Below, piece by piece: positions 1-64,000 of a stretch of DNA of 64,000 nt; positions within the stretch are counted from its first letter, which is position 1, and every line of letters begins with the position of its first letter. Source of the DNA: a virus. The stretch lies in IMG/VR virus record IMGVR_UViG_3300042691_018174; one strand, written 5' to 3'. The notes under the pieces were generated by a model. It did no database searches and was not told the DNA's origin. It saw nothing but the letters and a program-made list of their open reading frames with translations. The translations under genes and the position numbers were made by a program.

Positions 1-3000
1 CCTTGGGTTTTTGGATCTTCGATAATCCTAGCGCACTCATAAGAGCTTAACCTTCTAAAATCTAATTCTGGAAGTGTAATTTTATTTTTAACCCAGAAAT
101 AATAAACATTAACAAAATCATTAATTACAGGATCAAAATATTGATTTATTGATAATACAGTGTTATCAGGAAATCTAGGTTGCCCGGAAATTCCTTTAGA
201 TAGTCCTTCCGCAGTGTCGGCTAACTCAGACCAATCACTTGGTCTAAAATCACTCTTTACCCATTCATATACATCAATTGTAGATCCTGGAAATAATTTA
301 CCCCAGTTATTGCTTCTGTACTCAACCGATCCTTGTTCATACCAATAGTATCTCAGAACACTTGTATCAAACCACAACTCGCCAACATGATCTTCTGCCC
401 ATGTAGTTTTATTATCAACTCTTTCTTTAATACCAGGATTTAACGCAACTGTATATATTGCAGGATCAAAAGGAGAAATATACTTGATTTCTCTTAATAC
501 ATCTAATGGCAGCTTTCCTTTTACTGGGTCAAAGATTTCATAGTTTTCTACTATCTCTAAAGTTTCTTTATTATAAGAAAAAACTTTTTTAATTTTTTCT
601 ACATCAACTAATGGTGTATTCTGATATCTAACTTTAGTCCAAGACCAAGAACTTCCGCAACCGCAATCATCTGATTTTTTATCAAATATAACAACATTAC
701 CTGAATCAGTATAAGTCTGACCTAACTCTTTTAAATCAAACTTGGGAGAACCCACTACACAGAATGTTCCATCTGTAGCAATTCCTGATCCATAATTGTC
801 AGCTGTTCCAGATTCTTTACTCACCAATAATTCACCAAAAGTAAATTTATTTCCTAACCTTTGGAATAGATAAACTGCTCCGGTGTCTCTTGGACTATTA
901 ATGAATCGAGTACTATTATTATCAAATGTTGTTCTTGTGTTTCTTATTGAAGAATTAGGATTTAATACATATTCTGAACCATAAATTTCTACTGAATTCA
1001 CATACCTTTCAGTGTACGTATCAAAATACATAGGAGTATCTTGTTCACCGCCTTCTGCTGATACCAATAACGTGTCGCCATCTGAACTCAATTTAACTTT
1101 TCCACCAAAAAGTTCTCCTGGTTGTTCTTTAGGGGAATTAATCTTCTGTGATAGAATATATTGTCCGGCATTATTTTTTTCTAACACATATATCATTCCT
1201 GCATCTAATTTATTTTCTGAAGAATGATCACTAGAGACAACAATCGTAGTTCCGTTTCCAGAAATTGCAAGGCTATCACCAAATCTATCGCTTCTAGCAG
1301 TTCCTAGTCCTGTAATAGTAATATTGTTTAATACATTTTCATTATCAATAATAACAGAACTAGAAAATACAATAGATTCAGCAGATAAATCTGATATTAT
1401 ATAATCTCCGTTATTTTGCTGGGATCCTTGTATCGATATAGTTTGGCCAATTCTAAAACCATCTCTAATAAAATTTCCCACGTTTCTTGTTAAAGAATTT
1501 AATGTGTTATTGAATACTAATGTAACTTCATCTGTATCATATGTAACTACAGATCCTTTTAATAGTAAATCTCCTTCTGAAATAAAATCATCAGCATATA
1601 ATTTTTGTACTAAATTAAATCTTAGATTTACGGGATCTTTTCTAAAAATAAACACTGCACCAGCATGTGCTTGTGTTCTATCTTTCAGATATTCCGGTGC
1701 TGCGACTATCAAAGTATTTCCATCATCTGATAAATCTATTTCCCAACCAAAATAACTATTAACGCCTAATTCAGGAACTTCAGATGCAATGTTATAAGGC
1801 AAGCCATTCTTTAATTCTACTTTCCACGTATTATTATTGTCTAAATAAAATACAAATATTGCACCTAAATTTTGATTTTGTCCTGGGGCTGCTACCAATA
1901 AAAACGGCTTAGTAGTTCCTGCTAATTTAACTGAATAACCAAAAAATGCATTCGCTTGTGGGCTTGGACTAGATAGTACTACATCAACATAATAATATTG
2001 ATCCACAGAGTCAAACTTCATTATTTTTATAGCACCTTCATCAAATAAACTAGTAGCTGTAAAATTAAAGTTTAATACTCTTTCAAATGGCTGAGTTCCT
2101 AGTTGGCTATTGATAGACTTAGCATTTGAACTATTAGGAGCTCCTGATACAATGTATCTAGTATCTAAATCATCTGATTCCCAAATAGTCAAGCTCTTTC
2201 CATGATTTCTAGGATGCTCGGAAATAGCAACACCATTTTTAAGTGTTTGTATGGTTAATATATCACTGACATTTTCCTCTAATAGGAAACTTTGTTTTAA
2301 TTGTATGTCTTTTGGTTCAAAAACTTGTCTTTCATAGATGTATACACGCCCCTTCTGCAATGTTGTCGCAGAAACTAAAATATTTTTAGATTTTGGAGCA
2401 ACTAAAACTTCTTGGCCGAATGATTGATTAGCTTGTTCAGAATAAGGTCGTAGGTAAGTTGGAATAGTGACTAATTCTTTTTGTAGCACTGCCCAATTAC
2501 CAGTTCCGTCATCGTCAACCCATACTCTTTCACAATCTTGCCACCTAGCAAGACCTTTAATATTAGAAATATCATCAAAAGATTTTAATCGTACATTGTC
2601 AAAATAATATATTAGACCATTTAACAGACCTTCTGGTTCTAATACATCGTTAGCAGTAGTAGAAACCACAAAGGATGTTGGGCTAGAAATTCCAATGACT
2701 TCGAAAATTCCATCTAAACTAATACCGACTTGTCTAATTGCAATGAAATCTCTTAATGACAGGTTATGTGCGATGTCAGTAATGTACTCTATTAAATTAT
2801 TTTCCACATCTCCTACATAGTTAATAATCCTAGCAGTAGACAACGTGTACCTTTTGACTCCCCAGTCCCCTATCTTGTTCATGGCGATCCATACAGTGTC
2901 CCCTTCTTTAATAGAAGATACAGAAGTTAGTGATAATAAATTGTCTTCTTTAAATGCTGTAAATGTAACATCGTCAACTCTAACATAACCAGCTGTTGGT

Positions 3001-6000
3001 ATTTTTTGATACTGTTGATAATTATTTCCAGATTGAATAGATGTGTCTAAAGTTGGCCAGGGAGAACCATCAAAGAAATCAGGCTTAACTAAGATATTTT
3101 CTATAGTAATCTTATATGAATCATCGTATGTTGGTTCAACAGCACCGTAATCAAATTCAAATATTTGAGGGTTCTGTTTAAACTTATTTTGATCTAACGT
3201 GAATTCTACTTCTTTATAAGAATTTTCCCCACCAAAATTCCCTACTCTGAACGCCCATTCTTCTTGTAATTCAATATGAGATCCTAAATTCAAATTACTT
3301 GAAACACTGAGTTTTTCTAATGGTAGAATGGTTCCTTTTTCTCTAATATAACCTTGATAAAATTTATATTGACTATTTTCATCTGAAATCAGTGCATTTA
3401 AATAAGTTCTAGGCGTATATCCGATTAATTTTTGTGCTAGTTTTTGTTGCGCTGAATCAAAATTTAAGGAATCTAAACTGTAAAAGTCTTCAAACTGAGA
3501 AATTTTATATTCAAAGTTAGGAAGAATTTGTGCAATTGGTTCTTTGCCTAATTGTACCCAATTTTCATAATTAAACGAACTTGATGGTAACAATTTAGTT
3601 TTAGCTTGATAAAAATTAGTTTGATATTTTACTACATCGCCAATAGAATAGTCGATATCAGGTTGCCAATAATCAATATTCGCAGGATCATATATAAATC
3701 CTGGAACATAATAATCACCTTCCCACCCATCTGTTATAATGCCAGTTATCTTAAATCTAAGTTGTTTATATCCTGATATTGGTTCATAAATTAAATCATT
3801 AAAAAATGTCTTGTTATCAAAAACAACAATATTTTCTTTTTGTACTAATGTTAGTTTGACAAAATATACGCCGTCATTTGGAATGTCAGCTGTGTCAATT
3901 TTAAATTCTCCACCATTTCTTACAACATTAATTTTGCTTCTATCAATTAATGTTCCGTCAGATTTTAGTAGAGTATAATCATAAAAATCTTCCTGTATAT
4001 CTTGTACAACTGCATCAGGACTTATAAATTTAACTTTTGCTGCAAAGGGAGCGACACTGATAATATTAGAATTAGTCCAATTTTGGGATGCCCAGAATAA
4101 GAACTCTTTGCCAGACAGCATCCAATTAGCAGTGACTTCCAACTCATTTAATAATTCATCGAAAACAAATCCCTGCACTTCTAACCATTTCCCGTAACTT
4201 AAGATAAAATTAAATGTGTCCTGAACACTTTTAAAATATGTACCGTAAGGAATTAATATTTCAGTCTCTTCAAAATTAGCTGGTACTCTAGCCTCAATAC
4301 CTCCAATTTTTGGCAAGTACGGTAGAGGATAATATAAATTTTCATCAAAGGTAGTACTTGTTTTATGATCTGCTTTAGACCTATAAAAAGAAGTCCCAAG
4401 AGCTACTACTGTGCCGCCTGATATATTACTATTATCTGACCAAGTGATATAAGATTCGCTGGTAGCCCCAACACTTATCACGGTATCTCCAGGAGACTCT
4501 ATAGCGTTAAAAATTTTAAAATATGGTTTTAAACTATCATAACCTCGAACCTTAAATCCTTCTGGAGTTTTTTCAATGATTATTCCAGACATTGATAATG
4601 TTTTAATTGGTGAGCTTACGTTTAGATCTAGTTTATAATTTTCAAATGGAATATAGATTTGATTTACAGTTTTATTACTAGATACTGTTTCTAAAGCTAT
4701 TTTAAATTTTTCTTTAGATGAAAATCCGCCAACTTTGTAAAGTAAATTAACAGAAATATTGTTAATAAACTTTTTAAAGGTTGTTGCAGATTCCTGTGAC
4801 TTTGTTTTATTATATTCTACAATATACGGAGAATAACCAGTAGACAATACTATCGATCCATTTTCTTTAGTGGAAAATATTTTTAAATCTTTTGGCGAAA
4901 CTCTTAAATTTGTTTCGCTATAAACTAACTGATTAGCAATATTAAATTTGTTTCTATACGTATCAAAATTCAATGTAGCGTATTTGGCAGGCTTACTTAA
5001 AAATGCTACCATTTGCAATGCGAAAGGATAGAAAGAACTTCTTCTCCATGAATTTTCAGCAGGCCCTATATCACCAAAATCCCAATCTCTGTATTTTTTA
5101 TTTTGATCATATTCTTGTATAATACCAATAACTAATGGATCTCTTAAATCACCATAATCGTCAACTGGTAGAATATTTTTTAATCCTGGCCTAGTATAAA
5201 TCTCATGAAAACCTTGCCTATTTCCTAATCTAACAAACCCTTTTTCTAAATCGTCCCAAAGAATTTTGTTACCAGAAGTATAAGGAGCCGCTCCGTATTC
5301 TGAATCCCACCATTGAGGCTTTTCATTAAATCCCAACATCTCCCATGGTGATGTGTGAGGTCTATCAGTATCATAATAGAACTTAAAAATTTTCCTCCAA
5401 GACCCATTTAACACGATATTAGATGCTAAATTTCCAAATCCATTTGTAAAATTATAAGCGAAAGAACTTGTATAATATTGATTATTATTAGGTTTATAAT
5501 CGACACCGTAAGTACCAGTCCATCTCAAAAATTCTTCTTCCAAGATACTCTGGAATCTTTTGACATCCCCTTTATTATTTCTAAAAACTCCTGGCACTAC
5601 TTCATTGATATCAAAAAATCTTGGATCATACTTAACTTTGATGTTATTAAAAATTCTCTTTTCAATTTCTAACATAAACAAATCTCTATCATCACCGTAG
5701 GCAATTGATATTGATCCATCATGTCCTTGTAAAACTGTCTGAGTTTCTATATAAGTGTCATCTTCAAATATTTTGGGTTCAAAAACTGGGTATAGACCTA
5801 ACTTAGTTGGTGTAAATGGTACACAAGCTCCGTAAACATTATTAAAAAATACTATTTTTATATTATCATTCAATGATAAAGATTTAACAAATGTTACTAA
5901 CGAATTAGTATCATCTAATACATAATCATAATCAATTGTTTGCAAAATATTGTTTAGATACACTGAAATAGCTGTTTTACCTAATGCATTCCTATTATAC

Positions 6001-8690
6001 ACATTAGAAGAAACATAAGCATATGCCTTTCTATTCACATTTTGCACTTGATATGTAAACGCACGACTATCATACCCGTATGGTATCATATCACTATAAT
6101 AGAATATGTCAGTAACTGTTTTATCCTTAGCAATATCTGATAATACTGTATCAACTGCTTCGGATACTGATGTATAGCTACTAAGCTCAGTAAATTTCTG
6201 TAAAAGTTTTACTTTAAATTTTTGATATTCTACTGCTGACCAACGGAGTGCATTGATTAAATTAAAATCTTTATCAGTAATTAATGCACCAGCTAAACTA
6301 ACTAAACCCTCGTGCTGTACAAATCTTCTTCCATATTTTTTCAAGTCACCTTTGTCTCGTAAATTGCTTGATGTGATGACTTCATTAATGCCTTTAGATG
6401 CATTTAACAAAATAGAATTTAAATGGTCGTTAATCTCAGCATAGGTCATATTCTGAGGATATTCATTTAATGGATTATTAGTTAAATTTATAGGGGCTTC
6501 ATAATACCCTTTATCTTTTTTGTCATATACTGGCAAAGCTCTAACTACAACAACGTCATTTTCTGCTAAGTTAAAATTAAAATTTAAAAATAATGCATCA
6601 AAAGCCACATCAGAAGATAAATCAAAAGAATTTTTGTCTAATTCTTCACCGTTTATGAAAACTCTAATTGTTGCTTTAGATGTTTGGACGTTAAGTGAAT
6701 CCAGTTCAACAGAACTCTCACCACCAATAGCAATTTTTTGTTCAATTATTTCTTGAATAGAGTTAGAATCACATTTTTCCCAAGAATTTACGTATCTCAA
6801 TGTATCATCATTGATTCTTAAAAATCCATTTTTTGAATTAAGATTTAGTTTTACATTATTTGAAAAATAATTCCACTCACCTATCGATAAAAAATTCGTA
6901 AACTGATATCCGCCTACATTAGACACGTTGCCGTATCTTATAGGAAATCCTAATACAGGATCATCAACGCCAGTACCTGTTTGATATCCAAATATTGGTG
7001 TCCCGTAAAAATCACTACCGAAATACTCTGAAAACCCAACACCTGTTTCATCATATAGTTCAAATAAAGGGGTTTGATTTACTTTGGTTTTTATTTGTGC
7101 CTTAACCCATTGGCTATTTTTATAAACCCAAGAAGTTCTTCCGTTTTTTGTGCCACGTAAAACTAAAAGACCTTGTTCATCTGATGGGAATGAATCATCT
7201 GTTTGTTTTAAATGAATTTTTCTAATACCTTCAATATCTAAAAATTCAACTTCGTAAACATTATTTTTAACATCTGGATCTTTTTCATTTAAAAAAACAA
7301 TTCTATTACCGTGTTCTAATGATTGTCCATCAATGTAAAATCCTAATGATCCTTCAATTTTACTATACGCATCATCAATGGTTTCATCTAAAAAGTCTAC
7401 ATATTTTTTAGATGTAGATGCAAAATTATATAACTGTAAATTTTTTTCAAATTCTATAATAGGTCTTTTAGCTCTTAGATTTTCATCAAATAACGGTTCA
7501 ATATTATTGTATTCTGCAGACGCATTAATTACATCTATATGAAACCATCTATTATAGCGACTCCATGGATTTTTATCTTTGCTTGCTCGATTAATTACAA
7601 TATAATCAGGTGTTTCTGGATACATTGTAACTTCATCAAAAGGCAATTCATCAAAAGATTCTAAATCAAACGAAGTTTCAACTTTACTAGAATATCCTTC
7701 AACAGTAACTAATTCCTCATAATCTATTAGTTCAATTGCTTGTCCCACACCTTCAACAATAAAAGTTTTATTTCTATAATATTCAGGAACAACATTATCA
7801 GAAAAAGATACTGTCATTCCATTACTAAGACTAAATCCTTCTTTGATTTGATAAGTTTTTTTAGTTAAAATATCTTTTTCAACATCTAATTCAGTATTTT
7901 CTACCTGATCTCTTATTAAGAATTTTCCAAATATTGTTGAATCTGTTCCATCAACATAAAACAAAGAACTAGGTGTATCTTCTAAAACTTCAAATATAAC
8001 TTTGCCAGATGTCGCACCATTGTTAGTAACTCCAGCTGATTGATCTAACGATCCGCTAGTCCGTGAGTTTTTAATATAAAATTCACTAGTTAAGGTATCA
8101 ACTTCAAAAACATAAGTAAACCCTCTATATAAAGTTAGTGTAGGATTTACTGCGATTTCATTATTACTAAATTTCCATACCTTATCACCATTTTCTTCAG
8201 ATATAGAAACAGAGATAGTACTAACAATATTTTTTTCTCTTCCCGTAATTAAAACAGTCTGTGGTCCGCTAGGTACCCAAACATAACTTCTATAGTTTAC
8301 AAACTTATCAAGATCAATATGCGGATTCCAAGTATAACTCTGCTGTTTAAATAATCTATCTTGATTTTTGATATCTGAACCGAATAAAGAAAGACTATTC
8401 AAAATATCTTCATAAGATTTACTGAATTCTACTTTATCTGTAATAGGATTTCTTATAACAATTCCTGGCTCTAACTCATAAACATCTCGCAAAGAATTTG
8501 ATGAAACGTTGCTTAGATATGAATCAACAGATGGATCAAAAGTTTTTAATATTTTGCTGCCAACATATCCGTCAATCTTTTTTAAATTAGGCTTTTGTAT
8601 TAATTGGTCAACAGTCCCTGATAAAAACTTTTCGTTCGCATCAGTCCTAAAGATTACTGGAAGTAATTCAATTGATTTTCTTTTACTCAT
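1..8690 (-). CDS. Giant baseplate wedge-like structural protein (T4 gp7 position), partial, >2,890 aa, runs off the left edge
   Basis: Absent from the ORF track because no stop lies in the window. ATG at 8690 (MSKRKSIELLPVIFRTDANEKFL...), 10 nt after the gp6-like stop. The same frame reads ...YECARIIEDPKTQ at position 3. Contains FG-GAP-like repeats at about 700-2430. The gp7 equivalence rests on position only. Confidence 0.8.
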   Translation of the reverse strand, partial: MSKRKSIELLPVIFRTDANEKFLSGTVDQLIQKPNLKKIDGYVGSKILKTFDPSVDSYLSNVSSNSLRDVYELEPGIVIRNPITDKVEFSKSYEDILNSLSLFGSDIKNQDRLFKQQSYTWNPHIDLDKFVNYRSYVWVPSGPQTVLITGREKNIVSTISVSISEENGDKVWKFSNNEIAVNPTLTLYRGFTYVFEVDTLTSEFYIKNSRTSGSLDQSAGVTNNGATSGKVIFEVLEDTPSSLFYVDGTDSTIFGKFLIRDQVENTELDVEKDILTKKTYQIKEGFSLSNGMTVSFSDNVVPEYYRNKTFIVEGVGQAIELIDYEELVTVEGYSSKVETSFDLESFDELPFDEVTMYPETPDYIVINRASKDKNPWSRYNRWFHIDVINASAEYNNIEPLFDENLRAKRPIIEFEKNLQLYNFASTSKKYVDFLDETIDDAYSKIEGSLGFYIDGQSLEHGNRIVFLNEKDPDVKNNVYEVEFLDIEGIRKIHLKQTDDSFPSDEQGLLVLRGTKNGRTSWVYKNSQWVKAQIKTKVNQTPLFELYDETGVGFSEYFGSDFYGTPIFGYQTGTGVDDPVLGFPIRYGNVSNVGGYQFTNFLSIGEWNYFSNNVKLNLNSKNGFLRINDDTLRYVNSWEKCDSNSIQEIIEQKIAIGGESSVELDSLNVQTSKATIRVFINGEELDKNSFDLSSDVAFDALFLNFNFNLAENDVVVVRALPVYDKKDKGYYEAPINLTNNPLNEYPQNMTYAEINDHLNSILLNASKGINEVITSSNLRDKGDLKKYGRRFVQHEGLVSLAGALITDKDFNLINALRWSAVEYQKFKVKLLQKFTELSSYTSVSEAVDTVLSDIAKDKTVTDIFYYSDMIPYGYDSRAFTYQVQNVNRKAYAYVSSNVYNRNALGKTAISVYLNNILQTIDYDYVLDDTNSLVTFVKSLSLNDNIKIVFFNNVYGACVPFTPTKLGLYPVFEPKIFEDDTYIETQTVLQGHDGSISIAYGDDRDLFMLEIEKRIFNNIKVKYDPRFFDINEVVPGVFRNNKGDVKRFQSILEEEFLRWTGTYGVDYKPNNNQYYTSSFAYNFTNGFGNLASNIVLNGSWRKIFKFYYDTDRPHTSPWEMLGFNEKPQWWDSEYGAAPYTSGNKILWDDLEKGFVRLGNRQGFHEIYTRPGLKNILPVDDYGDLRDPLVIGIIQEYDQNKKYRDWDFGDIGPAENSWRRSSFYPFALQMVAFLSKPAKYATLNFDTYRNKFNIANQLVYSETNLRVSPKDLKIFSTKENGSIVLSTGYSPYIVEYNKTKSQESATTFKKFINNISVNLLYKVGGFSSKEKFKIALETVSSNKTVNQIYIPFENYKLDLNVSSPIKTLSMSGIIIEKTPEGFKVRGYDSLKPYFKIFNAIESPGDTVISVGATSESYITWSDNSNISGGTVVALGTSFYRSKADHKTSTTFDENLYYPLPYLPKIGGIEARVPANFEETEILIPYGTYFKSVQDTFNFILSYGKWLEVQGFVFDELLNELEVTANWMLSGKEFLFWASQNWTNSNIISVAPFAAKVKFISPDAVVQDIQEDFYDYTLLKSDGTLIDRSKINVVRNGGEFKIDTADIPNDGVYFVKLTLVQKENIVVFDNKTFFNDLIYEPISGYKQLRFKITGIITDGWEGDYYVPGFIYDPANIDYWQPDIDYSIGDVVKYQTNFYQAKTKLLPSSSFNYENWVQLGKEPIAQILPNFEYKISQFEDFYSLDSLNFDSAQQKLAQKLIGYTPRTYLNALISDENSQYKFYQGYIREKGTILPLEKLSVSSNLNLGSHIELQEEWAFRVGNFGGENSYKEVEFTLDQNKFKQNPQIFEFDYGAVEPTYDDSYKITIENILVKPDFFDGSPWPTLDTSIQSGNNYQQYQKIPTAGYVRVDDVTFTAFKEDNLLSLTSVSSIKEGDTVWIAMNKIGDWGVKRYTLSTARIINYVGDVENNLIEYITDIAHNLSLRDFIAIRQVGISLDGIFEVIGISSPTSFVVSTTANDVLEPEGLLNGLIYYFDNVRLKSFDDISNIKGLARWQDCERVWVDDDGTGNWAVLQKELVTIPTYLRPYSEQANQSFGQEVLVAPKSKNILVSATTLQKGRVYIYERQVFEPKDIQLKQSFLLEENVSDILTIQTLKNGVAISEHPRNHGKSLTIWESDDLDTRYIVSGAPNSSNAKSINSQLGTQPFERVLNFNFTATSLFDEGAIKIMKFDSVDQYYYVDVVLSSPSPQANAFFGYSVKLAGTTKPFLLVAAPGQNQNLGAIFVFYLDNNNTWKVELKNGLPYNIASEVPELGVNSYFGWEIDLSDDGNTLIVAAPEYLKDRTQAHAGAVFIFRKDPVNLRFNLVQKLYADDFISEGDLLLKGSVVTYDTDEVTLVFNNTLNSLTRNVGNFIRDGFRIGQTISIQGSQQNNGDYIISDLSAESIVFSSSVIIDNENVLNNITITGLGTARSDRFGDSLAISGNGTTIVVSSDHSSENKLDAGMIYVLEKNNAGQYILSQKINSPKEQPGELFGGKVKLSSDGDTLLVSAEGGEQDTPMYFDTYTERYVNSVEIYGSEYVLNPNSSIRNTRTTFDNNSTRFINSPRDTGAVYLFQRLGNKFTFGELLVSKESGTADNYGSGIATDGTFCVVGSPKFDLKELGQTYTDSGNVVIFDKKSDDCGCGSSWSWTKVRYQNTPLVDVEKIKKVFSYNKETLEIVENYEIFDPVKGKLPLDVLREIKYISPFDPAIYTVALNPGIKERVDNKTTWAEDHVGELWFDTSVLRYYWYEQGSVEYRSNNWGKLFPGSTIDVYEWVKSDFRPSDWSELADTAEGLSKGISGQPRFPDNTVLSINQYFDPVINDFVNVYYFWVKNKITLPELDFRRLSSYECARIIEDPKTQ

Positions 8691-8700
8691 TTGTTATCCA

Positions 8701-11700
8701 TTAGTTGCTAGAAACCACAATTGGTCCGTTTGTTTTTAACAGTCCACTTGTTACTGTATTAATTATTTCTAAATTTTCGACACTGGCCGTACTTAAAAAT
8801 ATTTCATCTGGTTGGCAAAATACTTGAAATAAACTTCCAAAATATTTTTCAGGAGAAGTTGGAACTATTAAAAAGTTAACTACGTCTGGACTGAGTTCTT
8901 TAATAACATATGCACTCAACTCTCCAAAATTAAACGTATCTCCAAAATCCCAATTTTGTAAACTAAAAAATTCATTCATACTTTCAATTACTCTAACTTT
9001 AATATCATTATCATTAGTAATTGAACTTGGGTTTTTAACTATATAAAATTGTGCTTGTAGGTCTTGCTCTGCCCCATTACCAAATAGCAATTTATATTTC
9101 GCTGTGTGAAATACTACTTCATCACTGATACTTTTTACGCTACTTAATTTACTTCCGTATGTTTCAAATAATTCTAAAGATGTAGGCGCAGGAGGCGGAT
9201 CTCCTTCTTGATTTAGCACCCAAGTTCTAACACTGTCATCGTATGTTTTCGTTAATAGATAAACGTCGATTATATTAGATTTGGCAGGATCAATTCTGTA
9301 ATCTTGCGAAGCTTGATGTTTATATTGGAATGCTAAACTATCTCTACCTGGAAATGCTTCAATAGAATTTACAACAACTAAAGATCTTGAATCATCCAAT
9401 CTCTTAACTATGTTTTCTGTAGGGCTATAAAAATAAAATAACTGTCCTATATCATATGAATTTAAATCTTGTAGATCAAGTTCATTTTCAAATGTTAATA
9501 TTTGACTGTTATCAAAAATATTTTTAACAACTGTTCCTTCAAGTTGTAAGGATTCTAAAAATACGAAAGATCTAATAGTATTTGAGTCAGGATCGATAGT
9601 TGTAGGCTCAGTCACATTATCAAAAGAGTCAGGATCATCAACAATACCATCACCTGTTTTATCAGAAAAACTTATCTTAATTCTATTATTGTCTTTATAT
9701 CCATCTAAATTAGAAAACATGCCTGTAATTTCAAATTGATAGCTCTGACCTAAAGGTGTTCCGTCACTAACTTTGTCATTAATAGAAAGTATTACAATAT
9801 TATCTTTAGAAGTTCCGCCTAATTTTTTATTATATCTTTTATCTTCATCATTAAAATAAAAATTAATTTTTCTTTCACTTTGGAATATATAATCCAACCC
9901 TCTATAACGTACTATATAATTGTCCCCGTCAGTTTGAAAGGAAACTAACCAACTTGCGTCTAATCCTAAATTGCTTATGTCGCCAGAATAAGTTAAAGAA
10001 AACTCTGAAGTTAAATCTAAATTACTTAGATTAATAATTTTCCATTCAGCAACATCCCGATCGTATCTAATTCCAAAATCTCTTCTTAAGAAAAGTTGAT
10101 TAGCTATTTCAGACTCGAAAGAAAAAGGAATGTCTGTGACAAATAATGGTATAATTTGTGAAGGCACAGCCCCAGTAGGCACTTGATTAGTGATACCAAT
10201 TAAACCAATACCAGTTTCATCAGTTCCAGTTCCTAAATTACTTCCATCACCTGATTGATAGATAATTTTTGTCCAAATATAATCTTTTGTATTTTTAGTT
10301 TTAGTATTTGTGATTAAATTACTTGGGGAAAAATATTTTCCAGTTGGTGGCACAAACTTAATTAACGCTTCAGCTTTGACATATCTCAATGCTGATTGAG
10401 TAAATTGACCAACAGGTACTGCTGATTGAGTAGTATTACTTTTAAAATAACCAGTTGATTGATTTGGTTCAGATGAAATATTGTACCAAGCAACTCCTAA
10501 ATTTCCTATAGCTATTCTTTCAAAATTTCTATAATAAAAATCTCGCATTGCCTCGGTACTAATTAACGGTTCAATTTTAGTTTTGACTAAACCAAATACT
10601 TCATTTTTTGTATCAAATGTGAATATAAAAGAATTAGTATAAGAATTAAAATATAAAGCACCGTCATCTGCATAAAGATCTACCGAGCTAGATCTTCCTG
10701 TTGGGTCATTTATTTCAAAATATCTACTGATGCCGGAAGAAATTCTATTAACTGATTTAATTTTTATAATGTCTTGACTAAAACTTAGTGGTAATATGTT
10801 ATAGTCTTCGCCTGTTATCATCCTATTTTGTGTATAATATACCTGAGGGGCATTTTCTCTTATACTAGAATTAGATTCTGAAGATGCACTGGAATTAACA
10901 CTGGCTTGTAGACTTAAAGTCATACTAACAGTATTGATCTGACCATTTTTTGAAATATAAGGAATTCTAACTTGAACATCTGACATCTCTTGAGGGGAGA
11001 TAGAGTAACTTAGACCATTAGAAGTTCTGTAATATATCCTAAAATCCCCGTTTGGTACTCGGCCAAACACTCCGTCACTAAAATGTAAATCTATTTGATC
11101 ATTTTCTCTGCTGCTAACACTATAAAATGTTTTTATTTTGTTTTTCAAATTAGTGTAGATTGCGTTATTTCCGCTTACACTATCTAATTTGGTCCACAAA
11201 GTTCCCAGTGTATTATCAACGTTTAATTGATAAAGCCAGACATCAGTTTCATTAATGTTTTCAACATCAATTCCAATAATTTCATTAGAAACAGCATTGT
11301 TTACAGTAAAGTCGGCACTAGATAGCGCACCTTCTTTAAACTGCAAGAACCATCCACTATTTTTACTAGCACTACCTTTATTGTCATTTTTGTATATAAC
11401 CCCGAATTCCCCGCCCAACTTAGGTGAGGTCTCAGATATGGTGTCAGTATCAATAATATTAGAACTAACGATTTCAAAAGACATTGGGAATCCAGCTACA
11501 TTTTTAGTAAAAGAAAAAATAGGAACGTCTGATGTTACACTGCCTAAATTATATTGTTCTGTTAAAATTCCATTAATTGTTCTCCTACTATTTGGTTTTC
11601 CAAAAATAGCAGTAGACATTGCAGAATTCATTACCAACGTAAACTGTTGATACCAATCTTGGTTGGTGCCGTCGTTCCAAGAAATTATTTTATTGCTTAA

Positions 11701-12108
11701 ATTTGTTCCAGCAGCATCAATTACATTCTCAGTGGTGCTCACTGAAGTAACTTTAAGTAAACCAACTGATGTTTGAGTTCTTTTAGGACTATAACTGATC
11801 AGTTTTGCTAATTTTAAAATACTGTCTCGACGTTCAGCAGTATCGATAAAATTTTCTCTAGCATTTAGATCAACTCTAAAGCTAAGACTTTGCGCTAAGA
11901 ATGCAACAAGATCAATTAGTGCAATGTATTCGCTGCTATCAATATAGTCATTAAAATTTTCTGGATAATTTTGTCGAAGATACTCGACCATGCTTCTCTT
12001 GATAGTTTCAAAATCATAGGATTTGAAATCAGCATTTTGAAAAGTTTGATATATCTTTTTCCAATCTTCCCCAATTAAAAGGGCATTTTGTCGTTCAGTG
12101 CTAGCCAT
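8701..12108 (-). CDS. Baseplate wedge subunit, T4 gp6-like (1135 aa)
   Basis: DFETIKRSMVEYL...F.DY..SS...ALIDLVA...ENFIDTAERRDSILKLAKLISY N-terminus, FSDGVFGRVP and QNRMITGEDY are gp6/baseplate-J motifs; adjacent to a gp25-like gene. Confidence 0.88.
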   Translation of the reverse strand: MASTERQNALLIGEDWKKIYQTFQNADFKSYDFETIKRSMVEYLRQNYPENFNDYIDSSEYIALIDLVAFLAQSLSFRVDLNARENFIDTAERRDSILKLAKLISYSPKRTQTSVGLLKVTSVSTTENVIDAAGTNLSNKIISWNDGTNQDWYQQFTLVMNSAMSTAIFGKPNSRRTINGILTEQYNLGSVTSDVPIFSFTKNVAGFPMSFEIVSSNIIDTDTISETSPKLGGEFGVIYKNDNKGSASKNSGWFLQFKEGALSSADFTVNNAVSNEIIGIDVENINETDVWLYQLNVDNTLGTLWTKLDSVSGNNAIYTNLKNKIKTFYSVSSRENDQIDLHFSDGVFGRVPNGDFRIYYRTSNGLSYSISPQEMSDVQVRIPYISKNGQINTVSMTLSLQASVNSSASSESNSSIRENAPQVYYTQNRMITGEDYNILPLSFSQDIIKIKSVNRISSGISRYFEINDPTGRSSSVDLYADDGALYFNSYTNSFIFTFDTKNEVFGLVKTKIEPLISTEAMRDFYYRNFERIAIGNLGVAWYNISSEPNQSTGYFKSNTTQSAVPVGQFTQSALRYVKAEALIKFVPPTGKYFSPSNLITNTKTKNTKDYIWTKIIYQSGDGSNLGTGTDETGIGLIGITNQVPTGAVPSQIIPLFVTDIPFSFESEIANQLFLRRDFGIRYDRDVAEWKIINLSNLDLTSEFSLTYSGDISNLGLDASWLVSFQTDGDNYIVRYRGLDYIFQSERKINFYFNDEDKRYNKKLGGTSKDNIVILSINDKVSDGTPLGQSYQFEITGMFSNLDGYKDNNRIKISFSDKTGDGIVDDPDSFDNVTEPTTIDPDSNTIRSFVFLESLQLEGTVVKNIFDNSQILTFENELDLQDLNSYDIGQLFYFYSPTENIVKRLDDSRSLVVVNSIEAFPGRDSLAFQYKHQASQDYRIDPAKSNIIDVYLLTKTYDDSVRTWVLNQEGDPPPAPTSLELFETYGSKLSSVKSISDEVVFHTAKYKLLFGNGAEQDLQAQFYIVKNPSSITNDNDIKVRVIESMNEFFSLQNWDFGDTFNFGELSAYVIKELSPDVVNFLIVPTSPEKYFGSLFQVFCQPDEIFLSTASVENLEIINTVTSGLLKTNGPIVVSSN

Positions 12109-12129
12109 TATAAATTATCCTTGATACAA

Positions 12130-12136
12130 TATTTAT
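12130..12136 (-). promoter_or_regulatory. T4-type late promoter (ATAAATA) for gp6-like and giant wedge genes
   Basis: Matches the T4 late box TATAAATA at 7/8 positions, intergenic, about 22 nt upstream of the ATG, followed by AAGGA SD. Confidence 0.6.
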
Positions 12137-12157
12137 TGTAAAAAATTATCTGTGTAC

Positions 12158-12592
12158 TTAACTGCTTATCAATCCTAACTCTCTATCAAACTGCAATTTA
12201 ATAACACCTGTTAAGTCATTAGTACGATATCTAACTGTTATTTCCAGTAAAATTCCTGATGCATACTCATCTACTTTTACATCTTGTACAATTATCCTGG
12301 GTTCGTTTGACAAAATTCCTTTTATATCATCAACTATCGCTTCTTTGGTAAGTTCGTTAAGTGGTTCAAAGATTGAATCCCAAATAATTGTTCCGAAAGT
12401 TGGATTCATTACCCTTTCTCCTTTTCTCGTATTAAATTGATTCAATACGTCCTCTCGAATACAATCAATGTCGTAGATTTTAAAGTTAGATTTTTTTTGC
12501 TTACTGCTAAATCCCTTGTAGACATATGTTGGATAGGGTCTATAAGAATTCAGTTGTGTATTTGGTTTAATACTTAATTTTTTAATTGCCAT
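12158..12592 (-). CDS. Baseplate wedge subunit, gp25/GPW-like (144 aa)
   Basis: TRKGERVMNPTFGTIIWDSIFEP...I...EPRI is the gp25/GPW signature. Confidence 0.92.
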   Translation of the reverse strand: MAIKKLSIKPNTQLNSYRPYPTYVYKGFSSKQKKSNFKIYDIDCIREDVLNQFNTRKGERVMNPTFGTIIWDSIFEPLNELTKEAIVDDIKGILSNEPRIIVQDVKVDEYASGILLEITVRYRTNDLTGVIKLQFDRELGLISS

Positions 12593-14355
12593 TATCCGCC
12601 CCTATCTGTTTTTTCTGGTTTAAATTCCTCAGGAGCTATATTTTCATGATGATCCCAAGGTTCATGTGTTGGCACACGTTTCATAATACTTCTAATATCG
12701 GGCTGTCTATAATAATTGTTATTCTCCCAGCCTTTTTGCATATCTGCAGTAGCATTTTTGTCAGCTTCTCTATAAGGTAATACAAACGTATCTAGAACAG
12801 AAACATTAGTTGCTGCTTCAGGTAACAGTTGCAATAAATCCAACGCTGCTGCAATATTTGTTGCAGCAGTTACCGGTTGAGGTGCAGGAGTTGGGCCGTT
12901 CATATCAATGAATACTGCTCGTTCTATATGTGTTCCTGTTGTGTCAAACACATTAGCCACTCCAGATTTAATGAAATTAGATCCGATAGTATTAACACTA
13001 AAGGATCCTGCAGTAGAGAATGATGTAGATGTTCCAACAATAGCGTTTAATCCTAATGTACTTTTTAAATCTATGTTAGTTAAAGTCTGCATTTTAATTC
13101 CTCTAGTAGTATAGAGGTTAAAATTACCAGTTGTGGAATACAAGTCTATACCAGAATTTAAAGGATCTAAAGGATTGGTCAATGTTGTCATTCTAATCCT
13201 GCCTAATACACTGACGTTAAAGTGACTTTTTGCTGTCCAATTTACGTCTAGTCCTGCAAACCCTTCTATTAAAGAACCTGCTTCTAAGTGCATAGCTCCT
13301 CGAGCAGCCACTATATTAACATTGTTGCCTGCTTCCATGTTAATATCACGATCAGCTCTAAAATTAAAATCCTCTTCACTGTGTATGCTTACGCTATCAG
13401 CAGCAAAAATATCAATTTTTCCGTCGCTGGTAAATTCCAACCAAGCAGTTCCTCGACTATTACATATATAGATTAAATCACTACTGTTGTGTAAAAGAAT
13501 TTGATGTCCAGTTCTGGTACGAATTCTAACTAACTCATCTAAAATTCCTTCGGCACCAGTTCTTTCATCTTTACCAATGTAACCATCGTCCATAACAAAT
13601 TGTGTTCCACCATGTCTTTCTGCAGGAACTTCAAAAGTATTATTTTTTGGACCTACTTTTGCTTTTTTGGAATTCTTGCCTGTTACAGGAGGTCCTGGTG
13701 TTGATATTCCAAATACAGAACTTGGCACATTTCTTCTAGCTCCACTAGTTGTTACTCCCCTAATAGGATCTTTTAACAACCCTTGTGAAGCAAGTCTTAG
13801 GGTAAAAGGATGTAGTGGTTTTTTAATTTTGTCAATATCATCTTTAGTTTGCCCTTTTAATTTTCTATTAACTTCTGCAACAGGAACAAAATCTGTTCCT
13901 AATTTATTTTTTTCTTGGGGAGTTAATTCAACATTTCTGCTGGCAGCAATTCCTGGAACCATGTGATTAATTCCTGGTTCTGGAACACAAGCAAACCAAT
14001 AACCTGAACTTCTGTTTCCTTCCACAAACATTATTAGTACACGAGATCCAACGTCTGGTGGAACAAACCACATCCCATAACTGCTCTGTGTACTACTAGA
14101 CAATCTATTATTTGGATCTGTAGCAGTATAAGGCGTATTTCCAAAAAATGCAGGTGCGTAATCGACTGGAATCTTTGCAGAATCAGACAATTCAGTGTTT
14201 GCACCACCGGTGCGCACTAACACTACTTCTAAACGACCCATTTTTTGATTGTCTAGATGATTAACTATAATACCGATATATGGACCGTTACTATACTCTG
14301 CAAATTCTTTCTGCTTTTTACTTGATGACCCATAATCATTAATTCTTGTATTCAT
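12592..14355 (-). CDS. Baseplate central spike, gp5/VgrG-like (OB fold plus beta-helix, no lysozyme domain)
   Basis: GIIVNHLD...GRLEV, YGMWFVPPDVGSRVLIMFVEG (gp5 OB fold), RTRTGHQILLHNS, short beta-repeat region, His-rich C-terminus VPTHEPWDHHE. Confidence 0.82.
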   Translation of the reverse strand: MNTRINDYGSSSKKQKEFAEYSNGPYIGIIVNHLDNQKMGRLEVVLVRTGGANTELSDSAKIPVDYAPAFFGNTPYTATDPNNRLSSSTQSSYGMWFVPPDVGSRVLIMFVEGNRSSGYWFACVPEPGINHMVPGIAASRNVELTPQEKNKLGTDFVPVAEVNRKLKGQTKDDIDKIKKPLHPFTLRLASQGLLKDPIRGVTTSGARRNVPSSVFGISTPGPPVTGKNSKKAKVGPKNNTFEVPAERHGGTQFVMDDGYIGKDERTGAEGILDELVRIRTRTGHQILLHNSSDLIYICNSRGTAWLEFTSDGKIDIFAADSVSIHSEEDFNFRADRDINMEAGNNVNIVAARGAMHLEAGSLIEGFAGLDVNWTAKSHFNVSVLGRIRMTTLTNPLDPLNSGIDLYSTTGNFNLYTTRGIKMQTLTNIDLKSTLGLNAIVGTSTSFSTAGSFSVNTIGSNFIKSGVANVFDTTGTHIERAVFIDMNGPTPAPQPVTAATNIAAALDLLQLLPEAATNVSVLDTFVLPYREADKNATADMQKGWENNNYYRQPDIRSIMKRVPTHEPWDHHENIAPEEFKPEKTDRGG

Positions 14356-14358
14356 TGT

Positions 14359-15480
14359 TTAACTTAAATTTGGTTTACATAACAAATCGTCTAATGGACT
14401 AGACCTAGGAATATATCCTGCTCTACTTATATCTTTATTATTCAAAGCAGTCACAGTTGAAGATAACGAATTTCCTGCGGATATTAATCTATCTTGAACT
14501 TGTCTTGTTGCTGAATTAGTTGGCGATAACTGATTAGGATAATTACTTTCAACCAAATTCTCATTTAATTCTGTAGGGATGATACCCGAAGTATAAAGAT
14601 CATATGGATTGTAAGAACCTAATAAATTTTGAACCTGCTGATCCGAAAGTGCCAGATTTGGTCTTTCACCTGGGCCAAAATCAACAGGGATTACTGGAAC
14701 ATCAACATTGATCCTACTCGTAAATCCGCCTGGCGCAGTTATTACACTTGGTTCTACTTGTGCTACTACTGGATCTCTATCTAAATAGACCAGTGGGGGT
14801 CTTCCTGAATAAAATCCTGGAGTACACCCTGGTATAAACGGAATGAATGGTAATAATATTGGTGGTGGAAACTTATATTGTAACCACTCCCTCAACTTTT
14901 TCAAATAATCAGCAAGTGGATTAAAAATAATTATATTCAATCCTAGATTCTTATTAATTAGATCTCTTAATTTTTCTAAAGCCTCTTTCATCGCTGGTGG
15001 CATTTTAATCCAACCTTGTCTTATTAATTTTGCAATGATTGATGCTGCAATTAGAGGATTTTCTAATAAACATTTAAAAAGATTAGTTATACTAGTAACT
15101 GCTGCATTGATATAATTTTTTACTTGTTGAATTTTTCCTTTTAACACTTGAACTAAAAAATTAACTCCGGCGGCGGCTCCGAATAAAGTTCCCAAAGTAA
15201 CTCCTGGATCAATTGTTACAGTTCTAAATTGATCAGGAGGCTCAGGTCCTGTTTGACTTAGCCCAAAAATTCCTAATATTCCTGTTATGATCGCAGAGAC
15301 TTGTGCTAGTTGAGGAATTGCTGATAACGATCCGTTAATATTAAGACCAAAATTACCATCAGCATTAATAGAAAAATTAATAAAATTTCCAGTAGTATTA
15401 CGCTGTAAAGCAATGTTATAAGGAATCGATCTAGGATCAGTGTTAATAACTAGATATTTTCCTGCGTATATATTAGACAT
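14359..15480 (-). CDS. Hypothetical protein with hydrophobic/amphipathic helices (373 aa)
   Basis: Long ORF tightly packed in the operon (1-nt and 3-nt gaps); no motif recognised. Confidence 0.75.
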   Translation of the reverse strand: MSNIYAGKYLVINTDPRSIPYNIALQRNTTGNFINFSINADGNFGLNINGSLSAIPQLAQVSAIITGILGIFGLSQTGPEPPDQFRTVTIDPGVTLGTLFGAAAGVNFLVQVLKGKIQQVKNYINAAVTSITNLFKCLLENPLIAASIIAKLIRQGWIKMPPAMKEALEKLRDLINKNLGLNIIIFNPLADYLKKLREWLQYKFPPPILLPFIPFIPGCTPGFYSGRPPLVYLDRDPVVAQVEPSVITAPGGFTSRINVDVPVIPVDFGPGERPNLALSDQQVQNLLGSYNPYDLYTSGIIPTELNENLVESNYPNQLSPTNSATRQVQDRLISAGNSLSSTVTALNNKDISRAGYIPRSSPLDDLLCKPNLS

Positions 15481-15481
15481 A

Positions 15482-17491
15482 TTATTTTCCTATACCGTTT
15501 TTTAATTCTTCAATATTTTTACTAAGTCTCTTCATATCTGTTCTTGTTAATCGATAACCAGACAACTTTTGTCGGAATGTTCCATCCATAAAATAACTTT
15601 CAACGTGAGTAACTATAAAATATCCACTCCATGTAGCAAGTAATCTTTGTTGAGTAGAATCTCCGACAGCTAAAAATCCATCTGCATTAAAATCTTTAGG
15701 ACCGTATGCTAAAACTCTAACACAAGGATCTATGGTTCTAAATGCGATGCCCCCATCATTAGTGAACAATGCACTTTTTGCAGGATCTACAAAAGAAATA
15801 TTATCAATAAACTGTGTTCCTAACCACATAGGATCCCCTAATATTTCCATTTCAAATGTTGAATTTTCAAACGGACTATTAATGGCTGAAAAAATATCTC
15901 GAGCCATATTAAATGCTGGATTTGTTTCAGTCGAAGATCTAACACCAACATCCGAGGACTGTGCAGTGCTTTCTCTTGTTTGATTTCCTGAATTAGTTTC
16001 TGCGTCTGAAGGACCAGAATCAACATTAGAAAATTTAGGAACAACAACACCTTCGCCAGTCACTGCTGATTCTTGTCCAGGAATTCCTGGCGAAGATCCA
16101 AAATTTCTAGAAAGTATCCTAGTTAACAAGTAATCTAAATTTAGTCTAAAATTTAATATGTCTTTATTTTTACCAGTATAACTCCAATCATATCTTCTTA
16201 CAGTGAAAGGCTCGTAGTCTGAAACTTCTGCCTTTGTATCAGGGAAAAATATACTAGCAAGTTTTTGCCAAGGCACTTTTCTAGGAACTATTTGGTAAAT
16301 TACCCTAAATGCTGGCATGTTTTTACCGTTATCAAATTCTAAAACTTCAACTTTAGGTATTACTCTCCACCATTCAACCATTCCTTTGTCGTCATATCCT
16401 GAACGCCAATTGTTTAAAATATTGCTGACCACATACATACTATCCACTATAATATCATCAATTACTTTAGAAATTCCTTTTTTACCGTTAACTGTAAAAG
16501 TTAACTGCCTATTTTCAGCAGGGGCAACTCTTTCATTTAATGATCCAAAAAGATATTTGTTATTAGTACCTTTGGGTATTTCGTATCCTCTATGACCCGC
16601 GTCTGTATCAGGATTATACATTTCAGATGTTGAAATTTTTTCAACGACACCGCCCTTATCTCCAAAATCAAAAAATTCTATTTTGTATTCATTTGGTATA
16701 AATTTTGACTCAGCAGCTTGAGTTTTTATTATTGCGTTTATTTTAGTTTCTAAATCTTTGAACATTTCACCTACAGTTTTGCCTGTGATATTGATATCTT
16801 GGGGAATTTCATTTACATCATTATATCTTCCCATGTCATTTAAAGGCGCACCTTTAATTTGATATACTGTTCCTTCTTTAGAAAGGTCGGCTTTAATTTC
16901 AGAAATAATTATAGGGTAATGTCTAGTAGAAAAAGGAATTACTTCAGGTTCTTCTTTGTCATCTCTATAACCAACAAACTCTAATTTAATAACAAATGCA
17001 CTACCTTTTCCCACAGCTTCGTAACCTTTAACCTTCAATCCTCGATATATTGATGTTAAAAATGTTTCAATTCCATATGGTTCTAAAATTTTTAATCTAA
17101 ATTCTGTTCCTATGTCTCTATTTTTAGTTACAGCATTTTTAATGTAAAATTCTTGTAGGAAGAAATCATAATCTAATTCTGAAACAGACTGTATGATGTT
17201 GGATATTGTTCCAAGAGTACTGCTGCCCCCTTTAGGTTTAGACCTTCCAAAATCAGCTAATGGTTTACCGTGACTTTGAAAAACAATATAATCTAATCCT
17301 TTTGTTCTATATGTTCCATTTTTAAATTCATCTTTAGATACGATTCCAAGAGTTACAACATAATTAAATGTCCTATAATTATGTAAGACATTTTCTTCTG
17401 GGAAGCTAGATCCCGTACTAGTTAAAAAATCTACGAATGCTTTAGTGACTTGAGATTTAAAACTATCTGTATTTCTAAAAACAACTGTCAT
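15482..17491 (-). CDS. Baseplate hub-like tail protein (gp27/gpD position, 669 aa)
   Basis: Lies between gp53-like and gp5-like genes; MEILGDPMWL and GYFIVTHVESYFMDGTFRQKL resemble hub protein C-termini. Confidence 0.6.
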   Translation of the reverse strand: MTVVFRNTDSFKSQVTKAFVDFLTSTGSSFPEENVLHNYRTFNYVVTLGIVSKDEFKNGTYRTKGLDYIVFQSHGKPLADFGRSKPKGGSSTLGTISNIIQSVSELDYDFFLQEFYIKNAVTKNRDIGTEFRLKILEPYGIETFLTSIYRGLKVKGYEAVGKGSAFVIKLEFVGYRDDKEEPEVIPFSTRHYPIIISEIKADLSKEGTVYQIKGAPLNDMGRYNDVNEIPQDINITGKTVGEMFKDLETKINAIIKTQAAESKFIPNEYKIEFFDFGDKGGVVEKISTSEMYNPDTDAGHRGYEIPKGTNNKYLFGSLNERVAPAENRQLTFTVNGKKGISKVIDDIIVDSMYVVSNILNNWRSGYDDKGMVEWWRVIPKVEVLEFDNGKNMPAFRVIYQIVPRKVPWQKLASIFFPDTKAEVSDYEPFTVRRYDWSYTGKNKDILNFRLNLDYLLTRILSRNFGSSPGIPGQESAVTGEGVVVPKFSNVDSGPSDAETNSGNQTRESTAQSSDVGVRSSTETNPAFNMARDIFSAINSPFENSTFEMEILGDPMWLGTQFIDNISFVDPAKSALFTNDGGIAFRTIDPCVRVLAYGPKDFNADGFLAVGDSTQQRLLATWSGYFIVTHVESYFMDGTFRQKLSGYRLTRTDMKRLSKNIEELKNGIGK

Positions 17492-17796
17492 CTGGAGGTT
17501 CCTAAACTATTAAGCAATGATGCTTTTTGTGGTATATAAATTTTGACTCCGGAAACTAAATCATATATAGGATCTTTTAGTACTGATGGATTCCTAGCTG
17601 CAAATACCCACCATAATCTAGCATCACCATATGCTTCATGCGCCAAAAGATCTGGTCTAAATTCAAACTGTGAAGGTAACTCAACTAAAACATCATCATT
17701 TAATACTGGAACATCTCTGGGAACCCATATATCTAAGTATGTTCCAGTTTGAGGTGTGTCTTTATATGGTGAGTATATATTATAATCAACTATCAT
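17488..17796 (-). CDS. Baseplate wedge protein, gp53-like (LysM-type)
   Basis: RPDLLAHEAYGDARLWWVFAARNP...DPIYDL..G.KIYIP is the gp53/tail-X LysM pattern. Confidence 0.88.
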   Translation of the reverse strand: MIVDYNIYSPYKDTPQTGTYLDIWVPRDVPVLNDDVLVELPSQFEFRPDLLAHEAYGDARLWWVFAARNPSVLKDPIYDLVSGVKIYIPQKASLLNSLGTSR

Positions 17797-18566
17797 ACGT
17801 AACCTACAATTTTATTGGTTCCTTCAACGAACCCAGTAACACTAAAATTACTCATTTCTCTTCTGCTGTACACTGGGATTAAATCAACGCTAATTGTGCT
17901 TAATACAGGAACCTTAATTTCATAATTATCCATATTGACCGTAGTCATATAATCAACGTCGTTAGGTAAATCTATAGAAAAACTTCCTATTACAACCGGA
18001 ACATTATGATATACATCTGGCCCATATGCAAAAAATCTGCAAACTGGAGGCGGGGCTCCTGGCAAAATGTCATTTCCTGTTCTCATTTTTGTTAAAGATC
18101 TTAAAGCATGTATCGTTGCTAGCCAATTTGCACCTTCAAATATAGTTTGAACTGGAAATTGTCCTGTAACTGAAATTTGTCCAACATCGCTGTTGTTGTA
18201 GGAGTAAACGGCATAATTAGTATGCTGCACATTAGCTGCTTGCCAGTTGGCTTTATAATTCTGTTTAATTGATGGAGTGACTGGAAAATAAATTCCGCCA
18301 AACCCTTTAGTTTGATCATCTGAAAGGAGACGCAACTTCGATATTCCTGAAATATACTGCTTGGGTATTTTAATATACACTCGATTTTTAATGGAGTTCT
18401 CTGTTCCTAACGAAGTAAACCCAACATTAATTGGGCCAGCAGTTGGTCTTCCATCTGCGGCTCGCTGTATCAGTGCTGATCCATTTGAAACGTTTGCCCA
18501 TCCAAAAGTATCTTGGAATGTAGAAACTGCAGAGTAGTTAAAGTATTGTGAAACATCTATTGTCAT
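17793..18566 (-). CDS. Tail tube initiator / tube-baseplate junction protein (gp48/gp54-like, 257 aa)
   Basis: IYFPVTPSI, GAPPPVCRFFAYG, NVPVVIGSFSIDLPNDVDY. Start moved from 18611 to ATG 18566, which has a GGGAGA SD and lies downstream of the late promoter. Confidence 0.65.
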   Translation of the reverse strand: MTIDVSQYFNYSAVSTFQDTFGWANVSNGSALIQRAADGRPTAGPINVGFTSLGTENSIKNRVYIKIPKQYISGISKLRLLSDDQTKGFGGIYFPVTPSIKQNYKANWQAANVQHTNYAVYSYNNSDVGQISVTGQFPVQTIFEGANWLATIHALRSLTKMRTGNDILPGAPPPVCRFFAYGPDVYHNVPVVIGSFSIDLPNDVDYMTTVNMDNYEIKVPVLSTISVDLIPVYSRREMSNFSVTGFVEGTNKIVGYV

Positions 18567-18585
18567 TTTGGTTATCTCCCAACAA

Positions 18586-18592
18586 TATTTAT
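18586..18592 (-). promoter_or_regulatory. T4-type late promoter (ATAAATA) for the baseplate operon
   Basis: Motif 20 nt upstream of ATG 18566, abutting the sigma70 -35 box on the other strand. Confidence 0.65.
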
Positions 18593-18621
18593 TTGACAAA
18601 ATAATGTGCATATATTATAAT
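18593..18621 (+). promoter_or_regulatory. Consensus sigma70 promoter (TTGACA-17-TATAAT) for the sigma/gp47/gp46 operon
   Basis: TTGACA 18593-18598, 17-nt spacer, TATAAT 18616-18621, AGGAG at 18631, ATG at 18648. Confidence 0.9.
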
Positions 18622-18647
18622 ACAACGTATAGGAGTCTATAATAACA

Positions 18648-19526
18648 ATGACAATCAACTCTAAGAAAAAATACCTAAATAATAAGGATTTATTACTACA
18701 AATCCATAAAAGCAAGAATACATACGGAGCATTTCTAGATCCAAAATACGAAGATTATGATCTAATATTAGCATCCCTAGACAAAATCAACGTTAGAAGT
18801 GTAGCAGAAGCCAAGAGAAACCGAGCCAAACGACTAGGTCAACAACTTTATCAAGAAAAAAAGGCAGCAGGTATCAAAGATACCAAGCTAGCCGACTGTA
18901 TTTTAGATTATCGAAAAGTTCCAAAACAAGATTTAGTGTTTAGAATTATGACTCACGAGCATGTGCCATTAGCTCCTGGTAGGAAAAAGACTGTAAAAAA
19001 TGTAGGTGATGCGCATGAACGCTGTAATTTTCCCCCTTACCAACATTGGGCATTCGATAAAAATGATCAATTAATCTGTGTAGGCAAAAGTCATTGGGCA
19101 GGTACTATTAAAAGTGGCCACTTTAATAAGGAACATGGAAGAATCACAGAAGAACTAGGGAAAATGTTCCTAATGTTAGCAGAAAGATATGCACAACGAA
19201 GCAATTGGCGAGGTTATACATATGTAGATGAAATGAAAGGGCAGGCTATACTGCAACTTAGTCAAATAGGTCTACAATTTGATGAAAGCAAATCAGAAAA
19301 TCCGTTCGCATATTATACCGCAGCAGTGACTAATAGTTTTACTAGAGTATTAAACATAGAAAAAAGAAATCAAAACATTCGCGACGATATGCTGGAAGAA
19401 AACGGGTTAACTCCTAGCTTTACAAGACAAAATCAACATGAGTACGCTGAGGAAACTGCTAGACAAGCAGAATTATACAAAATGGCACGTATGCCTAAGA
19501 GCGAAGAATCCGATGAGGAAGAATGA
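18648..19526 (+). CDS. Late transcription sigma factor, T4 gp55-like (292 aa)
   Basis: YLNNKDLL, LGKMFLMLAERYAQRSNWRGYTYVDEM and FDESKSENPFAYYT...NSF align to T4 gp55 (YVNNKELL...NFSGYT...FDETKYKNPHAYIT); it precedes gp47/gp46 as in other T4-like phages. Confidence 0.88.
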   Translation: MTINSKKKYLNNKDLLLQIHKSKNTYGAFLDPKYEDYDLILASLDKINVRSVAEAKRNRAKRLGQQLYQEKKAAGIKDTKLADCILDYRKVPKQDLVFRIMTHEHVPLAPGRKKTVKNVGDAHERCNFPPYQHWAFDKNDQLICVGKSHWAGTIKSGHFNKEHGRITEELGKMFLMLAERYAQRSNWRGYTYVDEMKGQAILQLSQIGLQFDESKSENPFAYYTAAVTNSFTRVLNIEKRNQNIRDDMLEENGLTPSFTRQNQHEYAEETARQAELYKMARMPKSEESDEEE

Positions 19527-20548
19527 TGTCAAATCTTTTTAAGAAAGTAGCGTGTTTTACTGATATTCACTTTGGATTAAAATCTAATAGCAGAACTCAT
19601 AACGAAGATTGTATCGATTTTGTTGAGTGGTTTATTAAAACTGCCAAAGAAGAAGGGTGTGAGACTGCAATATTCCTGGGAGATTGGCACCATAATAGAA
19701 GTACTACTGATGTTAGCACTATGAATTATACTGTGAGAGCGTTAGAAAAACTCAACGATGCGTTTGACGTAGTACATGTCATTACTGGAAATCACGATCA
19801 ATATTATAAAGACAAAAGAGACTTGCACAGTTTAGAATACGGAAGACTTTTTTCAAATATTAATATGGTCAACCATGTTTTCACAGAAGGCGGAGTTACT
19901 ATTTTGCCTTGGCTTGTTAGTGACGAGTGGAAACAGATAGAAAAAATAGACAGTCGATATATTTTTGGACATTTTGAACTCCCATTATTCTATATGAATG
20001 CAATGGTTCAGATGCCTGACCACGGCGAATTACAAACCCACCATTTTAAAAATCAAGAATTTGTTTTCAGTGGTCATTTCCATAAACGGCAATGTAAGGA
20101 CAAAATACATTATATTGGTAACTCTTTCCCTCACAATTATGCTGATGCTTGGGATGATGAGCGGGGTATGATGATACTTGAATGGGGCAAACAACCCAAA
20201 TATATTAACTGGCTTGACTGTCCTAAGTACAGGACTGTAAAATTAAGTAGGTTAATTGACGAACAAGCGGATATTATCAAAGATAAAATGTATCTACGTG
20301 TGACTTTAGACATAGATATCACATTTGAAGAGGCCAATTTCATCAAAGAAACATTTATGAGACAACATAATATTCGAGAACTTAGCCTTATAACAGAAAA
20401 AGAAGTATTTGATGTAGGACACGATGATTTATCTGATGTTCAATTTGAAAGTGTAGATCAAATTGTATCAGAACAAATCCTTGCATTGGAGTCCGGAACA
20501 TACAATACCAACAGACTTTTGGAAATTTATAATAACCTTCATGTTTAA
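19523..20548 (+). CDS. Recombination endonuclease, gp47/Mre11/SbcD-like
   Basis: Metallophosphoesterase motifs DIHFG, GDWHH, GNHD, GHF, SGHFH. Confidence 0.95.
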   Translation: MMSNLFKKVACFTDIHFGLKSNSRTHNEDCIDFVEWFIKTAKEEGCETAIFLGDWHHNRSTTDVSTMNYTVRALEKLNDAFDVVHVITGNHDQYYKDKRDLHSLEYGRLFSNINMVNHVFTEGGVTILPWLVSDEWKQIEKIDSRYIFGHFELPLFYMNAMVQMPDHGELQTHHFKNQEFVFSGHFHKRQCKDKIHYIGNSFPHNYADAWDDERGMMILEWGKQPKYINWLDCPKYRTVKLSRLIDEQADIIKDKMYLRVTLDIDITFEEANFIKETFMRQHNIRELSLITEKEVFDVGHDDLSDVQFESVDQIVSEQILALESGTYNTNRLLEIYNNLHV

Positions 20549-22334
20549 ACTAAAAACTATAACAGTAAAAAACTTCATGAGTGTGGGTAATCAAACCCAA
20601 GCAGTTGACTTTGATAAAGCCCATTTAACATTAGTGTTAGGCGAAAATTTAGACTTGGGCGGCGATGACAGCGGAAGTCGAAACGGTACTGGAAAAACTA
20701 CTATCATTAATGCTTTAAGTTATTCTCTTTATGGGGAAGCATTAACTAAAATTAAGAAAGAAAATTTAATTAATAAAACTAACGGAAAAAATATGGTAGT
20801 CACCGTTGAGTTTGAGATTAATGGTAGAAAATATAAGATAGAGCGCGGAAGAAAGCCAAATTTTTTAAAATTTTATGTTGATCAAATAGAATTACAAAAC
20901 GACGACGGCGACGACGATGCGCAAGGCGACAGTCGAGAAACACAAAAAGCTATAGAATCGTTGATTGGAATGACTCCCACAATGTTCAAGCACTTAGTAG
21001 CACTGAATACATACACTGAACCGTTCTTATCTATGAGGAACAATGATCAAAGAGATGTTATCGAACAATTATTAGGCATTACTATATTAAGTGAAAAAGC
21101 AGAACTATTAAAAATACAGTTGAAAGAAGTTAAAGATAAAATTCAAGCGGAAAATTTTAAAATAGAAAGCATAAGGAACAGCAATGACAAAGTACAACAA
21201 TCGATCAATAGCTTGGTTAACAAGTCCAATGCCTGGGAAACTAAACGAACAGAAGATTCAAGAAAGCTTCAAGAAGCCATCGACGAGCTGTGTTCTGTTG
21301 ACATCGAAAACGAGATTGCCAATCACGAAAAATTAAAAAATTATTTAGAACTATCTGAAAAAATATCATCTTTAAACAAACAAAAAGCTACTTTAGAAAC
21401 AGCATTAACACAGGCAGAAAAGACAGCAAAAAAATATACAGATGAGCTGACTTCTTTAGAAAATAAAAAATGTCCGGCTTGTGATCAAGAATTGCATGAT
21501 CACAAACATGAAGACATGATTAATAAGGTTAATAAAAATCTTACTGATTCAGTAATCTATATGGAAGGTATAAGTTCTGAATTAAATTCTGTCAAATCTG
21601 ATCTAGAAAAAATAGGTGACATCAATGGTCGCCCTGTAACTTTTTATGAAAGAGCAGAAGAAGCATACAATCATAGAAATAATCTAGATAGTTTAGAAAG
21701 AGCACTAGTTGACAAAACTTCAGAATCAAATCCTTTCTTAGAGCAGATAGAAGAATTGAAAAACACTGCTATGCAAGATCTTGATTGGCAAGGTATCAAT
21801 GATCTAACTTCATTAAAAGATCACATGGAGTTCTTACACAAATTATTGACTAATAAAGATAGCTTCGTTAGAAAGAAGATTATTGATCAGAATCTAAGTT
21901 ACTTGAATAAAAGACTAAGTTATTATCTGACCAAGAGCGGATTACCTCACCAAGTAAGATTTTTAAACGATCTAAATGTCGAAATCACACAGTTGGGGCA
22001 GGATTTAGACTTCGATAATCTTAGCCGAGGTGAAAGAAATCGATTGATTTTAAGTTTAAGTTGGGCATTTAGAGACGTTTGGGAGAGTTTGTATCAGCCA
22101 ATTAATCTGTTGTTCATTGACGAACTGATTGATGCAGGTATGGACAGTGCAGGTGTAGAAGCTGGTCTTTCTATACTAAAGAAAATGTCAAGGGAACGCA
22201 ATAAGAACATATATCTCATCAGTCACAAAGATGAACTAGCGGGAAGAGTTAATAGTATATTAAGAGTAGTTAAAGAAAACGGGTTTACTAGCTATTCTAA
22301 TGATACTGACGTTATAGAACCGGCATTGTCATGA
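20541..22334 (+). CDS. Recombination ATPase, gp46/Rad50/SbcC-like
   Basis: Likely start ATG 20541 (MFKLKTITVKNFMSVG). Walker A NGTGKT, coiled coil with CPAC zinc hook, signature LSRGE, Walker B LFIDE, H-loop ISH. Confidence 0.95.
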   Translation: MFKLKTITVKNFMSVGNQTQAVDFDKAHLTLVLGENLDLGGDDSGSRNGTGKTTIINALSYSLYGEALTKIKKENLINKTNGKNMVVTVEFEINGRKYKIERGRKPNFLKFYVDQIELQNDDGDDDAQGDSRETQKAIESLIGMTPTMFKHLVALNTYTEPFLSMRNNDQRDVIEQLLGITILSEKAELLKIQLKEVKDKIQAENFKIESIRNSNDKVQQSINSLVNKSNAWETKRTEDSRKLQEAIDELCSVDIENEIANHEKLKNYLELSEKISSLNKQKATLETALTQAEKTAKKYTDELTSLENKKCPACDQELHDHKHEDMINKVNKNLTDSVIYMEGISSELNSVKSDLEKIGDINGRPVTFYERAEEAYNHRNNLDSLERALVDKTSESNPFLEQIEELKNTAMQDLDWQGINDLTSLKDHMEFLHKLLTNKDSFVRKKIIDQNLSYLNKRLSYYLTKSGLPHQVRFLNDLNVEITQLGQDLDFDNLSRGERNRLILSLSWAFRDVWESLYQPINLLFIDELIDAGMDSAGVEAGLSILKKMSRERNKNIYLISHKDELAGRVNSILRVVKENGFTSYSNDTDVIEPALS

Positions 22335-22582
22335 TAAGAAACGAGCACGAACGATTTTTAGATTTAGTTCTAGAATATTATAATTGTAGAGAGGCCTGGT
22401 TAGAAAAAAATACCAAAGTTAATCACATGAGATATCGAAGAGTACTAAAAGAAATAAGGGCACATACAAAAATAATGATAGACAAAGTGCAACAAGTAAA
22501 TTCACACAAACTATCAGTAAACAAAGAAAATAAAGAAAAAACCGGAACTTTCGCAAGAAAGTCCAAACCAATCGATCTTTGA
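22331..22582 (+). CDS. Small basic helical protein, possible diverged Hc1-like paralogue
   Basis: ATGA overlap with gp46; ungapped similarity to the next gene around RxRxxLxE. Confidence 0.65.
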   Translation: MIRNEHERFLDLVLEYYNCREAWLEKNTKVNHMRYRRVLKEIRAHTKIMIDKVQQVNSHKLSVNKENKEKTGTFARKSKPIDL

Positions 22583-22609
22583 CATTTCAATTTCTATTTG
22601 AAGTCAAAG
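22577..22609 (+). promoter_or_regulatory. Intergenic inverted repeat followed by a variant late box (TAAGTA, 22620-22625)
   Basis: CTTTGACatTTCAA...TTGAAGTCAAAG imperfect stem over the upstream stop codon; function unknown. Confidence 0.35.
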
Positions 22610-22651
22610 TATCTTTACGTAAGTAAGTTAACTTTAATAAGGAAAAATAAA

Positions 22652-22846
22652 ATGAGTGATACCGTAAAACTAATTGAACAAACCTTAGAGCAGTGGCGTG
22701 CAGAAGACGCTAAATTTGCTTCTGGAAACAATGCCGCAGGGACTCGAGCTAGAAAGGCTTTAGCTGAACTTAGCAAAGCAGTGAAGGCTCGCCGTAACGA
22801 AATCACAGCAGAAAAGAACGCTCGTAAAGAAGCAAAGGCTGCTTAA
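22652..22846 (+). CDS. Histone H1-like (Hc1-family) small basic protein (64 aa)
   Basis: KFASGNNAAGTRARKALAELSKAVKARRNEI matches the Hc1 N-terminal pattern GNxAAGxRARK. Start set to ATG 22652 (AAGGA SD). Confidence 0.8.
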   Translation: MSDTVKLIEQTLEQWRAEDAKFASGNNAAGTRARKALAELSKAVKARRNEITAEKNARKEAKAA

Positions 22847-23010
22847 TGTCAGACGTTGACGCAAAAAAGATTCAACAACTTGAATATAATCTTAAAAGAT
22901 TAGAACAAATGGTTTTACAGTTATCGAACCGTGTTAACTATCTAGAGCGTGAGCGTCAACGTATAAAAAATGATGTTAGTCAAATTGCTGGATATATTAG
23001 AAGACAATGA
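22846..23010 (+). CDS. Small coiled-coil protein (54 aa), below the ORF-track cutoff
   Basis: MSDVDAKKIQQLEYNLKRLEQMVLQLSNRVNYLERERQRIKNDVSQIAGYIRRQ; TAATG overlap upstream and ATGA overlap downstream fill the gap exactly; heptad leucines. Confidence 0.85.
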   Translation: MSDVDAKKIQQLEYNLKRLEQMVLQLSNRVNYLERERQRIKNDVSQIAGYIRRQ

Positions 23011-23453
23011 CTTGGTTATTTGAAGGAGTCGATGTTGAGCAACTGCCTGAAGATTGTGTTGGATTTGTTTATATAATTACTAACTTGATCACAGGCCGCA
23101 TGTACATAGGCAAAAAATTAGCAAAATTCGCAAAAACAACATACAAAGTACACAAATTAAAAAACGGCACCAAAAAACGCAAAAGAATAAGAAGCAAAGT
23201 AGATAGCGATTGGCAAGAATATTACGGCTCTAGCGACGAATTAAACTCAGATATAGAAAAATTAGGCAAAGAAAACTTCAAACGTGAAATCCTTCATTAT
23301 TGCACAAGTAAATCAGAAACTTCATATCTCGAAGCTAAAGAACAATTTGAACGTAAAGTATTAGAAACCAATGAATATTATAACGGTCATATTCAAGTTC
23401 GTGTTCACGGCTCTCACATAATCAAAAAAATTAAGGCTCAAAAAAACAGTTAA
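23007..23453 (+). CDS. Stand-alone GIY-YIG endonuclease (148 aa)
   Basis: GFVYIITNLITGRMYIGKK, YYGSS, YLEAKEQ (catalytic Glu), YYN; basic insert KLKNGTKKRKRIRSK; no C-terminal DNA-binding domain. Confidence 0.9.
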   Translation: MTWLFEGVDVEQLPEDCVGFVYIITNLITGRMYIGKKLAKFAKTTYKVHKLKNGTKKRKRIRSKVDSDWQEYYGSSDELNSDIEKLGKENFKREILHYCTSKSETSYLEAKEQFERKVLETNEYYNGHIQVRVHGSHIIKKIKAQKNS

Positions 23454-23454
23454 T

Positions 23455-23840
23455 GACTCGCACAGGTTAATTTCATGTGCCTAGTGACAACCCACGGAGA
23501 GGTGGGGGACGGAAGACTCTGCGCTGTACAGAGCACTCAGTAACTATCCTTAACAGGACGATGATCAGATATGCCTACATACAACTGGTTTTGCTGTTTG
23601 AAAAAATTTAAAAAAGGCTAAAGGAGGGGAGAAATACCCCAGGTTACTAGATAAGATAACGTTTATCTAGCAACTGCCGTCATAAAGAAGACGGGATGAG
23701 TAGGTACCGGATGACCGCCTGCGCATTTGCTATTTGCAAATATAATCCTTACGTTATGTGGTTGTGCTACTCGGATGATGTACAAACATTTTTTTGCCCG
23801 GCAACGGGCGAAATGTGGCTGATTTATCTGGATGATATCT
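23455..23840 (+). ncRNA. Putative large structured non-coding RNA of unassigned class (about 380 nt)
   Basis: About 44% GC by hand count over 23461-23820, clearly above the AT-rich flanks. At least 10 stems, GNRA tetraloops (GAAA 23631-34, GCAA 23801-04) and G-U pairs favouring the + strand, plus long-range helices. Ends are approximate. Confidence 0.7.
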
Positions 23841-23842
23841 TA

Positions 23843-23915
23843 AAACACTTCGTGTTTATTCAAAGAAATAAAAATGTGAATCACGTAGTGATGAACAAGT
23901 GAGCGTAGCTCACTT
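23843..23915. repeat. Cluster of three C-GNA-G triloop hairpins
   Basis: AAACAC-TTC-GTGTTT (GAA loop on the - strand), TGT-GA-ATCAC-GTA-GTGAT-GA-ACA, AAGTGAGC-GTA-GCTCACTT. Confidence 0.75.
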
Positions 23916-23922
23916 AATACAA

Positions 23923-24141
23923 TCAAATAAATGCCATACCACTATCTTTAGTGATTTTCATATTTTCTTTTATAATATCTGTGATGATCTCTCGATCTTC
24001 ATGTGTTAGCATATAAGCCTCATTCAGATTGATACCGCCTCTCATTTGCCATGCTATTCTGAGTATTTCTTTTACAAGGGCTTTCGCTTCATCGTCAATT
24101 CTAGTGGTGTAATTGACGATCTCAGACAGGGTTAAAGTCAA
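23923..24141 (-). CDS. gp51-like / tail chaperone 'T' segment, probably expressed by -1 frameshift from the upstream gene
   Basis: IAWQMRGGINLNEAYMLTHEDREII resembles gp51 and tail-chaperone C-terminal helices; only a TTG start with no well-spaced SD; frame is open back through the slippery site at 24159-24153. Confidence 0.7.
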   Translation of the reverse strand: MTLTLSEIVNYTTRIDDEAKALVKEILRIAWQMRGGINLNEAYMLTHEDREIITDIIKENMKITKDSGMAFI

Positions 24142-25010
24142 AAGCCTTGATCGAAAAAACTTGAATAATCAAACTCAAATGGCACTGTTACTTCAGCTGG
24201 CGCACCTTTTTCCACATACTGAGGTGGTGTCTGTACAGTTAAAGTTCTGTCGTTGTTGTGATTGTTCAGTTTTCTAAAAGCATCTGAGATCTTACTGAAA
24301 ATATCTTTATCTACATTGTTTAGAAATTCTTTAATGTGTTCTGGATTGGTTGTGTTACCTTCTACAGTTTCGATCTTGTAGATTCCATTGATCATCTGCA
24401 TCAATGTTGCATCTGCAATGGTATTCATAGCCTGTGCTGTTAGATTAACACGCTGTTCTTCAGTGATCTCTGTCTCTCGGATCAAAGTGGCTAGTATGCG
24501 ATTACTGTCGAAACTCAATAGATTGTAATCAGTCATAACTTTATAACTCACAGGAGCAATATATACTGTCATATCTCCGCTGATTGTTACTGATTCATCC
24601 CATAAAGTATTTTCTATGATCTTATCTAAAATTGGTCTTAAATCAATTTCATAAGGTTCTGCTTCTTGGAATCCTGGAATGTTAACACTCATGGTCATTT
24701 TTTCACCATATGTGGCTATTCTTATGGCAATTAAAATAGCATCTAAATCTATAGAAGGTATCGCCCAAGCGTTTTTTATGTTAGGTACACAGCTCTGTAT
24801 AACATCCACTGTAGTTCTACCATTAAACAACGCATCAGGTGTCCTTATTAATAATTCATCTTTTGCAGTCAATCCGTAGACAGGTAGTTCGCCATTTTCA
24901 GGAAATTCTAAGGAACCTTCAGGCCAAAATTTACCTCCGCTGGGTAATTTTAAAAACATCTTAGGTCTACGCATAAAAGATGATAAAGGATTTTTCTGCT
25001 GTTCTGCCAT
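24138..25010 (-). CDS. Baseplate hub assembly / tail chaperone protein, T4 gp26-like (290 aa)
   Basis: LKLPSGGKFWP, VYGLTAKDELL, IDLDAILIAIRIATYGE are gp26-family motifs; the usual CxxC pairs are absent. Confidence 0.82.
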   Translation of the reverse strand: MAEQQKNPLSSFMRRPKMFLKLPSGGKFWPEGSLEFPENGELPVYGLTAKDELLIRTPDALFNGRTTVDVIQSCVPNIKNAWAIPSIDLDAILIAIRIATYGEKMTMSVNIPGFQEAEPYEIDLRPILDKIIENTLWDESVTISGDMTVYIAPVSYKVMTDYNLLSFDSNRILATLIRETEITEEQRVNLTAQAMNTIADATLMQMINGIYKIETVEGNTTNPEHIKEFLNNVDKDIFSKISDAFRKLNNHNNDRTLTVQTPPQYVEKGAPAEVTVPFEFDYSSFFDQGF

Positions 25011-25023
25011 TTTTTTAACTCCG

Positions 25024-25049
25024 ATAAATATATTGTAGCATTATTTATA
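25024..25049. promoter_or_regulatory. Interlocked pair of late promoters (+ ATAAATA 25024-30; - TATAAATA 25049-42)
   Basis: Both boxes lie in the 64-nt divergent gap between the gp26-like and tape-measure genes. Confidence 0.7.
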
Positions 25050-25074
25050 TGCGCATATTTTTGGATGAAATCAA

Positions 25075-27528
25075 ATGGCAGACGTAACTGGTAATATTGG
25101 TAATGAAAGTGTAAGATTACGGGGCATGGCCCTAGAAGATACCCAATATCGGATGCAACAGGATATTGAGGACTTACTCGACGTCACTAAAGCCATGGCG
25201 CAAAAGCAAGGTGCCAATTTAGGACAGTTAAACGCTCAAACTGGAAGATTAGGACAAGCATTAGCAGGAGCAGCTACAGCTGCCGGCGCAGCTGGTGCGC
25301 AATCTGGTAAGCTAGGTGGATTACTGGCTAAGCTAAATTCTGGCGGAGAAAAATTTAAAAAAGTAATGGATGTAGTTGGTGGTTTGAATAGAATTCTTAG
25401 AAATATGGATTCAAATATCAACGACGCATCCTATACCATGAGAAGTCTAGGTGCCACTATACGTGGTCCTATGGGAAAATTTATTGAATATACTGCAAAT
25501 TCTGTCAGTCAATTAGAAGATCAATTTCAAGTATACAAAAGATTGAGTTCTATGGGTGGTGCAGTTGCAGATGATTTTGATAATTTAAGAGTCAATGCTG
25601 CACGAACTGGTGTGACTATGCAGGAATATGCAGGGTTAGTGGCAGAAAACTACAACAACTTAAGATTGGGTGGTAGAAGTGTTAGAAACACTATGCAAGA
25701 TTTGACTAAAGGTGTAGAATCTTTAATTGAAGATCAAAATATTCCATATATAATGCAGAGATTAGGTATAAGCACTGATCAATACGGTAAAGTGATGTTA
25801 CAACAGACAGCATTGATGGGGGGGTTTAGTAAAGTATATAAAGATCAAGGCAGTAATTTTAATAATTCTCTATTACGTGCAGTTAAGACTACTACATTAT
25901 TATCAGAAGCATTTGGTGCTCAACGTGATCAGATTATGGAAGCATTGAACGAAGCATCTAGAGATGCAATATTTGCCCAGCAATTTGAAAATTTATTACC
26001 AGAACAAAAAGAAGTAAAAAATGCAGTGTTTCAAGCTGTGTCTGCTATGGGGTTGTCACCAGAAGAAGCTAAACAACTTACTATTAGTATGTTGTCAGAT
26101 GTTCCTACTCCGTTTTATACTGAAATGATGGCAGCAGGTGGTGAGCCAATATTAAATTCTATTAGAACTCTTGCTGACAGGATGCAAGCTGATCCTGCTA
26201 ACATAGATAAAATAATGAAGCCAGGTTTTGAAGACTTAAAGAAAAAGTTTCAAGATTATGCTAAAGAGTTTGGAAATGAAGGAGCATTATCTAGATTCTT
26301 TGCTGATCCAAATTCTCCACTAAAGAGAGGTACAGAAGTTTTATTAGGTGGTGCAAGACGATTTGCCACTGAAGGAATCGATGCAATTATTACGTCAACA
26401 CAAAATTATACTGGTGAAAATAAAAAGAACATTGATACACTTTTAGATGTACAAAAACAAAACATCAAACTGGCGATAACAGCAGCTAAAGCTAATGTCG
26501 CGCTCAATGCTTTTGGTCTAACAGCAGCTACCGGAGTACAACTTTTAACTCAAGCATTAGTAGGTAGTACTGGTACAGTAATAGGTGAATTGGGAAATAC
26601 CTCGGAATTCAAAGATTTACAGAATTTGATGAGAGAATATACCAAAACTGGAAATGATACTGTAAATGAACTACAAAAAGATTTAGAAAATTTAATAAGA
26701 ACACAAGTCAATCTAGCAAGATCGGGAGCAAATCCCCCAGCCAGTGGCGGTAACGGAAGTGGTAGTGGCGGAAATAGAACTACCACTGGAGTAGATGCAG
26801 GAACTGCAGAAACTCAGGTACAAGTTAAAACAACTCCTGGTAGAGATGGTAAAGTAGAAACAATGACCATAGGTGAGTTGGATAAAAAAGGTGGACAAGC
26901 GACTGCAGGCGGTCCCACTCCTGTGAGTACGCAGCAGTTAATAGCTGCTATTACTAAAATTACTAGAAATTTTATTCTTACTGCGGTTGATGACCCACAT
27001 CATAGAAGTTCTTCCCCTGGTTCAACTCACACAAAAGGAAATGCGATTGATATCTCTATTCCCGGCGGTACTGCAAGAGATTACGAACAAAGAACTGCAG
27101 AAATACGTTCAATGTTAGAAAATTTTGGTTTAAAAGCAGGCAAAAAACCAGGTGAAGGCGATTTCTATCTACAAGACGAGATGAAAAATCCTAGTCCGGG
27201 ATCAACAGGACCACACATACATTTAGAACTAACAAACCCAAACAGATTCAGCGAACAATTTCAAAGAAGTGTTGATTCTTTAAGATCGAATCAAAATTCA
27301 TCACAAAGCTCAAATGGTTCTAACCAAACTAGCAGCGTCAGCGGAGTATCTTCCACTGCCAGTTCCAATGTGTTGCAGTCGCCTGCAGTGGTAAATAGTA
27401 GTAATAGCCCAAATACAGATACTATACTGTCTCTATCACAAGTGATGGGTGATGTAGCCACTGAAATTAGGACTATGAGAATATCTATACAAAATTTAGA
27501 AACTACAATGGAAAGAGCTGTTTCATAA
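25075..27528 (+). CDS. Tape-measure-like protein with C-terminal M15-type Zn peptidase domain (817 aa)
   Basis: About 550 aa of Ala/Gly/Gln-rich helical sequence, a Gly/Ser linker, then HTKGNAID (H-x6-D) and PHIHLE (HxH); neighbours the chaperone-like gene. Confidence 0.7.
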   Translation: MADVTGNIGNESVRLRGMALEDTQYRMQQDIEDLLDVTKAMAQKQGANLGQLNAQTGRLGQALAGAATAAGAAGAQSGKLGGLLAKLNSGGEKFKKVMDVVGGLNRILRNMDSNINDASYTMRSLGATIRGPMGKFIEYTANSVSQLEDQFQVYKRLSSMGGAVADDFDNLRVNAARTGVTMQEYAGLVAENYNNLRLGGRSVRNTMQDLTKGVESLIEDQNIPYIMQRLGISTDQYGKVMLQQTALMGGFSKVYKDQGSNFNNSLLRAVKTTTLLSEAFGAQRDQIMEALNEASRDAIFAQQFENLLPEQKEVKNAVFQAVSAMGLSPEEAKQLTISMLSDVPTPFYTEMMAAGGEPILNSIRTLADRMQADPANIDKIMKPGFEDLKKKFQDYAKEFGNEGALSRFFADPNSPLKRGTEVLLGGARRFATEGIDAIITSTQNYTGENKKNIDTLLDVQKQNIKLAITAAKANVALNAFGLTAATGVQLLTQALVGSTGTVIGELGNTSEFKDLQNLMREYTKTGNDTVNELQKDLENLIRTQVNLARSGANPPASGGNGSGSGGNRTTTGVDAGTAETQVQVKTTPGRDGKVETMTIGELDKKGGQATAGGPTPVSTQQLIAAITKITRNFILTAVDDPHHRSSSPGSTHTKGNAIDISIPGGTARDYEQRTAEIRSMLENFGLKAGKKPGEGDFYLQDEMKNPSPGSTGPHIHLELTNPNRFSEQFQRSVDSLRSNQNSSQSSNGSNQTSSVSGVSSTASSNVLQSPAVVNSSNSPNTDTILSLSQVMGDVATEIRTMRISIQNLETTMERAVS

Positions 27529-27540
27529 AAGGATTATTTA

Positions 27541-29253
27541 ATGAGCTGGAAAAAATATTTCACACCAGTGAAAACTGGAAATTCTGGTACGATGAGTCCT
27601 ATGACTAATACTGGAAATTCTTACAATGCTTTTAGAAGCAACTATAGTAGCTTTTTGCCTGATGTTTATAGTGGTCATCCTAATAGATTAGAAAGATATC
27701 AACAATACAATACCATGGATGCAGACAGCGAAGTTAACGCTGCCCTAGACATTCTAGCTGAATTTTGTACACAAAAAAATAAAGATAATGGTACCTGTTT
27801 TGAAATAAGATACAATGAACAGGCTACTAATACCGAAGTTAAAATTTTAAAAAAATCTTTACAACAATGGTACAAATTAAATCAATTCGATGTTAGAATT
27901 TTTAAGACAATCAGAAATTTATTTAAATTTGGTGATGCTTTCTTTGTTAGAGATCCAGAAACTCAAAAATGGGTTTACATTGATCCTAGCAAAGTAGATA
28001 AAATTATTGTAAATGAAAGTGAAGGTAAAGAACCTGAACAATATGTTATCCGTGATTTAAACATTAATTTACAAGATTTAGTAGTCACACAAATTAATCC
28101 TAATGCTCCTAATGCTACACCAGGAAATGCTGCATATGTTACTGGCGGGGGATTTCAAAGAGGAATGGTCGGTGGATATCCACAACTAACTGGCAGCAGA
28201 TTCAGTAATAGCCAAGATCAAGTAGCTATAGATGCTAATCATGTTGTACATTTAAGTTTAAGTGAAGGATTAGACAGTAATTTTCCTTTTGGAAATAGCC
28301 TGTTAGAGATGTGTTTTAAAGTTTACAAGCAAAAAGAGTTACTTGAAGACGCTATTATTATATATCGTGTAATGAGAGCCCCTGAACGTAGGGTTTTTTA
28401 CGTTGACGTTGGAAATATGCCTAGTCATTTGGCTATGAGTTTCGTAGAAAGAGTTAAAAATGAAGTCAATCAACGTAGAATTCCTAGTGTTACAGGTGGT
28501 GGACAAAGCGTTATAGATAGTGGTTTTAACCCATTATCTATCAATGAAGATTACTTTTTCCCACAAACTGCAGAAGGTCGAGGCAGTAAAGTTGAAGTAC
28601 TTCCTGGAGGTTCAAATCTAGGTGAAATTGAAGATTTACGCTTCTTTACAAACAAATTGTTTAGAGCGTTACGCATACCAAGTAGCTATTTGCCCACAGG
28701 ACCAGATGATTCAAACGCTAGTTTCACTGATGGAAGAGTAGGGACTGCATATATACAAGAGTTAAGATTCAATAATTATTGTGAAAGATTACAAAGTATT
28801 TTCACTGAAACATTTGATTTAGAATTCAAATTATACTTGAAAAGTAATGGAATCAATATTGATCCCAATATTTTTGATCTAAGATTCAACCCACCACAGA
28901 ACTTTGCTGCTTATAGACAAACTGAACTCGATGGACAACGTGTAAGTACTTTCCAAGCAGTTGCAGAGATTCCATATATGAGTAAACGATTTGCTCTAAA
29001 ACGTTTCTTAGGTTTAAGTGCAGAAGAAATGCAAGAGAACGAAATGTTATGGAGACAAGAAAATATTGTGGGAGATACAGGTTCAGCTCAAGCTCCTGGA
29101 CAGGAAATGAGAGGAATTGGTATAACTCCAGGCGGATTACAGCAGGATATGGATTCATTAGAAAGTAATGAAATGAATCCAGAAGAACTACCACCAGGTA
29201 TGGAAGAGCAGCAAACCACTGGCTCTACCCCAGAAACACCGCCGGCACAATAA
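27541..29253 (+). CDS. Portal protein, T4 gp20-like
   Basis: LLEDAIIIYRVMRAPERRVFYVDVGNMP, EDYFFP...GRGSKVEVLPGG.NLGEIEDL.FF..KL.RAL.IP.S.L. Confidence 0.97.
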   Translation: MSWKKYFTPVKTGNSGTMSPMTNTGNSYNAFRSNYSSFLPDVYSGHPNRLERYQQYNTMDADSEVNAALDILAEFCTQKNKDNGTCFEIRYNEQATNTEVKILKKSLQQWYKLNQFDVRIFKTIRNLFKFGDAFFVRDPETQKWVYIDPSKVDKIIVNESEGKEPEQYVIRDLNINLQDLVVTQINPNAPNATPGNAAYVTGGGFQRGMVGGYPQLTGSRFSNSQDQVAIDANHVVHLSLSEGLDSNFPFGNSLLEMCFKVYKQKELLEDAIIIYRVMRAPERRVFYVDVGNMPSHLAMSFVERVKNEVNQRRIPSVTGGGQSVIDSGFNPLSINEDYFFPQTAEGRGSKVEVLPGGSNLGEIEDLRFFTNKLFRALRIPSSYLPTGPDDSNASFTDGRVGTAYIQELRFNNYCERLQSIFTETFDLEFKLYLKSNGINIDPNIFDLRFNPPQNFAAYRQTELDGQRVSTFQAVAEIPYMSKRFALKRFLGLSAEEMQENEMLWRQENIVGDTGSAQAPGQEMRGIGITPGGLQQDMDSLESNEMNPEELPPGMEEQQTTGSTPETPPAQ

Positions 29254-29256
29254 ATA
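29251..29256 (+). promoter_or_regulatory. Late promoter box TAAATA overlapping the portal stop codon
   Basis: 8 nt upstream of ATG 29265, which has no SD. Confidence 0.5.
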
Positions 29257-29264
29257 GTATTACT

Positions 29265-29522
29265 ATGTTTTTAAAAGAATTCTTTTATTTTAATAAAGAT
29301 TATAAGAAAGATGATGATCTTGACGGTGATATTATCGAAGATAAACGATATAATCCTGAAGATGATAAGGATGTTCTACGATTGTCAGATACTAGAAAGA
29401 CTAGACTCACACTGAAACAAATCAATCAGATGCGTAAAAACTTTGAAGCACACATGTCAGAAGTTGCTATGGAATCTGAGCTGATACAAGCTCAATATGC
29501 TACTCCAGTTCAACAATCATAA
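29265..29522 (+). CDS. Small head-module protein (prohead core position, 85 aa)
   Basis: Directly after portal; MFLKE start resembles an LxE protease site; DTRKTRLTLKQINQMRK. Confidence 0.7.
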   Translation: MFLKEFFYFNKDYKKDDDLDGDIIEDKRYNPEDDKDVLRLSDTRKTRLTLKQINQMRKNFEAHMSEVAMESELIQAQYATPVQQS

Positions 29523-29553
29523 ATAAACGTCTAAAAAAATTTGACTTTTTAGA

Positions 29554-29571
29554 CAAAAAGACGTCTTTTTG
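29554..29571. repeat. Perfect 18-bp palindrome CAAAAAGACGTCTTTTTG
   Basis: Seen directly; preceded by a second inverted repeat GTCTAAAAA...TTTTTAGAC (29529-29554). Confidence 0.85.
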
Positions 29572-29603
29572 ACGTATTTCTGCTATAAAAATTATCTACG
29601 CTG

Positions 29604-29609
29604 TAAATA
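29604..29609 (+). promoter_or_regulatory. Late promoter box TAAATA for the core/protease/scaffold/capsid operon
   Basis: Intergenic, 38 nt upstream of ATG 29648, which has an AAGGAG SD. Confidence 0.6.
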
Positions 29610-29647
29610 TACTCGACAGCCTTGCCTAATTATAAGGAGACCTTGCA

Positions 29648-30400
29648 ATGCAATCAAAATTTGAACAATTACTAGACTATCTAGTTAATGAAGAAACTGA
29701 CAAAGCCAACGAGCTTTTCCACGAAATTGTAGTGGAGAAAAGCCGACAGATTTATGAAAATCTTCTAGATGAAGAAAATGAAGGACAAGAAGTTGAAGAA
29801 GCCAATGATACTGATGAGGATGATTCAGCTGTTGAAGAAAATTTTGAAGAAGAGAGCGTTTATGAAATCGGTGGTGACGAAACTGATGATTTCGTAAATG
29901 ATGTAAGTGGTATGGGTGACGAAGAAATGCCCGTAGATGGTGAAGAAGGTGAAGATGGTGAAGAAGGTGGCATGGAAGATGACATTTACGACATCAAAAA
30001 CGACCTAGAAGAACTCAAAGCTGAAATTGAGAAATTAGTTGCAGCTACACCAGGTGCAGACTCTCAGGGTGAAGAAGATGAAATGAAAGTTTCTGAAGAA
30101 GACGATGTTCTAAGAGAATATGTTGATAAAGTAGCAGCTCCTAGCAACACTTCAGAAAAAAGCAGCAGCCCTGTAGCAGGTAAAAATGATATGGGCGGCG
30201 TAGCAGTAAAGACTGGTAGTGGATCACCAGAAGCAGGCGGCAAAGTTACAGCCCCAAAAGAAGACAATGCCGGTAACGGTAATGTCCCAGGTGGCAAGAT
30301 GGGAATCAAAAATCTAAGCAAAGTATCCGGTGGACATGGCGCTGAGAAGAAAGGTTCCGGAGACGGCGCTAGCGGCAAAAGCAGCGTAATTGGTAGTTAA
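29648..30400 (+). CDS. Acidic prohead core protein (gp67/gp68 position, 250 aa)
   Basis: Very Glu/Asp-rich N-terminal part, Gly/Lys/Ser-rich tail; lies between portal and protease. Confidence 0.7.
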   Translation: MQSKFEQLLDYLVNEETDKANELFHEIVVEKSRQIYENLLDEENEGQEVEEANDTDEDDSAVEENFEEESVYEIGGDETDDFVNDVSGMGDEEMPVDGEEGEDGEEGGMEDDIYDIKNDLEELKAEIEKLVAATPGADSQGEEDEMKVSEEDDVLREYVDKVAAPSNTSEKSSSPVAGKNDMGGVAVKTGSGSPEAGGKVTAPKEDNAGNGNVPGGKMGIKNLSKVSGGHGAEKKGSGDGASGKSSVIGS

Positions 30401-30414
30401 TTTAGGAACGATCG

Positions 30415-31041
30415 ATGAGCCTTATTTTACGTGAAAACTTATCATTTGACCAAGCTCGATGCATAGTTGAGTCTGATGATGCAGATGGTAAGACCCTTTA
30501 TATGAAGGGAATTTGCATTCAAGGCGGAATCCGAAACGCGAATCAACGAGTATACCCTGTTGATCAAATTGGCAATGCTGTCAAAACATTAGTCGATCAG
30601 ATTAAAAACGGATACAGTGTTTTAGGCGAAGTCGATCATCCAGATGATTTGAAAGTTAATTTGGACCGTGTTAGTCACATGATCACAGATATGTGGATGG
30701 ACGGTCCAAATGGTTACGGTAAATTTAAAATTTTACCAACACCAATGGGAAATTTAGTACGCACTATGCTAGAGTCTGGCGTTAAGCTAGGTGTATCTAG
30801 TAGAGGTAGCGGAAACGTTGACGACAGAAACGGTGAAGTCAGCGATTTTGAGATAATAACAGTTGATGTTGTTGCACAACCAAGTGCTCCAGGAGCATAT
30901 CCTACAGCCATTTATGAACATTTTATGAATTCTAAAGGTGGTTATAGGGCTATACAAATAGCGCATGAGGTTAAAGAGGATCCAAAGGCCCAAAAATATC
31001 TTAAGGAAAATATCCTTAACATTATTCAAGGTCTAAAATAA
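30415..31041 (+). CDS. Prohead protease, T4 gp21-like
   Basis: NANQRVYP, GEVDHP (His), LGVSSRGSG (Ser), DVVAQPSAPGAY (Asp). Confidence 0.97.
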   Translation: MSLILRENLSFDQARCIVESDDADGKTLYMKGICIQGGIRNANQRVYPVDQIGNAVKTLVDQIKNGYSVLGEVDHPDDLKVNLDRVSHMITDMWMDGPNGYGKFKILPTPMGNLVRTMLESGVKLGVSSRGSGNVDDRNGEVSDFEIITVDVVAQPSAPGAYPTAIYEHFMNSKGGYRAIQIAHEVKEDPKAQKYLKENILNIIQGLK

Positions 31042-31059
31042 GCCCGAGGAGAAAAAGAG

Positions 31060-32160
31060 ATGTTGGACGCATTTAAAAAACTTTTCGAGAGCGGAATGAT
31101 TTCCGAGGAGATCAAAGCCGATATCGAAAATGCTTGGAATACAAAACTCCAAGAAACTCGCGACCAACTTACTGCTGAATTAAGAGAAGAATTCGCACAG
31201 CGATACGAACATGATCGTGGTGTTATGATCGAATCTCTTGATAAAATGGTAAGTGATAAAATGGAAGCAGAAATTGTTGAATTTGTGGAAGATCGTAAAG
31301 GTCTAGCGGAAGCAAAAGCACAATACGAAGCAAAAATGACTAAAGATACTGAACTACTTGAGTCATTTATTCTACAAAATTTAGCAAAAGAATTAGGTGA
31401 GTTTCAAAAGGATAGACAAAAAGTTGCAGAAAACTTTGCAAAGTTAGAAGCATTTGTTGTCGAAGCATTAGCCCAAGAAATTACTGAATTTACAGAAGAT
31501 AAGAAAGATCTTGCAGAAACTAAAGTTCGTTTGGTACAAGAAGCAAAAAATAAATTTGCTGAAATTAAACAAACGTTCATTAAAAAGAGTGCTGCTATTG
31601 TTGAAAACGTTGTTAGCAAAAAACTTAACAGTGAAATTGTACAACTACGTGAAGACATTGACAGTGCTAGACAAAATGACTTTGGACGCAAGATTTATGA
31701 AGCATTCAGTTCAGAATTTATGACTAGTTACGTTAATGAAAAGTCAGCTACTTCCAGACTTTTGAAAATCATTGACAAAAAAGAACTAGAACTTAAAGAA
31801 GCAAAAACTGCATTAGATCAAAAGCAGAAAGTTGTCGAGAGCAAAGAGCGTGAAGCTCGTATTGCTCAAGATTTAATGGAACGCAAAGAAATGATGCAAG
31901 AATTACTAGCTCCGCTCAGTGGTGATAAAAGAGCCGTTATGAATCAACTTTTAGAAAGTGTAAAAACTGAAAAGTTATCATTGGCCTTTGACAAATATCT
32001 GCCAGCGGTGATGGAAGGCAAGGCACAAACTAAGGCACCTAAACAGGCACTAAATGAAAGTAAAGAAGTTACAGGCGACAAGCCTAGCAAACCAATCACT
32101 GCCGAGGCCGGTATTGATAATTTAATTGACATCCGCAAACTAGCGGGTCTTAAGATTTAA
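31060..32160 (+). CDS. Prohead scaffold, T4 gp22-like
   Basis: Glu/Lys-rich coiled coil between protease and capsid genes; C-terminal IRKLAGL. Confidence 0.85.
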   Translation: MLDAFKKLFESGMISEEIKADIENAWNTKLQETRDQLTAELREEFAQRYEHDRGVMIESLDKMVSDKMEAEIVEFVEDRKGLAEAKAQYEAKMTKDTELLESFILQNLAKELGEFQKDRQKVAENFAKLEAFVVEALAQEITEFTEDKKDLAETKVRLVQEAKNKFAEIKQTFIKKSAAIVENVVSKKLNSEIVQLREDIDSARQNDFGRKIYEAFSSEFMTSYVNEKSATSRLLKIIDKKELELKEAKTALDQKQKVVESKEREARIAQDLMERKEMMQELLAPLSGDKRAVMNQLLESVKTEKLSLAFDKYLPAVMEGKAQTKAPKQALNESKEVTGDKPSKPITAEAGIDNLIDIRKLAGLKI

Positions 32161-32172
32161 GGAGATGACAAG

Positions 32173-33339
32173 ATGTCCGTATTGCTAAACGAAAAATGGC
32201 AAGAAACCAAAGAGGCCCTGCTAGAAGGGTTACAAGGTCACAAGCGTAGCGTCATGGGCGTTACACTTGAGAACACTCGCAAGTATCTTGCAGAAAGTGC
32301 AACAGCTGGTTCTACCAGTGCAGGTAACGTTGCAACCCTAAACCGTGTGATCCTTCCAGTGATCAGACGTGTTATGCCGACTGTTATTGCTAACGAAATC
32401 GTTGGTGTACAGCCAATGACTGGTCCAGTTGGTCAAATCCATACACTACGTGTCCGCTATGCTGACAGTGGTGATGGTGTTACAGCTGGTGATGAAGCAC
32501 TAAGCCCATTCAAGATTGCTGCTGCTTACTCTGGAAACAACACAGATTCTACCCCTAAAGCGAATAGTACTGCTGCTTTAGAAGGATCACCAGGTAAGCG
32601 TATGAGCATTCAAATCTTGAAACAAGCTGTTGAAGCCAAAACACGCAAACTAAGCGCACGTTGGACTTTTGAAGCTGCTCAAGATGCACAAGCTCAACAA
32701 GGTATTGATATTGAAGCAGAAATTATGGCTGCATTAGCACAAGAAATTACTGCTGAAATTGATCAAGAAGTTCTAGCAAGCCTACGCAGTTTAGCTAGTT
32801 TAGGTTCTACCTATGACCAAGCTGCTGTTAGTGGTACTGCTACTTTCGTTGGTGACGAACACGCTGCATTAGCTGTTCTAATCAACAGAGAAGCAAACAA
32901 AGTTGCACAGCGTACACGTCGTGGTGCTGCAAACTGGGCAGTTGTTTCTGCTGAAGCCCTAACAATTCTTCAGTCTGCTACAACCAGCGCATTTGCACGT
33001 ACAACAGAAGGTACTTTCGAAGCACCTACAAACACTAAGTTTGTTGGTACATTGAACGGTGCTATGCGTGTTTACGTTGATGGTTATGCTGCTGATGGTA
33101 CAGGTGTACTAATTGGTTACAAAGGACCAAGCGAGGCAGATGCTGCTGCATTCTATTGCCCATACATCCCTCTAATGAGCTCTGGCGTTGTGCTAGATCC
33201 AGCTACATTTGAGCCAGTTGTAGGCTTTATGACAAGATATGGCTATGTTGAATTAACCAACACAGCATCATCTCTTGGCAATGCTGCTGACTACCTAAGC
33301 GAAATTGGCATTACAACTGCCAACGTTAGCTTCCAGTAA
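32173..33339 (+). CDS. Major capsid protein, T4 gp23-like (388 aa)
   Basis: IRRVMPTVIANEIVGVQPMTGPVGQI, VEAKTRKLSARWTFEAAQD, EITAEIDQE, FYCPYIPL, FMTRYG; probable maturation site YLAE/S at residue 41. Confidence 0.98.
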   Translation: MSVLLNEKWQETKEALLEGLQGHKRSVMGVTLENTRKYLAESATAGSTSAGNVATLNRVILPVIRRVMPTVIANEIVGVQPMTGPVGQIHTLRVRYADSGDGVTAGDEALSPFKIAAAYSGNNTDSTPKANSTAALEGSPGKRMSIQILKQAVEAKTRKLSARWTFEAAQDAQAQQGIDIEAEIMAALAQEITAEIDQEVLASLRSLASLGSTYDQAAVSGTATFVGDEHAALAVLINREANKVAQRTRRGAANWAVVSAEALTILQSATTSAFARTTEGTFEAPTNTKFVGTLNGAMRVYVDGYAADGTGVLIGYKGPSEADAAAFYCPYIPLMSSGVVLDPATFEPVVGFMTRYGYVELTNTASSLGNAADYLSEIGITTANVSFQ

Positions 33340-33360
33340 TTTAATTACTGAAACAAAAAC

Positions 33361-33388
33361 AAAAAGCCCCAGATTTTGGGGCTTTTTT
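33361..33388 (+). terminator. Rho-independent terminator after the capsid gene
   Basis: AAAAAGCCCC-AGATTTT-GGGGC-TTTTTT; an extra hairpin CAGTAAT-TTA-ATTACTG covers the stop codon (33334-33350). Confidence 0.92.
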
Positions 33389-33393
33389 GTGAG

Positions 33394-33399
33394 TAAATA
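33394..33399 (+). promoter_or_regulatory. Late promoter box TAAATA
   Basis: Immediately after the terminator, 5 nt before ATG 33405. Confidence 0.6.
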
Positions 33400-33404
33400 G
33401 TAAT

Positions 33405-33683
33405 ATGGAAGATTATCAAATATCTAACAGTACTGAATGGAACAATGTTCGAATCAAACTAGAAAAAAGTAGAAAAAATCTTTCTATGTTTAAAGAAGAT
33501 GTGGATAGAATGCTCTATTCAATAGATACTGAAGTTAAAAAATTAGGAAATTTAGAAGTTATTGCTAGAAATAAAAAATCAAATAGTTGTATAATTGCAG
33601 CACAAACACAGCTAGATTTAGTAAATCAAAGAATCAAAAATTTTAACAAATTTTATATGATAGCACTGATGTCATATACTTAA
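33405..33683 (+). CDS. Hypothetical helical protein (92 aa)
   Basis: Fills the gap between two late boxes; no motif recognised. Confidence 0.7.
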   Translation: MEDYQISNSTEWNNVRIKLEKSRKNLSMFKEDVDRMLYSIDTEVKKLGNLEVIARNKKSNSCIIAAQTQLDLVNQRIKNFNKFYMIALMSYT

Positions 33684-33699
33684 CTGACAAACAAGCAGA

Positions 33700-33705
33700 T
33701 AAATA
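33700..33705 (+). promoter_or_regulatory. Late promoter box (A)TAAATA for the fibre/appendage operon
   Basis: Intergenic, followed by AAGGA SD and ATG 33724. Confidence 0.65.
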
Positions 33706-33723
33706 TCATATAAGGAAAATATT

Positions 33724-34809
33724 ATGCCATCCATAAAAGACGTAAAAAGAGTATCCGGAGATCATCATATACAAACAACGAATGACATCCATTTAGAAAC
33801 ACAGTTTTCTACTGGAAATAACGGCACTGTATGGATTTATGGTAATCTTAATGTTATTGGTACCACAACAACTATTGAATCAAATGAACTAGTAATTGGT
33901 GACAAAATACTAGTTTTAAATAAAAATGAACAGGGGCTTAATAACGGAGCACTGGCAGGAGTTAGCGGAGACGGCATATCCGGACTATCCATAGCTAGGG
34001 GAGGTCCATCAGCACCAAATGAAAATGCAAATTTAGTATATAATCAAAATAAAAATTGGTCTTACGGAGGTAATACAAATTCTGGAATGTGGGAATTTTT
34101 AGTAGGTCCTGCTACTGGAGGTATTGGAAATCCTTCGGGTATAACAATTTCGGCAATTAGAACTGGCAGCTCTAACAGAGATTTAAGTTTATTAGGAGCA
34201 GAAAATCCTAGCGCCACAGTGACTTTATCTGGTGTTTTAAACTATACTTCTAGAATTGTAAACAGAAATAATCCTGATGACGTACCAAACAAAGGATACG
34301 TTGACTATGCTATTGAAGGTCAGCCTGACAGAAGAAGATTGCAATTAAATTATAGAAACAATCTAAATATTTTAGTTCAAGATCCAACGAACTATTTAGA
34401 ACTAGTAGATGTAGCAGTTCCTGGTTATGCAGGAGTAGTAGAACCTCAGCTTCGAATGGGTATTGGCGGCAATCAATGGGTAACGGCTTACAACAATAGA
34501 ATCATTATTGGTGATATTAAAATTCTTGATAGTAATGAAATTACTATGGAAGCACCAAATACTTCTATGATACTTTCTACTAACCCATCAGGTGGCACAA
34601 CACAAAACCCAAGTGTAGAATTACATACATCATTAAGTTTAAAAATTGATACAGTATACGACGAACCAACATCTAGTGGAACTGCTGTTAAGATATATTC
34701 TCGAACAGAAGGAAATGGAAACACTGGAATTTATTTTGTAAATAGTAATAACAGAAGAGACGAATTACCAAGTAAACGCAGAAGTTTTTTTGCTAGTTTA
34801 GTCCTTTAA
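33724..34809 (+). CDS. Virion structural protein, fibre-like (361 aa)
   Basis: GNLNVIGTTTTIES..L.IGDKILVLNK and VPNKGYVD motifs common in phage fibre shafts. Confidence 0.65.
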   Translation: MPSIKDVKRVSGDHHIQTTNDIHLETQFSTGNNGTVWIYGNLNVIGTTTTIESNELVIGDKILVLNKNEQGLNNGALAGVSGDGISGLSIARGGPSAPNENANLVYNQNKNWSYGGNTNSGMWEFLVGPATGGIGNPSGITISAIRTGSSNRDLSLLGAENPSATVTLSGVLNYTSRIVNRNNPDDVPNKGYVDYAIEGQPDRRRLQLNYRNNLNILVQDPTNYLELVDVAVPGYAGVVEPQLRMGIGGNQWVTAYNNRIIIGDIKILDSNEITMEAPNTSMILSTNPSGGTTQNPSVELHTSLSLKIDTVYDEPTSSGTAVKIYSRTEGNGNTGIYFVNSNNRRDELPSKRRSFFASLVL

Positions 34810-34818
34810 GGAAGAATA

Positions 34819-35151
34819 ATGATCACAGCAACTAATATATCAACAACCAATCAAACAGACGTTTTTATTGCAGGGGAAGAAAGTGCAATAACAACTTTAA
34901 TTATTTGTAATCATGATGCAGTAACAGATGCGACCATTAATGTTTGGGTAGTACCTGGAACAGGTAATCCAAGATTACCAGGTACCACAGCAGTGCAACA
35001 TCAAATTTTAAAAGATTTAAGAATTGTTGCCAGCGACACTTTTGTTATGGATATGGAAAAACTAGTATTAGACCTACAGGACAAAATAGTAGTACAAGCA
35101 AGCATTGGAAACGCAGTCAATGTAGTCGTAAGTAGCATGGCGATAGAATAA
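34819..35151 (+). CDS. Small beta-rich virion protein (110 aa), paralogue of 42561-42890
   Basis: Shared I...CN/NL...I.V.V...I.K.L.I...EKLVL...D/I.V pattern. Confidence 0.65.
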   Translation: MITATNISTTNQTDVFIAGEESAITTLIICNHDAVTDATINVWVVPGTGNPRLPGTTAVQHQILKDLRIVASDTFVMDMEKLVLDLQDKIVVQASIGNAVNVVVSSMAIE

Positions 35152-35891
35152 TGAGATTTATTAAAAGAAAAAACATAGATACGTATCTGCCAAAGAGTCA
35201 GAGATTTTCTGTTGAAAACGATGGCAGAGCTATCATAGATACTAATAAGAGTCTAACACTACCAATTGGTGATAACACTGAACGTCCAGGCACAGGTGTG
35301 CCTGGTATGATAAGGTATAATGACCAAATAGAAGATTTTGAAGTCTTTACTTCATATGCCTCTTGGGGTTGGGAAAAAGTTAGAACAGATAGACCTAGTG
35401 ACATCACTATATCGAACATTGGTACAGGTCAAGGCGATGGCACGGTTGCAACTATCAGTGTTTTAAATTCTGGATCAGGGTATGATCCACTGAACCCGCC
35501 AACAATAACTATTGGCAATCCGGACATTGGTACCGATAATGCAGTGATCGGAAATATTACTATTGTTGCAGGACAAATTACAGCCGTAGCAGTTGCAGAT
35601 TCAGGAAGCGGTTATATCTCAGTACCAACAATTACAATATCAGGCGGAAATCAATCAGCACAACTACTAGTACAATTAACTGGAACTTTAGAATATCTAT
35701 TACCAGTCATACCAGTGAATAGTCAAGGTAATTTAAGTGCAACCAATGTTCAAGTATATGTTGAAAACGTATACCAATTACCAGGAATTAACTATACATT
35801 GGTTCTACAGTCAGGCAATGCATATGTTAGATTCGATGCACCTGTTCCATTTGGAAAACCAGTATACGCAATATACGGGTTTGATAGGTAA
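35151..35891 (+). CDS. Virion structural protein (246 aa)
   Basis: LTLPIG...RP...GMIRYN fibre motif, two GSGY..PTITI repeats, VYVENVYQLPGINYTL domain. Confidence 0.65.
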   Translation: MRFIKRKNIDTYLPKSQRFSVENDGRAIIDTNKSLTLPIGDNTERPGTGVPGMIRYNDQIEDFEVFTSYASWGWEKVRTDRPSDITISNIGTGQGDGTVATISVLNSGSGYDPLNPPTITIGNPDIGTDNAVIGNITIVAGQITAVAVADSGSGYISVPTITISGGNQSAQLLVQLTGTLEYLLPVIPVNSQGNLSATNVQVYVENVYQLPGINYTLVLQSGNAYVRFDAPVPFGKPVYAIYGFDR

Positions 35892-35902
35892 AGGATTGTA
35901 AA

Positions 35903-38719
35903 ATGAGTCAGGGAATTGGGCGAATTTCCGGATCATTATTAAAAGACAATCTTTTAAGAAATGGTGTTGATCTCAGTTTCGAAACTGATTTACTCTATCT
36001 AAACGTCAATGATGATAGAATTGGTATACAAACTTCGTCTCCTGCTAGATTATTAGAAATCGAAGGCAGTACCAAAACTACAGATATAATTGTTGACAAT
36101 TATATCAAAGTAACATCTAATATTATATTCGACACAGTCAGTAACATTACAACTGATTTAGGAATATTATATTTAAATTCTAATGCGACCGTAAATGCTC
36201 CAGGGTTATCTACAGATAAAATATTAATCAATAATAATAAAATATCTGTAACAACTACTGATACTGATTTAAATCTAACTCCGGCAGCTACTAAAAAAAT
36301 AATCATTAATAGTGATTTAGATGTAGACGCAAATTTACACTCTACAGGAAATATTACTCTTGGCGGAACAATTACTTTAGGATCTGACTCAACAGATCAA
36401 GTATTAATTTCTTCAGATGTAGCCAGTAACATAATTCCAGATTTAGACAATACGTATGATTTAGGTTCTGACATTGCTCCAACTCCTAAAAGATGGGGTG
36501 AAGTTTCTATCAAAGACATTACAGCAAATAATGTTTACACTAGAAATATCACTGCTGGAGGTTTAAACCTAACATACAATTTTAGTAATACATTATTTGT
36601 TTCAACAAACGGTGACGATCTTTTAAATCGAGGTAATATTTTTGTATCACCTTATAGAACATTAACAAAGGCTCTATCTGAAGCCAGTTCTGGTGATACT
36701 ATAAAAATAATGCCAGGTACTTACCAAGAAATTTTTCCATTAACTGTGCCTGAAGGAGTAAGCATTATTGGAGAGAATTTAAGATCAGTTACTATAGTTC
36801 CTACTCTTGCTACAAAAAATAATAACGCATTTCTTTTAAATGGACAGTCTACAGTTAGTAATTTAACAGTGGCTAACTTTTACAGTCCTGGACATGCATT
36901 TAGTTTTGCTTCTGGAATGAATGTAACTAGCAGAAGTCCGTATGTACAGAATGTTTCTGTTATAACACAAGGCAGTGTAACTACAGTCGATGATCCTAGA
37001 GGATTTAATCAAGGCGATGCCGGTAAAGGCGCATTAGTTGATGGTAGCGTAGTATCTGCAACTTCTAATGAAGCTAGTATGTTATTTCATAGTGTTACAT
37101 TTATTACTCCTGGAGTCAACGCACTTACTGTAACAAATGGATCAAGAGTAGAATGGTTAAGTGGTTTTACATATTTTGCCAACAACGGCATATATGCAAC
37201 ACAAGGAACTCTAGGATTCGCAGGACAAGGTGTTAAATTTGGTGCAGAAATTCGTAGTATCGCATCTGCTAATGTGTATGGTAAGAATGGTGTTGTAGCA
37301 GACGGTGCAGATGTTTTAATATATTTGATTAATCATAATTTTGGATATGTTGGTACTGACGAATTCAAAGATAACGATCAAACTCAAGTTATACAAGAAA
37401 ATGAAGTTATAGAATTAAATTCAGGAAAAATTTATTACTCTAGCCAATCTCAAAATGGTGATTTTAGAATAGGGAATAGTTTTTATGTAGACTTTACAAA
37501 AGGCAATGTTGAGTTTCCCAACTCTAATGTGATTTTTGATGATCTTAGTACAATATTATTTGAAGGTACCGGCGAAAATAGACTGATATTGAAATCAGGA
37601 TCTATAGAAATAGGTGATATTAGAATCTCTGATAACACTATAACAACTCTAAGTAGTGATTTTAATTTTGTTAGTTCTTCAGGGGAAATAAATCTATTAG
37701 AAAATACATTTTTAAATGGAAATATTGGAATTACTGGTAATTTTCAAACTGACGGAACGATATCTTTTGGCAATCAATCTAGTGATACTATAACCTTTAA
37801 TACAGAATTAGAGCAGAATTTAGACCCAAAAAACAATAATTTATATAATATAGGAAGCGATTTAAAGAGATGGCAGGACATTTGGTCAGTATCTTTAGCA
37901 GTTACTGATATAAAATTTTCATCAAATATTATAGAAACTACTGTTACAAACAGTAATATGAATATAGATTCAAACGGTACTGGATCTATTAAATTAGAAG
38001 AATTATTGTTTAAAAATTCTAATATAAGATCTCTAAGTTCTGCAGATATTATATTCGCACCAGCAAGTACGAAAAGTCTTATCATTAATAAAACTAATGC
38101 AGTTAAAATACCAAGTAATACTGTAACACTTGGCTTAACTGGACAATTGAAACTTGAATCAACTAGTGGGTATTTCCAAGGATTTAGTAGTGATCTAGTT
38201 AACTTAGGCGGGGTATATTCCAAGGATAGAAACACTAGATTTTTTGCTCATCCTACAGATAATACTTTTAGATTTGTAGCAAACAACTCTGAAACAGCAC
38301 AATTGTCAGCTACTGGTTTAACAGCTATATTATTAAATTTTGGCGATATTACAATTAATAATAATTTAATACAGTCGTCATCTACCTTATCTTTTTCGTC
38401 AGGGTCAGTAAATGCCAGCAGTCTAACTTTTTCGGGAGGTTCTATAGCTGCTCCCCAAAATTCTACTCTTACTTTAGTAACTGGCGGAACTGGTTATGTT
38501 GAATTCTCTGGAAGTTCTGCAATACAGATTCCATCAGGAACAAGAAATCAAACTCCAGAAAATCCGGTCGTTGGCATGACTCGGTTTAATATTGAAGATC
38601 TACAAGTTGAAGCATATAACGGAACTGTTTGGGTTCCTGCCGGAGGCGTCGCATCAGAAGTTGTTACTCAAGAATACGTAGAGGAACAGATAACTTTCTG
38701 GAGCTTGATTGTCGGTTAA
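35903..38719 (+). CDS. Fibre/appendage protein with pectin-lyase-like beta-helix (938 aa)
   Basis: GRISGSLLKDNLLRNGVDL N-terminus, FVSTNGDD...PYRTLTKAL...I.PGTYQEIFPL.VP.GV...G..LRSV, RSPYVQNVSV; paralogue of the next gene. Confidence 0.75.
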   Translation: MSQGIGRISGSLLKDNLLRNGVDLSFETDLLYLNVNDDRIGIQTSSPARLLEIEGSTKTTDIIVDNYIKVTSNIIFDTVSNITTDLGILYLNSNATVNAPGLSTDKILINNNKISVTTTDTDLNLTPAATKKIIINSDLDVDANLHSTGNITLGGTITLGSDSTDQVLISSDVASNIIPDLDNTYDLGSDIAPTPKRWGEVSIKDITANNVYTRNITAGGLNLTYNFSNTLFVSTNGDDLLNRGNIFVSPYRTLTKALSEASSGDTIKIMPGTYQEIFPLTVPEGVSIIGENLRSVTIVPTLATKNNNAFLLNGQSTVSNLTVANFYSPGHAFSFASGMNVTSRSPYVQNVSVITQGSVTTVDDPRGFNQGDAGKGALVDGSVVSATSNEASMLFHSVTFITPGVNALTVTNGSRVEWLSGFTYFANNGIYATQGTLGFAGQGVKFGAEIRSIASANVYGKNGVVADGADVLIYLINHNFGYVGTDEFKDNDQTQVIQENEVIELNSGKIYYSSQSQNGDFRIGNSFYVDFTKGNVEFPNSNVIFDDLSTILFEGTGENRLILKSGSIEIGDIRISDNTITTLSSDFNFVSSSGEINLLENTFLNGNIGITGNFQTDGTISFGNQSSDTITFNTELEQNLDPKNNNLYNIGSDLKRWQDIWSVSLAVTDIKFSSNIIETTVTNSNMNIDSNGTGSIKLEELLFKNSNIRSLSSADIIFAPASTKSLIINKTNAVKIPSNTVTLGLTGQLKLESTSGYFQGFSSDLVNLGGVYSKDRNTRFFAHPTDNTFRFVANNSETAQLSATGLTAILLNFGDITINNNLIQSSSTLSFSSGSVNASSLTFSGGSIAAPQNSTLTLVTGGTGYVEFSGSSAIQIPSGTRNQTPENPVVGMTRFNIEDLQVEAYNGTVWVPAGGVASEVVTQEYVEEQITFWSLIVG

Positions 38720-38732
38720 TCCTACTTTAAAC

Positions 38733-38837
38733 TAAATAATACTAATGTAAAGTTGGACCAAAAACTTTACAAATCAAACTGTGGTAAACCCGCAATGTAA
38801 GGTGGTTAACCGTGAAACACGGGGTAAGGAGTGAACT
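38733..38837 (+). promoter_or_regulatory. Late promoter box (TAAATA 38733-38) plus structured 5' leader
   Basis: Stems TGTAAAGTT/AACTTTACA, TGTGG/CCGCA and CCGTG-AAA-CACGG ahead of an AAGGAG SD. Confidence 0.55.
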
Positions 38838-41800
38838 ATGGCCGTTGGTCGAATTTCCGGTCCGTTACTCAAGGCGAATCTGCTCCGTAATGGGGTCGAT
38901 CTGGCATTTGAGACGGATCTTTTATACTTAGATGTTAACAATCTCCGCATTGGTATAAAGACCAATAACCCTACTCATGATTTACACGTTGACGGAACCA
39001 CAAGAACACAGATATTAGAAGCAACAACATCTGCCGTTGTAGGACAAACTACAATTTCTGGCAGTACAATATCCACAACAAACAACCAACTTAATCTATC
39101 GCCTGCTGGAACAGCAGCAGTAGTCTATCAGAAAAAAGCTGTAATTGACTCTATAGATTTAGAAAATAATTCTATAACAGTAAATCAATTAAACACTGAT
39201 CTAGAGTTAGAAGCCAACGGAACGGGCAAAGTAAAAGTATTTTCGGATATGTTAGTGAATGGAAACATTCACGCAACTGGTGATATCACTGCTGATGGAA
39301 ACATTGTTATTGGTGATTCAGACACTGATAGTATCAATTTCGTTGCAGATGTAGCCAGCAATATTATTCCTGATGTTACTGATTTTTACAATTTAGGTTC
39401 TCCTTCTAAACGATGGAAAGATCTCCATGTAGATACAATAAGATCAGACACACTGATTTTAATAGACGATTTACAAGTTGACGGTGTCAGCTTAGATACT
39501 AGACCAGGAAATATGTTGTTTGTAGGCACTAATGGTGATGATACACTTAGTGGCACACATCAAAATGATCCGTTTAGAACAGTTAAACATGCACTAAGCC
39601 AAGCAACTTCAGGTACTACAGTTTTAATATACCCTGGAGTTTACCAAGAAATTTTTCCTCTTACCGTACCAGCAGGAGTTACTTTAAAAGGTGTAGGCTT
39701 ACGCAGTGTAAAAATTACTCCTACTCCAGCAACTCTAGACAAAGATGCAATTTTGCTCAACGGTGAAACAACTATTGAAGATTTAACTATTGCTGATTTT
39801 AGATTTAATTCTACTAATAACACAGGATACGCATTTAAATTTGCCAGTAATTTTACTGTTACAGCCCGTAGCCCTTATATTAAAAACATTTCTGTCATAA
39901 CACAAGGAAGTACCACTACCAGTTTAGATCCAAGAGGCTTTTTATCTGGAGATGCAGGTAAAGGTGCATTTTTAGACGGTAGCATTGCAACTGCAGGATC
40001 AAAAGAAGCATCATGCTTATTTCATAGTGTGACTTTTATATGCCCTGGAGCGGATGCTATAACAGCAACTAACGGTGTTAGAATTGAGTGGTTAAATTCG
40101 TTCACATACTTCGCAGAAAAAAGCCTTTATGGTTACAGTGGGTCAACAGGATTTGCAGGACAAGGCAAAACATCGTTAAGATTAGAAAATTTAGTAGGCA
40201 CTATTGCTGCTGGCGACATACTAACTTATTACGATACTGACGGAACAACTGTTATAGCTACAGCTAATGTTGACAGTGTTGCGCCAGATGGAAAAATATT
40301 TTTAAGCGGCAAGGCTACAGGGTTCGTTACTGCTGAGGAAAGAGGCGGAAAAACTATTATAGCCAATGGCGACGCAAAATTAAGTCAAAGCATCAAAAAA
40401 TTTGGATCCGCAAGTTTGTCATTAGATGGTACAGGCGACTATGTCACAGTACCAAGCACAGCAGATTTTAATTTTGGAACTGGAGATTTTACAATAGAGT
40501 GCTGGATATATAGAAGCATATCTAACGTACAACATAACATATTTGATTTTAGAACAACCAATACACAAAATGCTCCCGTAGTCTACATTCAAAATACTAA
40601 CCAGTTAACATATTACGTTAATGGTTCTATTAGGATTACAGGAACAACAGTATCAACAGGTGTGTGGCATCACGTTGCCCTGTCAAGACAAGGAACGTCT
40701 ACAAAATTATTCTTTAACGGAGCTCAAGTTGGTTCTACATGGACTGATACAACTAACTATATTCAATCTCCGTTAACTATCGGTTCTAGATTTGACGGCA
40801 TATCTGGAAACTTTAATGGGTACATTGACGATTTAAGAATTATCAAAGGAGTTGGTCTTTACACAACTACCTTCCCAGCGCCAACTACTCGAGCATTTGT
40901 TACACCTGAAACTGTATTAATGGCTCGATTTGATGGGGCAGACAACTCAACTGTTTTTGAAGACGATGTTGTTTACACACAAGATATTAGATCAAACAAT
41001 GGCGCTACAGCTACAAAAATTTCCTTAACTGATTTTAGTGATTTTGGGGTAGAAGTTCGAAGCATTGCCAGCGCATCAATATATGGTGAGTCAGGAGCAG
41101 TAGGTAATGGTGAAGGCGTAGTAATGTACTTAATTGGCCACAATATGGCCTACGTCGGAACACAGTATAGAACTGATAACGATAACACATATGTTGTACA
41201 AGCCAACGAAGTAATAACATCAAATAACGCAAAAATATATTATTCCAGCGTAGATCATAAAGGTGATTTTAGAGTTGGTGATTTATTCTATGTGGATCAA
41301 GCTAATGGAACTGTAAACTTTACTTCGGCCACATTTAATCTCTCCAGCACTCAAGGAATAACTTTAGTTGATGGATCAAATGTTACGTTCTTAGATGGAA
41401 ATAAGATTGAGACAGGAAATTTAAGATTATCTGGCAACACTTTAGAATCTATCACTGGCGATATTAATATTGATGCAGCGTCTAGTCAGATTAATATGAA
41501 CACTAACGTTAATATTTCTGGCAATTTAGATGTTACTGGAAATGTTACAATTGGTGGAAATATTATTATTGGTGATCAAAACACTGATAGTATTAATTTT
41601 GTAGGTGGAATAACTAGTGATCTAATTCCTAATGCTAACAATACATATGACATTGGTTCAGACCCACTTAGATGGAAAGATGTTTATGCTTATCAACTAA
41701 ATGTAGGCAATTTAACAGTTACCAATAACAACATCACCACCCCAGTAACCAATGGAAATATAGAAATATCTGCCAATGGTACTGGATTTCTGTCTATAGA

Positions 41801-42557
41801 TAATTTAGAAATACAAGATTCAGAAATACGTTCTATATCAAATTCAGACATTACTCTAACGCCAAACGGTTCAGGAATGGTAGTAATTGATTCTACAGTT
41901 AGCTTAAAAATTCCTGTAGGAATTTCTAATGATCGTCCACTGACTCCTCAAAGCGGAATGATTAGATTCAATTCTACTTTGAATAGATACGAAGGTTATA
42001 ACGGCACATCTTGGGTATTTTTAGATGGCATCAGTGATTTAGATGGAAACACATATGTAACAGCAGAATTAACCCCGGGAGCTAATGATAACACCATTAG
42101 ATTCTATGCTGATGGTAACTTGGTAGCAAACGTAAATCAAAATGGTTTTACCATTCCTAAAATAAATGTCGACGATATTGTAATTGACAATAATTCTATC
42201 AGCAATACTGCATCTAATACGTTAAGTATACAGACCACTGGAAATGTTACTATTAACAATTTTTCTCTAAGTGGAACCACGATTACAAATACGGTAAATA
42301 ACAGTATAACTTCATTCGTGACCACTGGAACAGGATATTTCAGTGTTCCAGGAACAGGAGCAATGGTAATTCCGTCAGGCGTTAGCATTGATAGACCAGG
42401 AAACGCAGTAGTCGGAATGATGAGATTTGACACGATTAATAATCGATTAGAAGTTTACGATGGACTTAATTGGATTTCAGCAGCAGGATCAGCAGTAGGT
42501 ATTACAAGACCTGAAGCAGAGGATATTGCAGTCGGAATAGCACTTATATTTGGATAA
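38838..42557 (+). CDS. Fibre/appendage protein with beta-helix and inserted LamG/ConA-like domain (1239 aa)
   Basis: Colinear with 35903-38719; extra FGTGDFTIECWIY...WHHVALSR...FNGYIDDLRI segment. Confidence 0.8.
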   Translation: MAVGRISGPLLKANLLRNGVDLAFETDLLYLDVNNLRIGIKTNNPTHDLHVDGTTRTQILEATTSAVVGQTTISGSTISTTNNQLNLSPAGTAAVVYQKKAVIDSIDLENNSITVNQLNTDLELEANGTGKVKVFSDMLVNGNIHATGDITADGNIVIGDSDTDSINFVADVASNIIPDVTDFYNLGSPSKRWKDLHVDTIRSDTLILIDDLQVDGVSLDTRPGNMLFVGTNGDDTLSGTHQNDPFRTVKHALSQATSGTTVLIYPGVYQEIFPLTVPAGVTLKGVGLRSVKITPTPATLDKDAILLNGETTIEDLTIADFRFNSTNNTGYAFKFASNFTVTARSPYIKNISVITQGSTTTSLDPRGFLSGDAGKGAFLDGSIATAGSKEASCLFHSVTFICPGADAITATNGVRIEWLNSFTYFAEKSLYGYSGSTGFAGQGKTSLRLENLVGTIAAGDILTYYDTDGTTVIATANVDSVAPDGKIFLSGKATGFVTAEERGGKTIIANGDAKLSQSIKKFGSASLSLDGTGDYVTVPSTADFNFGTGDFTIECWIYRSISNVQHNIFDFRTTNTQNAPVVYIQNTNQLTYYVNGSIRITGTTVSTGVWHHVALSRQGTSTKLFFNGAQVGSTWTDTTNYIQSPLTIGSRFDGISGNFNGYIDDLRIIKGVGLYTTTFPAPTTRAFVTPETVLMARFDGADNSTVFEDDVVYTQDIRSNNGATATKISLTDFSDFGVEVRSIASASIYGESGAVGNGEGVVMYLIGHNMAYVGTQYRTDNDNTYVVQANEVITSNNAKIYYSSVDHKGDFRVGDLFYVDQANGTVNFTSATFNLSSTQGITLVDGSNVTFLDGNKIETGNLRLSGNTLESITGDINIDAASSQINMNTNVNISGNLDVTGNVTIGGNIIIGDQNTDSINFVGGITSDLIPNANNTYDIGSDPLRWKDVYAYQLNVGNLTVTNNNITTPVTNGNIEISANGTGFLSIDNLEIQDSEIRSISNSDITLTPNGSGMVVIDSTVSLKIPVGISNDRPLTPQSGMIRFNSTLNRYEGYNGTSWVFLDGISDLDGNTYVTAELTPGANDNTIRFYADGNLVANVNQNGFTIPKINVDDIVIDNNSISNTASNTLSIQTTGNVTINNFSLSGTTITNTVNNSITSFVTTGTGYFSVPGTGAMVIPSGVSIDRPGNAVVGMMRFDTINNRLEVYDGLNWISAAGSAVGITRPEAEDIAVGIALIFG

Positions 42558-42560
42558 AAA

Positions 42561-42890
42561 ATGGCAACATATTTAAGAACAACTGTTAGTACAAATATTG
42601 GAACTTCACCAGTGAACGTAGTAACTGCCGGAGCAAACAGCAGACTAACTGTTATTGGCTGCAACTTAGCTAATAAGGTCGCAGAAAATATTAAAATTGA
42701 TGTATTCGTAATTGCAGCTAATGGTACTTCTGGATATTATATTAAAGGGTTAATTATACCAATGAATGCCAGTATTAAATTAATTACCAACGGGGAAAAA
42801 TTAGTCTTGGCGGAAAATTGTATTTTAAGAATAGTTTCAGACACTGCTAGTAGTGTAGATGCTGTAGTAAGTTACGCTGAAATTATATAA
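42561..42890 (+). CDS. Small beta-rich virion protein (109 aa)
   Basis: Paralogue of 34819-35151. Confidence 0.65.
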   Translation: MATYLRTTVSTNIGTSPVNVVTAGANSRLTVIGCNLANKVAENIKIDVFVIAANGTSGYYIKGLIIPMNASIKLITNGEKLVLAENCILRIVSDTASSVDAVVSYAEII

Positions 42891-42900
42891 GGAAAAATAA

Positions 42901-43254
42901 ATGAGCAATTATGTTTTTGGAAATGATTCTGCAACATTATTAGGTAACGAACCTAGATATTTCTATGCTCTAAGAAGAACTCAAGATGGTGACTTATATG
43001 TTTCAAGAGTTGATCAATTAGACGGTGATACTATAGAAGTAAATAATCCAGGTGATGCAGAAAACAATTACGAAAAATTTACAGTTGGTATTGACTTGCT
43101 TAACGGCATTGCTGCCAATAGAGAAAAAATTTATCCTAATTTAAAATTTGATCAATTTCGTTGGGATGATAAATTTTTGAGTTATTACATTAACTCTGAC
43201 GGAGAACTTGTTGTGAAAATTGGTAAGTCTTATAACTATACCAACAACGTATAA
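42901..43254 (+). CDS. Virion-associated hypothetical protein (117 aa)
   Basis: FYALRRTQDGDLY and YYINSDGELVV repeated hairpin motifs; operon context with AAGGA SD. Confidence 0.65.
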   Translation: MSNYVFGNDSATLLGNEPRYFYALRRTQDGDLYVSRVDQLDGDTIEVNNPGDAENNYEKFTVGIDLLNGIAANREKIYPNLKFDQFRWDDKFLSYYINSDGELVVKIGKSYNYTNNV

Positions 43255-43274
43255 GATAGAAAAAGGATATTAAA

Positions 43275-46200
43275 ATGGCCGAGTTTAAAATAGGTAGATT
43301 AAAGTTTGTTTGGAGAGGTGTTTGGACCACTGGGTACGACTATGTTAAAGATGATGTAGTCAGAGTTGGTGGATCGTCTTATGTATGTATTGATGGACAT
43401 ACTTCAGCAGCAGCGTTTGCTACTGATTCAGCAAAATGGGACAAGATGCAGGAAGGTATCTTATTCAAAAGTAGCTGGGCACCGACTACAATTTATGATA
43501 TTAATGACATTGTTGTTTACGGCGGAATTGGTTATATTGTAACTACTGCGCACACTTCAACTTCTACTTTTGATCCTACTAAATTCCAAACTTTAGTTAA
43601 AGGTTTCGATTACAAAACAACTTGGACTGCGGCAGTACTTTATAAATTAAACGATTTAGTTAGATACGGTCCAAACGTCTATCTTTGCACCACTACACAT
43701 ACTAGTACTTCAACATTTGATGATACCAAGTGGAGTTTATTTGTTCCAGGATTAGAATTTGAAGATAGTTGGAGTAATTCTACTGTTTATCAGATTGGTG
43801 ACATTGTAACTTACGGCGGATACTCTTATATTTCTCTACAAAATCACACTGGACAAACACCAAGTACTGCATCTTCATATTGGGAAATTTTAACTACTGG
43901 TTATAAAAATGAGGGAGTATGGTCGGCTGTTTCTGCCTATAGAGTTGGAATGGTCGTACAGTACGGTGGTAACAGCTATGAATGTATTGCAGACAATACT
44001 AATCAAGTTCCCACTAACGCTACGTATTGGAAACTGTTAATACAAGGATTAAATTTCTTAGGTAGCTGGACTTCAGGACAAACTTATAGACCAAATGATG
44101 TTGTTTCTTATGGTAGCAGCACTTACAGAGTTAAAGTAACCCATACTGCTGATAATACTGGTGCTCTAAGACCAGATCTAGACATTGGTGGTGTTAATTA
44201 TGGATTATTAGCTGAAGGTGACAGTAACTATGTTACATTGAATCGCGGTGATATGATTGCACGTGGTGCAAGTGCAAACTATAATATTCCGCTTGGTGCT
44301 GTAGGAAAAGTATTAAGATCTGATGGAACAGATCCTGTTTGGGAATATTTAAATGTAGTAGATAAAGTTTATTATGTAACCCCAGATGGTGTAGACGCCG
44401 CTGGTCGTGGAGATACGCTGGATAGACCTTGGAGAACTATTCGATATGCTTGTCAAAACGTAACAGGCCCAGCAACTATTAATATTAAAACAGGAACTTA
44501 TGAAGAAATATTACCTATCAGTGTACCTGCAAATGTATCTTTGGTTGGCGATGAATTAAGAACTGTTATAGTAACTCCTGCTTCTGGTTATCAAACCAAC
44601 AACATGTTCTATTTAAGAAATGGAACTAACCTTAGAAATATTACCATGACAGGTCTAGTTAATACATTAACTGCACCACTTCCTTCTGGAACTAGAAGAA
44701 CACAAAATTCATTTGTAAGTTTAGACCCAGGAACAGGACCAACAGACAATACAGTTTGGATTACTTCAAAATCTCCATATGTACAGAACTGTTCATCATT
44801 TGGTACTGCTGTGTGCGGTATGAAAGTTGATGGAGATTTACATAACGGCGGTAACAAGTCTATTGTTGCTAACGACTTTACTAACATTATTGACAATGGT
44901 ATTGGTATTTGGCTTAATGGTAAAGGTAAAGCAGAACTAGTTTCTGTGTTTACTTATTACTGTTACATTGGTTATCTATGTACTAACGGTGGAACTATCC
45001 GAGGTGTTAATGGTAACAACTCATACGGTGAGTTTGGAGCAGTATCAGAAGAAGGAGATCCAACTGAGACTCCACAGACTGGTACTGTTAACAATAGAAA
45101 TAATGAAGCAATTGTTGGTGCAGTATTAGCAGGCGGTAGCGAAATTATAATTTTAGAAATTAAAAATGGCGGTGAATCATATACTAGTGCATCAGTTATA
45201 GTGTCTGGAAATGGTGCAGGAGCCAACGTTACTCCTGTATTTGCAGACGATGCTATTTCTAGAGTAGATGTAGGCTTGTCAGGTGCTAATCATAAATTTG
45301 CATTAAACAACGCACAAACTGGAACTACTACCACAATAACGTTAGGGGTAACAGACGTAACACCAACAAATGCTTATAACGGAATGAGAATAACAATTGT
45401 TGATGGTACTGGTGCAGGACAAACTGGCGTAATCACTGCATATAACGGCGGAACAAAATTAGCAACTGTTGTTAAAGAAGATGGGTCACCAGGATGGGAT
45501 CATTTAATAGTTGGAACTCCGATAGTTTCCGTATTAGATGAAACTTCTAGATATAGAATTGAACCACGTGTTACACTAGTAGGTGGTGCAGCTCCTACTA
45601 CACCTGCAAAATTACGAGCAGTTGTTGAAGCAGGCGAAGTAATTGCTATCCATATATTAGATGGCGGTGCAGGCTATAATACTTCAAATTTACCAGCAGT
45701 AGTAATTACTGATCCAAATGCTACAATTTTAGCAACAGCTACGCTATTAGTTAAAGATGGTGCTATCGCTAAATTTAACTATGTTAACAGAGGTATTTCT
45801 TATACAACAGCCACTGCTACTATAACTGGTAATGGTTTTGCGGATATTCAACAAACTGGTGGATATTTATTTGTGGACGGATTATCACAAATACCTAGAG
45901 GCGGTAGCAATATTATTCTAACTGGGCAAGCGACAACTTATAGAGTTGTTGCTATAACAGACGTCGCAGGAACCTCTCCAAATATTAGCGGAAGAATTAG
46001 AATTAGTCCTTATATTTCTACAGCACCAGCACATGGGTCAACTGTTACTATAACTGAAAAATATTCTAATGTTAGACTTACTGGACATGATTTCTTAAAC
46101 ATTGGTACTGGCGGGGTTTCTACAACAAACTATCCAAATTTACCAACACAGAATCCAGATCAAGCAGACGAAGTTATTGAATATAACGGCGGTCGTGTGT

Positions 46201-46862
46201 TCTATACCAGTACTGACCAAGATGGTAACTTTAGAGTTGGTGAATTATTTAGAGTCGAACAGGCCACTGGTATTGCCACATTGAATGCTGATGCGTTTAA
46301 TTTGAGCGGTTTGAATGAATTACAATTAGGGTCTGTAGCATTAGGTGGAACAGGCGTAAGCATTAGAGAATTCAGTGCTGATCCATTATTAACTGCTAAC
46401 AGTGACGCTATTGTGCCAACGCAAAAAGCAATTAAAACTTTCGTAGAAAATATTATTGGTGCTGGCGGTTCTAATATTAGTGCAACAAGTTTAACATTAG
46501 GCGGTATGGTAATATCAAATAATACTATACAGTCCTCAGGTGATAATGACTTAGTATTAGATACTACTGGGTCAGGTAAGGTTGTGGTATTCAATAAAAT
46601 ACCCACCACATCAGTAGCACCAACATTAGGAACACATTTAACAAATAAAACCTATACTGATTATACATATGCTCCAACTGTTCAAGGTGTATCTTTAGAT
46701 ATTAGTACTGGAAGAATTTCTTATGTAGAGGAACACGGAGACAGTGTTAATACTATAGGCCAGGATTCAAATTCTAAAAATTATAGATATGAAACATTTA
46801 TTGGACAATTGAGATCCAACATGTCAATTGACAACAACGGACATTTGATAATTACATTATAA
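43275..46862 (+). CDS. Fibre protein with tandem CBM5/12-like repeats and a beta-helix (1195 aa)
   Basis: Six W...Y..xDxVxYGG..Y.C...HTS repeats, then YYVTPDG...PWRTIRYA...GTYEEILP...SPYVQNCS, with GxGY repeats. Confidence 0.75.
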   Translation: MAEFKIGRLKFVWRGVWTTGYDYVKDDVVRVGGSSYVCIDGHTSAAAFATDSAKWDKMQEGILFKSSWAPTTIYDINDIVVYGGIGYIVTTAHTSTSTFDPTKFQTLVKGFDYKTTWTAAVLYKLNDLVRYGPNVYLCTTTHTSTSTFDDTKWSLFVPGLEFEDSWSNSTVYQIGDIVTYGGYSYISLQNHTGQTPSTASSYWEILTTGYKNEGVWSAVSAYRVGMVVQYGGNSYECIADNTNQVPTNATYWKLLIQGLNFLGSWTSGQTYRPNDVVSYGSSTYRVKVTHTADNTGALRPDLDIGGVNYGLLAEGDSNYVTLNRGDMIARGASANYNIPLGAVGKVLRSDGTDPVWEYLNVVDKVYYVTPDGVDAAGRGDTLDRPWRTIRYACQNVTGPATINIKTGTYEEILPISVPANVSLVGDELRTVIVTPASGYQTNNMFYLRNGTNLRNITMTGLVNTLTAPLPSGTRRTQNSFVSLDPGTGPTDNTVWITSKSPYVQNCSSFGTAVCGMKVDGDLHNGGNKSIVANDFTNIIDNGIGIWLNGKGKAELVSVFTYYCYIGYLCTNGGTIRGVNGNNSYGEFGAVSEEGDPTETPQTGTVNNRNNEAIVGAVLAGGSEIIILEIKNGGESYTSASVIVSGNGAGANVTPVFADDAISRVDVGLSGANHKFALNNAQTGTTTTITLGVTDVTPTNAYNGMRITIVDGTGAGQTGVITAYNGGTKLATVVKEDGSPGWDHLIVGTPIVSVLDETSRYRIEPRVTLVGGAAPTTPAKLRAVVEAGEVIAIHILDGGAGYNTSNLPAVVITDPNATILATATLLVKDGAIAKFNYVNRGISYTTATATITGNGFADIQQTGGYLFVDGLSQIPRGGSNIILTGQATTYRVVAITDVAGTSPNISGRIRISPYISTAPAHGSTVTITEKYSNVRLTGHDFLNIGTGGVSTTNYPNLPTQNPDQADEVIEYNGGRVFYTSTDQDGNFRVGELFRVEQATGIATLNADAFNLSGLNELQLGSVALGGTGVSIREFSADPLLTANSDAIVPTQKAIKTFVENIIGAGGSNISATSLTLGGMVISNNTIQSSGDNDLVLDTTGSGKVVVFNKIPTTSVAPTLGTHLTNKTYTDYTYAPTVQGVSLDISTGRISYVEEHGDSVNTIGQDSNSKNYRYETFIGQLRSNMSIDNNGHLIITL

Positions 46863-46877
46863 AAATAAGGAACAAAG

Positions 46878-48983
46878 ATGACAATTACTGCATTAGGATC
46901 AACAAGATTCGTCAAAAAAGGAGTCTATAGTGGGACTGCTGAATATCAAAAAGACGATGTTGTACTTTATAACGGTGCGTGGTACCTATGTACAGCTAAC
47001 GCGGTAGCAGGAACGCTACCAACTAACACTAGTTTTTTCACTGTTTGGCAAAATCTTTGGAATTGGAAAGGTCAGCATAATAATACATCTACTGTGTACG
47101 CAGTCGGAGACGTAGTTTATTATTTGGCAGATTATACTACCGGCTCTACCAATGCAGGTACTTTTACTAGAAAAGCTAGAAACGTTTATAGATGTATCCA
47201 AGCACATACTAGTGATGGCACCAATACATTCAAACCAATCAACACCACATATTGGCAACCTATCAGCTTAGCCAACTACAATGATGGATCAGTTAACGTT
47301 TCCACAGCAACAATCACTGAGAAATGGGGTGTAATTGGTAACAGTCCAGATAAATTATCAAAGTTTCCTAACGAAGGAAGAGTCGGCGAAACTGTGGATT
47401 GCTTATTATTGGGAACTAATAAGAATCAAGCATTTACGTATGATTGGTCTTGTTTTATTACAGAATCTGGACAAATACGTGTTTGGGGTCGAGGCAGTAA
47501 CAGTTGTACATTTATTAATACTGGTAACGGAACATCTGTTGGACCAGCAACAGCCGTGCCAAGTTTTTTCTTCCATGACTTTTTTAGATCAACATCAAAT
47601 GGCGGGGCAGGTGTTCATTCTACTCCTGACGGCAAACATCCAAGATGCATACAACTTGAAACTGGTTATGATTGGTGGGTAGCACTATTTAATAATGGTG
47701 AAGTGTACACTGGTGGTTATGGTGGTAATGGAGAAATGGGCAACAGAGCAACCACTAATAGATGGATCGCTAGAGTAGGCGGAACCTACACTGAAGTTGC
47801 CGTGGCCACAAACAGCACCACACATCTTTTTAGAGATGTTAGGATATCAATGATCGCTGCTTCAGGTGGTGAAAGAGCGGCATCGTCACATCACGTATTA
47901 GCGTTAGATGAAGATGGCCAAGTATGGAGTTGGGGCTATAATGCCTACGGACAGTTGGGGGATAACAGTGTTACTTCTAGAAGTATTCCAACGTTGATAC
48001 CCAAAGCACAGTTTGGTTTGACTTCCGTACAAAAAGTTGTTGCTATTTGGGCAGGTGGAGGAGAATACGGATATAGTTTTGCACTAACTGATCAGAATAA
48101 ATTATTTGCCTGGGGTTATAATAACTACGGACACTTAGGTTTAGGAGTTACCAGTACTAACGTGCGTGTTCCTACAGAAGTAACAACACAAACATGGACC
48201 ACTGCGGCAGCAGGAACTATTAAAAAGTTAGTTACAGCAGACAGCAATACTACACAATATTCTACTACAGCAATTTTGACCAGTAAAGGGGCAATTTATT
48301 GTGCAGGATATAATGGATCAGGTCACATGATGAAAGGTGATACTGCGCAAGCTAACTCTTTCTTAGTATGTACTTCAGGACCAGGAGCAACAAATACTGC
48401 TAAAGATGTTTTCTTAACTAATGGAAACGCAGCCAGTATGTTTGTTATAGATAATACAAATAGATTATTTGCTGCAGGTGCTAATAATGGCGGACAATTG
48501 GGAATTGCAGGCACCAATGCAAATTACACTGCTTCTCAATCGTGTCAAAAATCAGTAAATGGTGTAATGAGCAATATGACCAATGTTAAAACTCTTACTG
48601 CATTAGGCGGCGGCAATGGAACAAACACATCAGTAATTGTTACCACTAATGATGGGTGGTCTTATGGCGCAGGCTATAACGGATACGGCCAATTAAGCAT
48701 GGGTTGGCAAGCAGCATATCATTATACTACTACAGATACTGCTAAAGAAAACACAGGACAACGTGGATTTAATATGGTAAAAATGCCTTCGGCATTAGCA
48801 GGCAAGGTTGCTGAAGTTTGGTTTACTGGATATACTGACGGCACTGCTACTAACTATGGAACCCCAATTTGGGTGAGTACTACAGGCATGCCGTATCAAG
48901 CAGGGTATAATGCAGGTTGGAGCATTTCAGGGCACAACAACAGTGCCCATAGAAATATCATGACCCCGATATCATTATCTTAA
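46878..48983 (+). CDS. RCC1/BLIP-II-like beta-propeller protein A (putative receptor-binding, 701 aa)
   Basis: N-terminal CBM-like repeats; multiple WGYNxYGQLG repeats. Confidence 0.8.
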   Translation: MTITALGSTRFVKKGVYSGTAEYQKDDVVLYNGAWYLCTANAVAGTLPTNTSFFTVWQNLWNWKGQHNNTSTVYAVGDVVYYLADYTTGSTNAGTFTRKARNVYRCIQAHTSDGTNTFKPINTTYWQPISLANYNDGSVNVSTATITEKWGVIGNSPDKLSKFPNEGRVGETVDCLLLGTNKNQAFTYDWSCFITESGQIRVWGRGSNSCTFINTGNGTSVGPATAVPSFFFHDFFRSTSNGGAGVHSTPDGKHPRCIQLETGYDWWVALFNNGEVYTGGYGGNGEMGNRATTNRWIARVGGTYTEVAVATNSTTHLFRDVRISMIAASGGERAASSHHVLALDEDGQVWSWGYNAYGQLGDNSVTSRSIPTLIPKAQFGLTSVQKVVAIWAGGGEYGYSFALTDQNKLFAWGYNNYGHLGLGVTSTNVRVPTEVTTQTWTTAAAGTIKKLVTADSNTTQYSTTAILTSKGAIYCAGYNGSGHMMKGDTAQANSFLVCTSGPGATNTAKDVFLTNGNAASMFVIDNTNRLFAAGANNGGQLGIAGTNANYTASQSCQKSVNGVMSNMTNVKTLTALGGGNGTNTSVIVTTNDGWSYGAGYNGYGQLSMGWQAAYHYTTTDTAKENTGQRGFNMVKMPSALAGKVAEVWFTGYTDGTATNYGTPIWVSTTGMPYQAGYNAGWSISGHNNSAHRNIMTPISLS

Positions 48984-48995
48984 AAGGATTAAAAA

Positions 48996-51383
48996 ATGGC
49001 AATTTTAGATTTAGGTAAAATTAAATTATATTGGAAAGGTGCTTGGACTACTGGCACTAATTATGAGCAAGATGATATAGTTTATCACAATGGCAACGTC
49101 TACATTTGTAGTCAAACTCATACAGCATCTACTAACGGAGAAGGTCTTAATAGATTAGCTCCAGGAGAAAAACTTAGGACTTCTGCATATGGTGCGCAGT
49201 ATGATGCTGAAAAAGAATCAGTAGTTTATTTTGTTACTAAACAAACGGGAAAATTTTATTTGAATGGTAGATTAACACCAAACATAAGATTAGATAAAGC
49301 CCAACGTTATAGATTTTATGTATACGACACTTCTATGTCAGGTGTTAATTTTAGATTTTCTACTTCTTTAGACGGAACCACATATTCAACTGGAGTAGTT
49401 ACTGAAGGAACCCCGGGGCTTCCAGGAGCGTATGTTGAAATAACAGTTCCTTTAGATGCACCTGCTTTACTGTATTATAAACAAGATGGCACATCAGGAG
49501 TAGCAAATTCAGCTACAGTCACAGTTAACAATATTTGGCAAGGTTTTGATTATTGGGAAAAAGTTACACAAGGCATGAAATGGGCCGGAATTTGGTCCAA
49601 TGCTACTCAGTACTATAGAAACGATATTGTTTCGTGGGACGGTAGTTTATATTATGCAATGGCAGACAATCAAAATGAAATACCAAATATTATACAAGCT
49701 AGTAGAAGTGCTTTTACTGATTGGACCGGTAAACAGACTGACTTAAGAAACAACTTTGTGTGGTTTCCACTGTCAACTACTTCCAGAGCAAGAAGAAAAG
49801 ATTTAGCAATGTGGCTACCAAATCAAGGTCCCATTAATTGGCCATATCTTCATAATGATGACAACAATTCTGCGGCATATCGAAAATCTTATTACATATC
49901 TAATGCAGGTAGAGTTTATGCCACTGGAGGTGGTACATCAGAAAACAGGGGACAAGTCAATACTGGTACTGGTACAACATACATGACAGAATTAGTTTTT
50001 AAATGGTATGATTGGCACAGATCTAGAGATTCTGTCAATGCAGACGGATTTAAATTGCCAAGATTTGAAGAAGGTCAAGACATTGCTGATGGACACGGGA
50101 AATTATACAATAGATCCGGTCTGCCGCCAAAATGTATCCAAATAGAAAGTAACTATGATGCTACATATTTCTTGTTCGATAACGGAGAACTATGGCAGAT
50201 AGGTTATAATGGTCATGGTCAAGCTGGATATGGAAGAACTGGAAATAATAGTAGACCAGTAAGAGTACAAAATCTACATGACAGAAAAATAATTAAAGTA
50301 TCAATTAGTAAGGGCTTCGAAACATCTGCTCATCATGCCATAGCATTAGATGATGAAGGAGCAGTTTGGGTTTGGGGATACAATGGTTACGGTCAGTGCG
50401 GTAATGGTACTACAGAAAATGTCTACTCTCCAAGACAGCTTCCTCAAGAATACTTTGGAAATGAAAAAATAATAGATATTTTGGCCACCGGTCAAGAATA
50501 TGGTTCATGTTATGTTAGAACTGAAAGTAATTTCTTTTATTCATGGGGATATAATGGTGTAGGACAATTAGCTGTAGGCGATACTACTAATAGATATACA
50601 CCTGTAAAAATAACTTCTTTCAACCCGACCGCTAACGGAGGGGTACTAAAATTCTCTATGAGCGGTACTTCTAGTGGATCATTCCATATTTTAGATGGCA
50701 ATGGTTATATGTGGCATGCAGGATATAATGGATACGGCACAGCATTGAACGCCACTACCACAAATAATACTACCTTGGTAAGAAGTACTCTAGCACCAAC
50801 AGCAGGCGCAACAGTTAATTTTTGGGCAGCATGTCCAGGAGGCTATCATAATGTGTTTTTGAGAACTTCAAATGGTAATACTTATTTTGTTGGTTATAAT
50901 GCAACTAATCATAACGGTTTAGGGAATACCACTAGCCCAATTTCCAGTCCTACTCAAGTGCCATTGGTATTCTTCCCTAAAACAATCGCGTCGAGAGCCA
51001 CATACACCAACAACATTAGGACAACGATTTTAACTGATAAAGGTGAAGTTTGGTATGCAGGCTATGATAACTATAATACTAATGGAAATGAATATTATGC
51101 TGGGGCCACATCAACTATTGAAAACGGCGTCAACAGTTATGTTGTTAGGATGGCGATTCCCTCGTCTGCTAAAATTATCGATATGTACAGTCTGGTCTGT
51201 GACGAAACTACGAACTACGCCAACGGTGTAAACTTTTTCATCACTGACAATGGACAGTATTTTGGTAACGGCTTCGCAGGAAGAGCAAGCCAAGGCAACA
51301 ATTATCTTTTAGGTGGTCAAGCGGCTAGTTTCAATGCCTGGATTAGGTATCCTACTAATATATCCAGCGGTTGGGCTTGCTAA
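48996..51383 (+). CDS. RCC1/BLIP-II-like beta-propeller protein B (795 aa)
   Basis: Same architecture plus a ligand-less cupredoxin-like insert; WGYNGYGQCG, WGYNGVGQLA. Confidence 0.8.
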   Translation: MAILDLGKIKLYWKGAWTTGTNYEQDDIVYHNGNVYICSQTHTASTNGEGLNRLAPGEKLRTSAYGAQYDAEKESVVYFVTKQTGKFYLNGRLTPNIRLDKAQRYRFYVYDTSMSGVNFRFSTSLDGTTYSTGVVTEGTPGLPGAYVEITVPLDAPALLYYKQDGTSGVANSATVTVNNIWQGFDYWEKVTQGMKWAGIWSNATQYYRNDIVSWDGSLYYAMADNQNEIPNIIQASRSAFTDWTGKQTDLRNNFVWFPLSTTSRARRKDLAMWLPNQGPINWPYLHNDDNNSAAYRKSYYISNAGRVYATGGGTSENRGQVNTGTGTTYMTELVFKWYDWHRSRDSVNADGFKLPRFEEGQDIADGHGKLYNRSGLPPKCIQIESNYDATYFLFDNGELWQIGYNGHGQAGYGRTGNNSRPVRVQNLHDRKIIKVSISKGFETSAHHAIALDDEGAVWVWGYNGYGQCGNGTTENVYSPRQLPQEYFGNEKIIDILATGQEYGSCYVRTESNFFYSWGYNGVGQLAVGDTTNRYTPVKITSFNPTANGGVLKFSMSGTSSGSFHILDGNGYMWHAGYNGYGTALNATTTNNTTLVRSTLAPTAGATVNFWAACPGGYHNVFLRTSNGNTYFVGYNATNHNGLGNTTSPISSPTQVPLVFFPKTIASRATYTNNIRTTILTDKGEVWYAGYDNYNTNGNEYYAGATSTIENGVNSYVVRMAIPSSAKIIDMYSLVCDETTNYANGVNFFITDNGQYFGNGFAGRASQGNNYLLGGQAASFNAWIRYPTNISSGWAC

Positions 51384-51406
51384 TTTATATAACAGGAGTT
51401 TAAAAA

Positions 51407-51826
51407 ATGACTATGAAAATTTGCAGTTTTAAAGATATTCCAGGAGTGCAAGCTCCAGAATTTACAAAAGAATCCCCAGAGAACGTTACACAACTGGGCA
51501 CAATTAATGGTAAGTTTTACTTTTCTTATGATGACGCCAACGCATCTGTACAAGCGCCAGATGCAGCATCAGAACTTAAAGTATATGATTTTACTGATGA
51601 TGAAGACGTTGCAGAAATTAAAGCATCACTGAATGGTATGTTTTATGTAACAGTAAAAATAGAAGAAATGGAAAGAGCATTTTTTGCCAAGCACAGTCAG
51701 TTCAGCGTGTTAAAAGGAATTAAAGATTCTGATAGCGCAGTACTAGCGGCAATTGATGCACATGAAGATGAAAGAGATAGTTTCCTTCAATCATTGGGAT
51801 TTCCAGGCACAAGCATTTTAAATTAA
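51407..51826 (+). CDS. Small acidic protein, possible fibre assembly chaperone (139 aa)
   Basis: AGGAG SD; lies between propeller genes; function inferred from position only. Confidence 0.6.
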   Translation: MTMKICSFKDIPGVQAPEFTKESPENVTQLGTINGKFYFSYDDANASVQAPDAASELKVYDFTDDEDVAEIKASLNGMFYVTVKIEEMERAFFAKHSQFSVLKGIKDSDSAVLAAIDAHEDERDSFLQSLGFPGTSILN

Positions 51827-51836
51827 GGATAAAATA

Positions 51837-53969
51837 ATGTCTATAGATATCAGTAAACTAAAAAATCGCTGGGTAGGTGTGTGGAATCCTACAGTGATAT
51901 ACAAAATTAATGATATTGTTCAATATAGAGGATCCAGTTACGTTTGTATTCAAGACATACCAGAAAGATATGTGGTTGCAGGCGAAACAGGGGTCTCTAC
52001 GAGCTTTTATACATACGTACCACCAACTGTGGTTTTAAAAACCATAGATCCCAAAGATTCTGATTACTGGTTAGACATGGCTCCAGGAATGACCTATAGA
52101 AGAACTTGGGAACCAAGAACTTCATACAATGTAGGTGATATTGTAGAATTGGCTGGAGATTTGTATATTTGTATTAAATCTAAGAACAGAAATTCATATG
52201 TAACAGATTCACAATATTGGACTAAAGTTTTTGAAAATGCTGACAGAGACCAAAGATATGTCTGCGCTGATCTTTGGAATCAACAGCCTTTAGGTTGGAC
52301 TAGAAACAATGGAGACTCTCACTGGGGTTGCTCTGGTACTGCTTATATGTACGGATTTTTAGGATATGACGGCAACGTGAACATCGGCGGTATGCACTAT
52401 CGAGGTGCAGGCACCGGATCAAGCGCCGCCAACGCAGCAGGTGCAGCTAATTGGTCTACACCGGGATTCAGTTTTGTTGATTGGTTAAACAGTACACAAA
52501 ATGGCGGATCTGGCAGATTAACTACACCTGATGGAGAAGCCCCAAAATGTATTCAATGGATACATCAAGGCGGCGACACTACTGCGACCAGTGGAGGAAA
52601 TTCATTATTTTTGATGAATAACGGCGAAGTATATTCCACCGGGTATAATGCTGTTGGGCAACTTGGTATTGGCAACACAACAGAATGGTATCATCCTGTT
52701 AGAGTCAGTAATACTAAGTTAACTGATTGGAGAGGAAATACCATACCAAGAAATTTTGATGAAACAAAAATGATCAAAGTAACAATGAGCGGTATCGGTT
52801 TTTGGAATAACGGATACAACTCTTGCTATGCACTAGGTGATGATGGAACTGTTTGGGTTTGGGGAAGAAATGACAGAGGACAATTAGGATTAGGACCAGA
52901 AACTGGAACTACTGCTGGTTTAGGTTTGGCTAGAACAGATCAAACTCGTCCAGAAAGATTGCCACAATCATTCTTTAATCATAGAAAGATTGTAGATATC
53001 ATGTGCTGCGGTGGTAACAGCTCATTAGTTTTCGCTATAGATGACGAAGATTATCTTTGGGCATGGGGTATCAGTATTAGAGGTGGCACTGGCCTAGCAG
53101 ATACACATGCTGATACTGGGTATACATACGGTAAACAATTTACTCCACAACAAGTTAGTATTGATTGGAAGAGACACGGCGGTATTAAAAAAATCATGAT
53201 GTCTAGTGATGGTGGAAACTACGAAAGAACTTGGATACTTGATGGAAATGGATTTTTGTGGTTCGCTGGGGAAAGATATGACAACGGTCTAAATCAAACA
53301 GCACAAGGAACTAACTCAGGCACTACCAGTATGCAGACCACAAAGTTTACTAGATTAGAGAGACATTGGTTTGGTGAACATAAAATTGAAAACTTCTGGG
53401 CACTGGATTCTAGAGATGGTAATATTATTCTAAGAGAAAAAGGCACTGGTTTAACATATAGTATGGGAGGTAATCAAGAAGGACAATTAGGATTAACTGT
53501 AAACCATAAGTACGCTGATAGTAGTTGGAATATCTTTCCTTCTTTAATACATGGTGTGCGCTATCTGAAAGAATGTATTAATTCTTCAAACACATATACT
53601 GACGCTACTACTACTATCATTGCATTGACTGATGACGGCGAAGTTTGGACACGTGGACTTAATACTCACGGATCAGGATCGATTGGGTATAGTGGTTCAA
53701 GTTGGGTAGGTACAGGTGAAGCTGAATATGAAACAAGCTCTAATATTTGGCAAAGAGTATTATTGCCTCCAGGCGAATATTGCACAGCTATTGCAGCTTT
53801 TGGACCAACGTCTAGTGGAGATGGTGCTATGTATAGATTGAGTACTGGCGGCATAATGATTTGCGGAACTGACGGCACTGCTATTAACCAACAGATGCAA
53901 GGACATATTCACTCTAGAACATTTAGTACAATATATCATTGGTATACAATGCATAGTTATCCAGGTTGA
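51837..53969 (+). CDS. RCC1/BLIP-II-like beta-propeller protein C (710 aa)
   Basis: GYNAVGQLGIG, WGRNDRGQLGLG; shares TPDG..PKCIQ with protein A. Confidence 0.8.
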   Translation: MSIDISKLKNRWVGVWNPTVIYKINDIVQYRGSSYVCIQDIPERYVVAGETGVSTSFYTYVPPTVVLKTIDPKDSDYWLDMAPGMTYRRTWEPRTSYNVGDIVELAGDLYICIKSKNRNSYVTDSQYWTKVFENADRDQRYVCADLWNQQPLGWTRNNGDSHWGCSGTAYMYGFLGYDGNVNIGGMHYRGAGTGSSAANAAGAANWSTPGFSFVDWLNSTQNGGSGRLTTPDGEAPKCIQWIHQGGDTTATSGGNSLFLMNNGEVYSTGYNAVGQLGIGNTTEWYHPVRVSNTKLTDWRGNTIPRNFDETKMIKVTMSGIGFWNNGYNSCYALGDDGTVWVWGRNDRGQLGLGPETGTTAGLGLARTDQTRPERLPQSFFNHRKIVDIMCCGGNSSLVFAIDDEDYLWAWGISIRGGTGLADTHADTGYTYGKQFTPQQVSIDWKRHGGIKKIMMSSDGGNYERTWILDGNGFLWFAGERYDNGLNQTAQGTNSGTTSMQTTKFTRLERHWFGEHKIENFWALDSRDGNIILREKGTGLTYSMGGNQEGQLGLTVNHKYADSSWNIFPSLIHGVRYLKECINSSNTYTDATTTIIALTDDGEVWTRGLNTHGSGSIGYSGSSWVGTGEAEYETSSNIWQRVLLPPGEYCTAIAAFGPTSSGDGAMYRLSTGGIMICGTDGTAINQQMQGHIHSRTFSTIYHWYTMHSYPG

Positions 53970-53982
53970 TTAGGATTAATAA

Positions 53983-56900
53983 ATGTCAAATTTATCATGG
54001 TTGGGCAATGTAATAACCAGAGAAGAAGGTGCCATCAAAATCAAAGATGGCACCAATCTGGCTTTTACAGGCGTTGAGACACTAATAGTAGATGGCCCAG
54101 AATTAAATGTTTTACATGAGTTTAATACTGAGATATATTCAAGTGCGCATTATCTAATTAATGCGGAATGCGGCATTGACCAAAGAGAAACACTTAATGT
54201 CACAGTAGTATCTAAATTCAATAAAGCATCTATTACCATATATGGAAGAATAAACACTGGCGTAAACTTAGTTGAAGTCAGTGCAGATATCACAGATGGC
54301 ATTTTAAAAGTTTATGCATCATCTTCAGTACAAGGGTTACAAAATATAAGAGTCACAGCATTTGCTACTCTAGCAGAAACTATAGTATCAAATAATACAA
54401 GAGCAACTGTTTACTATTACACAGAAGTAAATGCTACTCCAAAATACCTACTCAATTCTGGCAATTATTCACAAAATTCTATAAGTCCTTCTCTGATTTT
54501 TTATAAGGGATTAACTTATAGATTTGATCAATCAGACAGCAGTAATGATCAAGATCCATTAATGATAGGTGAAACTGCAAATGATATTAATTCTGAATAT
54601 GTTCTAGGAATTTCATATTACTTAGATTCTGCCAAAGTACTGCCATCTGAATATAGAACATTACAGAGATTCCAAGCAGCAGATAAAAGATACGTTGAAA
54701 TTACGGTCAGTGACACGTATCCTTCCCAACTTTTTTATTTTAGTAGATATAGGAGCGGATTAGGAGCAACTATTACTGTGACTACTCTTAGTGATTCTGG
54801 AGTAGGTGGTTCTGGAAGTTCTGGAAGTGGTGGTAGTGGGAATGTGGATGGTGCTAATAAGGAATTAAGTAATCTTACAGTCACTGCAATTAATGCTTCT
54901 TTAATACCTAGTGTTGATTCTAGTATAGATCTAGGATCTCCATTTTTAAAGTGGAGAGATTTGTATCTTAGCGGAAATACGCTTTATTTAGGCGCTGCTA
55001 ACATAACTGCTAATGGCAATGTAGTTAATCTACCTACAGGTTCTACCGTCGGCGGACAATTGATCCCACAAGGTGGAACACAAAATGTTTTCTCTACAGT
55101 TAGAGTGTCAGGGCAATCTGATGTTGTTGCTGATTCTGTCACTGATGTATTAACACTAGTTGCCGGATCAAACATTACTTTAACTACAAATCCTGCAACA
55201 GATACTATTACTATTTCATCAACCGGAGGCGGTGGAGGAACAGCTAGTAATTCATTTAGCACTATTCAGATTGCAGGACAAAGTCCTGTGACAGCAGATT
55301 CTTCAACAGATACATTGACATTGATAGCAGGTCCAAACATAGTATTGACTACTAATGAGTCAGGTGATGCTATAACTATTTCTGCATCATCGTCTGGCGG
55401 CGGCGCTAGTGGAGTTAGTTCAGGAACAGCAAACAGACTTGCTTATTATGCATCAAACGGTGCTATTATTCAAGATAGCGGACCTAATTTAGAATGGAAC
55501 GGGTCTTTTTTAAGTGTAAATGGTTACATTTATTCAACTGGAAGAAAAAATTACGTAAGATCCTATTGGGACACACTAGCTGATTTGAATATTGAAGCAC
55601 CACCTAATCCTTGGCGAGGCATGATTGCATATGCTGGCGATACAGGTAAAGTATACTATGCACACGGTGGTGTTTGGAACAGGCTTGCAAATTTTTCAGA
55701 TATACCTACTATCCCAAATAATTTTGGAAACATAGTAGTTAGCGGGCAAACTATAGTGAGTTCCGATGCTATCAATGATACATTAACATTGGTTGCGGGT
55801 GTAGGAATGAGTATTACAACTGACGCTGCAAACAATACAATTATTTTTACCAATACAGGAACAGGTGGTGGCACTGGTGGTGGCATCACAACTGAAGATG
55901 CACAAGATGCAGCCGCTACATTATTTTTAAACAGTAATCATACAGGAATCAGTTTTACATATGATGACGCTACTAATCAAATAGTCGCCGCAGTCAGTGC
56001 TCAGGCCGGAATTTATACAGATGAGCAAGCTGCCGATGCTGCCGCAGCATTGTTTACCACTGGTACACACAGTGGATTGATATTTACTTACGACGACATC
56101 GCTAATAAAATGAATGTTAGTGTGTCACAAAATGATCTTCAAGATTACATACAAGATCAGGCAGCTGCATTGTTAACTTCAGGTACACATTCAAATATCA
56201 GCTTTACGTATGATGATAATAATGCCAGAATAAATGCAGCAGTTTCTGTACCATCAAATTTTTCACAACTATCCGATGTTACCACTGCAGGGATCACAGT
56301 TGATGAAATAGGATATCAAGCTAATACAGTATTAACAGTTACTAATACTGGAAATACTGCATATCTTTTTTCACAGTATACAGGAAATAATCCTACAATA
56401 TATGTTACCGCAGGAGAAACTATTGCGTTTAAATTAAACGCTGGCGGTCATCCGTTTTTAATACAAACGAATACAGGCACTAATTTTGACAATGTCCTAG
56501 TACATGTAGCCACATCTGGATCAGTAAGTACTTTATCTTCTGCTCAAGGAAAAGATTCAGGAACATTATATTGGCAGATTCCTATTACAGAAAGAGGACT
56601 TTTTAAATACGCCTGCCAACTTCATAGTGGTTCAATGAACGGAACTATTGTGGTCATGCCGCAAAGATTTCATTATGTGTTAAACACTACTTGGAACACT
56701 GCAGGAACTATTAATATTAATGCGTCATATATTAGTAGATTAAATTTAACATTAGATACTGGCGGAAATGTTTCTGGTTGGGCTTTTACTGGTATACCAG
56801 CTAGCGGAACAGAATACGAACTAAGATTATATATTTCAATAAATGGAGGAACTATTTCTAGTTGGCCTACTGGAACTGTTTGGCCTTCTGGAGTCGCACC

Positions 56901-57000
56901 AACATTGACCACTGTATCGGGTAAAGTTGATATAATAAGTTTGATCACTATTAACGGTGGCACTGGTTGGATTGGATCTGTTATCGGTCAAAATTATTAA
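53983..57000 (+). CDS. Mosaic fibre protein with two repeat families and cupredoxin-like domains (1005 aa)
   Basis: 3x F.T..V.GQ..V.ADS..D.LTL.AG..I..TT, 3x QD.AA.L...G.H.GI.FTYDD; HPF...YACQLHSGSM; C-terminal WP.G.APTLT...GKVDIISL fibre domain. Confidence 0.75.
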   Translation: MSNLSWLGNVITREEGAIKIKDGTNLAFTGVETLIVDGPELNVLHEFNTEIYSSAHYLINAECGIDQRETLNVTVVSKFNKASITIYGRINTGVNLVEVSADITDGILKVYASSSVQGLQNIRVTAFATLAETIVSNNTRATVYYYTEVNATPKYLLNSGNYSQNSISPSLIFYKGLTYRFDQSDSSNDQDPLMIGETANDINSEYVLGISYYLDSAKVLPSEYRTLQRFQAADKRYVEITVSDTYPSQLFYFSRYRSGLGATITVTTLSDSGVGGSGSSGSGGSGNVDGANKELSNLTVTAINASLIPSVDSSIDLGSPFLKWRDLYLSGNTLYLGAANITANGNVVNLPTGSTVGGQLIPQGGTQNVFSTVRVSGQSDVVADSVTDVLTLVAGSNITLTTNPATDTITISSTGGGGGTASNSFSTIQIAGQSPVTADSSTDTLTLIAGPNIVLTTNESGDAITISASSSGGGASGVSSGTANRLAYYASNGAIIQDSGPNLEWNGSFLSVNGYIYSTGRKNYVRSYWDTLADLNIEAPPNPWRGMIAYAGDTGKVYYAHGGVWNRLANFSDIPTIPNNFGNIVVSGQTIVSSDAINDTLTLVAGVGMSITTDAANNTIIFTNTGTGGGTGGGITTEDAQDAAATLFLNSNHTGISFTYDDATNQIVAAVSAQAGIYTDEQAADAAAALFTTGTHSGLIFTYDDIANKMNVSVSQNDLQDYIQDQAAALLTSGTHSNISFTYDDNNARINAAVSVPSNFSQLSDVTTAGITVDEIGYQANTVLTVTNTGNTAYLFSQYTGNNPTIYVTAGETIAFKLNAGGHPFLIQTNTGTNFDNVLVHVATSGSVSTLSSAQGKDSGTLYWQIPITERGLFKYACQLHSGSMNGTIVVMPQRFHYVLNTTWNTAGTININASYISRLNLTLDTGGNVSGWAFTGIPASGTEYELRLYISINGGTISSWPTGTVWPSGVAPTLTTVSGKVDIISLITINGGTGWIGSVIGQNY

Positions 57001-57001
57001 C

Positions 57002-57733
57002 ATGAATTTCCAACATAATCCAATATTTGATATTAGTAAAACAAATGCTGTACAAGTAGTTGCAGACGCGGGAACAGCAACATCATATTCTACAACTACT
57101 ACATCTATAATAAATGATAGAGACACTGTAGTTTATTGTGTGACTATTATAAAAGATATATCTCTATTTACAGGTGTTACTCTATCAGATCCTCAAGGAT
57201 CTATTTTAACAGTATCTGCTGTTGGTACTGGAGCAACATTTACTGGAAAATTAACTAATATAATATTTGTTAAAAATTATTCAAGTTCAGGACTTGCAGT
57301 CGGATCTACTATTACAGTAAATTCTACCACAACTAACGGAAGTGGCCTTGGGTGGGTAGCCATTACTGCTTGTGTTTTAAGAGGTCCTGCTATTATTGCC
57401 AATCATCAAACAGTTAGTGCTCAAAATTTGCTTGCCAATACTGCGTATGGTGTAGGAAATTTGAGTTGGAATTCGGGAACTGTTGTTAGAGGTGACTACA
57501 AAAAGTCCACAGCAACTATACTTTTTTCAGCATCTAATGCAGCGCAATTTATTAATGGATTGAGCCCATTAACAGGTGTTAGACAATTTGTTAATTCAGG
57601 AAATGCAGCAGTTTCACAAAGTATTTTTGGATGGCAATCACCACTGACTCCATTAGGAACTGTGGGGTACGCTGCTTCTTGGAATGTTTTTACAGGTGCA
57701 GTTTTATTGACTATTTTACGATTAACTATATAA
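57002..57733 (+). CDS. Beta-rich virion protein (243 aa)
   Basis: Start moved to ATG 57002, 1 nt after the previous stop; Thr/Gly/Ser-rich composition. Confidence 0.65.
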   Translation: MNFQHNPIFDISKTNAVQVVADAGTATSYSTTTTSIINDRDTVVYCVTIIKDISLFTGVTLSDPQGSILTVSAVGTGATFTGKLTNIIFVKNYSSSGLAVGSTITVNSTTTNGSGLGWVAITACVLRGPAIIANHQTVSAQNLLANTAYGVGNLSWNSGTVVRGDYKKSTATILFSASNAAQFINGLSPLTGVRQFVNSGNAAVSQSIFGWQSPLTPLGTVGYAASWNVFTGAVLLTILRLTI

Positions 57734-57742
57734 GAGAAAATC

Positions 57743-57961
57743 ATGACAGAAATATTACTAAAAGATATCAAAGATTTATCATTGAATAATAACAGTTCTC
57801 TTGATATGTCCAATGAACCCAGCTCCACTGCTATGGTAGCCTTGGACTCTACCAATGTCATAGATTTATCATCAAGTTTAGTAAATTCAAACATTGTAGA
57901 ACAGATTGAAACACAAAATTTAACGAGTTCAACACAGTCACTATCGATTGATTTAAGCTAA
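57743..57961 (+). CDS. Low-complexity Ser/Asn-rich hypothetical protein (72 aa)
   Basis: Fills the operon gap; repeated (L/I)D(M/L)S motif. Confidence 0.55.
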   Translation: MTEILLKDIKDLSLNNNSSLDMSNEPSSTAMVALDSTNVIDLSSSLVNSNIVEQIETQNLTSSTQSLSIDLS

Positions 57962-57972
57962 TTTTTGACTGA

Positions 57973-57978
57973 TAAATA
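57973..57978 (+). promoter_or_regulatory. Late promoter box (A)TAAATA
   Basis: Intergenic, 21 nt upstream of ATG 58000. Confidence 0.5.
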
Positions 57979-57999
57979 AAAAAGATAAAAGAAAATAAA

Positions 58000-58743
58000 A
58001 TGACTCAAGCAATTCTTAAACAATTTAGGGCTGAAGGCGGGTTTAAAACTAACCCTTCTAGTAATTTTGGCGAAATTTTTGGTACAAAATTAGACATAGA
58101 TGGGGTAATGACCATTGATAATAATAGTATTGCTATTACCAATGCAAATCAAAATTTAAATTTGATAGTTACTGGTACTGGATCTGTATCTACAACTCGT
58201 TTAGTAGCTAATCAAATCACAGCATCAACAATTTCAGGTAATTTAACAGGCAATGTTACTGGCAATGTTACTGGTAATTTAACAGGCAATGTTACTGGCA
58301 ATGTTACTGGCAATGTCACAGGTGACATAATTTCTTCTGGAACATCTAGTTTTTCAAATGCGTTAATATCTGGTGGAGTTATTAATGCTGTTCAGATAGG
58401 AACAACTAGTCCATCATCAGGAAGATTCACATCTTTAGAAGCTAATGAAATTACGGGTGCTATAGGAAACGGAAGTAAAAATTCAGGAAGTTTTACTACA
58501 CTGTCCGCAACAGGACAAATCACACTGTTGAGTAATGTAGAAAGTAATAATTTAACCAGCGGTGCACTGATTCTATCTGGCGGAGTTGGCATCGCCAAAA
58601 ACGTAAATATAGGTGGTAATGTAAATATTACAGGAACAGCAAGTGCTGCCAATCCGACCACAAATACACATTTAACTACAAAACTTTACGTAGATAGGCA
58701 AGATATAAAAAGTTTAGCGTATGCAGTGGCTTTTGGATTATAA
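58000..58743 (+). CDS. Short fibre-like protein with GN(V/L)T repeats (247 aa)
   Basis: GNLTGNVT repeats, GALILSGGVGIAKNVNIGG, HLTTKLYVD. Confidence 0.7.
   Translation: MTQAILKQFRAEGGFKTNPSSNFGEIFGTKLDIDGVMTIDNNSIAITNANQNLNLIVTGTGSVSTTRLVANQITASTISGNLTGNVTGNVTGNLTGNVTGNVTGNVTGDIISSGTSSFSNALISGGVINAVQIGTTSPSSGRFTSLEANEITGAIGNGSKNSGSFTTLSATGQITLLSNVESNNLTSGALILSGGVGIAKNVNIGGNVNITGTASAANPTTNTHLTTKLYVDRQDIKSLAYAVAFGL
58237..58320 (+). repeat. 12-bp tandem repeat (7 units) containing a perfect 36-bp duplication
   Basis: GGTAATTTAACA/GGCAATGTTACT units; 58237-58272 is identical to 58273-58308. Confidence 0.95.
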
Positions 58744-58754
58744 AAGGATTAATA

Positions 58755-61700
58755 ATGGCAAAGAAAAGAATTAAAGAATATATTTTTGTACCAGGAAGAT
58801 CGGCGTTAGATAATCTCTTTCCAAATGCCTATTCTTTAATCACTTCAAATAAAGAATTCATAAAAGATGAAGCTAGAGAATACATTGCCTATCGTGTAGT
58901 ACAAGACACCGCAGTAAATTATTTTCCTGTAGCAGTTACATTATTACAATCTAATAGAAATTTTATTTTAGCAGAAATGTCTGCGTGGATAAGATTCCAA
59001 ATTAGTAATAATATTTCTCCATTTGGTGGATATGAATATAATGATACACAAAAATCAAAATGTGAGAGAGATGTTGGATATTTGCTTGATGCATATGCTT
59101 ATGACTTGAGATATGGTGGAAACGAAAAAACAATAGAAGTTAATCGTGAATTCTACATTAATGGGGTAGCTCAGTTATATCATATCCCACAAGAAGTTGC
59201 AACACACGAGTTTTTAACTGATTTAATATCTAACTATGTTTTAAAAAGTATTTTATATCCTACCAAACAGTCGCCAATAGTACAAACTCAAGTACTAGGG
59301 GTATCTGGTGAAACTTCAGCAATATCAAAAGCTGCAACATTATCTAATATTGCTAGAGATGTAATTGCAAATGGTCTAACTTCTTTACCAGCAGTTCAAT
59401 TTAATCTAGCTTTTGCAAATTATACATACAATGCTGCTAAATGTGAAAGAGATGTTGGGTATGTTTTAAGTGCATATCTTTGGGATTTGAGATATGGCGG
59501 AAATAGAGATACTAGAAAAGTTTCAGAAAAATATTGGGTAGGCGATACTCCACAAGTGGACGGAAGCAGACAACCTGAAATTGAAACGCATAATTTTATT
59601 AAAGAGTTAATTAATTCTTATATATTAACCAACACGCAATTTCCTTATAGACAGTCACCTGTAGCAACTACACAGATAATTGATCCTTCTAAAACTTTAG
59701 AAGCAGGGTCAACAACTAAAATCATAGAATTATACGGCATACTGTCTGGCGTAATACAAAATGGATTGTCAGCACTACCGGCCTTAATAAGTGGTGTTGG
59801 TATTGCTTATATACAAGGCAAGTGGACACTAGATCAAATTCTTTTGATTACTAATGTTTCCAAAAATATAATCATTTATAATTTTGCAGATCCAGGAGCA
59901 GGTAGTATATTGGCATATGCTGATCCCACTACTCCTGATGTTGACACTCAGATTGATTATGGATATACTGGCATTGTACTAAATTTTGATACATCAAATA
60001 TGGATGTAGGTGATGATCTACAAATATTCGTAGAAGATTATCAAGAGCTCAAAGTTAGACCTTATGATTTTGGTACAGATGCAATTGAAAGACAGCGTGT
60101 GGCGAATGCTCAGTCCATGCTCGATGCTGACTTTGAGTATGGACTTCAGCCTACCAAATGGCAGGCATTGGCATTGGCTAGATCATATCCAGGCACATAT
60201 GAAGTTCCAGGAACAGAACTCGCTGTAACAGCCGTAACGACCGATGCTTCTGCACCAACAGGATTTATAGGTCAGAGCTTAATAACTGTGACCACTGAAG
60301 GTGCTCACGGACTTTCGCCTGGCATAGCATTTACAATAAAAAGTTTAGATAGCACAGTAACTGGATTTAGTAGAGCTGAAGGAACTTTCTTATGTAATAC
60401 TACTCCAACTTCTAATACATTTACATATTATTCTAAAGCAAAAGTTGGATCGACTTCAGGACAAAATTTAGTTCTATCTACTACAACATTTAAACGAGCA
60501 AAATTTTTTACTGGAGCAGCTATTGGCTCACCTACATTTAGTATATTTTCTCAAGGATCATCAGGAGAGTTTTCTCCTGCATTAGCGTCTCCTACAGGAA
60601 CATTTTATATACCGTATACTGGATCAATTCCAGTAGTTAATGCACCTGTTATTGGTTCTGGATATATCACTCCTGGTACTGTGATAACAGCAGTTAATGG
60701 AACAGGCTCGCCCAGTTCAGTTCAATATACCAATTTAGTAGGAACAAATATTGGTGGCATTGGTGTAGGAGCAACATTTAATATCAATAGAACTTCTGGA
60801 GTTTATATAGTAACAATAGCTACAGGTGGAACTGGCTATGCGATCGGTGATCAAATTATATTCTTTGGAGAAACATTAGATGGCGTAACTCCTGGCAACG
60901 ATTGTTTAGTGCAGGTTGCAACTGTTGATTCAGGAACTGGCGAAATACTAACAATAACTTCTTCAGGAACAGGTATTGCTTCTGGTGTAACAACATCAAA
61001 TCAAGTGCAAATTACTGCACAAACAGGCACCACCGTAATAGAAATGAGCAGTACTTCTGGAATTATACCAGGACTAGCATTTAATCGAGGAGACGGCACA
61101 CCAACAGTAGTAACTACTGTAGAAGGAAATACTATTAACATTAATAGGCCTTTAACAGCAAATATTGTGGGTTCTACAGCAACATTTCAAAACGTGTCGC
61201 CAGTGGATATAGTAGGTAGCGGCACTAACGCAACCTTTAATGTGACTAGAACAGGAACTGTATATTCTGCTACTGTAGCAAATCAAGGAACAAATTATCA
61301 AGCAGGTGATTCTTTAATAATTTTAGGTTCAAGTTTAGGAGGATCTAATGGATTACATGATCTAGTTATAACTGTTAGTACAGTAAACGTGGGAGGAACT
61401 ATTGCCACTTTTACAACTACGGGTACAGGATTGGACACTAATTCCTTTACTAATGTTGCTACATCCAACATAACTGGACAAGGTTCCGGTGCTACATTTA
61501 ATGTTACAAGAAGCAATGATGCCTATTCAGTGGTTAATATTAACAGTACTGGTTTAGATTATGTCGATGGTGATATTATTAAGATTAATGGTTTAGCAGT
61601 TGGCGGAGCAGCCCTTACAAATGACATAACACTAACAGTAACGTCAGTCAGTGTCTTAGGCGCAATATTGACTTATACTTTTTCAGGTACTGCGCAGCCT

Positions 61701-64000
61701 TCTACATCATCATATACGAACCCTGCAAATACTACAAACGGAGTGGGCACAGGTGCGACATTTAATGTAACTAGATTAGGTAACACTTATTCGTTAGTTA
61801 CTTTAACCAACGCAGGTGACAACACTAGAACAGCTAAAAGTTTTAATGTATTTGGCAGCACAAACATATCAATCACTGAATCTAAGTATGGTGGCTCATC
61901 ATTAAAAATATTTAATCAGTTGGCACCATCTACAGCTGACAGTTATGTGCAAGTAGCAGCCAATTCAGATTTTGATTTTGGAACTGCACCATTTACTATA
62001 GAGTTTGATATTTTTAAAGTAGGTACTGGCGCCAACCAAACTATTTTAGATATGAGACAAGCAGAACCTGACACAGGTTTGTTGTTAGGTATTGATGCTA
62101 CTGAGCATTTATATATTTTCTTAAATGGTTCAATAGTAGCTACATCAACTAATCCTCTTTCTGCTAACACATGGCATCATATTGAAATATCTTCTACTAC
62201 ACGAACTGTGTCAGGCACCACAAGAATTTTTGTAGATGGAGTAGTGGAAGCTAGTTTTACTGATACAACTAATTACGGTTCAAGTTATTCTACAGTTCCT
62301 ATGATCATAGGAGCAAACTATACTGGTGCTGGTGACGGCTTCAGAGGATATATTGAAGAATTTAGGGTTTCTACTAGCACTGCGAGACATACATCAGCTT
62401 ATACAGCGCCAACATCAGAATTTTTACACGATTCTAATACTGTAATGTTGCTACATTTTAATGGTCAAGACGGGTCGACTGTTATAGATGATGATTTTGG
62501 CGGATATAAGACAGGTGACTTAGTAACTATACTAGGTTCTAATTTAGGTGGTACTAATACCACAAATGATTTAACCATCACAATAACTTCGACTACTATT
62601 GGTAAAATTAGTACGTTTAATTGGGCAGGCGCCGCATCAGACGTATCACAATATAATGCAGTTTCAGTAGCAAATGTATCTGGACAAGGAAGTGGGTTAA
62701 CATTTAATATAACACAAAACGGAACTGTATACGAAAACATATCTACAGATAATGAAGGATCTAGTTACGTAGTCACTGATAGAATACGAATTTCTGGAAC
62801 TGCGTTAGGTGGAGCAACACCTGCAAATGATATAATTATTAGAATTACTTCAGCAAGTTCAACTGGTGTTGTAGGAACTTTTGAAATATTATCTGGTACT
62901 GCGGCAGCAAGTACTGATACCTATAATGCTGTGACCACTGCGTCTGTTGAAAGTCCTGGTTCAGGAGTAATATTAACAGTATCAAAAGAAGCGGGTTCAT
63001 ATGCTATAGATTCTTTCGATAATGGTGGTTCTGGATATAAAGTAGGAAACAGACTAAAAATTGTAGGTAATTTTCTATCTGGAGCACCAGTATTACATGA
63101 TGCATTAGTAACAGTTCTCACTGTGGATGGCACTGGCGCAATCACAGATGCGTCTATATCAGGTACTGCCAGCGGCGGTGAAACTATTGATTTTTATTCA
63201 ACAATTACTTTATCAGATCCAATAGCATCAACCATTCCCACTAATGCAATTTTAAATTTTAGTGCTATTGCTAAAATTCAAGTGACTTTTGACAACTTCC
63301 ATGGTTTAGTTCCAGGCAGTGCATTGATTATTCAAATTACTTCTGGCGGTTTAAATCAAAATCTCGCTGCAGGAAACTTTTACGTTGAGGAAGTACCAGA
63401 ACCAAATATAATTAGGTACACTGCACGAGCTCAAGGATCTATTAGTGAAGGTGGTTTAATTGGCAAAGTATATTCTAGAACTGATGCGTTCTTCGTTCAC
63501 AGACCATTCGACGGGGGAGTTCAGTTAGGCACTGGCGGACCACAACATGCTGCTCAAGCCATACGTATGAGTAAAAATTACATTCGTTATCAATCTGGTA
63601 AAGGTTTGATGTATACCACAGGATGTTTATTTGCTCCAAGCTATGATTTGTCCTCAGCTACAGCAGACGGACTTGATTCTGGAAGTATAATAACTTTCCA
63701 AACAGATGATATTGATCATGGTTTACAAATTGGTGCCGAAGTTAGAATTCTCGGAGTAGCTACCAGCGGATATAATAATACATACACTGTATCAAATATT
63801 ATAGATGAAAAAACGTTTCAAGTTGAAGCAGTGTCAAGATTAGGGTCTAAAGTAGCAGAACTTGATGTTGCTCAAGTTTCTCTATATCAATGGAGCGGTG
63901 CTACGGTCAGGGCTGGTTGTTTTGATGAACAAAATGGAATGTTTTGGCAGTATGATGGACAGAAAATCGCCGTTGGCATTAGATCCGCTACTTTCCAATT
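58755..64000 (+). CDS. Giant mosaic virion protein, partial (>1,748 aa), runs off the right edge
   Basis: Absent from the ORF track (no stop in window). AAGGA SD and ATG 58755 (MAKKRIKEYIFVPG); same frame reads FWQYDGQKIAVGIRSATFQ at the edge. Two KCERD domains, six GATFNVTR-type repeats and one LamG domain. Confidence 0.85.
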   Translation, partial: MAKKRIKEYIFVPGRSALDNLFPNAYSLITSNKEFIKDEAREYIAYRVVQDTAVNYFPVAVTLLQSNRNFILAEMSAWIRFQISNNISPFGGYEYNDTQKSKCERDVGYLLDAYAYDLRYGGNEKTIEVNREFYINGVAQLYHIPQEVATHEFLTDLISNYVLKSILYPTKQSPIVQTQVLGVSGETSAISKAATLSNIARDVIANGLTSLPAVQFNLAFANYTYNAAKCERDVGYVLSAYLWDLRYGGNRDTRKVSEKYWVGDTPQVDGSRQPEIETHNFIKELINSYILTNTQFPYRQSPVATTQIIDPSKTLEAGSTTKIIELYGILSGVIQNGLSALPALISGVGIAYIQGKWTLDQILLITNVSKNIIIYNFADPGAGSILAYADPTTPDVDTQIDYGYTGIVLNFDTSNMDVGDDLQIFVEDYQELKVRPYDFGTDAIERQRVANAQSMLDADFEYGLQPTKWQALALARSYPGTYEVPGTELAVTAVTTDASAPTGFIGQSLITVTTEGAHGLSPGIAFTIKSLDSTVTGFSRAEGTFLCNTTPTSNTFTYYSKAKVGSTSGQNLVLSTTTFKRAKFFTGAAIGSPTFSIFSQGSSGEFSPALASPTGTFYIPYTGSIPVVNAPVIGSGYITPGTVITAVNGTGSPSSVQYTNLVGTNIGGIGVGATFNINRTSGVYIVTIATGGTGYAIGDQIIFFGETLDGVTPGNDCLVQVATVDSGTGEILTITSSGTGIASGVTTSNQVQITAQTGTTVIEMSSTSGIIPGLAFNRGDGTPTVVTTVEGNTININRPLTANIVGSTATFQNVSPVDIVGSGTNATFNVTRTGTVYSATVANQGTNYQAGDSLIILGSSLGGSNGLHDLVITVSTVNVGGTIATFTTTGTGLDTNSFTNVATSNITGQGSGATFNVTRSNDAYSVVNINSTGLDYVDGDIIKINGLAVGGAALTNDITLTVTSVSVLGAILTYTFSGTAQPSTSSYTNPANTTNGVGTGATFNVTRLGNTYSLVTLTNAGDNTRTAKSFNVFGSTNISITESKYGGSSLKIFNQLAPSTADSYVQVAANSDFDFGTAPFTIEFDIFKVGTGANQTILDMRQAEPDTGLLLGIDATEHLYIFLNGSIVATSTNPLSANTWHHIEISSTTRTVSGTTRIFVDGVVEASFTDTTNYGSSYSTVPMIIGANYTGAGDGFRGYIEEFRVSTSTARHTSAYTAPTSEFLHDSNTVMLLHFNGQDGSTVIDDDFGGYKTGDLVTILGSNLGGTNTTNDLTITITSTTIGKISTFNWAGAASDVSQYNAVSVANVSGQGSGLTFNITQNGTVYENISTDNEGSSYVVTDRIRISGTALGGATPANDIIIRITSASSTGVVGTFEILSGTAAASTDTYNAVTTASVESPGSGVILTVSKEAGSYAIDSFDNGGSGYKVGNRLKIVGNFLSGAPVLHDALVTVLTVDGTGAITDASISGTASGGETIDFYSTITLSDPIASTIPTNAILNFSAIAKIQVTFDNFHGLVPGSALIIQITSGGLNQNLAAGNFYVEEVPEPNIIRYTARAQGSISEGGLIGKVYSRTDAFFVHRPFDGGVQLGTGGPQHAAQAIRMSKNYIRYQSGKGLMYTTGCLFAPSYDLSSATADGLDSGSIITFQTDDIDHGLQIGAEVRILGVATSGYNNTYTVSNIIDEKTFQVEAVSRLGSKVAELDVAQVSLYQWSGATVRAGCFDEQNGMFWQYDGQKIAVGIRSATFQ

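What the first reader, a model, noticed from the sequence alone, without database searches (positions are those of the whole stretch)
23455..23840. Large, ornate structured non-coding RNA not matching the classes I can recognise
Seen: the only long non-coding gap in 64 kb, about 44% GC. Local stems: GCACA/TGTGC (23460-80), CCCAC/GTGGG (23491-506), CTCTG/CAGAG (23517-33), TCCT-TAAC-AGGA (23547-58), GGGGA-GAAA-TaCCCC (23626-40), GTTaCTAGATAA/TTATCTAGcAAC (23643-74), CCGTC/GACGG (23677-94), CGG-ATGA-CCG (23708-17), ATTTGC/GCAAAT (23725-41), TGCCCG-GCAA-CGGGCG (23795-810). Long-range pairs: CAGATA 23566/TATCTG 23825, GAGTAG 23698/CTACTC 23767, AAGGA 23621/TCCTT 23746; the last two would cross as a pseudoknot. 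GNRA loops and G-U pairs point to a + strand RNA. Known: phages carry large RNAs of unknown function (GOLLD, ROOL). Inference: a new or unrecognised member of such a class, possibly a ribozyme, scaffold or replication primer.
Basis: partly seen in the sequence, partly recalled or inferred. Interest (0 to 1): 0.85.

Follow-up and report, generated by a model that had tools for sequence, protein, structure and literature searches.

The report
Knotted twin-box RNA of aquatic phages
The gene-free gap behind a small nuclease gene of this uncultured freshwater T4-like phage encodes a real folded non-coding RNA of about 405 bases with several pseudoknots. Only its first third is catalogued, as the unexplained Rfam motif Polynucleobacter-1. 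Its tail carries the same fast-changing 7-letter word twice, for a reader that is still unknown.

Summary
The stretch is a real + strand RNA gene, about 23455-23860. Its first 145 nt are a full-length match to Rfam RF01718, Polynucleobacter-1 (85 bits, cut-off 37). The remaining 260 nt or so match no Rfam family. They are nevertheless conserved in more than 119 IMG/VR phage contigs.

On 75 homologues at most 64% identical to the window, my structure is 86.7% paired against 72.6% in shuffles (0 of 500 as high). It has 16 helices, four of them pseudoknots. 71 of 92 pairs change on both sides. Its three long-range pairs do not.

Two 11-nt boxes (23769-79 and 23826-36) carry a 7-mer that is identical in 75 of 75 RNAs, although it has 11 variants. 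I found no complementary partner.

The RNA always follows a small nuclease gene but does not depend on it. A different nuclease replaces that gene in five loci, and cultured phages carry the gene without the RNA.

One lake metatranscriptome covers only the RNA, which is a weak hint of expression.

Function is unknown. My best guess is a trans-acting RNA that shows one short code twice to a two-site reader.

This scan found the same family earlier in at least 91 other genomes.

The parts
23455..23860 (+). Whole RNA gene (about 405 nt), from just after the stop codon of the upstream gene to the terminal hairpin and U-rich tail
   Evidence: Conservation along the whole stretch in more than 100 IMG/VR contigs. 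Structure test. Exact-match RNA-library contig at 23560-23780.
23455..23599 (+). 5' domain, the Rfam RF01718 Polynucleobacter-1 motif
   Evidence: cmscan 85.3 bits against a gathering score of 37, model positions 1-141 of 141.
23456..23480 (+). H1 hairpin (23460-64 with 23476-80), plus pairing of the 5' tail 23456-58 with the H1 loop 23465-67 (pseudoknot PK0)
   Evidence: H1 94.7% paired, 4 of 5 pairs change on both sides. PK0 pair 23456/23467 is GC in 55 and AU in 15 sequences.
23491..23534 (+). H2 (about 23491-95 with 23502-06), the conserved purine junction 23506-14, and H3 (23515 and 23517-21 with 23529-34)
   Evidence: H2 7 of 7 and H3 5 of 6 pairs change on both sides.
23538..23596 (+). 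Three-way junction: H4 (23538-43 with 23591-96) encloses the invariant H5 (23547-49 with 23556-58) and H6 (23563-68 with 23585-90)
   Evidence: H4 93-98% paired, H6 97.3% paired, both with compensatory changes. H5 never varies.
23573..23618 (+). Tentative pseudoknot PK1: H6 loop 23573-76 with 23615-18
   Evidence: Matched variants across subfamilies seen by eye. An anchored test only just exceeds permuted partners: 47% against a mean of 37% and a maximum of 46%. Poorly aligned in A1.
23626..23674 (+). H7 (23626-29 with 23637-40) and the long hairpin H8 (23643-55 with 23662-74)
   Evidence: H7 4 of 4 and H8 11 of 12 pairs change on both sides.
23656..23757 (+). Pseudoknot PK2: H8 loop 23656-61 with 23752-57
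   Evidence: 95.2% paired, 6 of 6 pairs change on both sides.
23679..23722 (+). Pseudoknot PK3 (23679-83 with 23711-15) crossing H11 (23700-04 with 23718-22). The invariant block 23704-19 sits in the H11 loop.
   Evidence: PK3 97.9% and H11 98.4% paired, with compensatory changes.
23693..23749 (+). H10 (23693-97 with 23745-49), enclosing H11 and a variable hairpin (23724-41) that most relatives lack
   Evidence: 92% paired, 5 of 5 pairs change on both sides. The insertion is visible.
23769..23779 (+). Box R1: four constant letters, then a variable 7-mer at 23773-79
   Evidence: The 7-mer is identical to that of R2 in 75 of 75 aligned RNAs and in 82 of 82 by pattern. Weak support that it sits in a hairpin loop (z = 3.0).
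23793..23812 (+). H14 hairpin between the two boxes (GNRA-type tetraloop in the window)
   Evidence: core pairs conserved, 4 pairs with compensatory changes.
23826..23836 (+). Box R2: four constant letters that differ from those of R1, then the same variable 7-mer at 23830-36
   Evidence: No local closing stem detected.
23843..23862 (+). Terminal hairpin H15 (23843-48 with 23852-57, UUC triloop) and U-rich tail, the probable 3' end or terminator
   Evidence: The stem covaries in relatives (6 of 6 pairs change on both sides). It was not called by the simple terminator scan.
23007..23453 (+). Upstream neighbour: a 148-aa GIY-YIG nuclease consisting of the catalytic domain only. This is context, not shown to be a partner.
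   Evidence: Pfam PF19835, E 6e-34. phrog_447. Present just upstream of the RNA in 108 of 119 loci. 41% identical to P-SSM2 PSSM2_218.

Best explanation
Shown: 23455-23860 (+) is the gene of a compactly folded RNA of about 405 nt with several pseudoknots. It is the full-length form of the Rfam orphan motif Polynucleobacter-1, carried by a large clade of uncultured aquatic T4-like phages. It lies at the 3' end of the rightward sigma-factor/recombination-nuclease gene block, directly after the stop codon of a small nuclease gene. It ends in a hairpin with a U-rich tail that faces the leftward baseplate genes.

Inferred: it is made as, or cut from, the tail of that transcript and acts in trans as a stable RNA. 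The conserved knotted body is a rigid scaffold. Its working part is the pair of boxes R1 (probably in a hairpin loop) and R2 (in the single-stranded 3' linker). They show the same short, fast-evolving 7-letter code twice to one two-site or dimeric reader, which could be a protein or a nucleic acid of the phage or host and which lies outside this locus.

My odds: that the RNA and its fold are real, about 0.95. That the boxes are read twice by one common partner, about 0.4.
For: - Rfam hit on the 5' domain.
- Conservation over the whole stretch in more than 119 viral contigs whose best identity to the window is 64%.
- Structure test on 75 sequences: 86.7% paired against 72.6% in shuffles (0 of 500 as high); 1025 cells with a change on both sides against 359; covariation 0.406 against 0.177 in shuffles and 0.05-0.10 for slid partners.
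- Many conserved G-U pairs fix the strand.
- No conserved ORF.
- A lake metatranscriptome holds a 222-nt contig identical to 23560-23780 and a second contig from a related variant of the same RNA, with no cover on about 2 kb of flanking genes.
- The box 7-mers are identical in 75 of 75 RNAs although there are 11 variants. On a tree built from the rest of the RNA, this needs at least 32 haplotype changes.
- Distant subfamilies, and a relative invisible to Rfam (L121), have quite different box sequences, yet again the same one twice.
- No complementary stretch lies at a consistent place within 3 kb.
Against: - No reader was found.
- The G/A box positions switch so often, and so independently of every neighbouring protein, that a co-evolving protein reader is awkward.
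- Recombination of the 70-nt block may inflate the count of independent switches.
- The expression evidence is two low-depth contigs from one run.
- RNA ends and half-life are unknown.
- The scans called no promoter and no canonical terminator beside the RNA.
- The secondary structure around R2 is unresolved.
Confidence: 0.4

Rival explanations
1. Self-processing RNA or ribozyme. The two identical boxes are two equivalent cleavage or ligation sites. They would be recognised by the RNA's own core or by one RNase, releasing or circularising the roughly 57-nt H14 segment between them.
For: The many invariant single-stranded blocks and at least three pseudoknots resemble catalytic RNAs. Two identical sites fit one active site. 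The exact-match RNA contig ends at 23780, one base after box R1, although contig ends prove nothing.
Against: No internal guide complementary to the boxes. No hit to any ribozyme family in Rfam. There is no evidence of cleavage, and contigs cannot show RNA ends.
Confidence: 0.12
2. Replication-primer or R-loop RNA, or a DNA-level element. The RNA, or the DNA itself, marks an origin. The twin boxes act like iterons, or let the RNA grip its own template at either copy.
For: The locus sits between convergent gene blocks next to recombination genes. Direct repeats kept identical within a genome are typical of DNA sites read by one protein.
Against: Almost all constraint is of the RNA type, meaning compensatory and G-U pairs on one strand. 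There is no AT-rich unwinding element and no further copies of the box nearby. Pairing with its own template would not by itself force the two boxes to match.
Confidence: 0.1
3. Cis-acting 3' untranslated structure. It would be a processing barrier, stabiliser or terminator module for the upstream operon, or an insulator against the converging late transcripts.
For: It abuts the upstream stop codon in every locus, whichever gene is upstream. It ends in a hairpin with a U-rich tail.
Against: About 400 nt with pseudoknots, invariant junctions and twin boxes is far more than such a role needs. The RNA-library contigs cover the RNA but not the upstream gene.
Confidence: 0.08
4. Guide or cofactor RNA of the adjacent GIY-YIG nuclease, which is a catalytic domain only with no DNA-binding domain. 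The boxes would be its targeting code.
For: Tight adjacency in 108 of 119 loci. The 2010 description saw the same link. The protein lacks a DNA-binding domain.
Against: - In five loci a PDDEXK_15 nuclease replaces the GIY-YIG gene while the RNA stays intact.
- In seven loci an unrelated ORF of about 260-280 aa lies between the two.
- Homologues of the nuclease in cultured phages (Melnitz 56%, P-SSM2 41%) have no such RNA behind them.
- GIY-YIG residues track the box variant less than gp46, portal or baseplate residues do.
- Relatives with 76% identical nucleases have entirely different boxes.
Confidence: 0.05

Closest known systems
Polynucleobacter-1 RNA motif (Rfam RF01718; Weinberg et al. 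2010, Genome Biol 11:R31, PMC2864571)
   Same: The window's 23455-23599 is a full-length member (85 bits). It shares the same helices, the same freshwater setting and the same position downstream of the GOS11034 / PSSM2_218-type gene, shown here to be a small GIY-YIG nuclease. The 2010 alignment flanks already show the conserved block that the window carries at 23704-19.
   Different: Rfam models 141 nt, classes it as an sRNA of unknown function, and its authors found no example in any purified phage. Here it is the 5' third of an RNA of about 405 nt with three further well-supported long-range helices and twin boxes, and it sits in T4-like phage contigs.
Large ornate orphan RNAs linked to phages: GOLLD (RF01998) and ROOL (RF03087)
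   Same: They are large, intricately folded, often phage-borne, of unknown function and without an obligatory protein partner.
   Different: There is no sequence or structure match. This RNA is smaller, has a different architecture, and twin identical boxes are not a described feature of those families (from my own knowledge).
Phage sites kept identical within a genome but differing between phages: lambdoid nutL/nutR boxB read by N, and the a1b1/a2b2 sites of P1/P7 read by C4 antisense RNA
   Same: One short sequence is present twice, matched within each phage and different between relatives, because one specific reader sees both copies. This rests on established knowledge and is offered as an analogy of mechanism only.
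   Different: Those sites lie in mRNA leaders and have known readers encoded nearby. Here both copies lie inside one structured RNA and no reader, protein or antisense, was found.
Two-piece tmRNA of related marine myophages (Melnitz; Buchholz et al. 2022, PMC9004378)
   Same: It is a large, pseudoknotted, phage-encoded RNA in the same broad phage group.
   Different: ARAGORN finds no tmRNA in the window and no tmRNA family of Rfam matches. There is no tRNA-like domain and no tag reading frame. In Melnitz the tmRNA lies elsewhere, and nothing like this RNA follows its GIY-YIG homologue.

Membership tests
Rfam RF01718 Polynucleobacter-1 | Covariance-model score at or above the curated gathering score, over the whole model | tested here: met
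   85.3 bits against 37, E 1.1e-16, model positions 1-141 of 141, not truncated.
Rfam RF01718 Polynucleobacter-1 | Consensus helices kept by compensatory changes in relatives | tested here: met
   H1, H2, H3, H4 and H6 are 77-98% paired, with changes on both sides in 25 of 30 pairs.
Rfam RF01718 Polynucleobacter-1 | Position downstream of a GOS11034 / P-SSM2 PSSM2_218-like gene (context noted by the authors) | tested here: met
   The upstream 148-aa protein is 41% identical to PSSM2_218, E 8e-23.
GOLLD / ROOL / other catalogued large RNAs (OLE, raiA, HEARO) | Match to the family covariance model | tested here: not met
   No match on 22800-24300 up to E = 5 other than RF01718 and four chance-level hits.
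tmRNA (one-piece or permuted two-piece) | tRNA-like domain plus tag reading frame, detectable by ARAGORN or the Rfam tmRNA models | tested here: not met
   ARAGORN finds 0 genes in 64 kb. No Rfam tmRNA family matches.
RNase P RNA, group I and group II introns, small self-cleaving ribozymes | Match to the family covariance model; for introns, flanking exons that join into a gene | tested here: not met
   No Rfam match. No split gene around the element. Short resemblances to RNase P conserved regions that I recalled from memory were not borne out by any model.
Guide RNA of an adjacent nuclease (in the manner of HEARO/omega RNA with IscB) | Obligatory co-occurrence with the nuclease gene | tested here: not met
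   RNA present without the GIY-YIG gene in L015, L019, L050, L052 and L081. The gene is present without the RNA in Melnitz and P-SSM2.
Guide RNA of an adjacent nuclease | A variable guide segment matched by a target sequence | tested here: inconclusive
   The boxes are variable, but complements are at chance level in the window and in the loci. Complete phage and host genomes were not available.

The most novel reading that the evidence does not exclude
The twin boxes are a programmable address. The knotted body would be a constant scaffold, and the 7-letter word, shown twice, would pair with or otherwise select a matching nucleic-acid target of the phage, a competing phage or the host. That would make this a widespread RNA-specified recognition system of aquatic T4-like phages that does not depend on a dedicated neighbouring protein. 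A stranger structural variant is also not excluded: the two boxes might contact each other base for base in the same 5'-to-3' direction, which is the only direct contact that would itself demand identity rather than complementarity.
Probability: 0.1. Interest if true: 0.85.

Novelty: new variant of a known kind. Interest (0 to 1): 0.6.

Why it matters
Polynucleobacter-1 has stood in Rfam since 2010 as a 141-nt orphan from lake and estuary metagenomes with no known carrier. This window and its relatives show three things:
- It is only the 5' third of one of the larger and more intricately pseudoknotted RNAs known from phages.
- Its carriers are abundant uncultured T4-like phages of lakes and seas.
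- It contains a rare evolutionary signal, two short sequences that change often yet always together.

That signal gives an unusually clean experimental handle: change one box, both boxes, or swap boxes between phages. It could be used to ask what a large phage RNA does. If it is a protein, it would be a new RNA-protein recognition pair.

Tried and rejected
- **Protein coding.** The 68-aa ORF 23696-23902 has one weak relative in 119 loci. Rejected.
- **Stop-codon or ribosome-bypass reading of the boxes.** In this subfamily the box reads as a sense codon followed by UGA or UAA. There is no upstream reading frame, the spacing to the conserved anchor is not in threes, and other subfamilies have unrelated boxes. 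Rejected.
- **Partner for the boxes.** There is no reverse complement at a consistent place within 3 kb. Only U-rich, all-wobble candidates appear inside the RNA. Nine-mers complementary to the boxes occur 8 times in 878 kb of loci against 6.7 expected. The window-wide search was at chance level. The exact 10-nt complement of R2 at 30635-44 lies in a coding palindrome and has no consistent counterpart.
- **Pairing of box R1 with the constant letters of R2.** It is always possible over 4 bp, but without variation it shows nothing, and no extension holds.
- **Local stems around the boxes.** Ungapped registers fail. The permutation test gives weak support only for a stem closing R1.
- **Coupling of box variant to residues of the nuclease.** It is weaker than for any control protein.
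- **blastn of the RNA against 50,697 cultured-phage records.** No match. This shows only that no near relative is in that collection.
- **nhmmer with a profile of subfamily 1.** It found nothing in 16 genome-collection loci that encode nuclease relatives. One of them (L121) nevertheless has a divergent twin-box RNA by eye, so that profile is too narrow.
- **Search of the nearest held virus record (G001) for RF01718.** Nothing found. The record is a 19-kb fragment and the control rang nowhere, so this is uninformative.
- **RNA run X21.** Nothing could be laid on the stretch. This is no evidence of absence.
- **Simple promoter and terminator scan.** Nothing beside the RNA.
- **Resemblances to RNase P conserved regions, CsrA sites, K-turns, T-loops and anticodon loops.** These were recalled from memory, and none survived the variation seen in relatives.

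Full report
**What is at the site.** The window is part of an uncultured freshwater T4-like myophage.
- Rightward genes: a Rad50-like gp46 nuclease subunit (20463-22334), an Hc1 histone-like protein (22598-22846) and a 148-aa GIY-YIG protein consisting of the catalytic domain only (23007-23453).
- Leftward genes, meeting them: a 72-aa gene (23923-24141) and a baseplate-hub gene (24138-25010). A T4-type portal gene follows at 27541.
- Near-identical DNA occurs in freshwater, lake and aquaculture metagenomes.
- Between the two gene blocks lies the flagged gap. The only ORF in it (68 aa) is not conserved.

**Known part.** Infernal against Rfam 15 gives one match in the whole 64 kb above a gathering score: RF01718, Polynucleobacter-1, at 23455-23599 on the + strand. 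The score is 85.3 bits against a cut-off of 37, and the match is full length. A permissive scan of 22800-24300 adds nothing credible, so 23600-23860 is in no Rfam family.

Weinberg et al. 2010 (PMC2864571) described the motif from lake and estuary metagenomes and one Polynucleobacter genome. They made three remarks:
- Its 3' half is not always detected.
- Most examples lie downstream of genes of family GOS11034, possibly related to PSSM2_218 of cyanophage P-SSM2.
- No example was found in a purified phage.

The flanks printed in their alignment already show the conserved block that the window has at 23704-19. I fetched PSSM2_218. It is 41% identical to the window's GIY-YIG protein, E 8e-23, so the 2010 context and this one are the same. 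No later paper in the library mentions the motif.

**Relatives.** Aligning about 90 nt before to 330 nt after the pattern shows conservation through the whole 23455-23860. The best relative is only 64% identical to the window.

Gene order is kept. gp47-like and gp46-like genes lie upstream. The small nuclease gene ends at the RNA's first base in 108 of 119 loci. The 72-aa and baseplate genes lie downstream on the other strand, and the portal gene lies beyond them.

**Structure.** From mutual information and compatibility scans and reading of the alignments, I built a model of 16 helices. Coordinates are in the parts list. I tested it on a MAFFT alignment of 75 distinct sequences (A1) with the pair-counting tool.

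| Measure | Model | Shuffled 3' partners | Partners slid 1-3 columns |
|---|---|---|---|
| Cells paired | 86.7% | 72.6% (0 of 500 as high) | 36-45% |
| Pairs with changes on both sides | 71 of 92 | 61.0 | 36-47 |
| Cells with changes on both sides | 1025 | 359 | 147-264 |
| Covariation score | 0.406 | 0.177 | 0.05-0.10 |

- **Best supported long-range elements:**
  - The H8 loop with 23752-57: 95% paired, 6 of 6 pairs compensatory.
  - 23679-83 with 23711-15: 98% paired.
  - 23693-97 with 23745-49: 92% paired, 5 of 5 pairs compensatory.
  - The junction-closing helix 23538-43 with 23591-96.
- **Fourth pseudoknot:** the H6 loop with 23615-18. It shows matched variants across subfamilies but only marginal statistics.
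- **Fifth contact:** the 5' tail with the H1 loop. It rests mainly on one covarying pair.
- **Strand:** many positions are conserved as G-U, which fixes the + strand.
- **Stability:** the single-sequence fold is modestly more stable than shuffles, z = -2.75.

**Twin boxes.** Two 11-nt stretches, 23769-79 and 23826-36, each consist of four constant letters followed by seven letters of which four vary among relatives. The four constant letters differ between the two boxes.
- The top non-complementary signals in the mutual-information table are same-letter couplings between the boxes.
- The 7-mers are identical in 82 of 82 sequences found by pattern and in 75 of 75 rows of A1, across 11 variants.
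- On a maximum-likelihood tree built from the rest of the RNA, the variant needs at least 32 changes. The first variable position alone needs 17. Recombination of this short block may inflate these counts, but at least ten matched double changes are required in any case.
- Distant subfamilies have completely different boxes, longer or shorter, yet again the same one twice. So does the RNA behind a 56%-identical nuclease gene in L121, which Rfam does not recognise at all.
- The boxes belong to a duplicated module of about 35 nt with a shared conserved lead-in.
- R1 has weak support for lying in a hairpin loop. R2 has no detectable local stem.

I found no complement to the boxes in the RNA, within 3 kb, in the 64-kb window, or across 878 kb of loci. 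Ordinary base pairing demands complementarity, not identity. The signal therefore points to a common reader, to a copying process, or to an unusual direct contact.

**Relation to the nuclease.** Adjacency is striking, but the evidence argues against a dedicated pair.
- Five loci carry a PDDEXK_15 endonuclease (PF24608; the PHROG is annotated as resolvase-like) in place of the GIY-YIG gene, with the RNA intact.
- Seven loci have an unrelated ORF of about 260-280 aa between gene and RNA.
- Cultured phages with homologous nuclease genes have no such RNA behind them. In Methylophilales phage Melnitz (56% identical) the next gene starts about 150 nt downstream and no Rfam family matches. In P-SSM2 the next gene abuts the nuclease gene.
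- Nuclease residues correlate with the box variant less than residues of gp46, portal or baseplate proteins do.

Two unrelated small nucleases occupy one slot next to the gp46/47 recombination genes. This suggests a DNA-processing role for them, with the RNA as a conserved neighbour at the end of the transcription unit.

**Expression.** Of 21 public runs holding the stretch, one is a lake metatranscriptome with a small share of the stretch's words. Laid on 22400-24800, it gives two results:
- a 222-nt contig identical to 23560-23780
- a 223-nt contig matching 23531-23599, whose overhangs read like a related variant of the same RNA

There is no cover on the roughly 1 kb of genes on either side. 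DNA runs cover the whole stretch. This is one run, at low depth, and made of contigs only. I treat it as a weak hint that the RNA accumulates more than its neighbours.

**Reading.** The RNA, its strand, its extent and most of its fold are established. Its function is not.
- I favour, at about 0.4, a stable trans-acting RNA whose rigid body presents one short code twice to a two-site reader. This is analogous to phage sites such as nutL/nutR, which stay matched within a phage because one factor reads both.
- The alternatives are self-processing at the boxes, a primer or DNA-level role, a cis 3' element, or a guide for the neighbouring nuclease. They are listed with their odds under rival explanations.

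**Earlier notes of this scan.** The first look-up returned notes on this same stretch from other readings of the window. The later look-ups came after my own analysis. They show that other agents met the same family in at least 91 other genomes and reached the same description: an extended Polynucleobacter-1 RNA with twin identical 7-letter boxes and an unknown reader. One case was later re-checked and stood. My results agree.

This window adds:
- the identification of PSSM2_218 as the same nuclease family
- the permutation tests around the boxes
- the metatranscriptome contigs

Noticed in passing
window 23897-23915; A1 columns about 600-654 (for example in L095, L014 and L069): A perfect 8-bp hairpin with a GTA triloop lies between the RNA and the leftward 72-aa gene. 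Many relatives carry, at the same place, a conserved hairpin motif with a doubled 'AGCG' core. It may be a shared terminator or protein site of these phages. The first-stage reader of another window read such hairpins as single-stranded-DNA structures.
   Followed up: no
window 22598-22846 (+): This T4-like phage encodes an Hc1-type histone H1-like protein (Pfam PF07432, E 5e-13), two genes upstream of the RNA. It is present in only 15 of 119 related loci.
   Followed up: partly
L016:10375-11148:+, L059:1262-2113:+, L105:10098-10922:-: Two unrelated ORF families of about 260-280 aa, with no Pfam match, are inserted between the nuclease gene and the RNA in seven relatives. One starts with a GDSL/SGNH-hydrolase-like N-terminal motif.
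   Followed up: partly
window 30635-30648 (+), inside ORF 30415-31041: A 14-nt near-palindrome contains the exact 10-nt reverse complement of box R2 with its preceding three letters. L061, which has the same box variant, has a 9-nt complement at a similar distance. Overall counts are at chance level.
   Followed up: partly
L121 and L122 (PBPT01000016.1 and PBPT01000082.1): Two long contigs (335 kb and 153 kb) binned as one 'Neomarinimicrobiota' MAG carry almost the same nuclease gene and divergent twin-box RNA. They are probably giant-phage or prophage DNA in the bin.
   Followed up: no
window 3-8690 (-) and 58755-63998 (+): Two very long reading frames run off the window, at least 2896 aa and at least 1748 aa. 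Further ORFs of 1135-1239 aa are also present, which is unusual even for a large myophage.
   Followed up: no
phage records; L137:26712-27149: The small GIY-YIG family (phrog_447; 729 cultured-phage records, mostly cyanophages) is widely annotated as 'NAD synthetase'. This looks like a propagated mis-annotation.
   Followed up: partly
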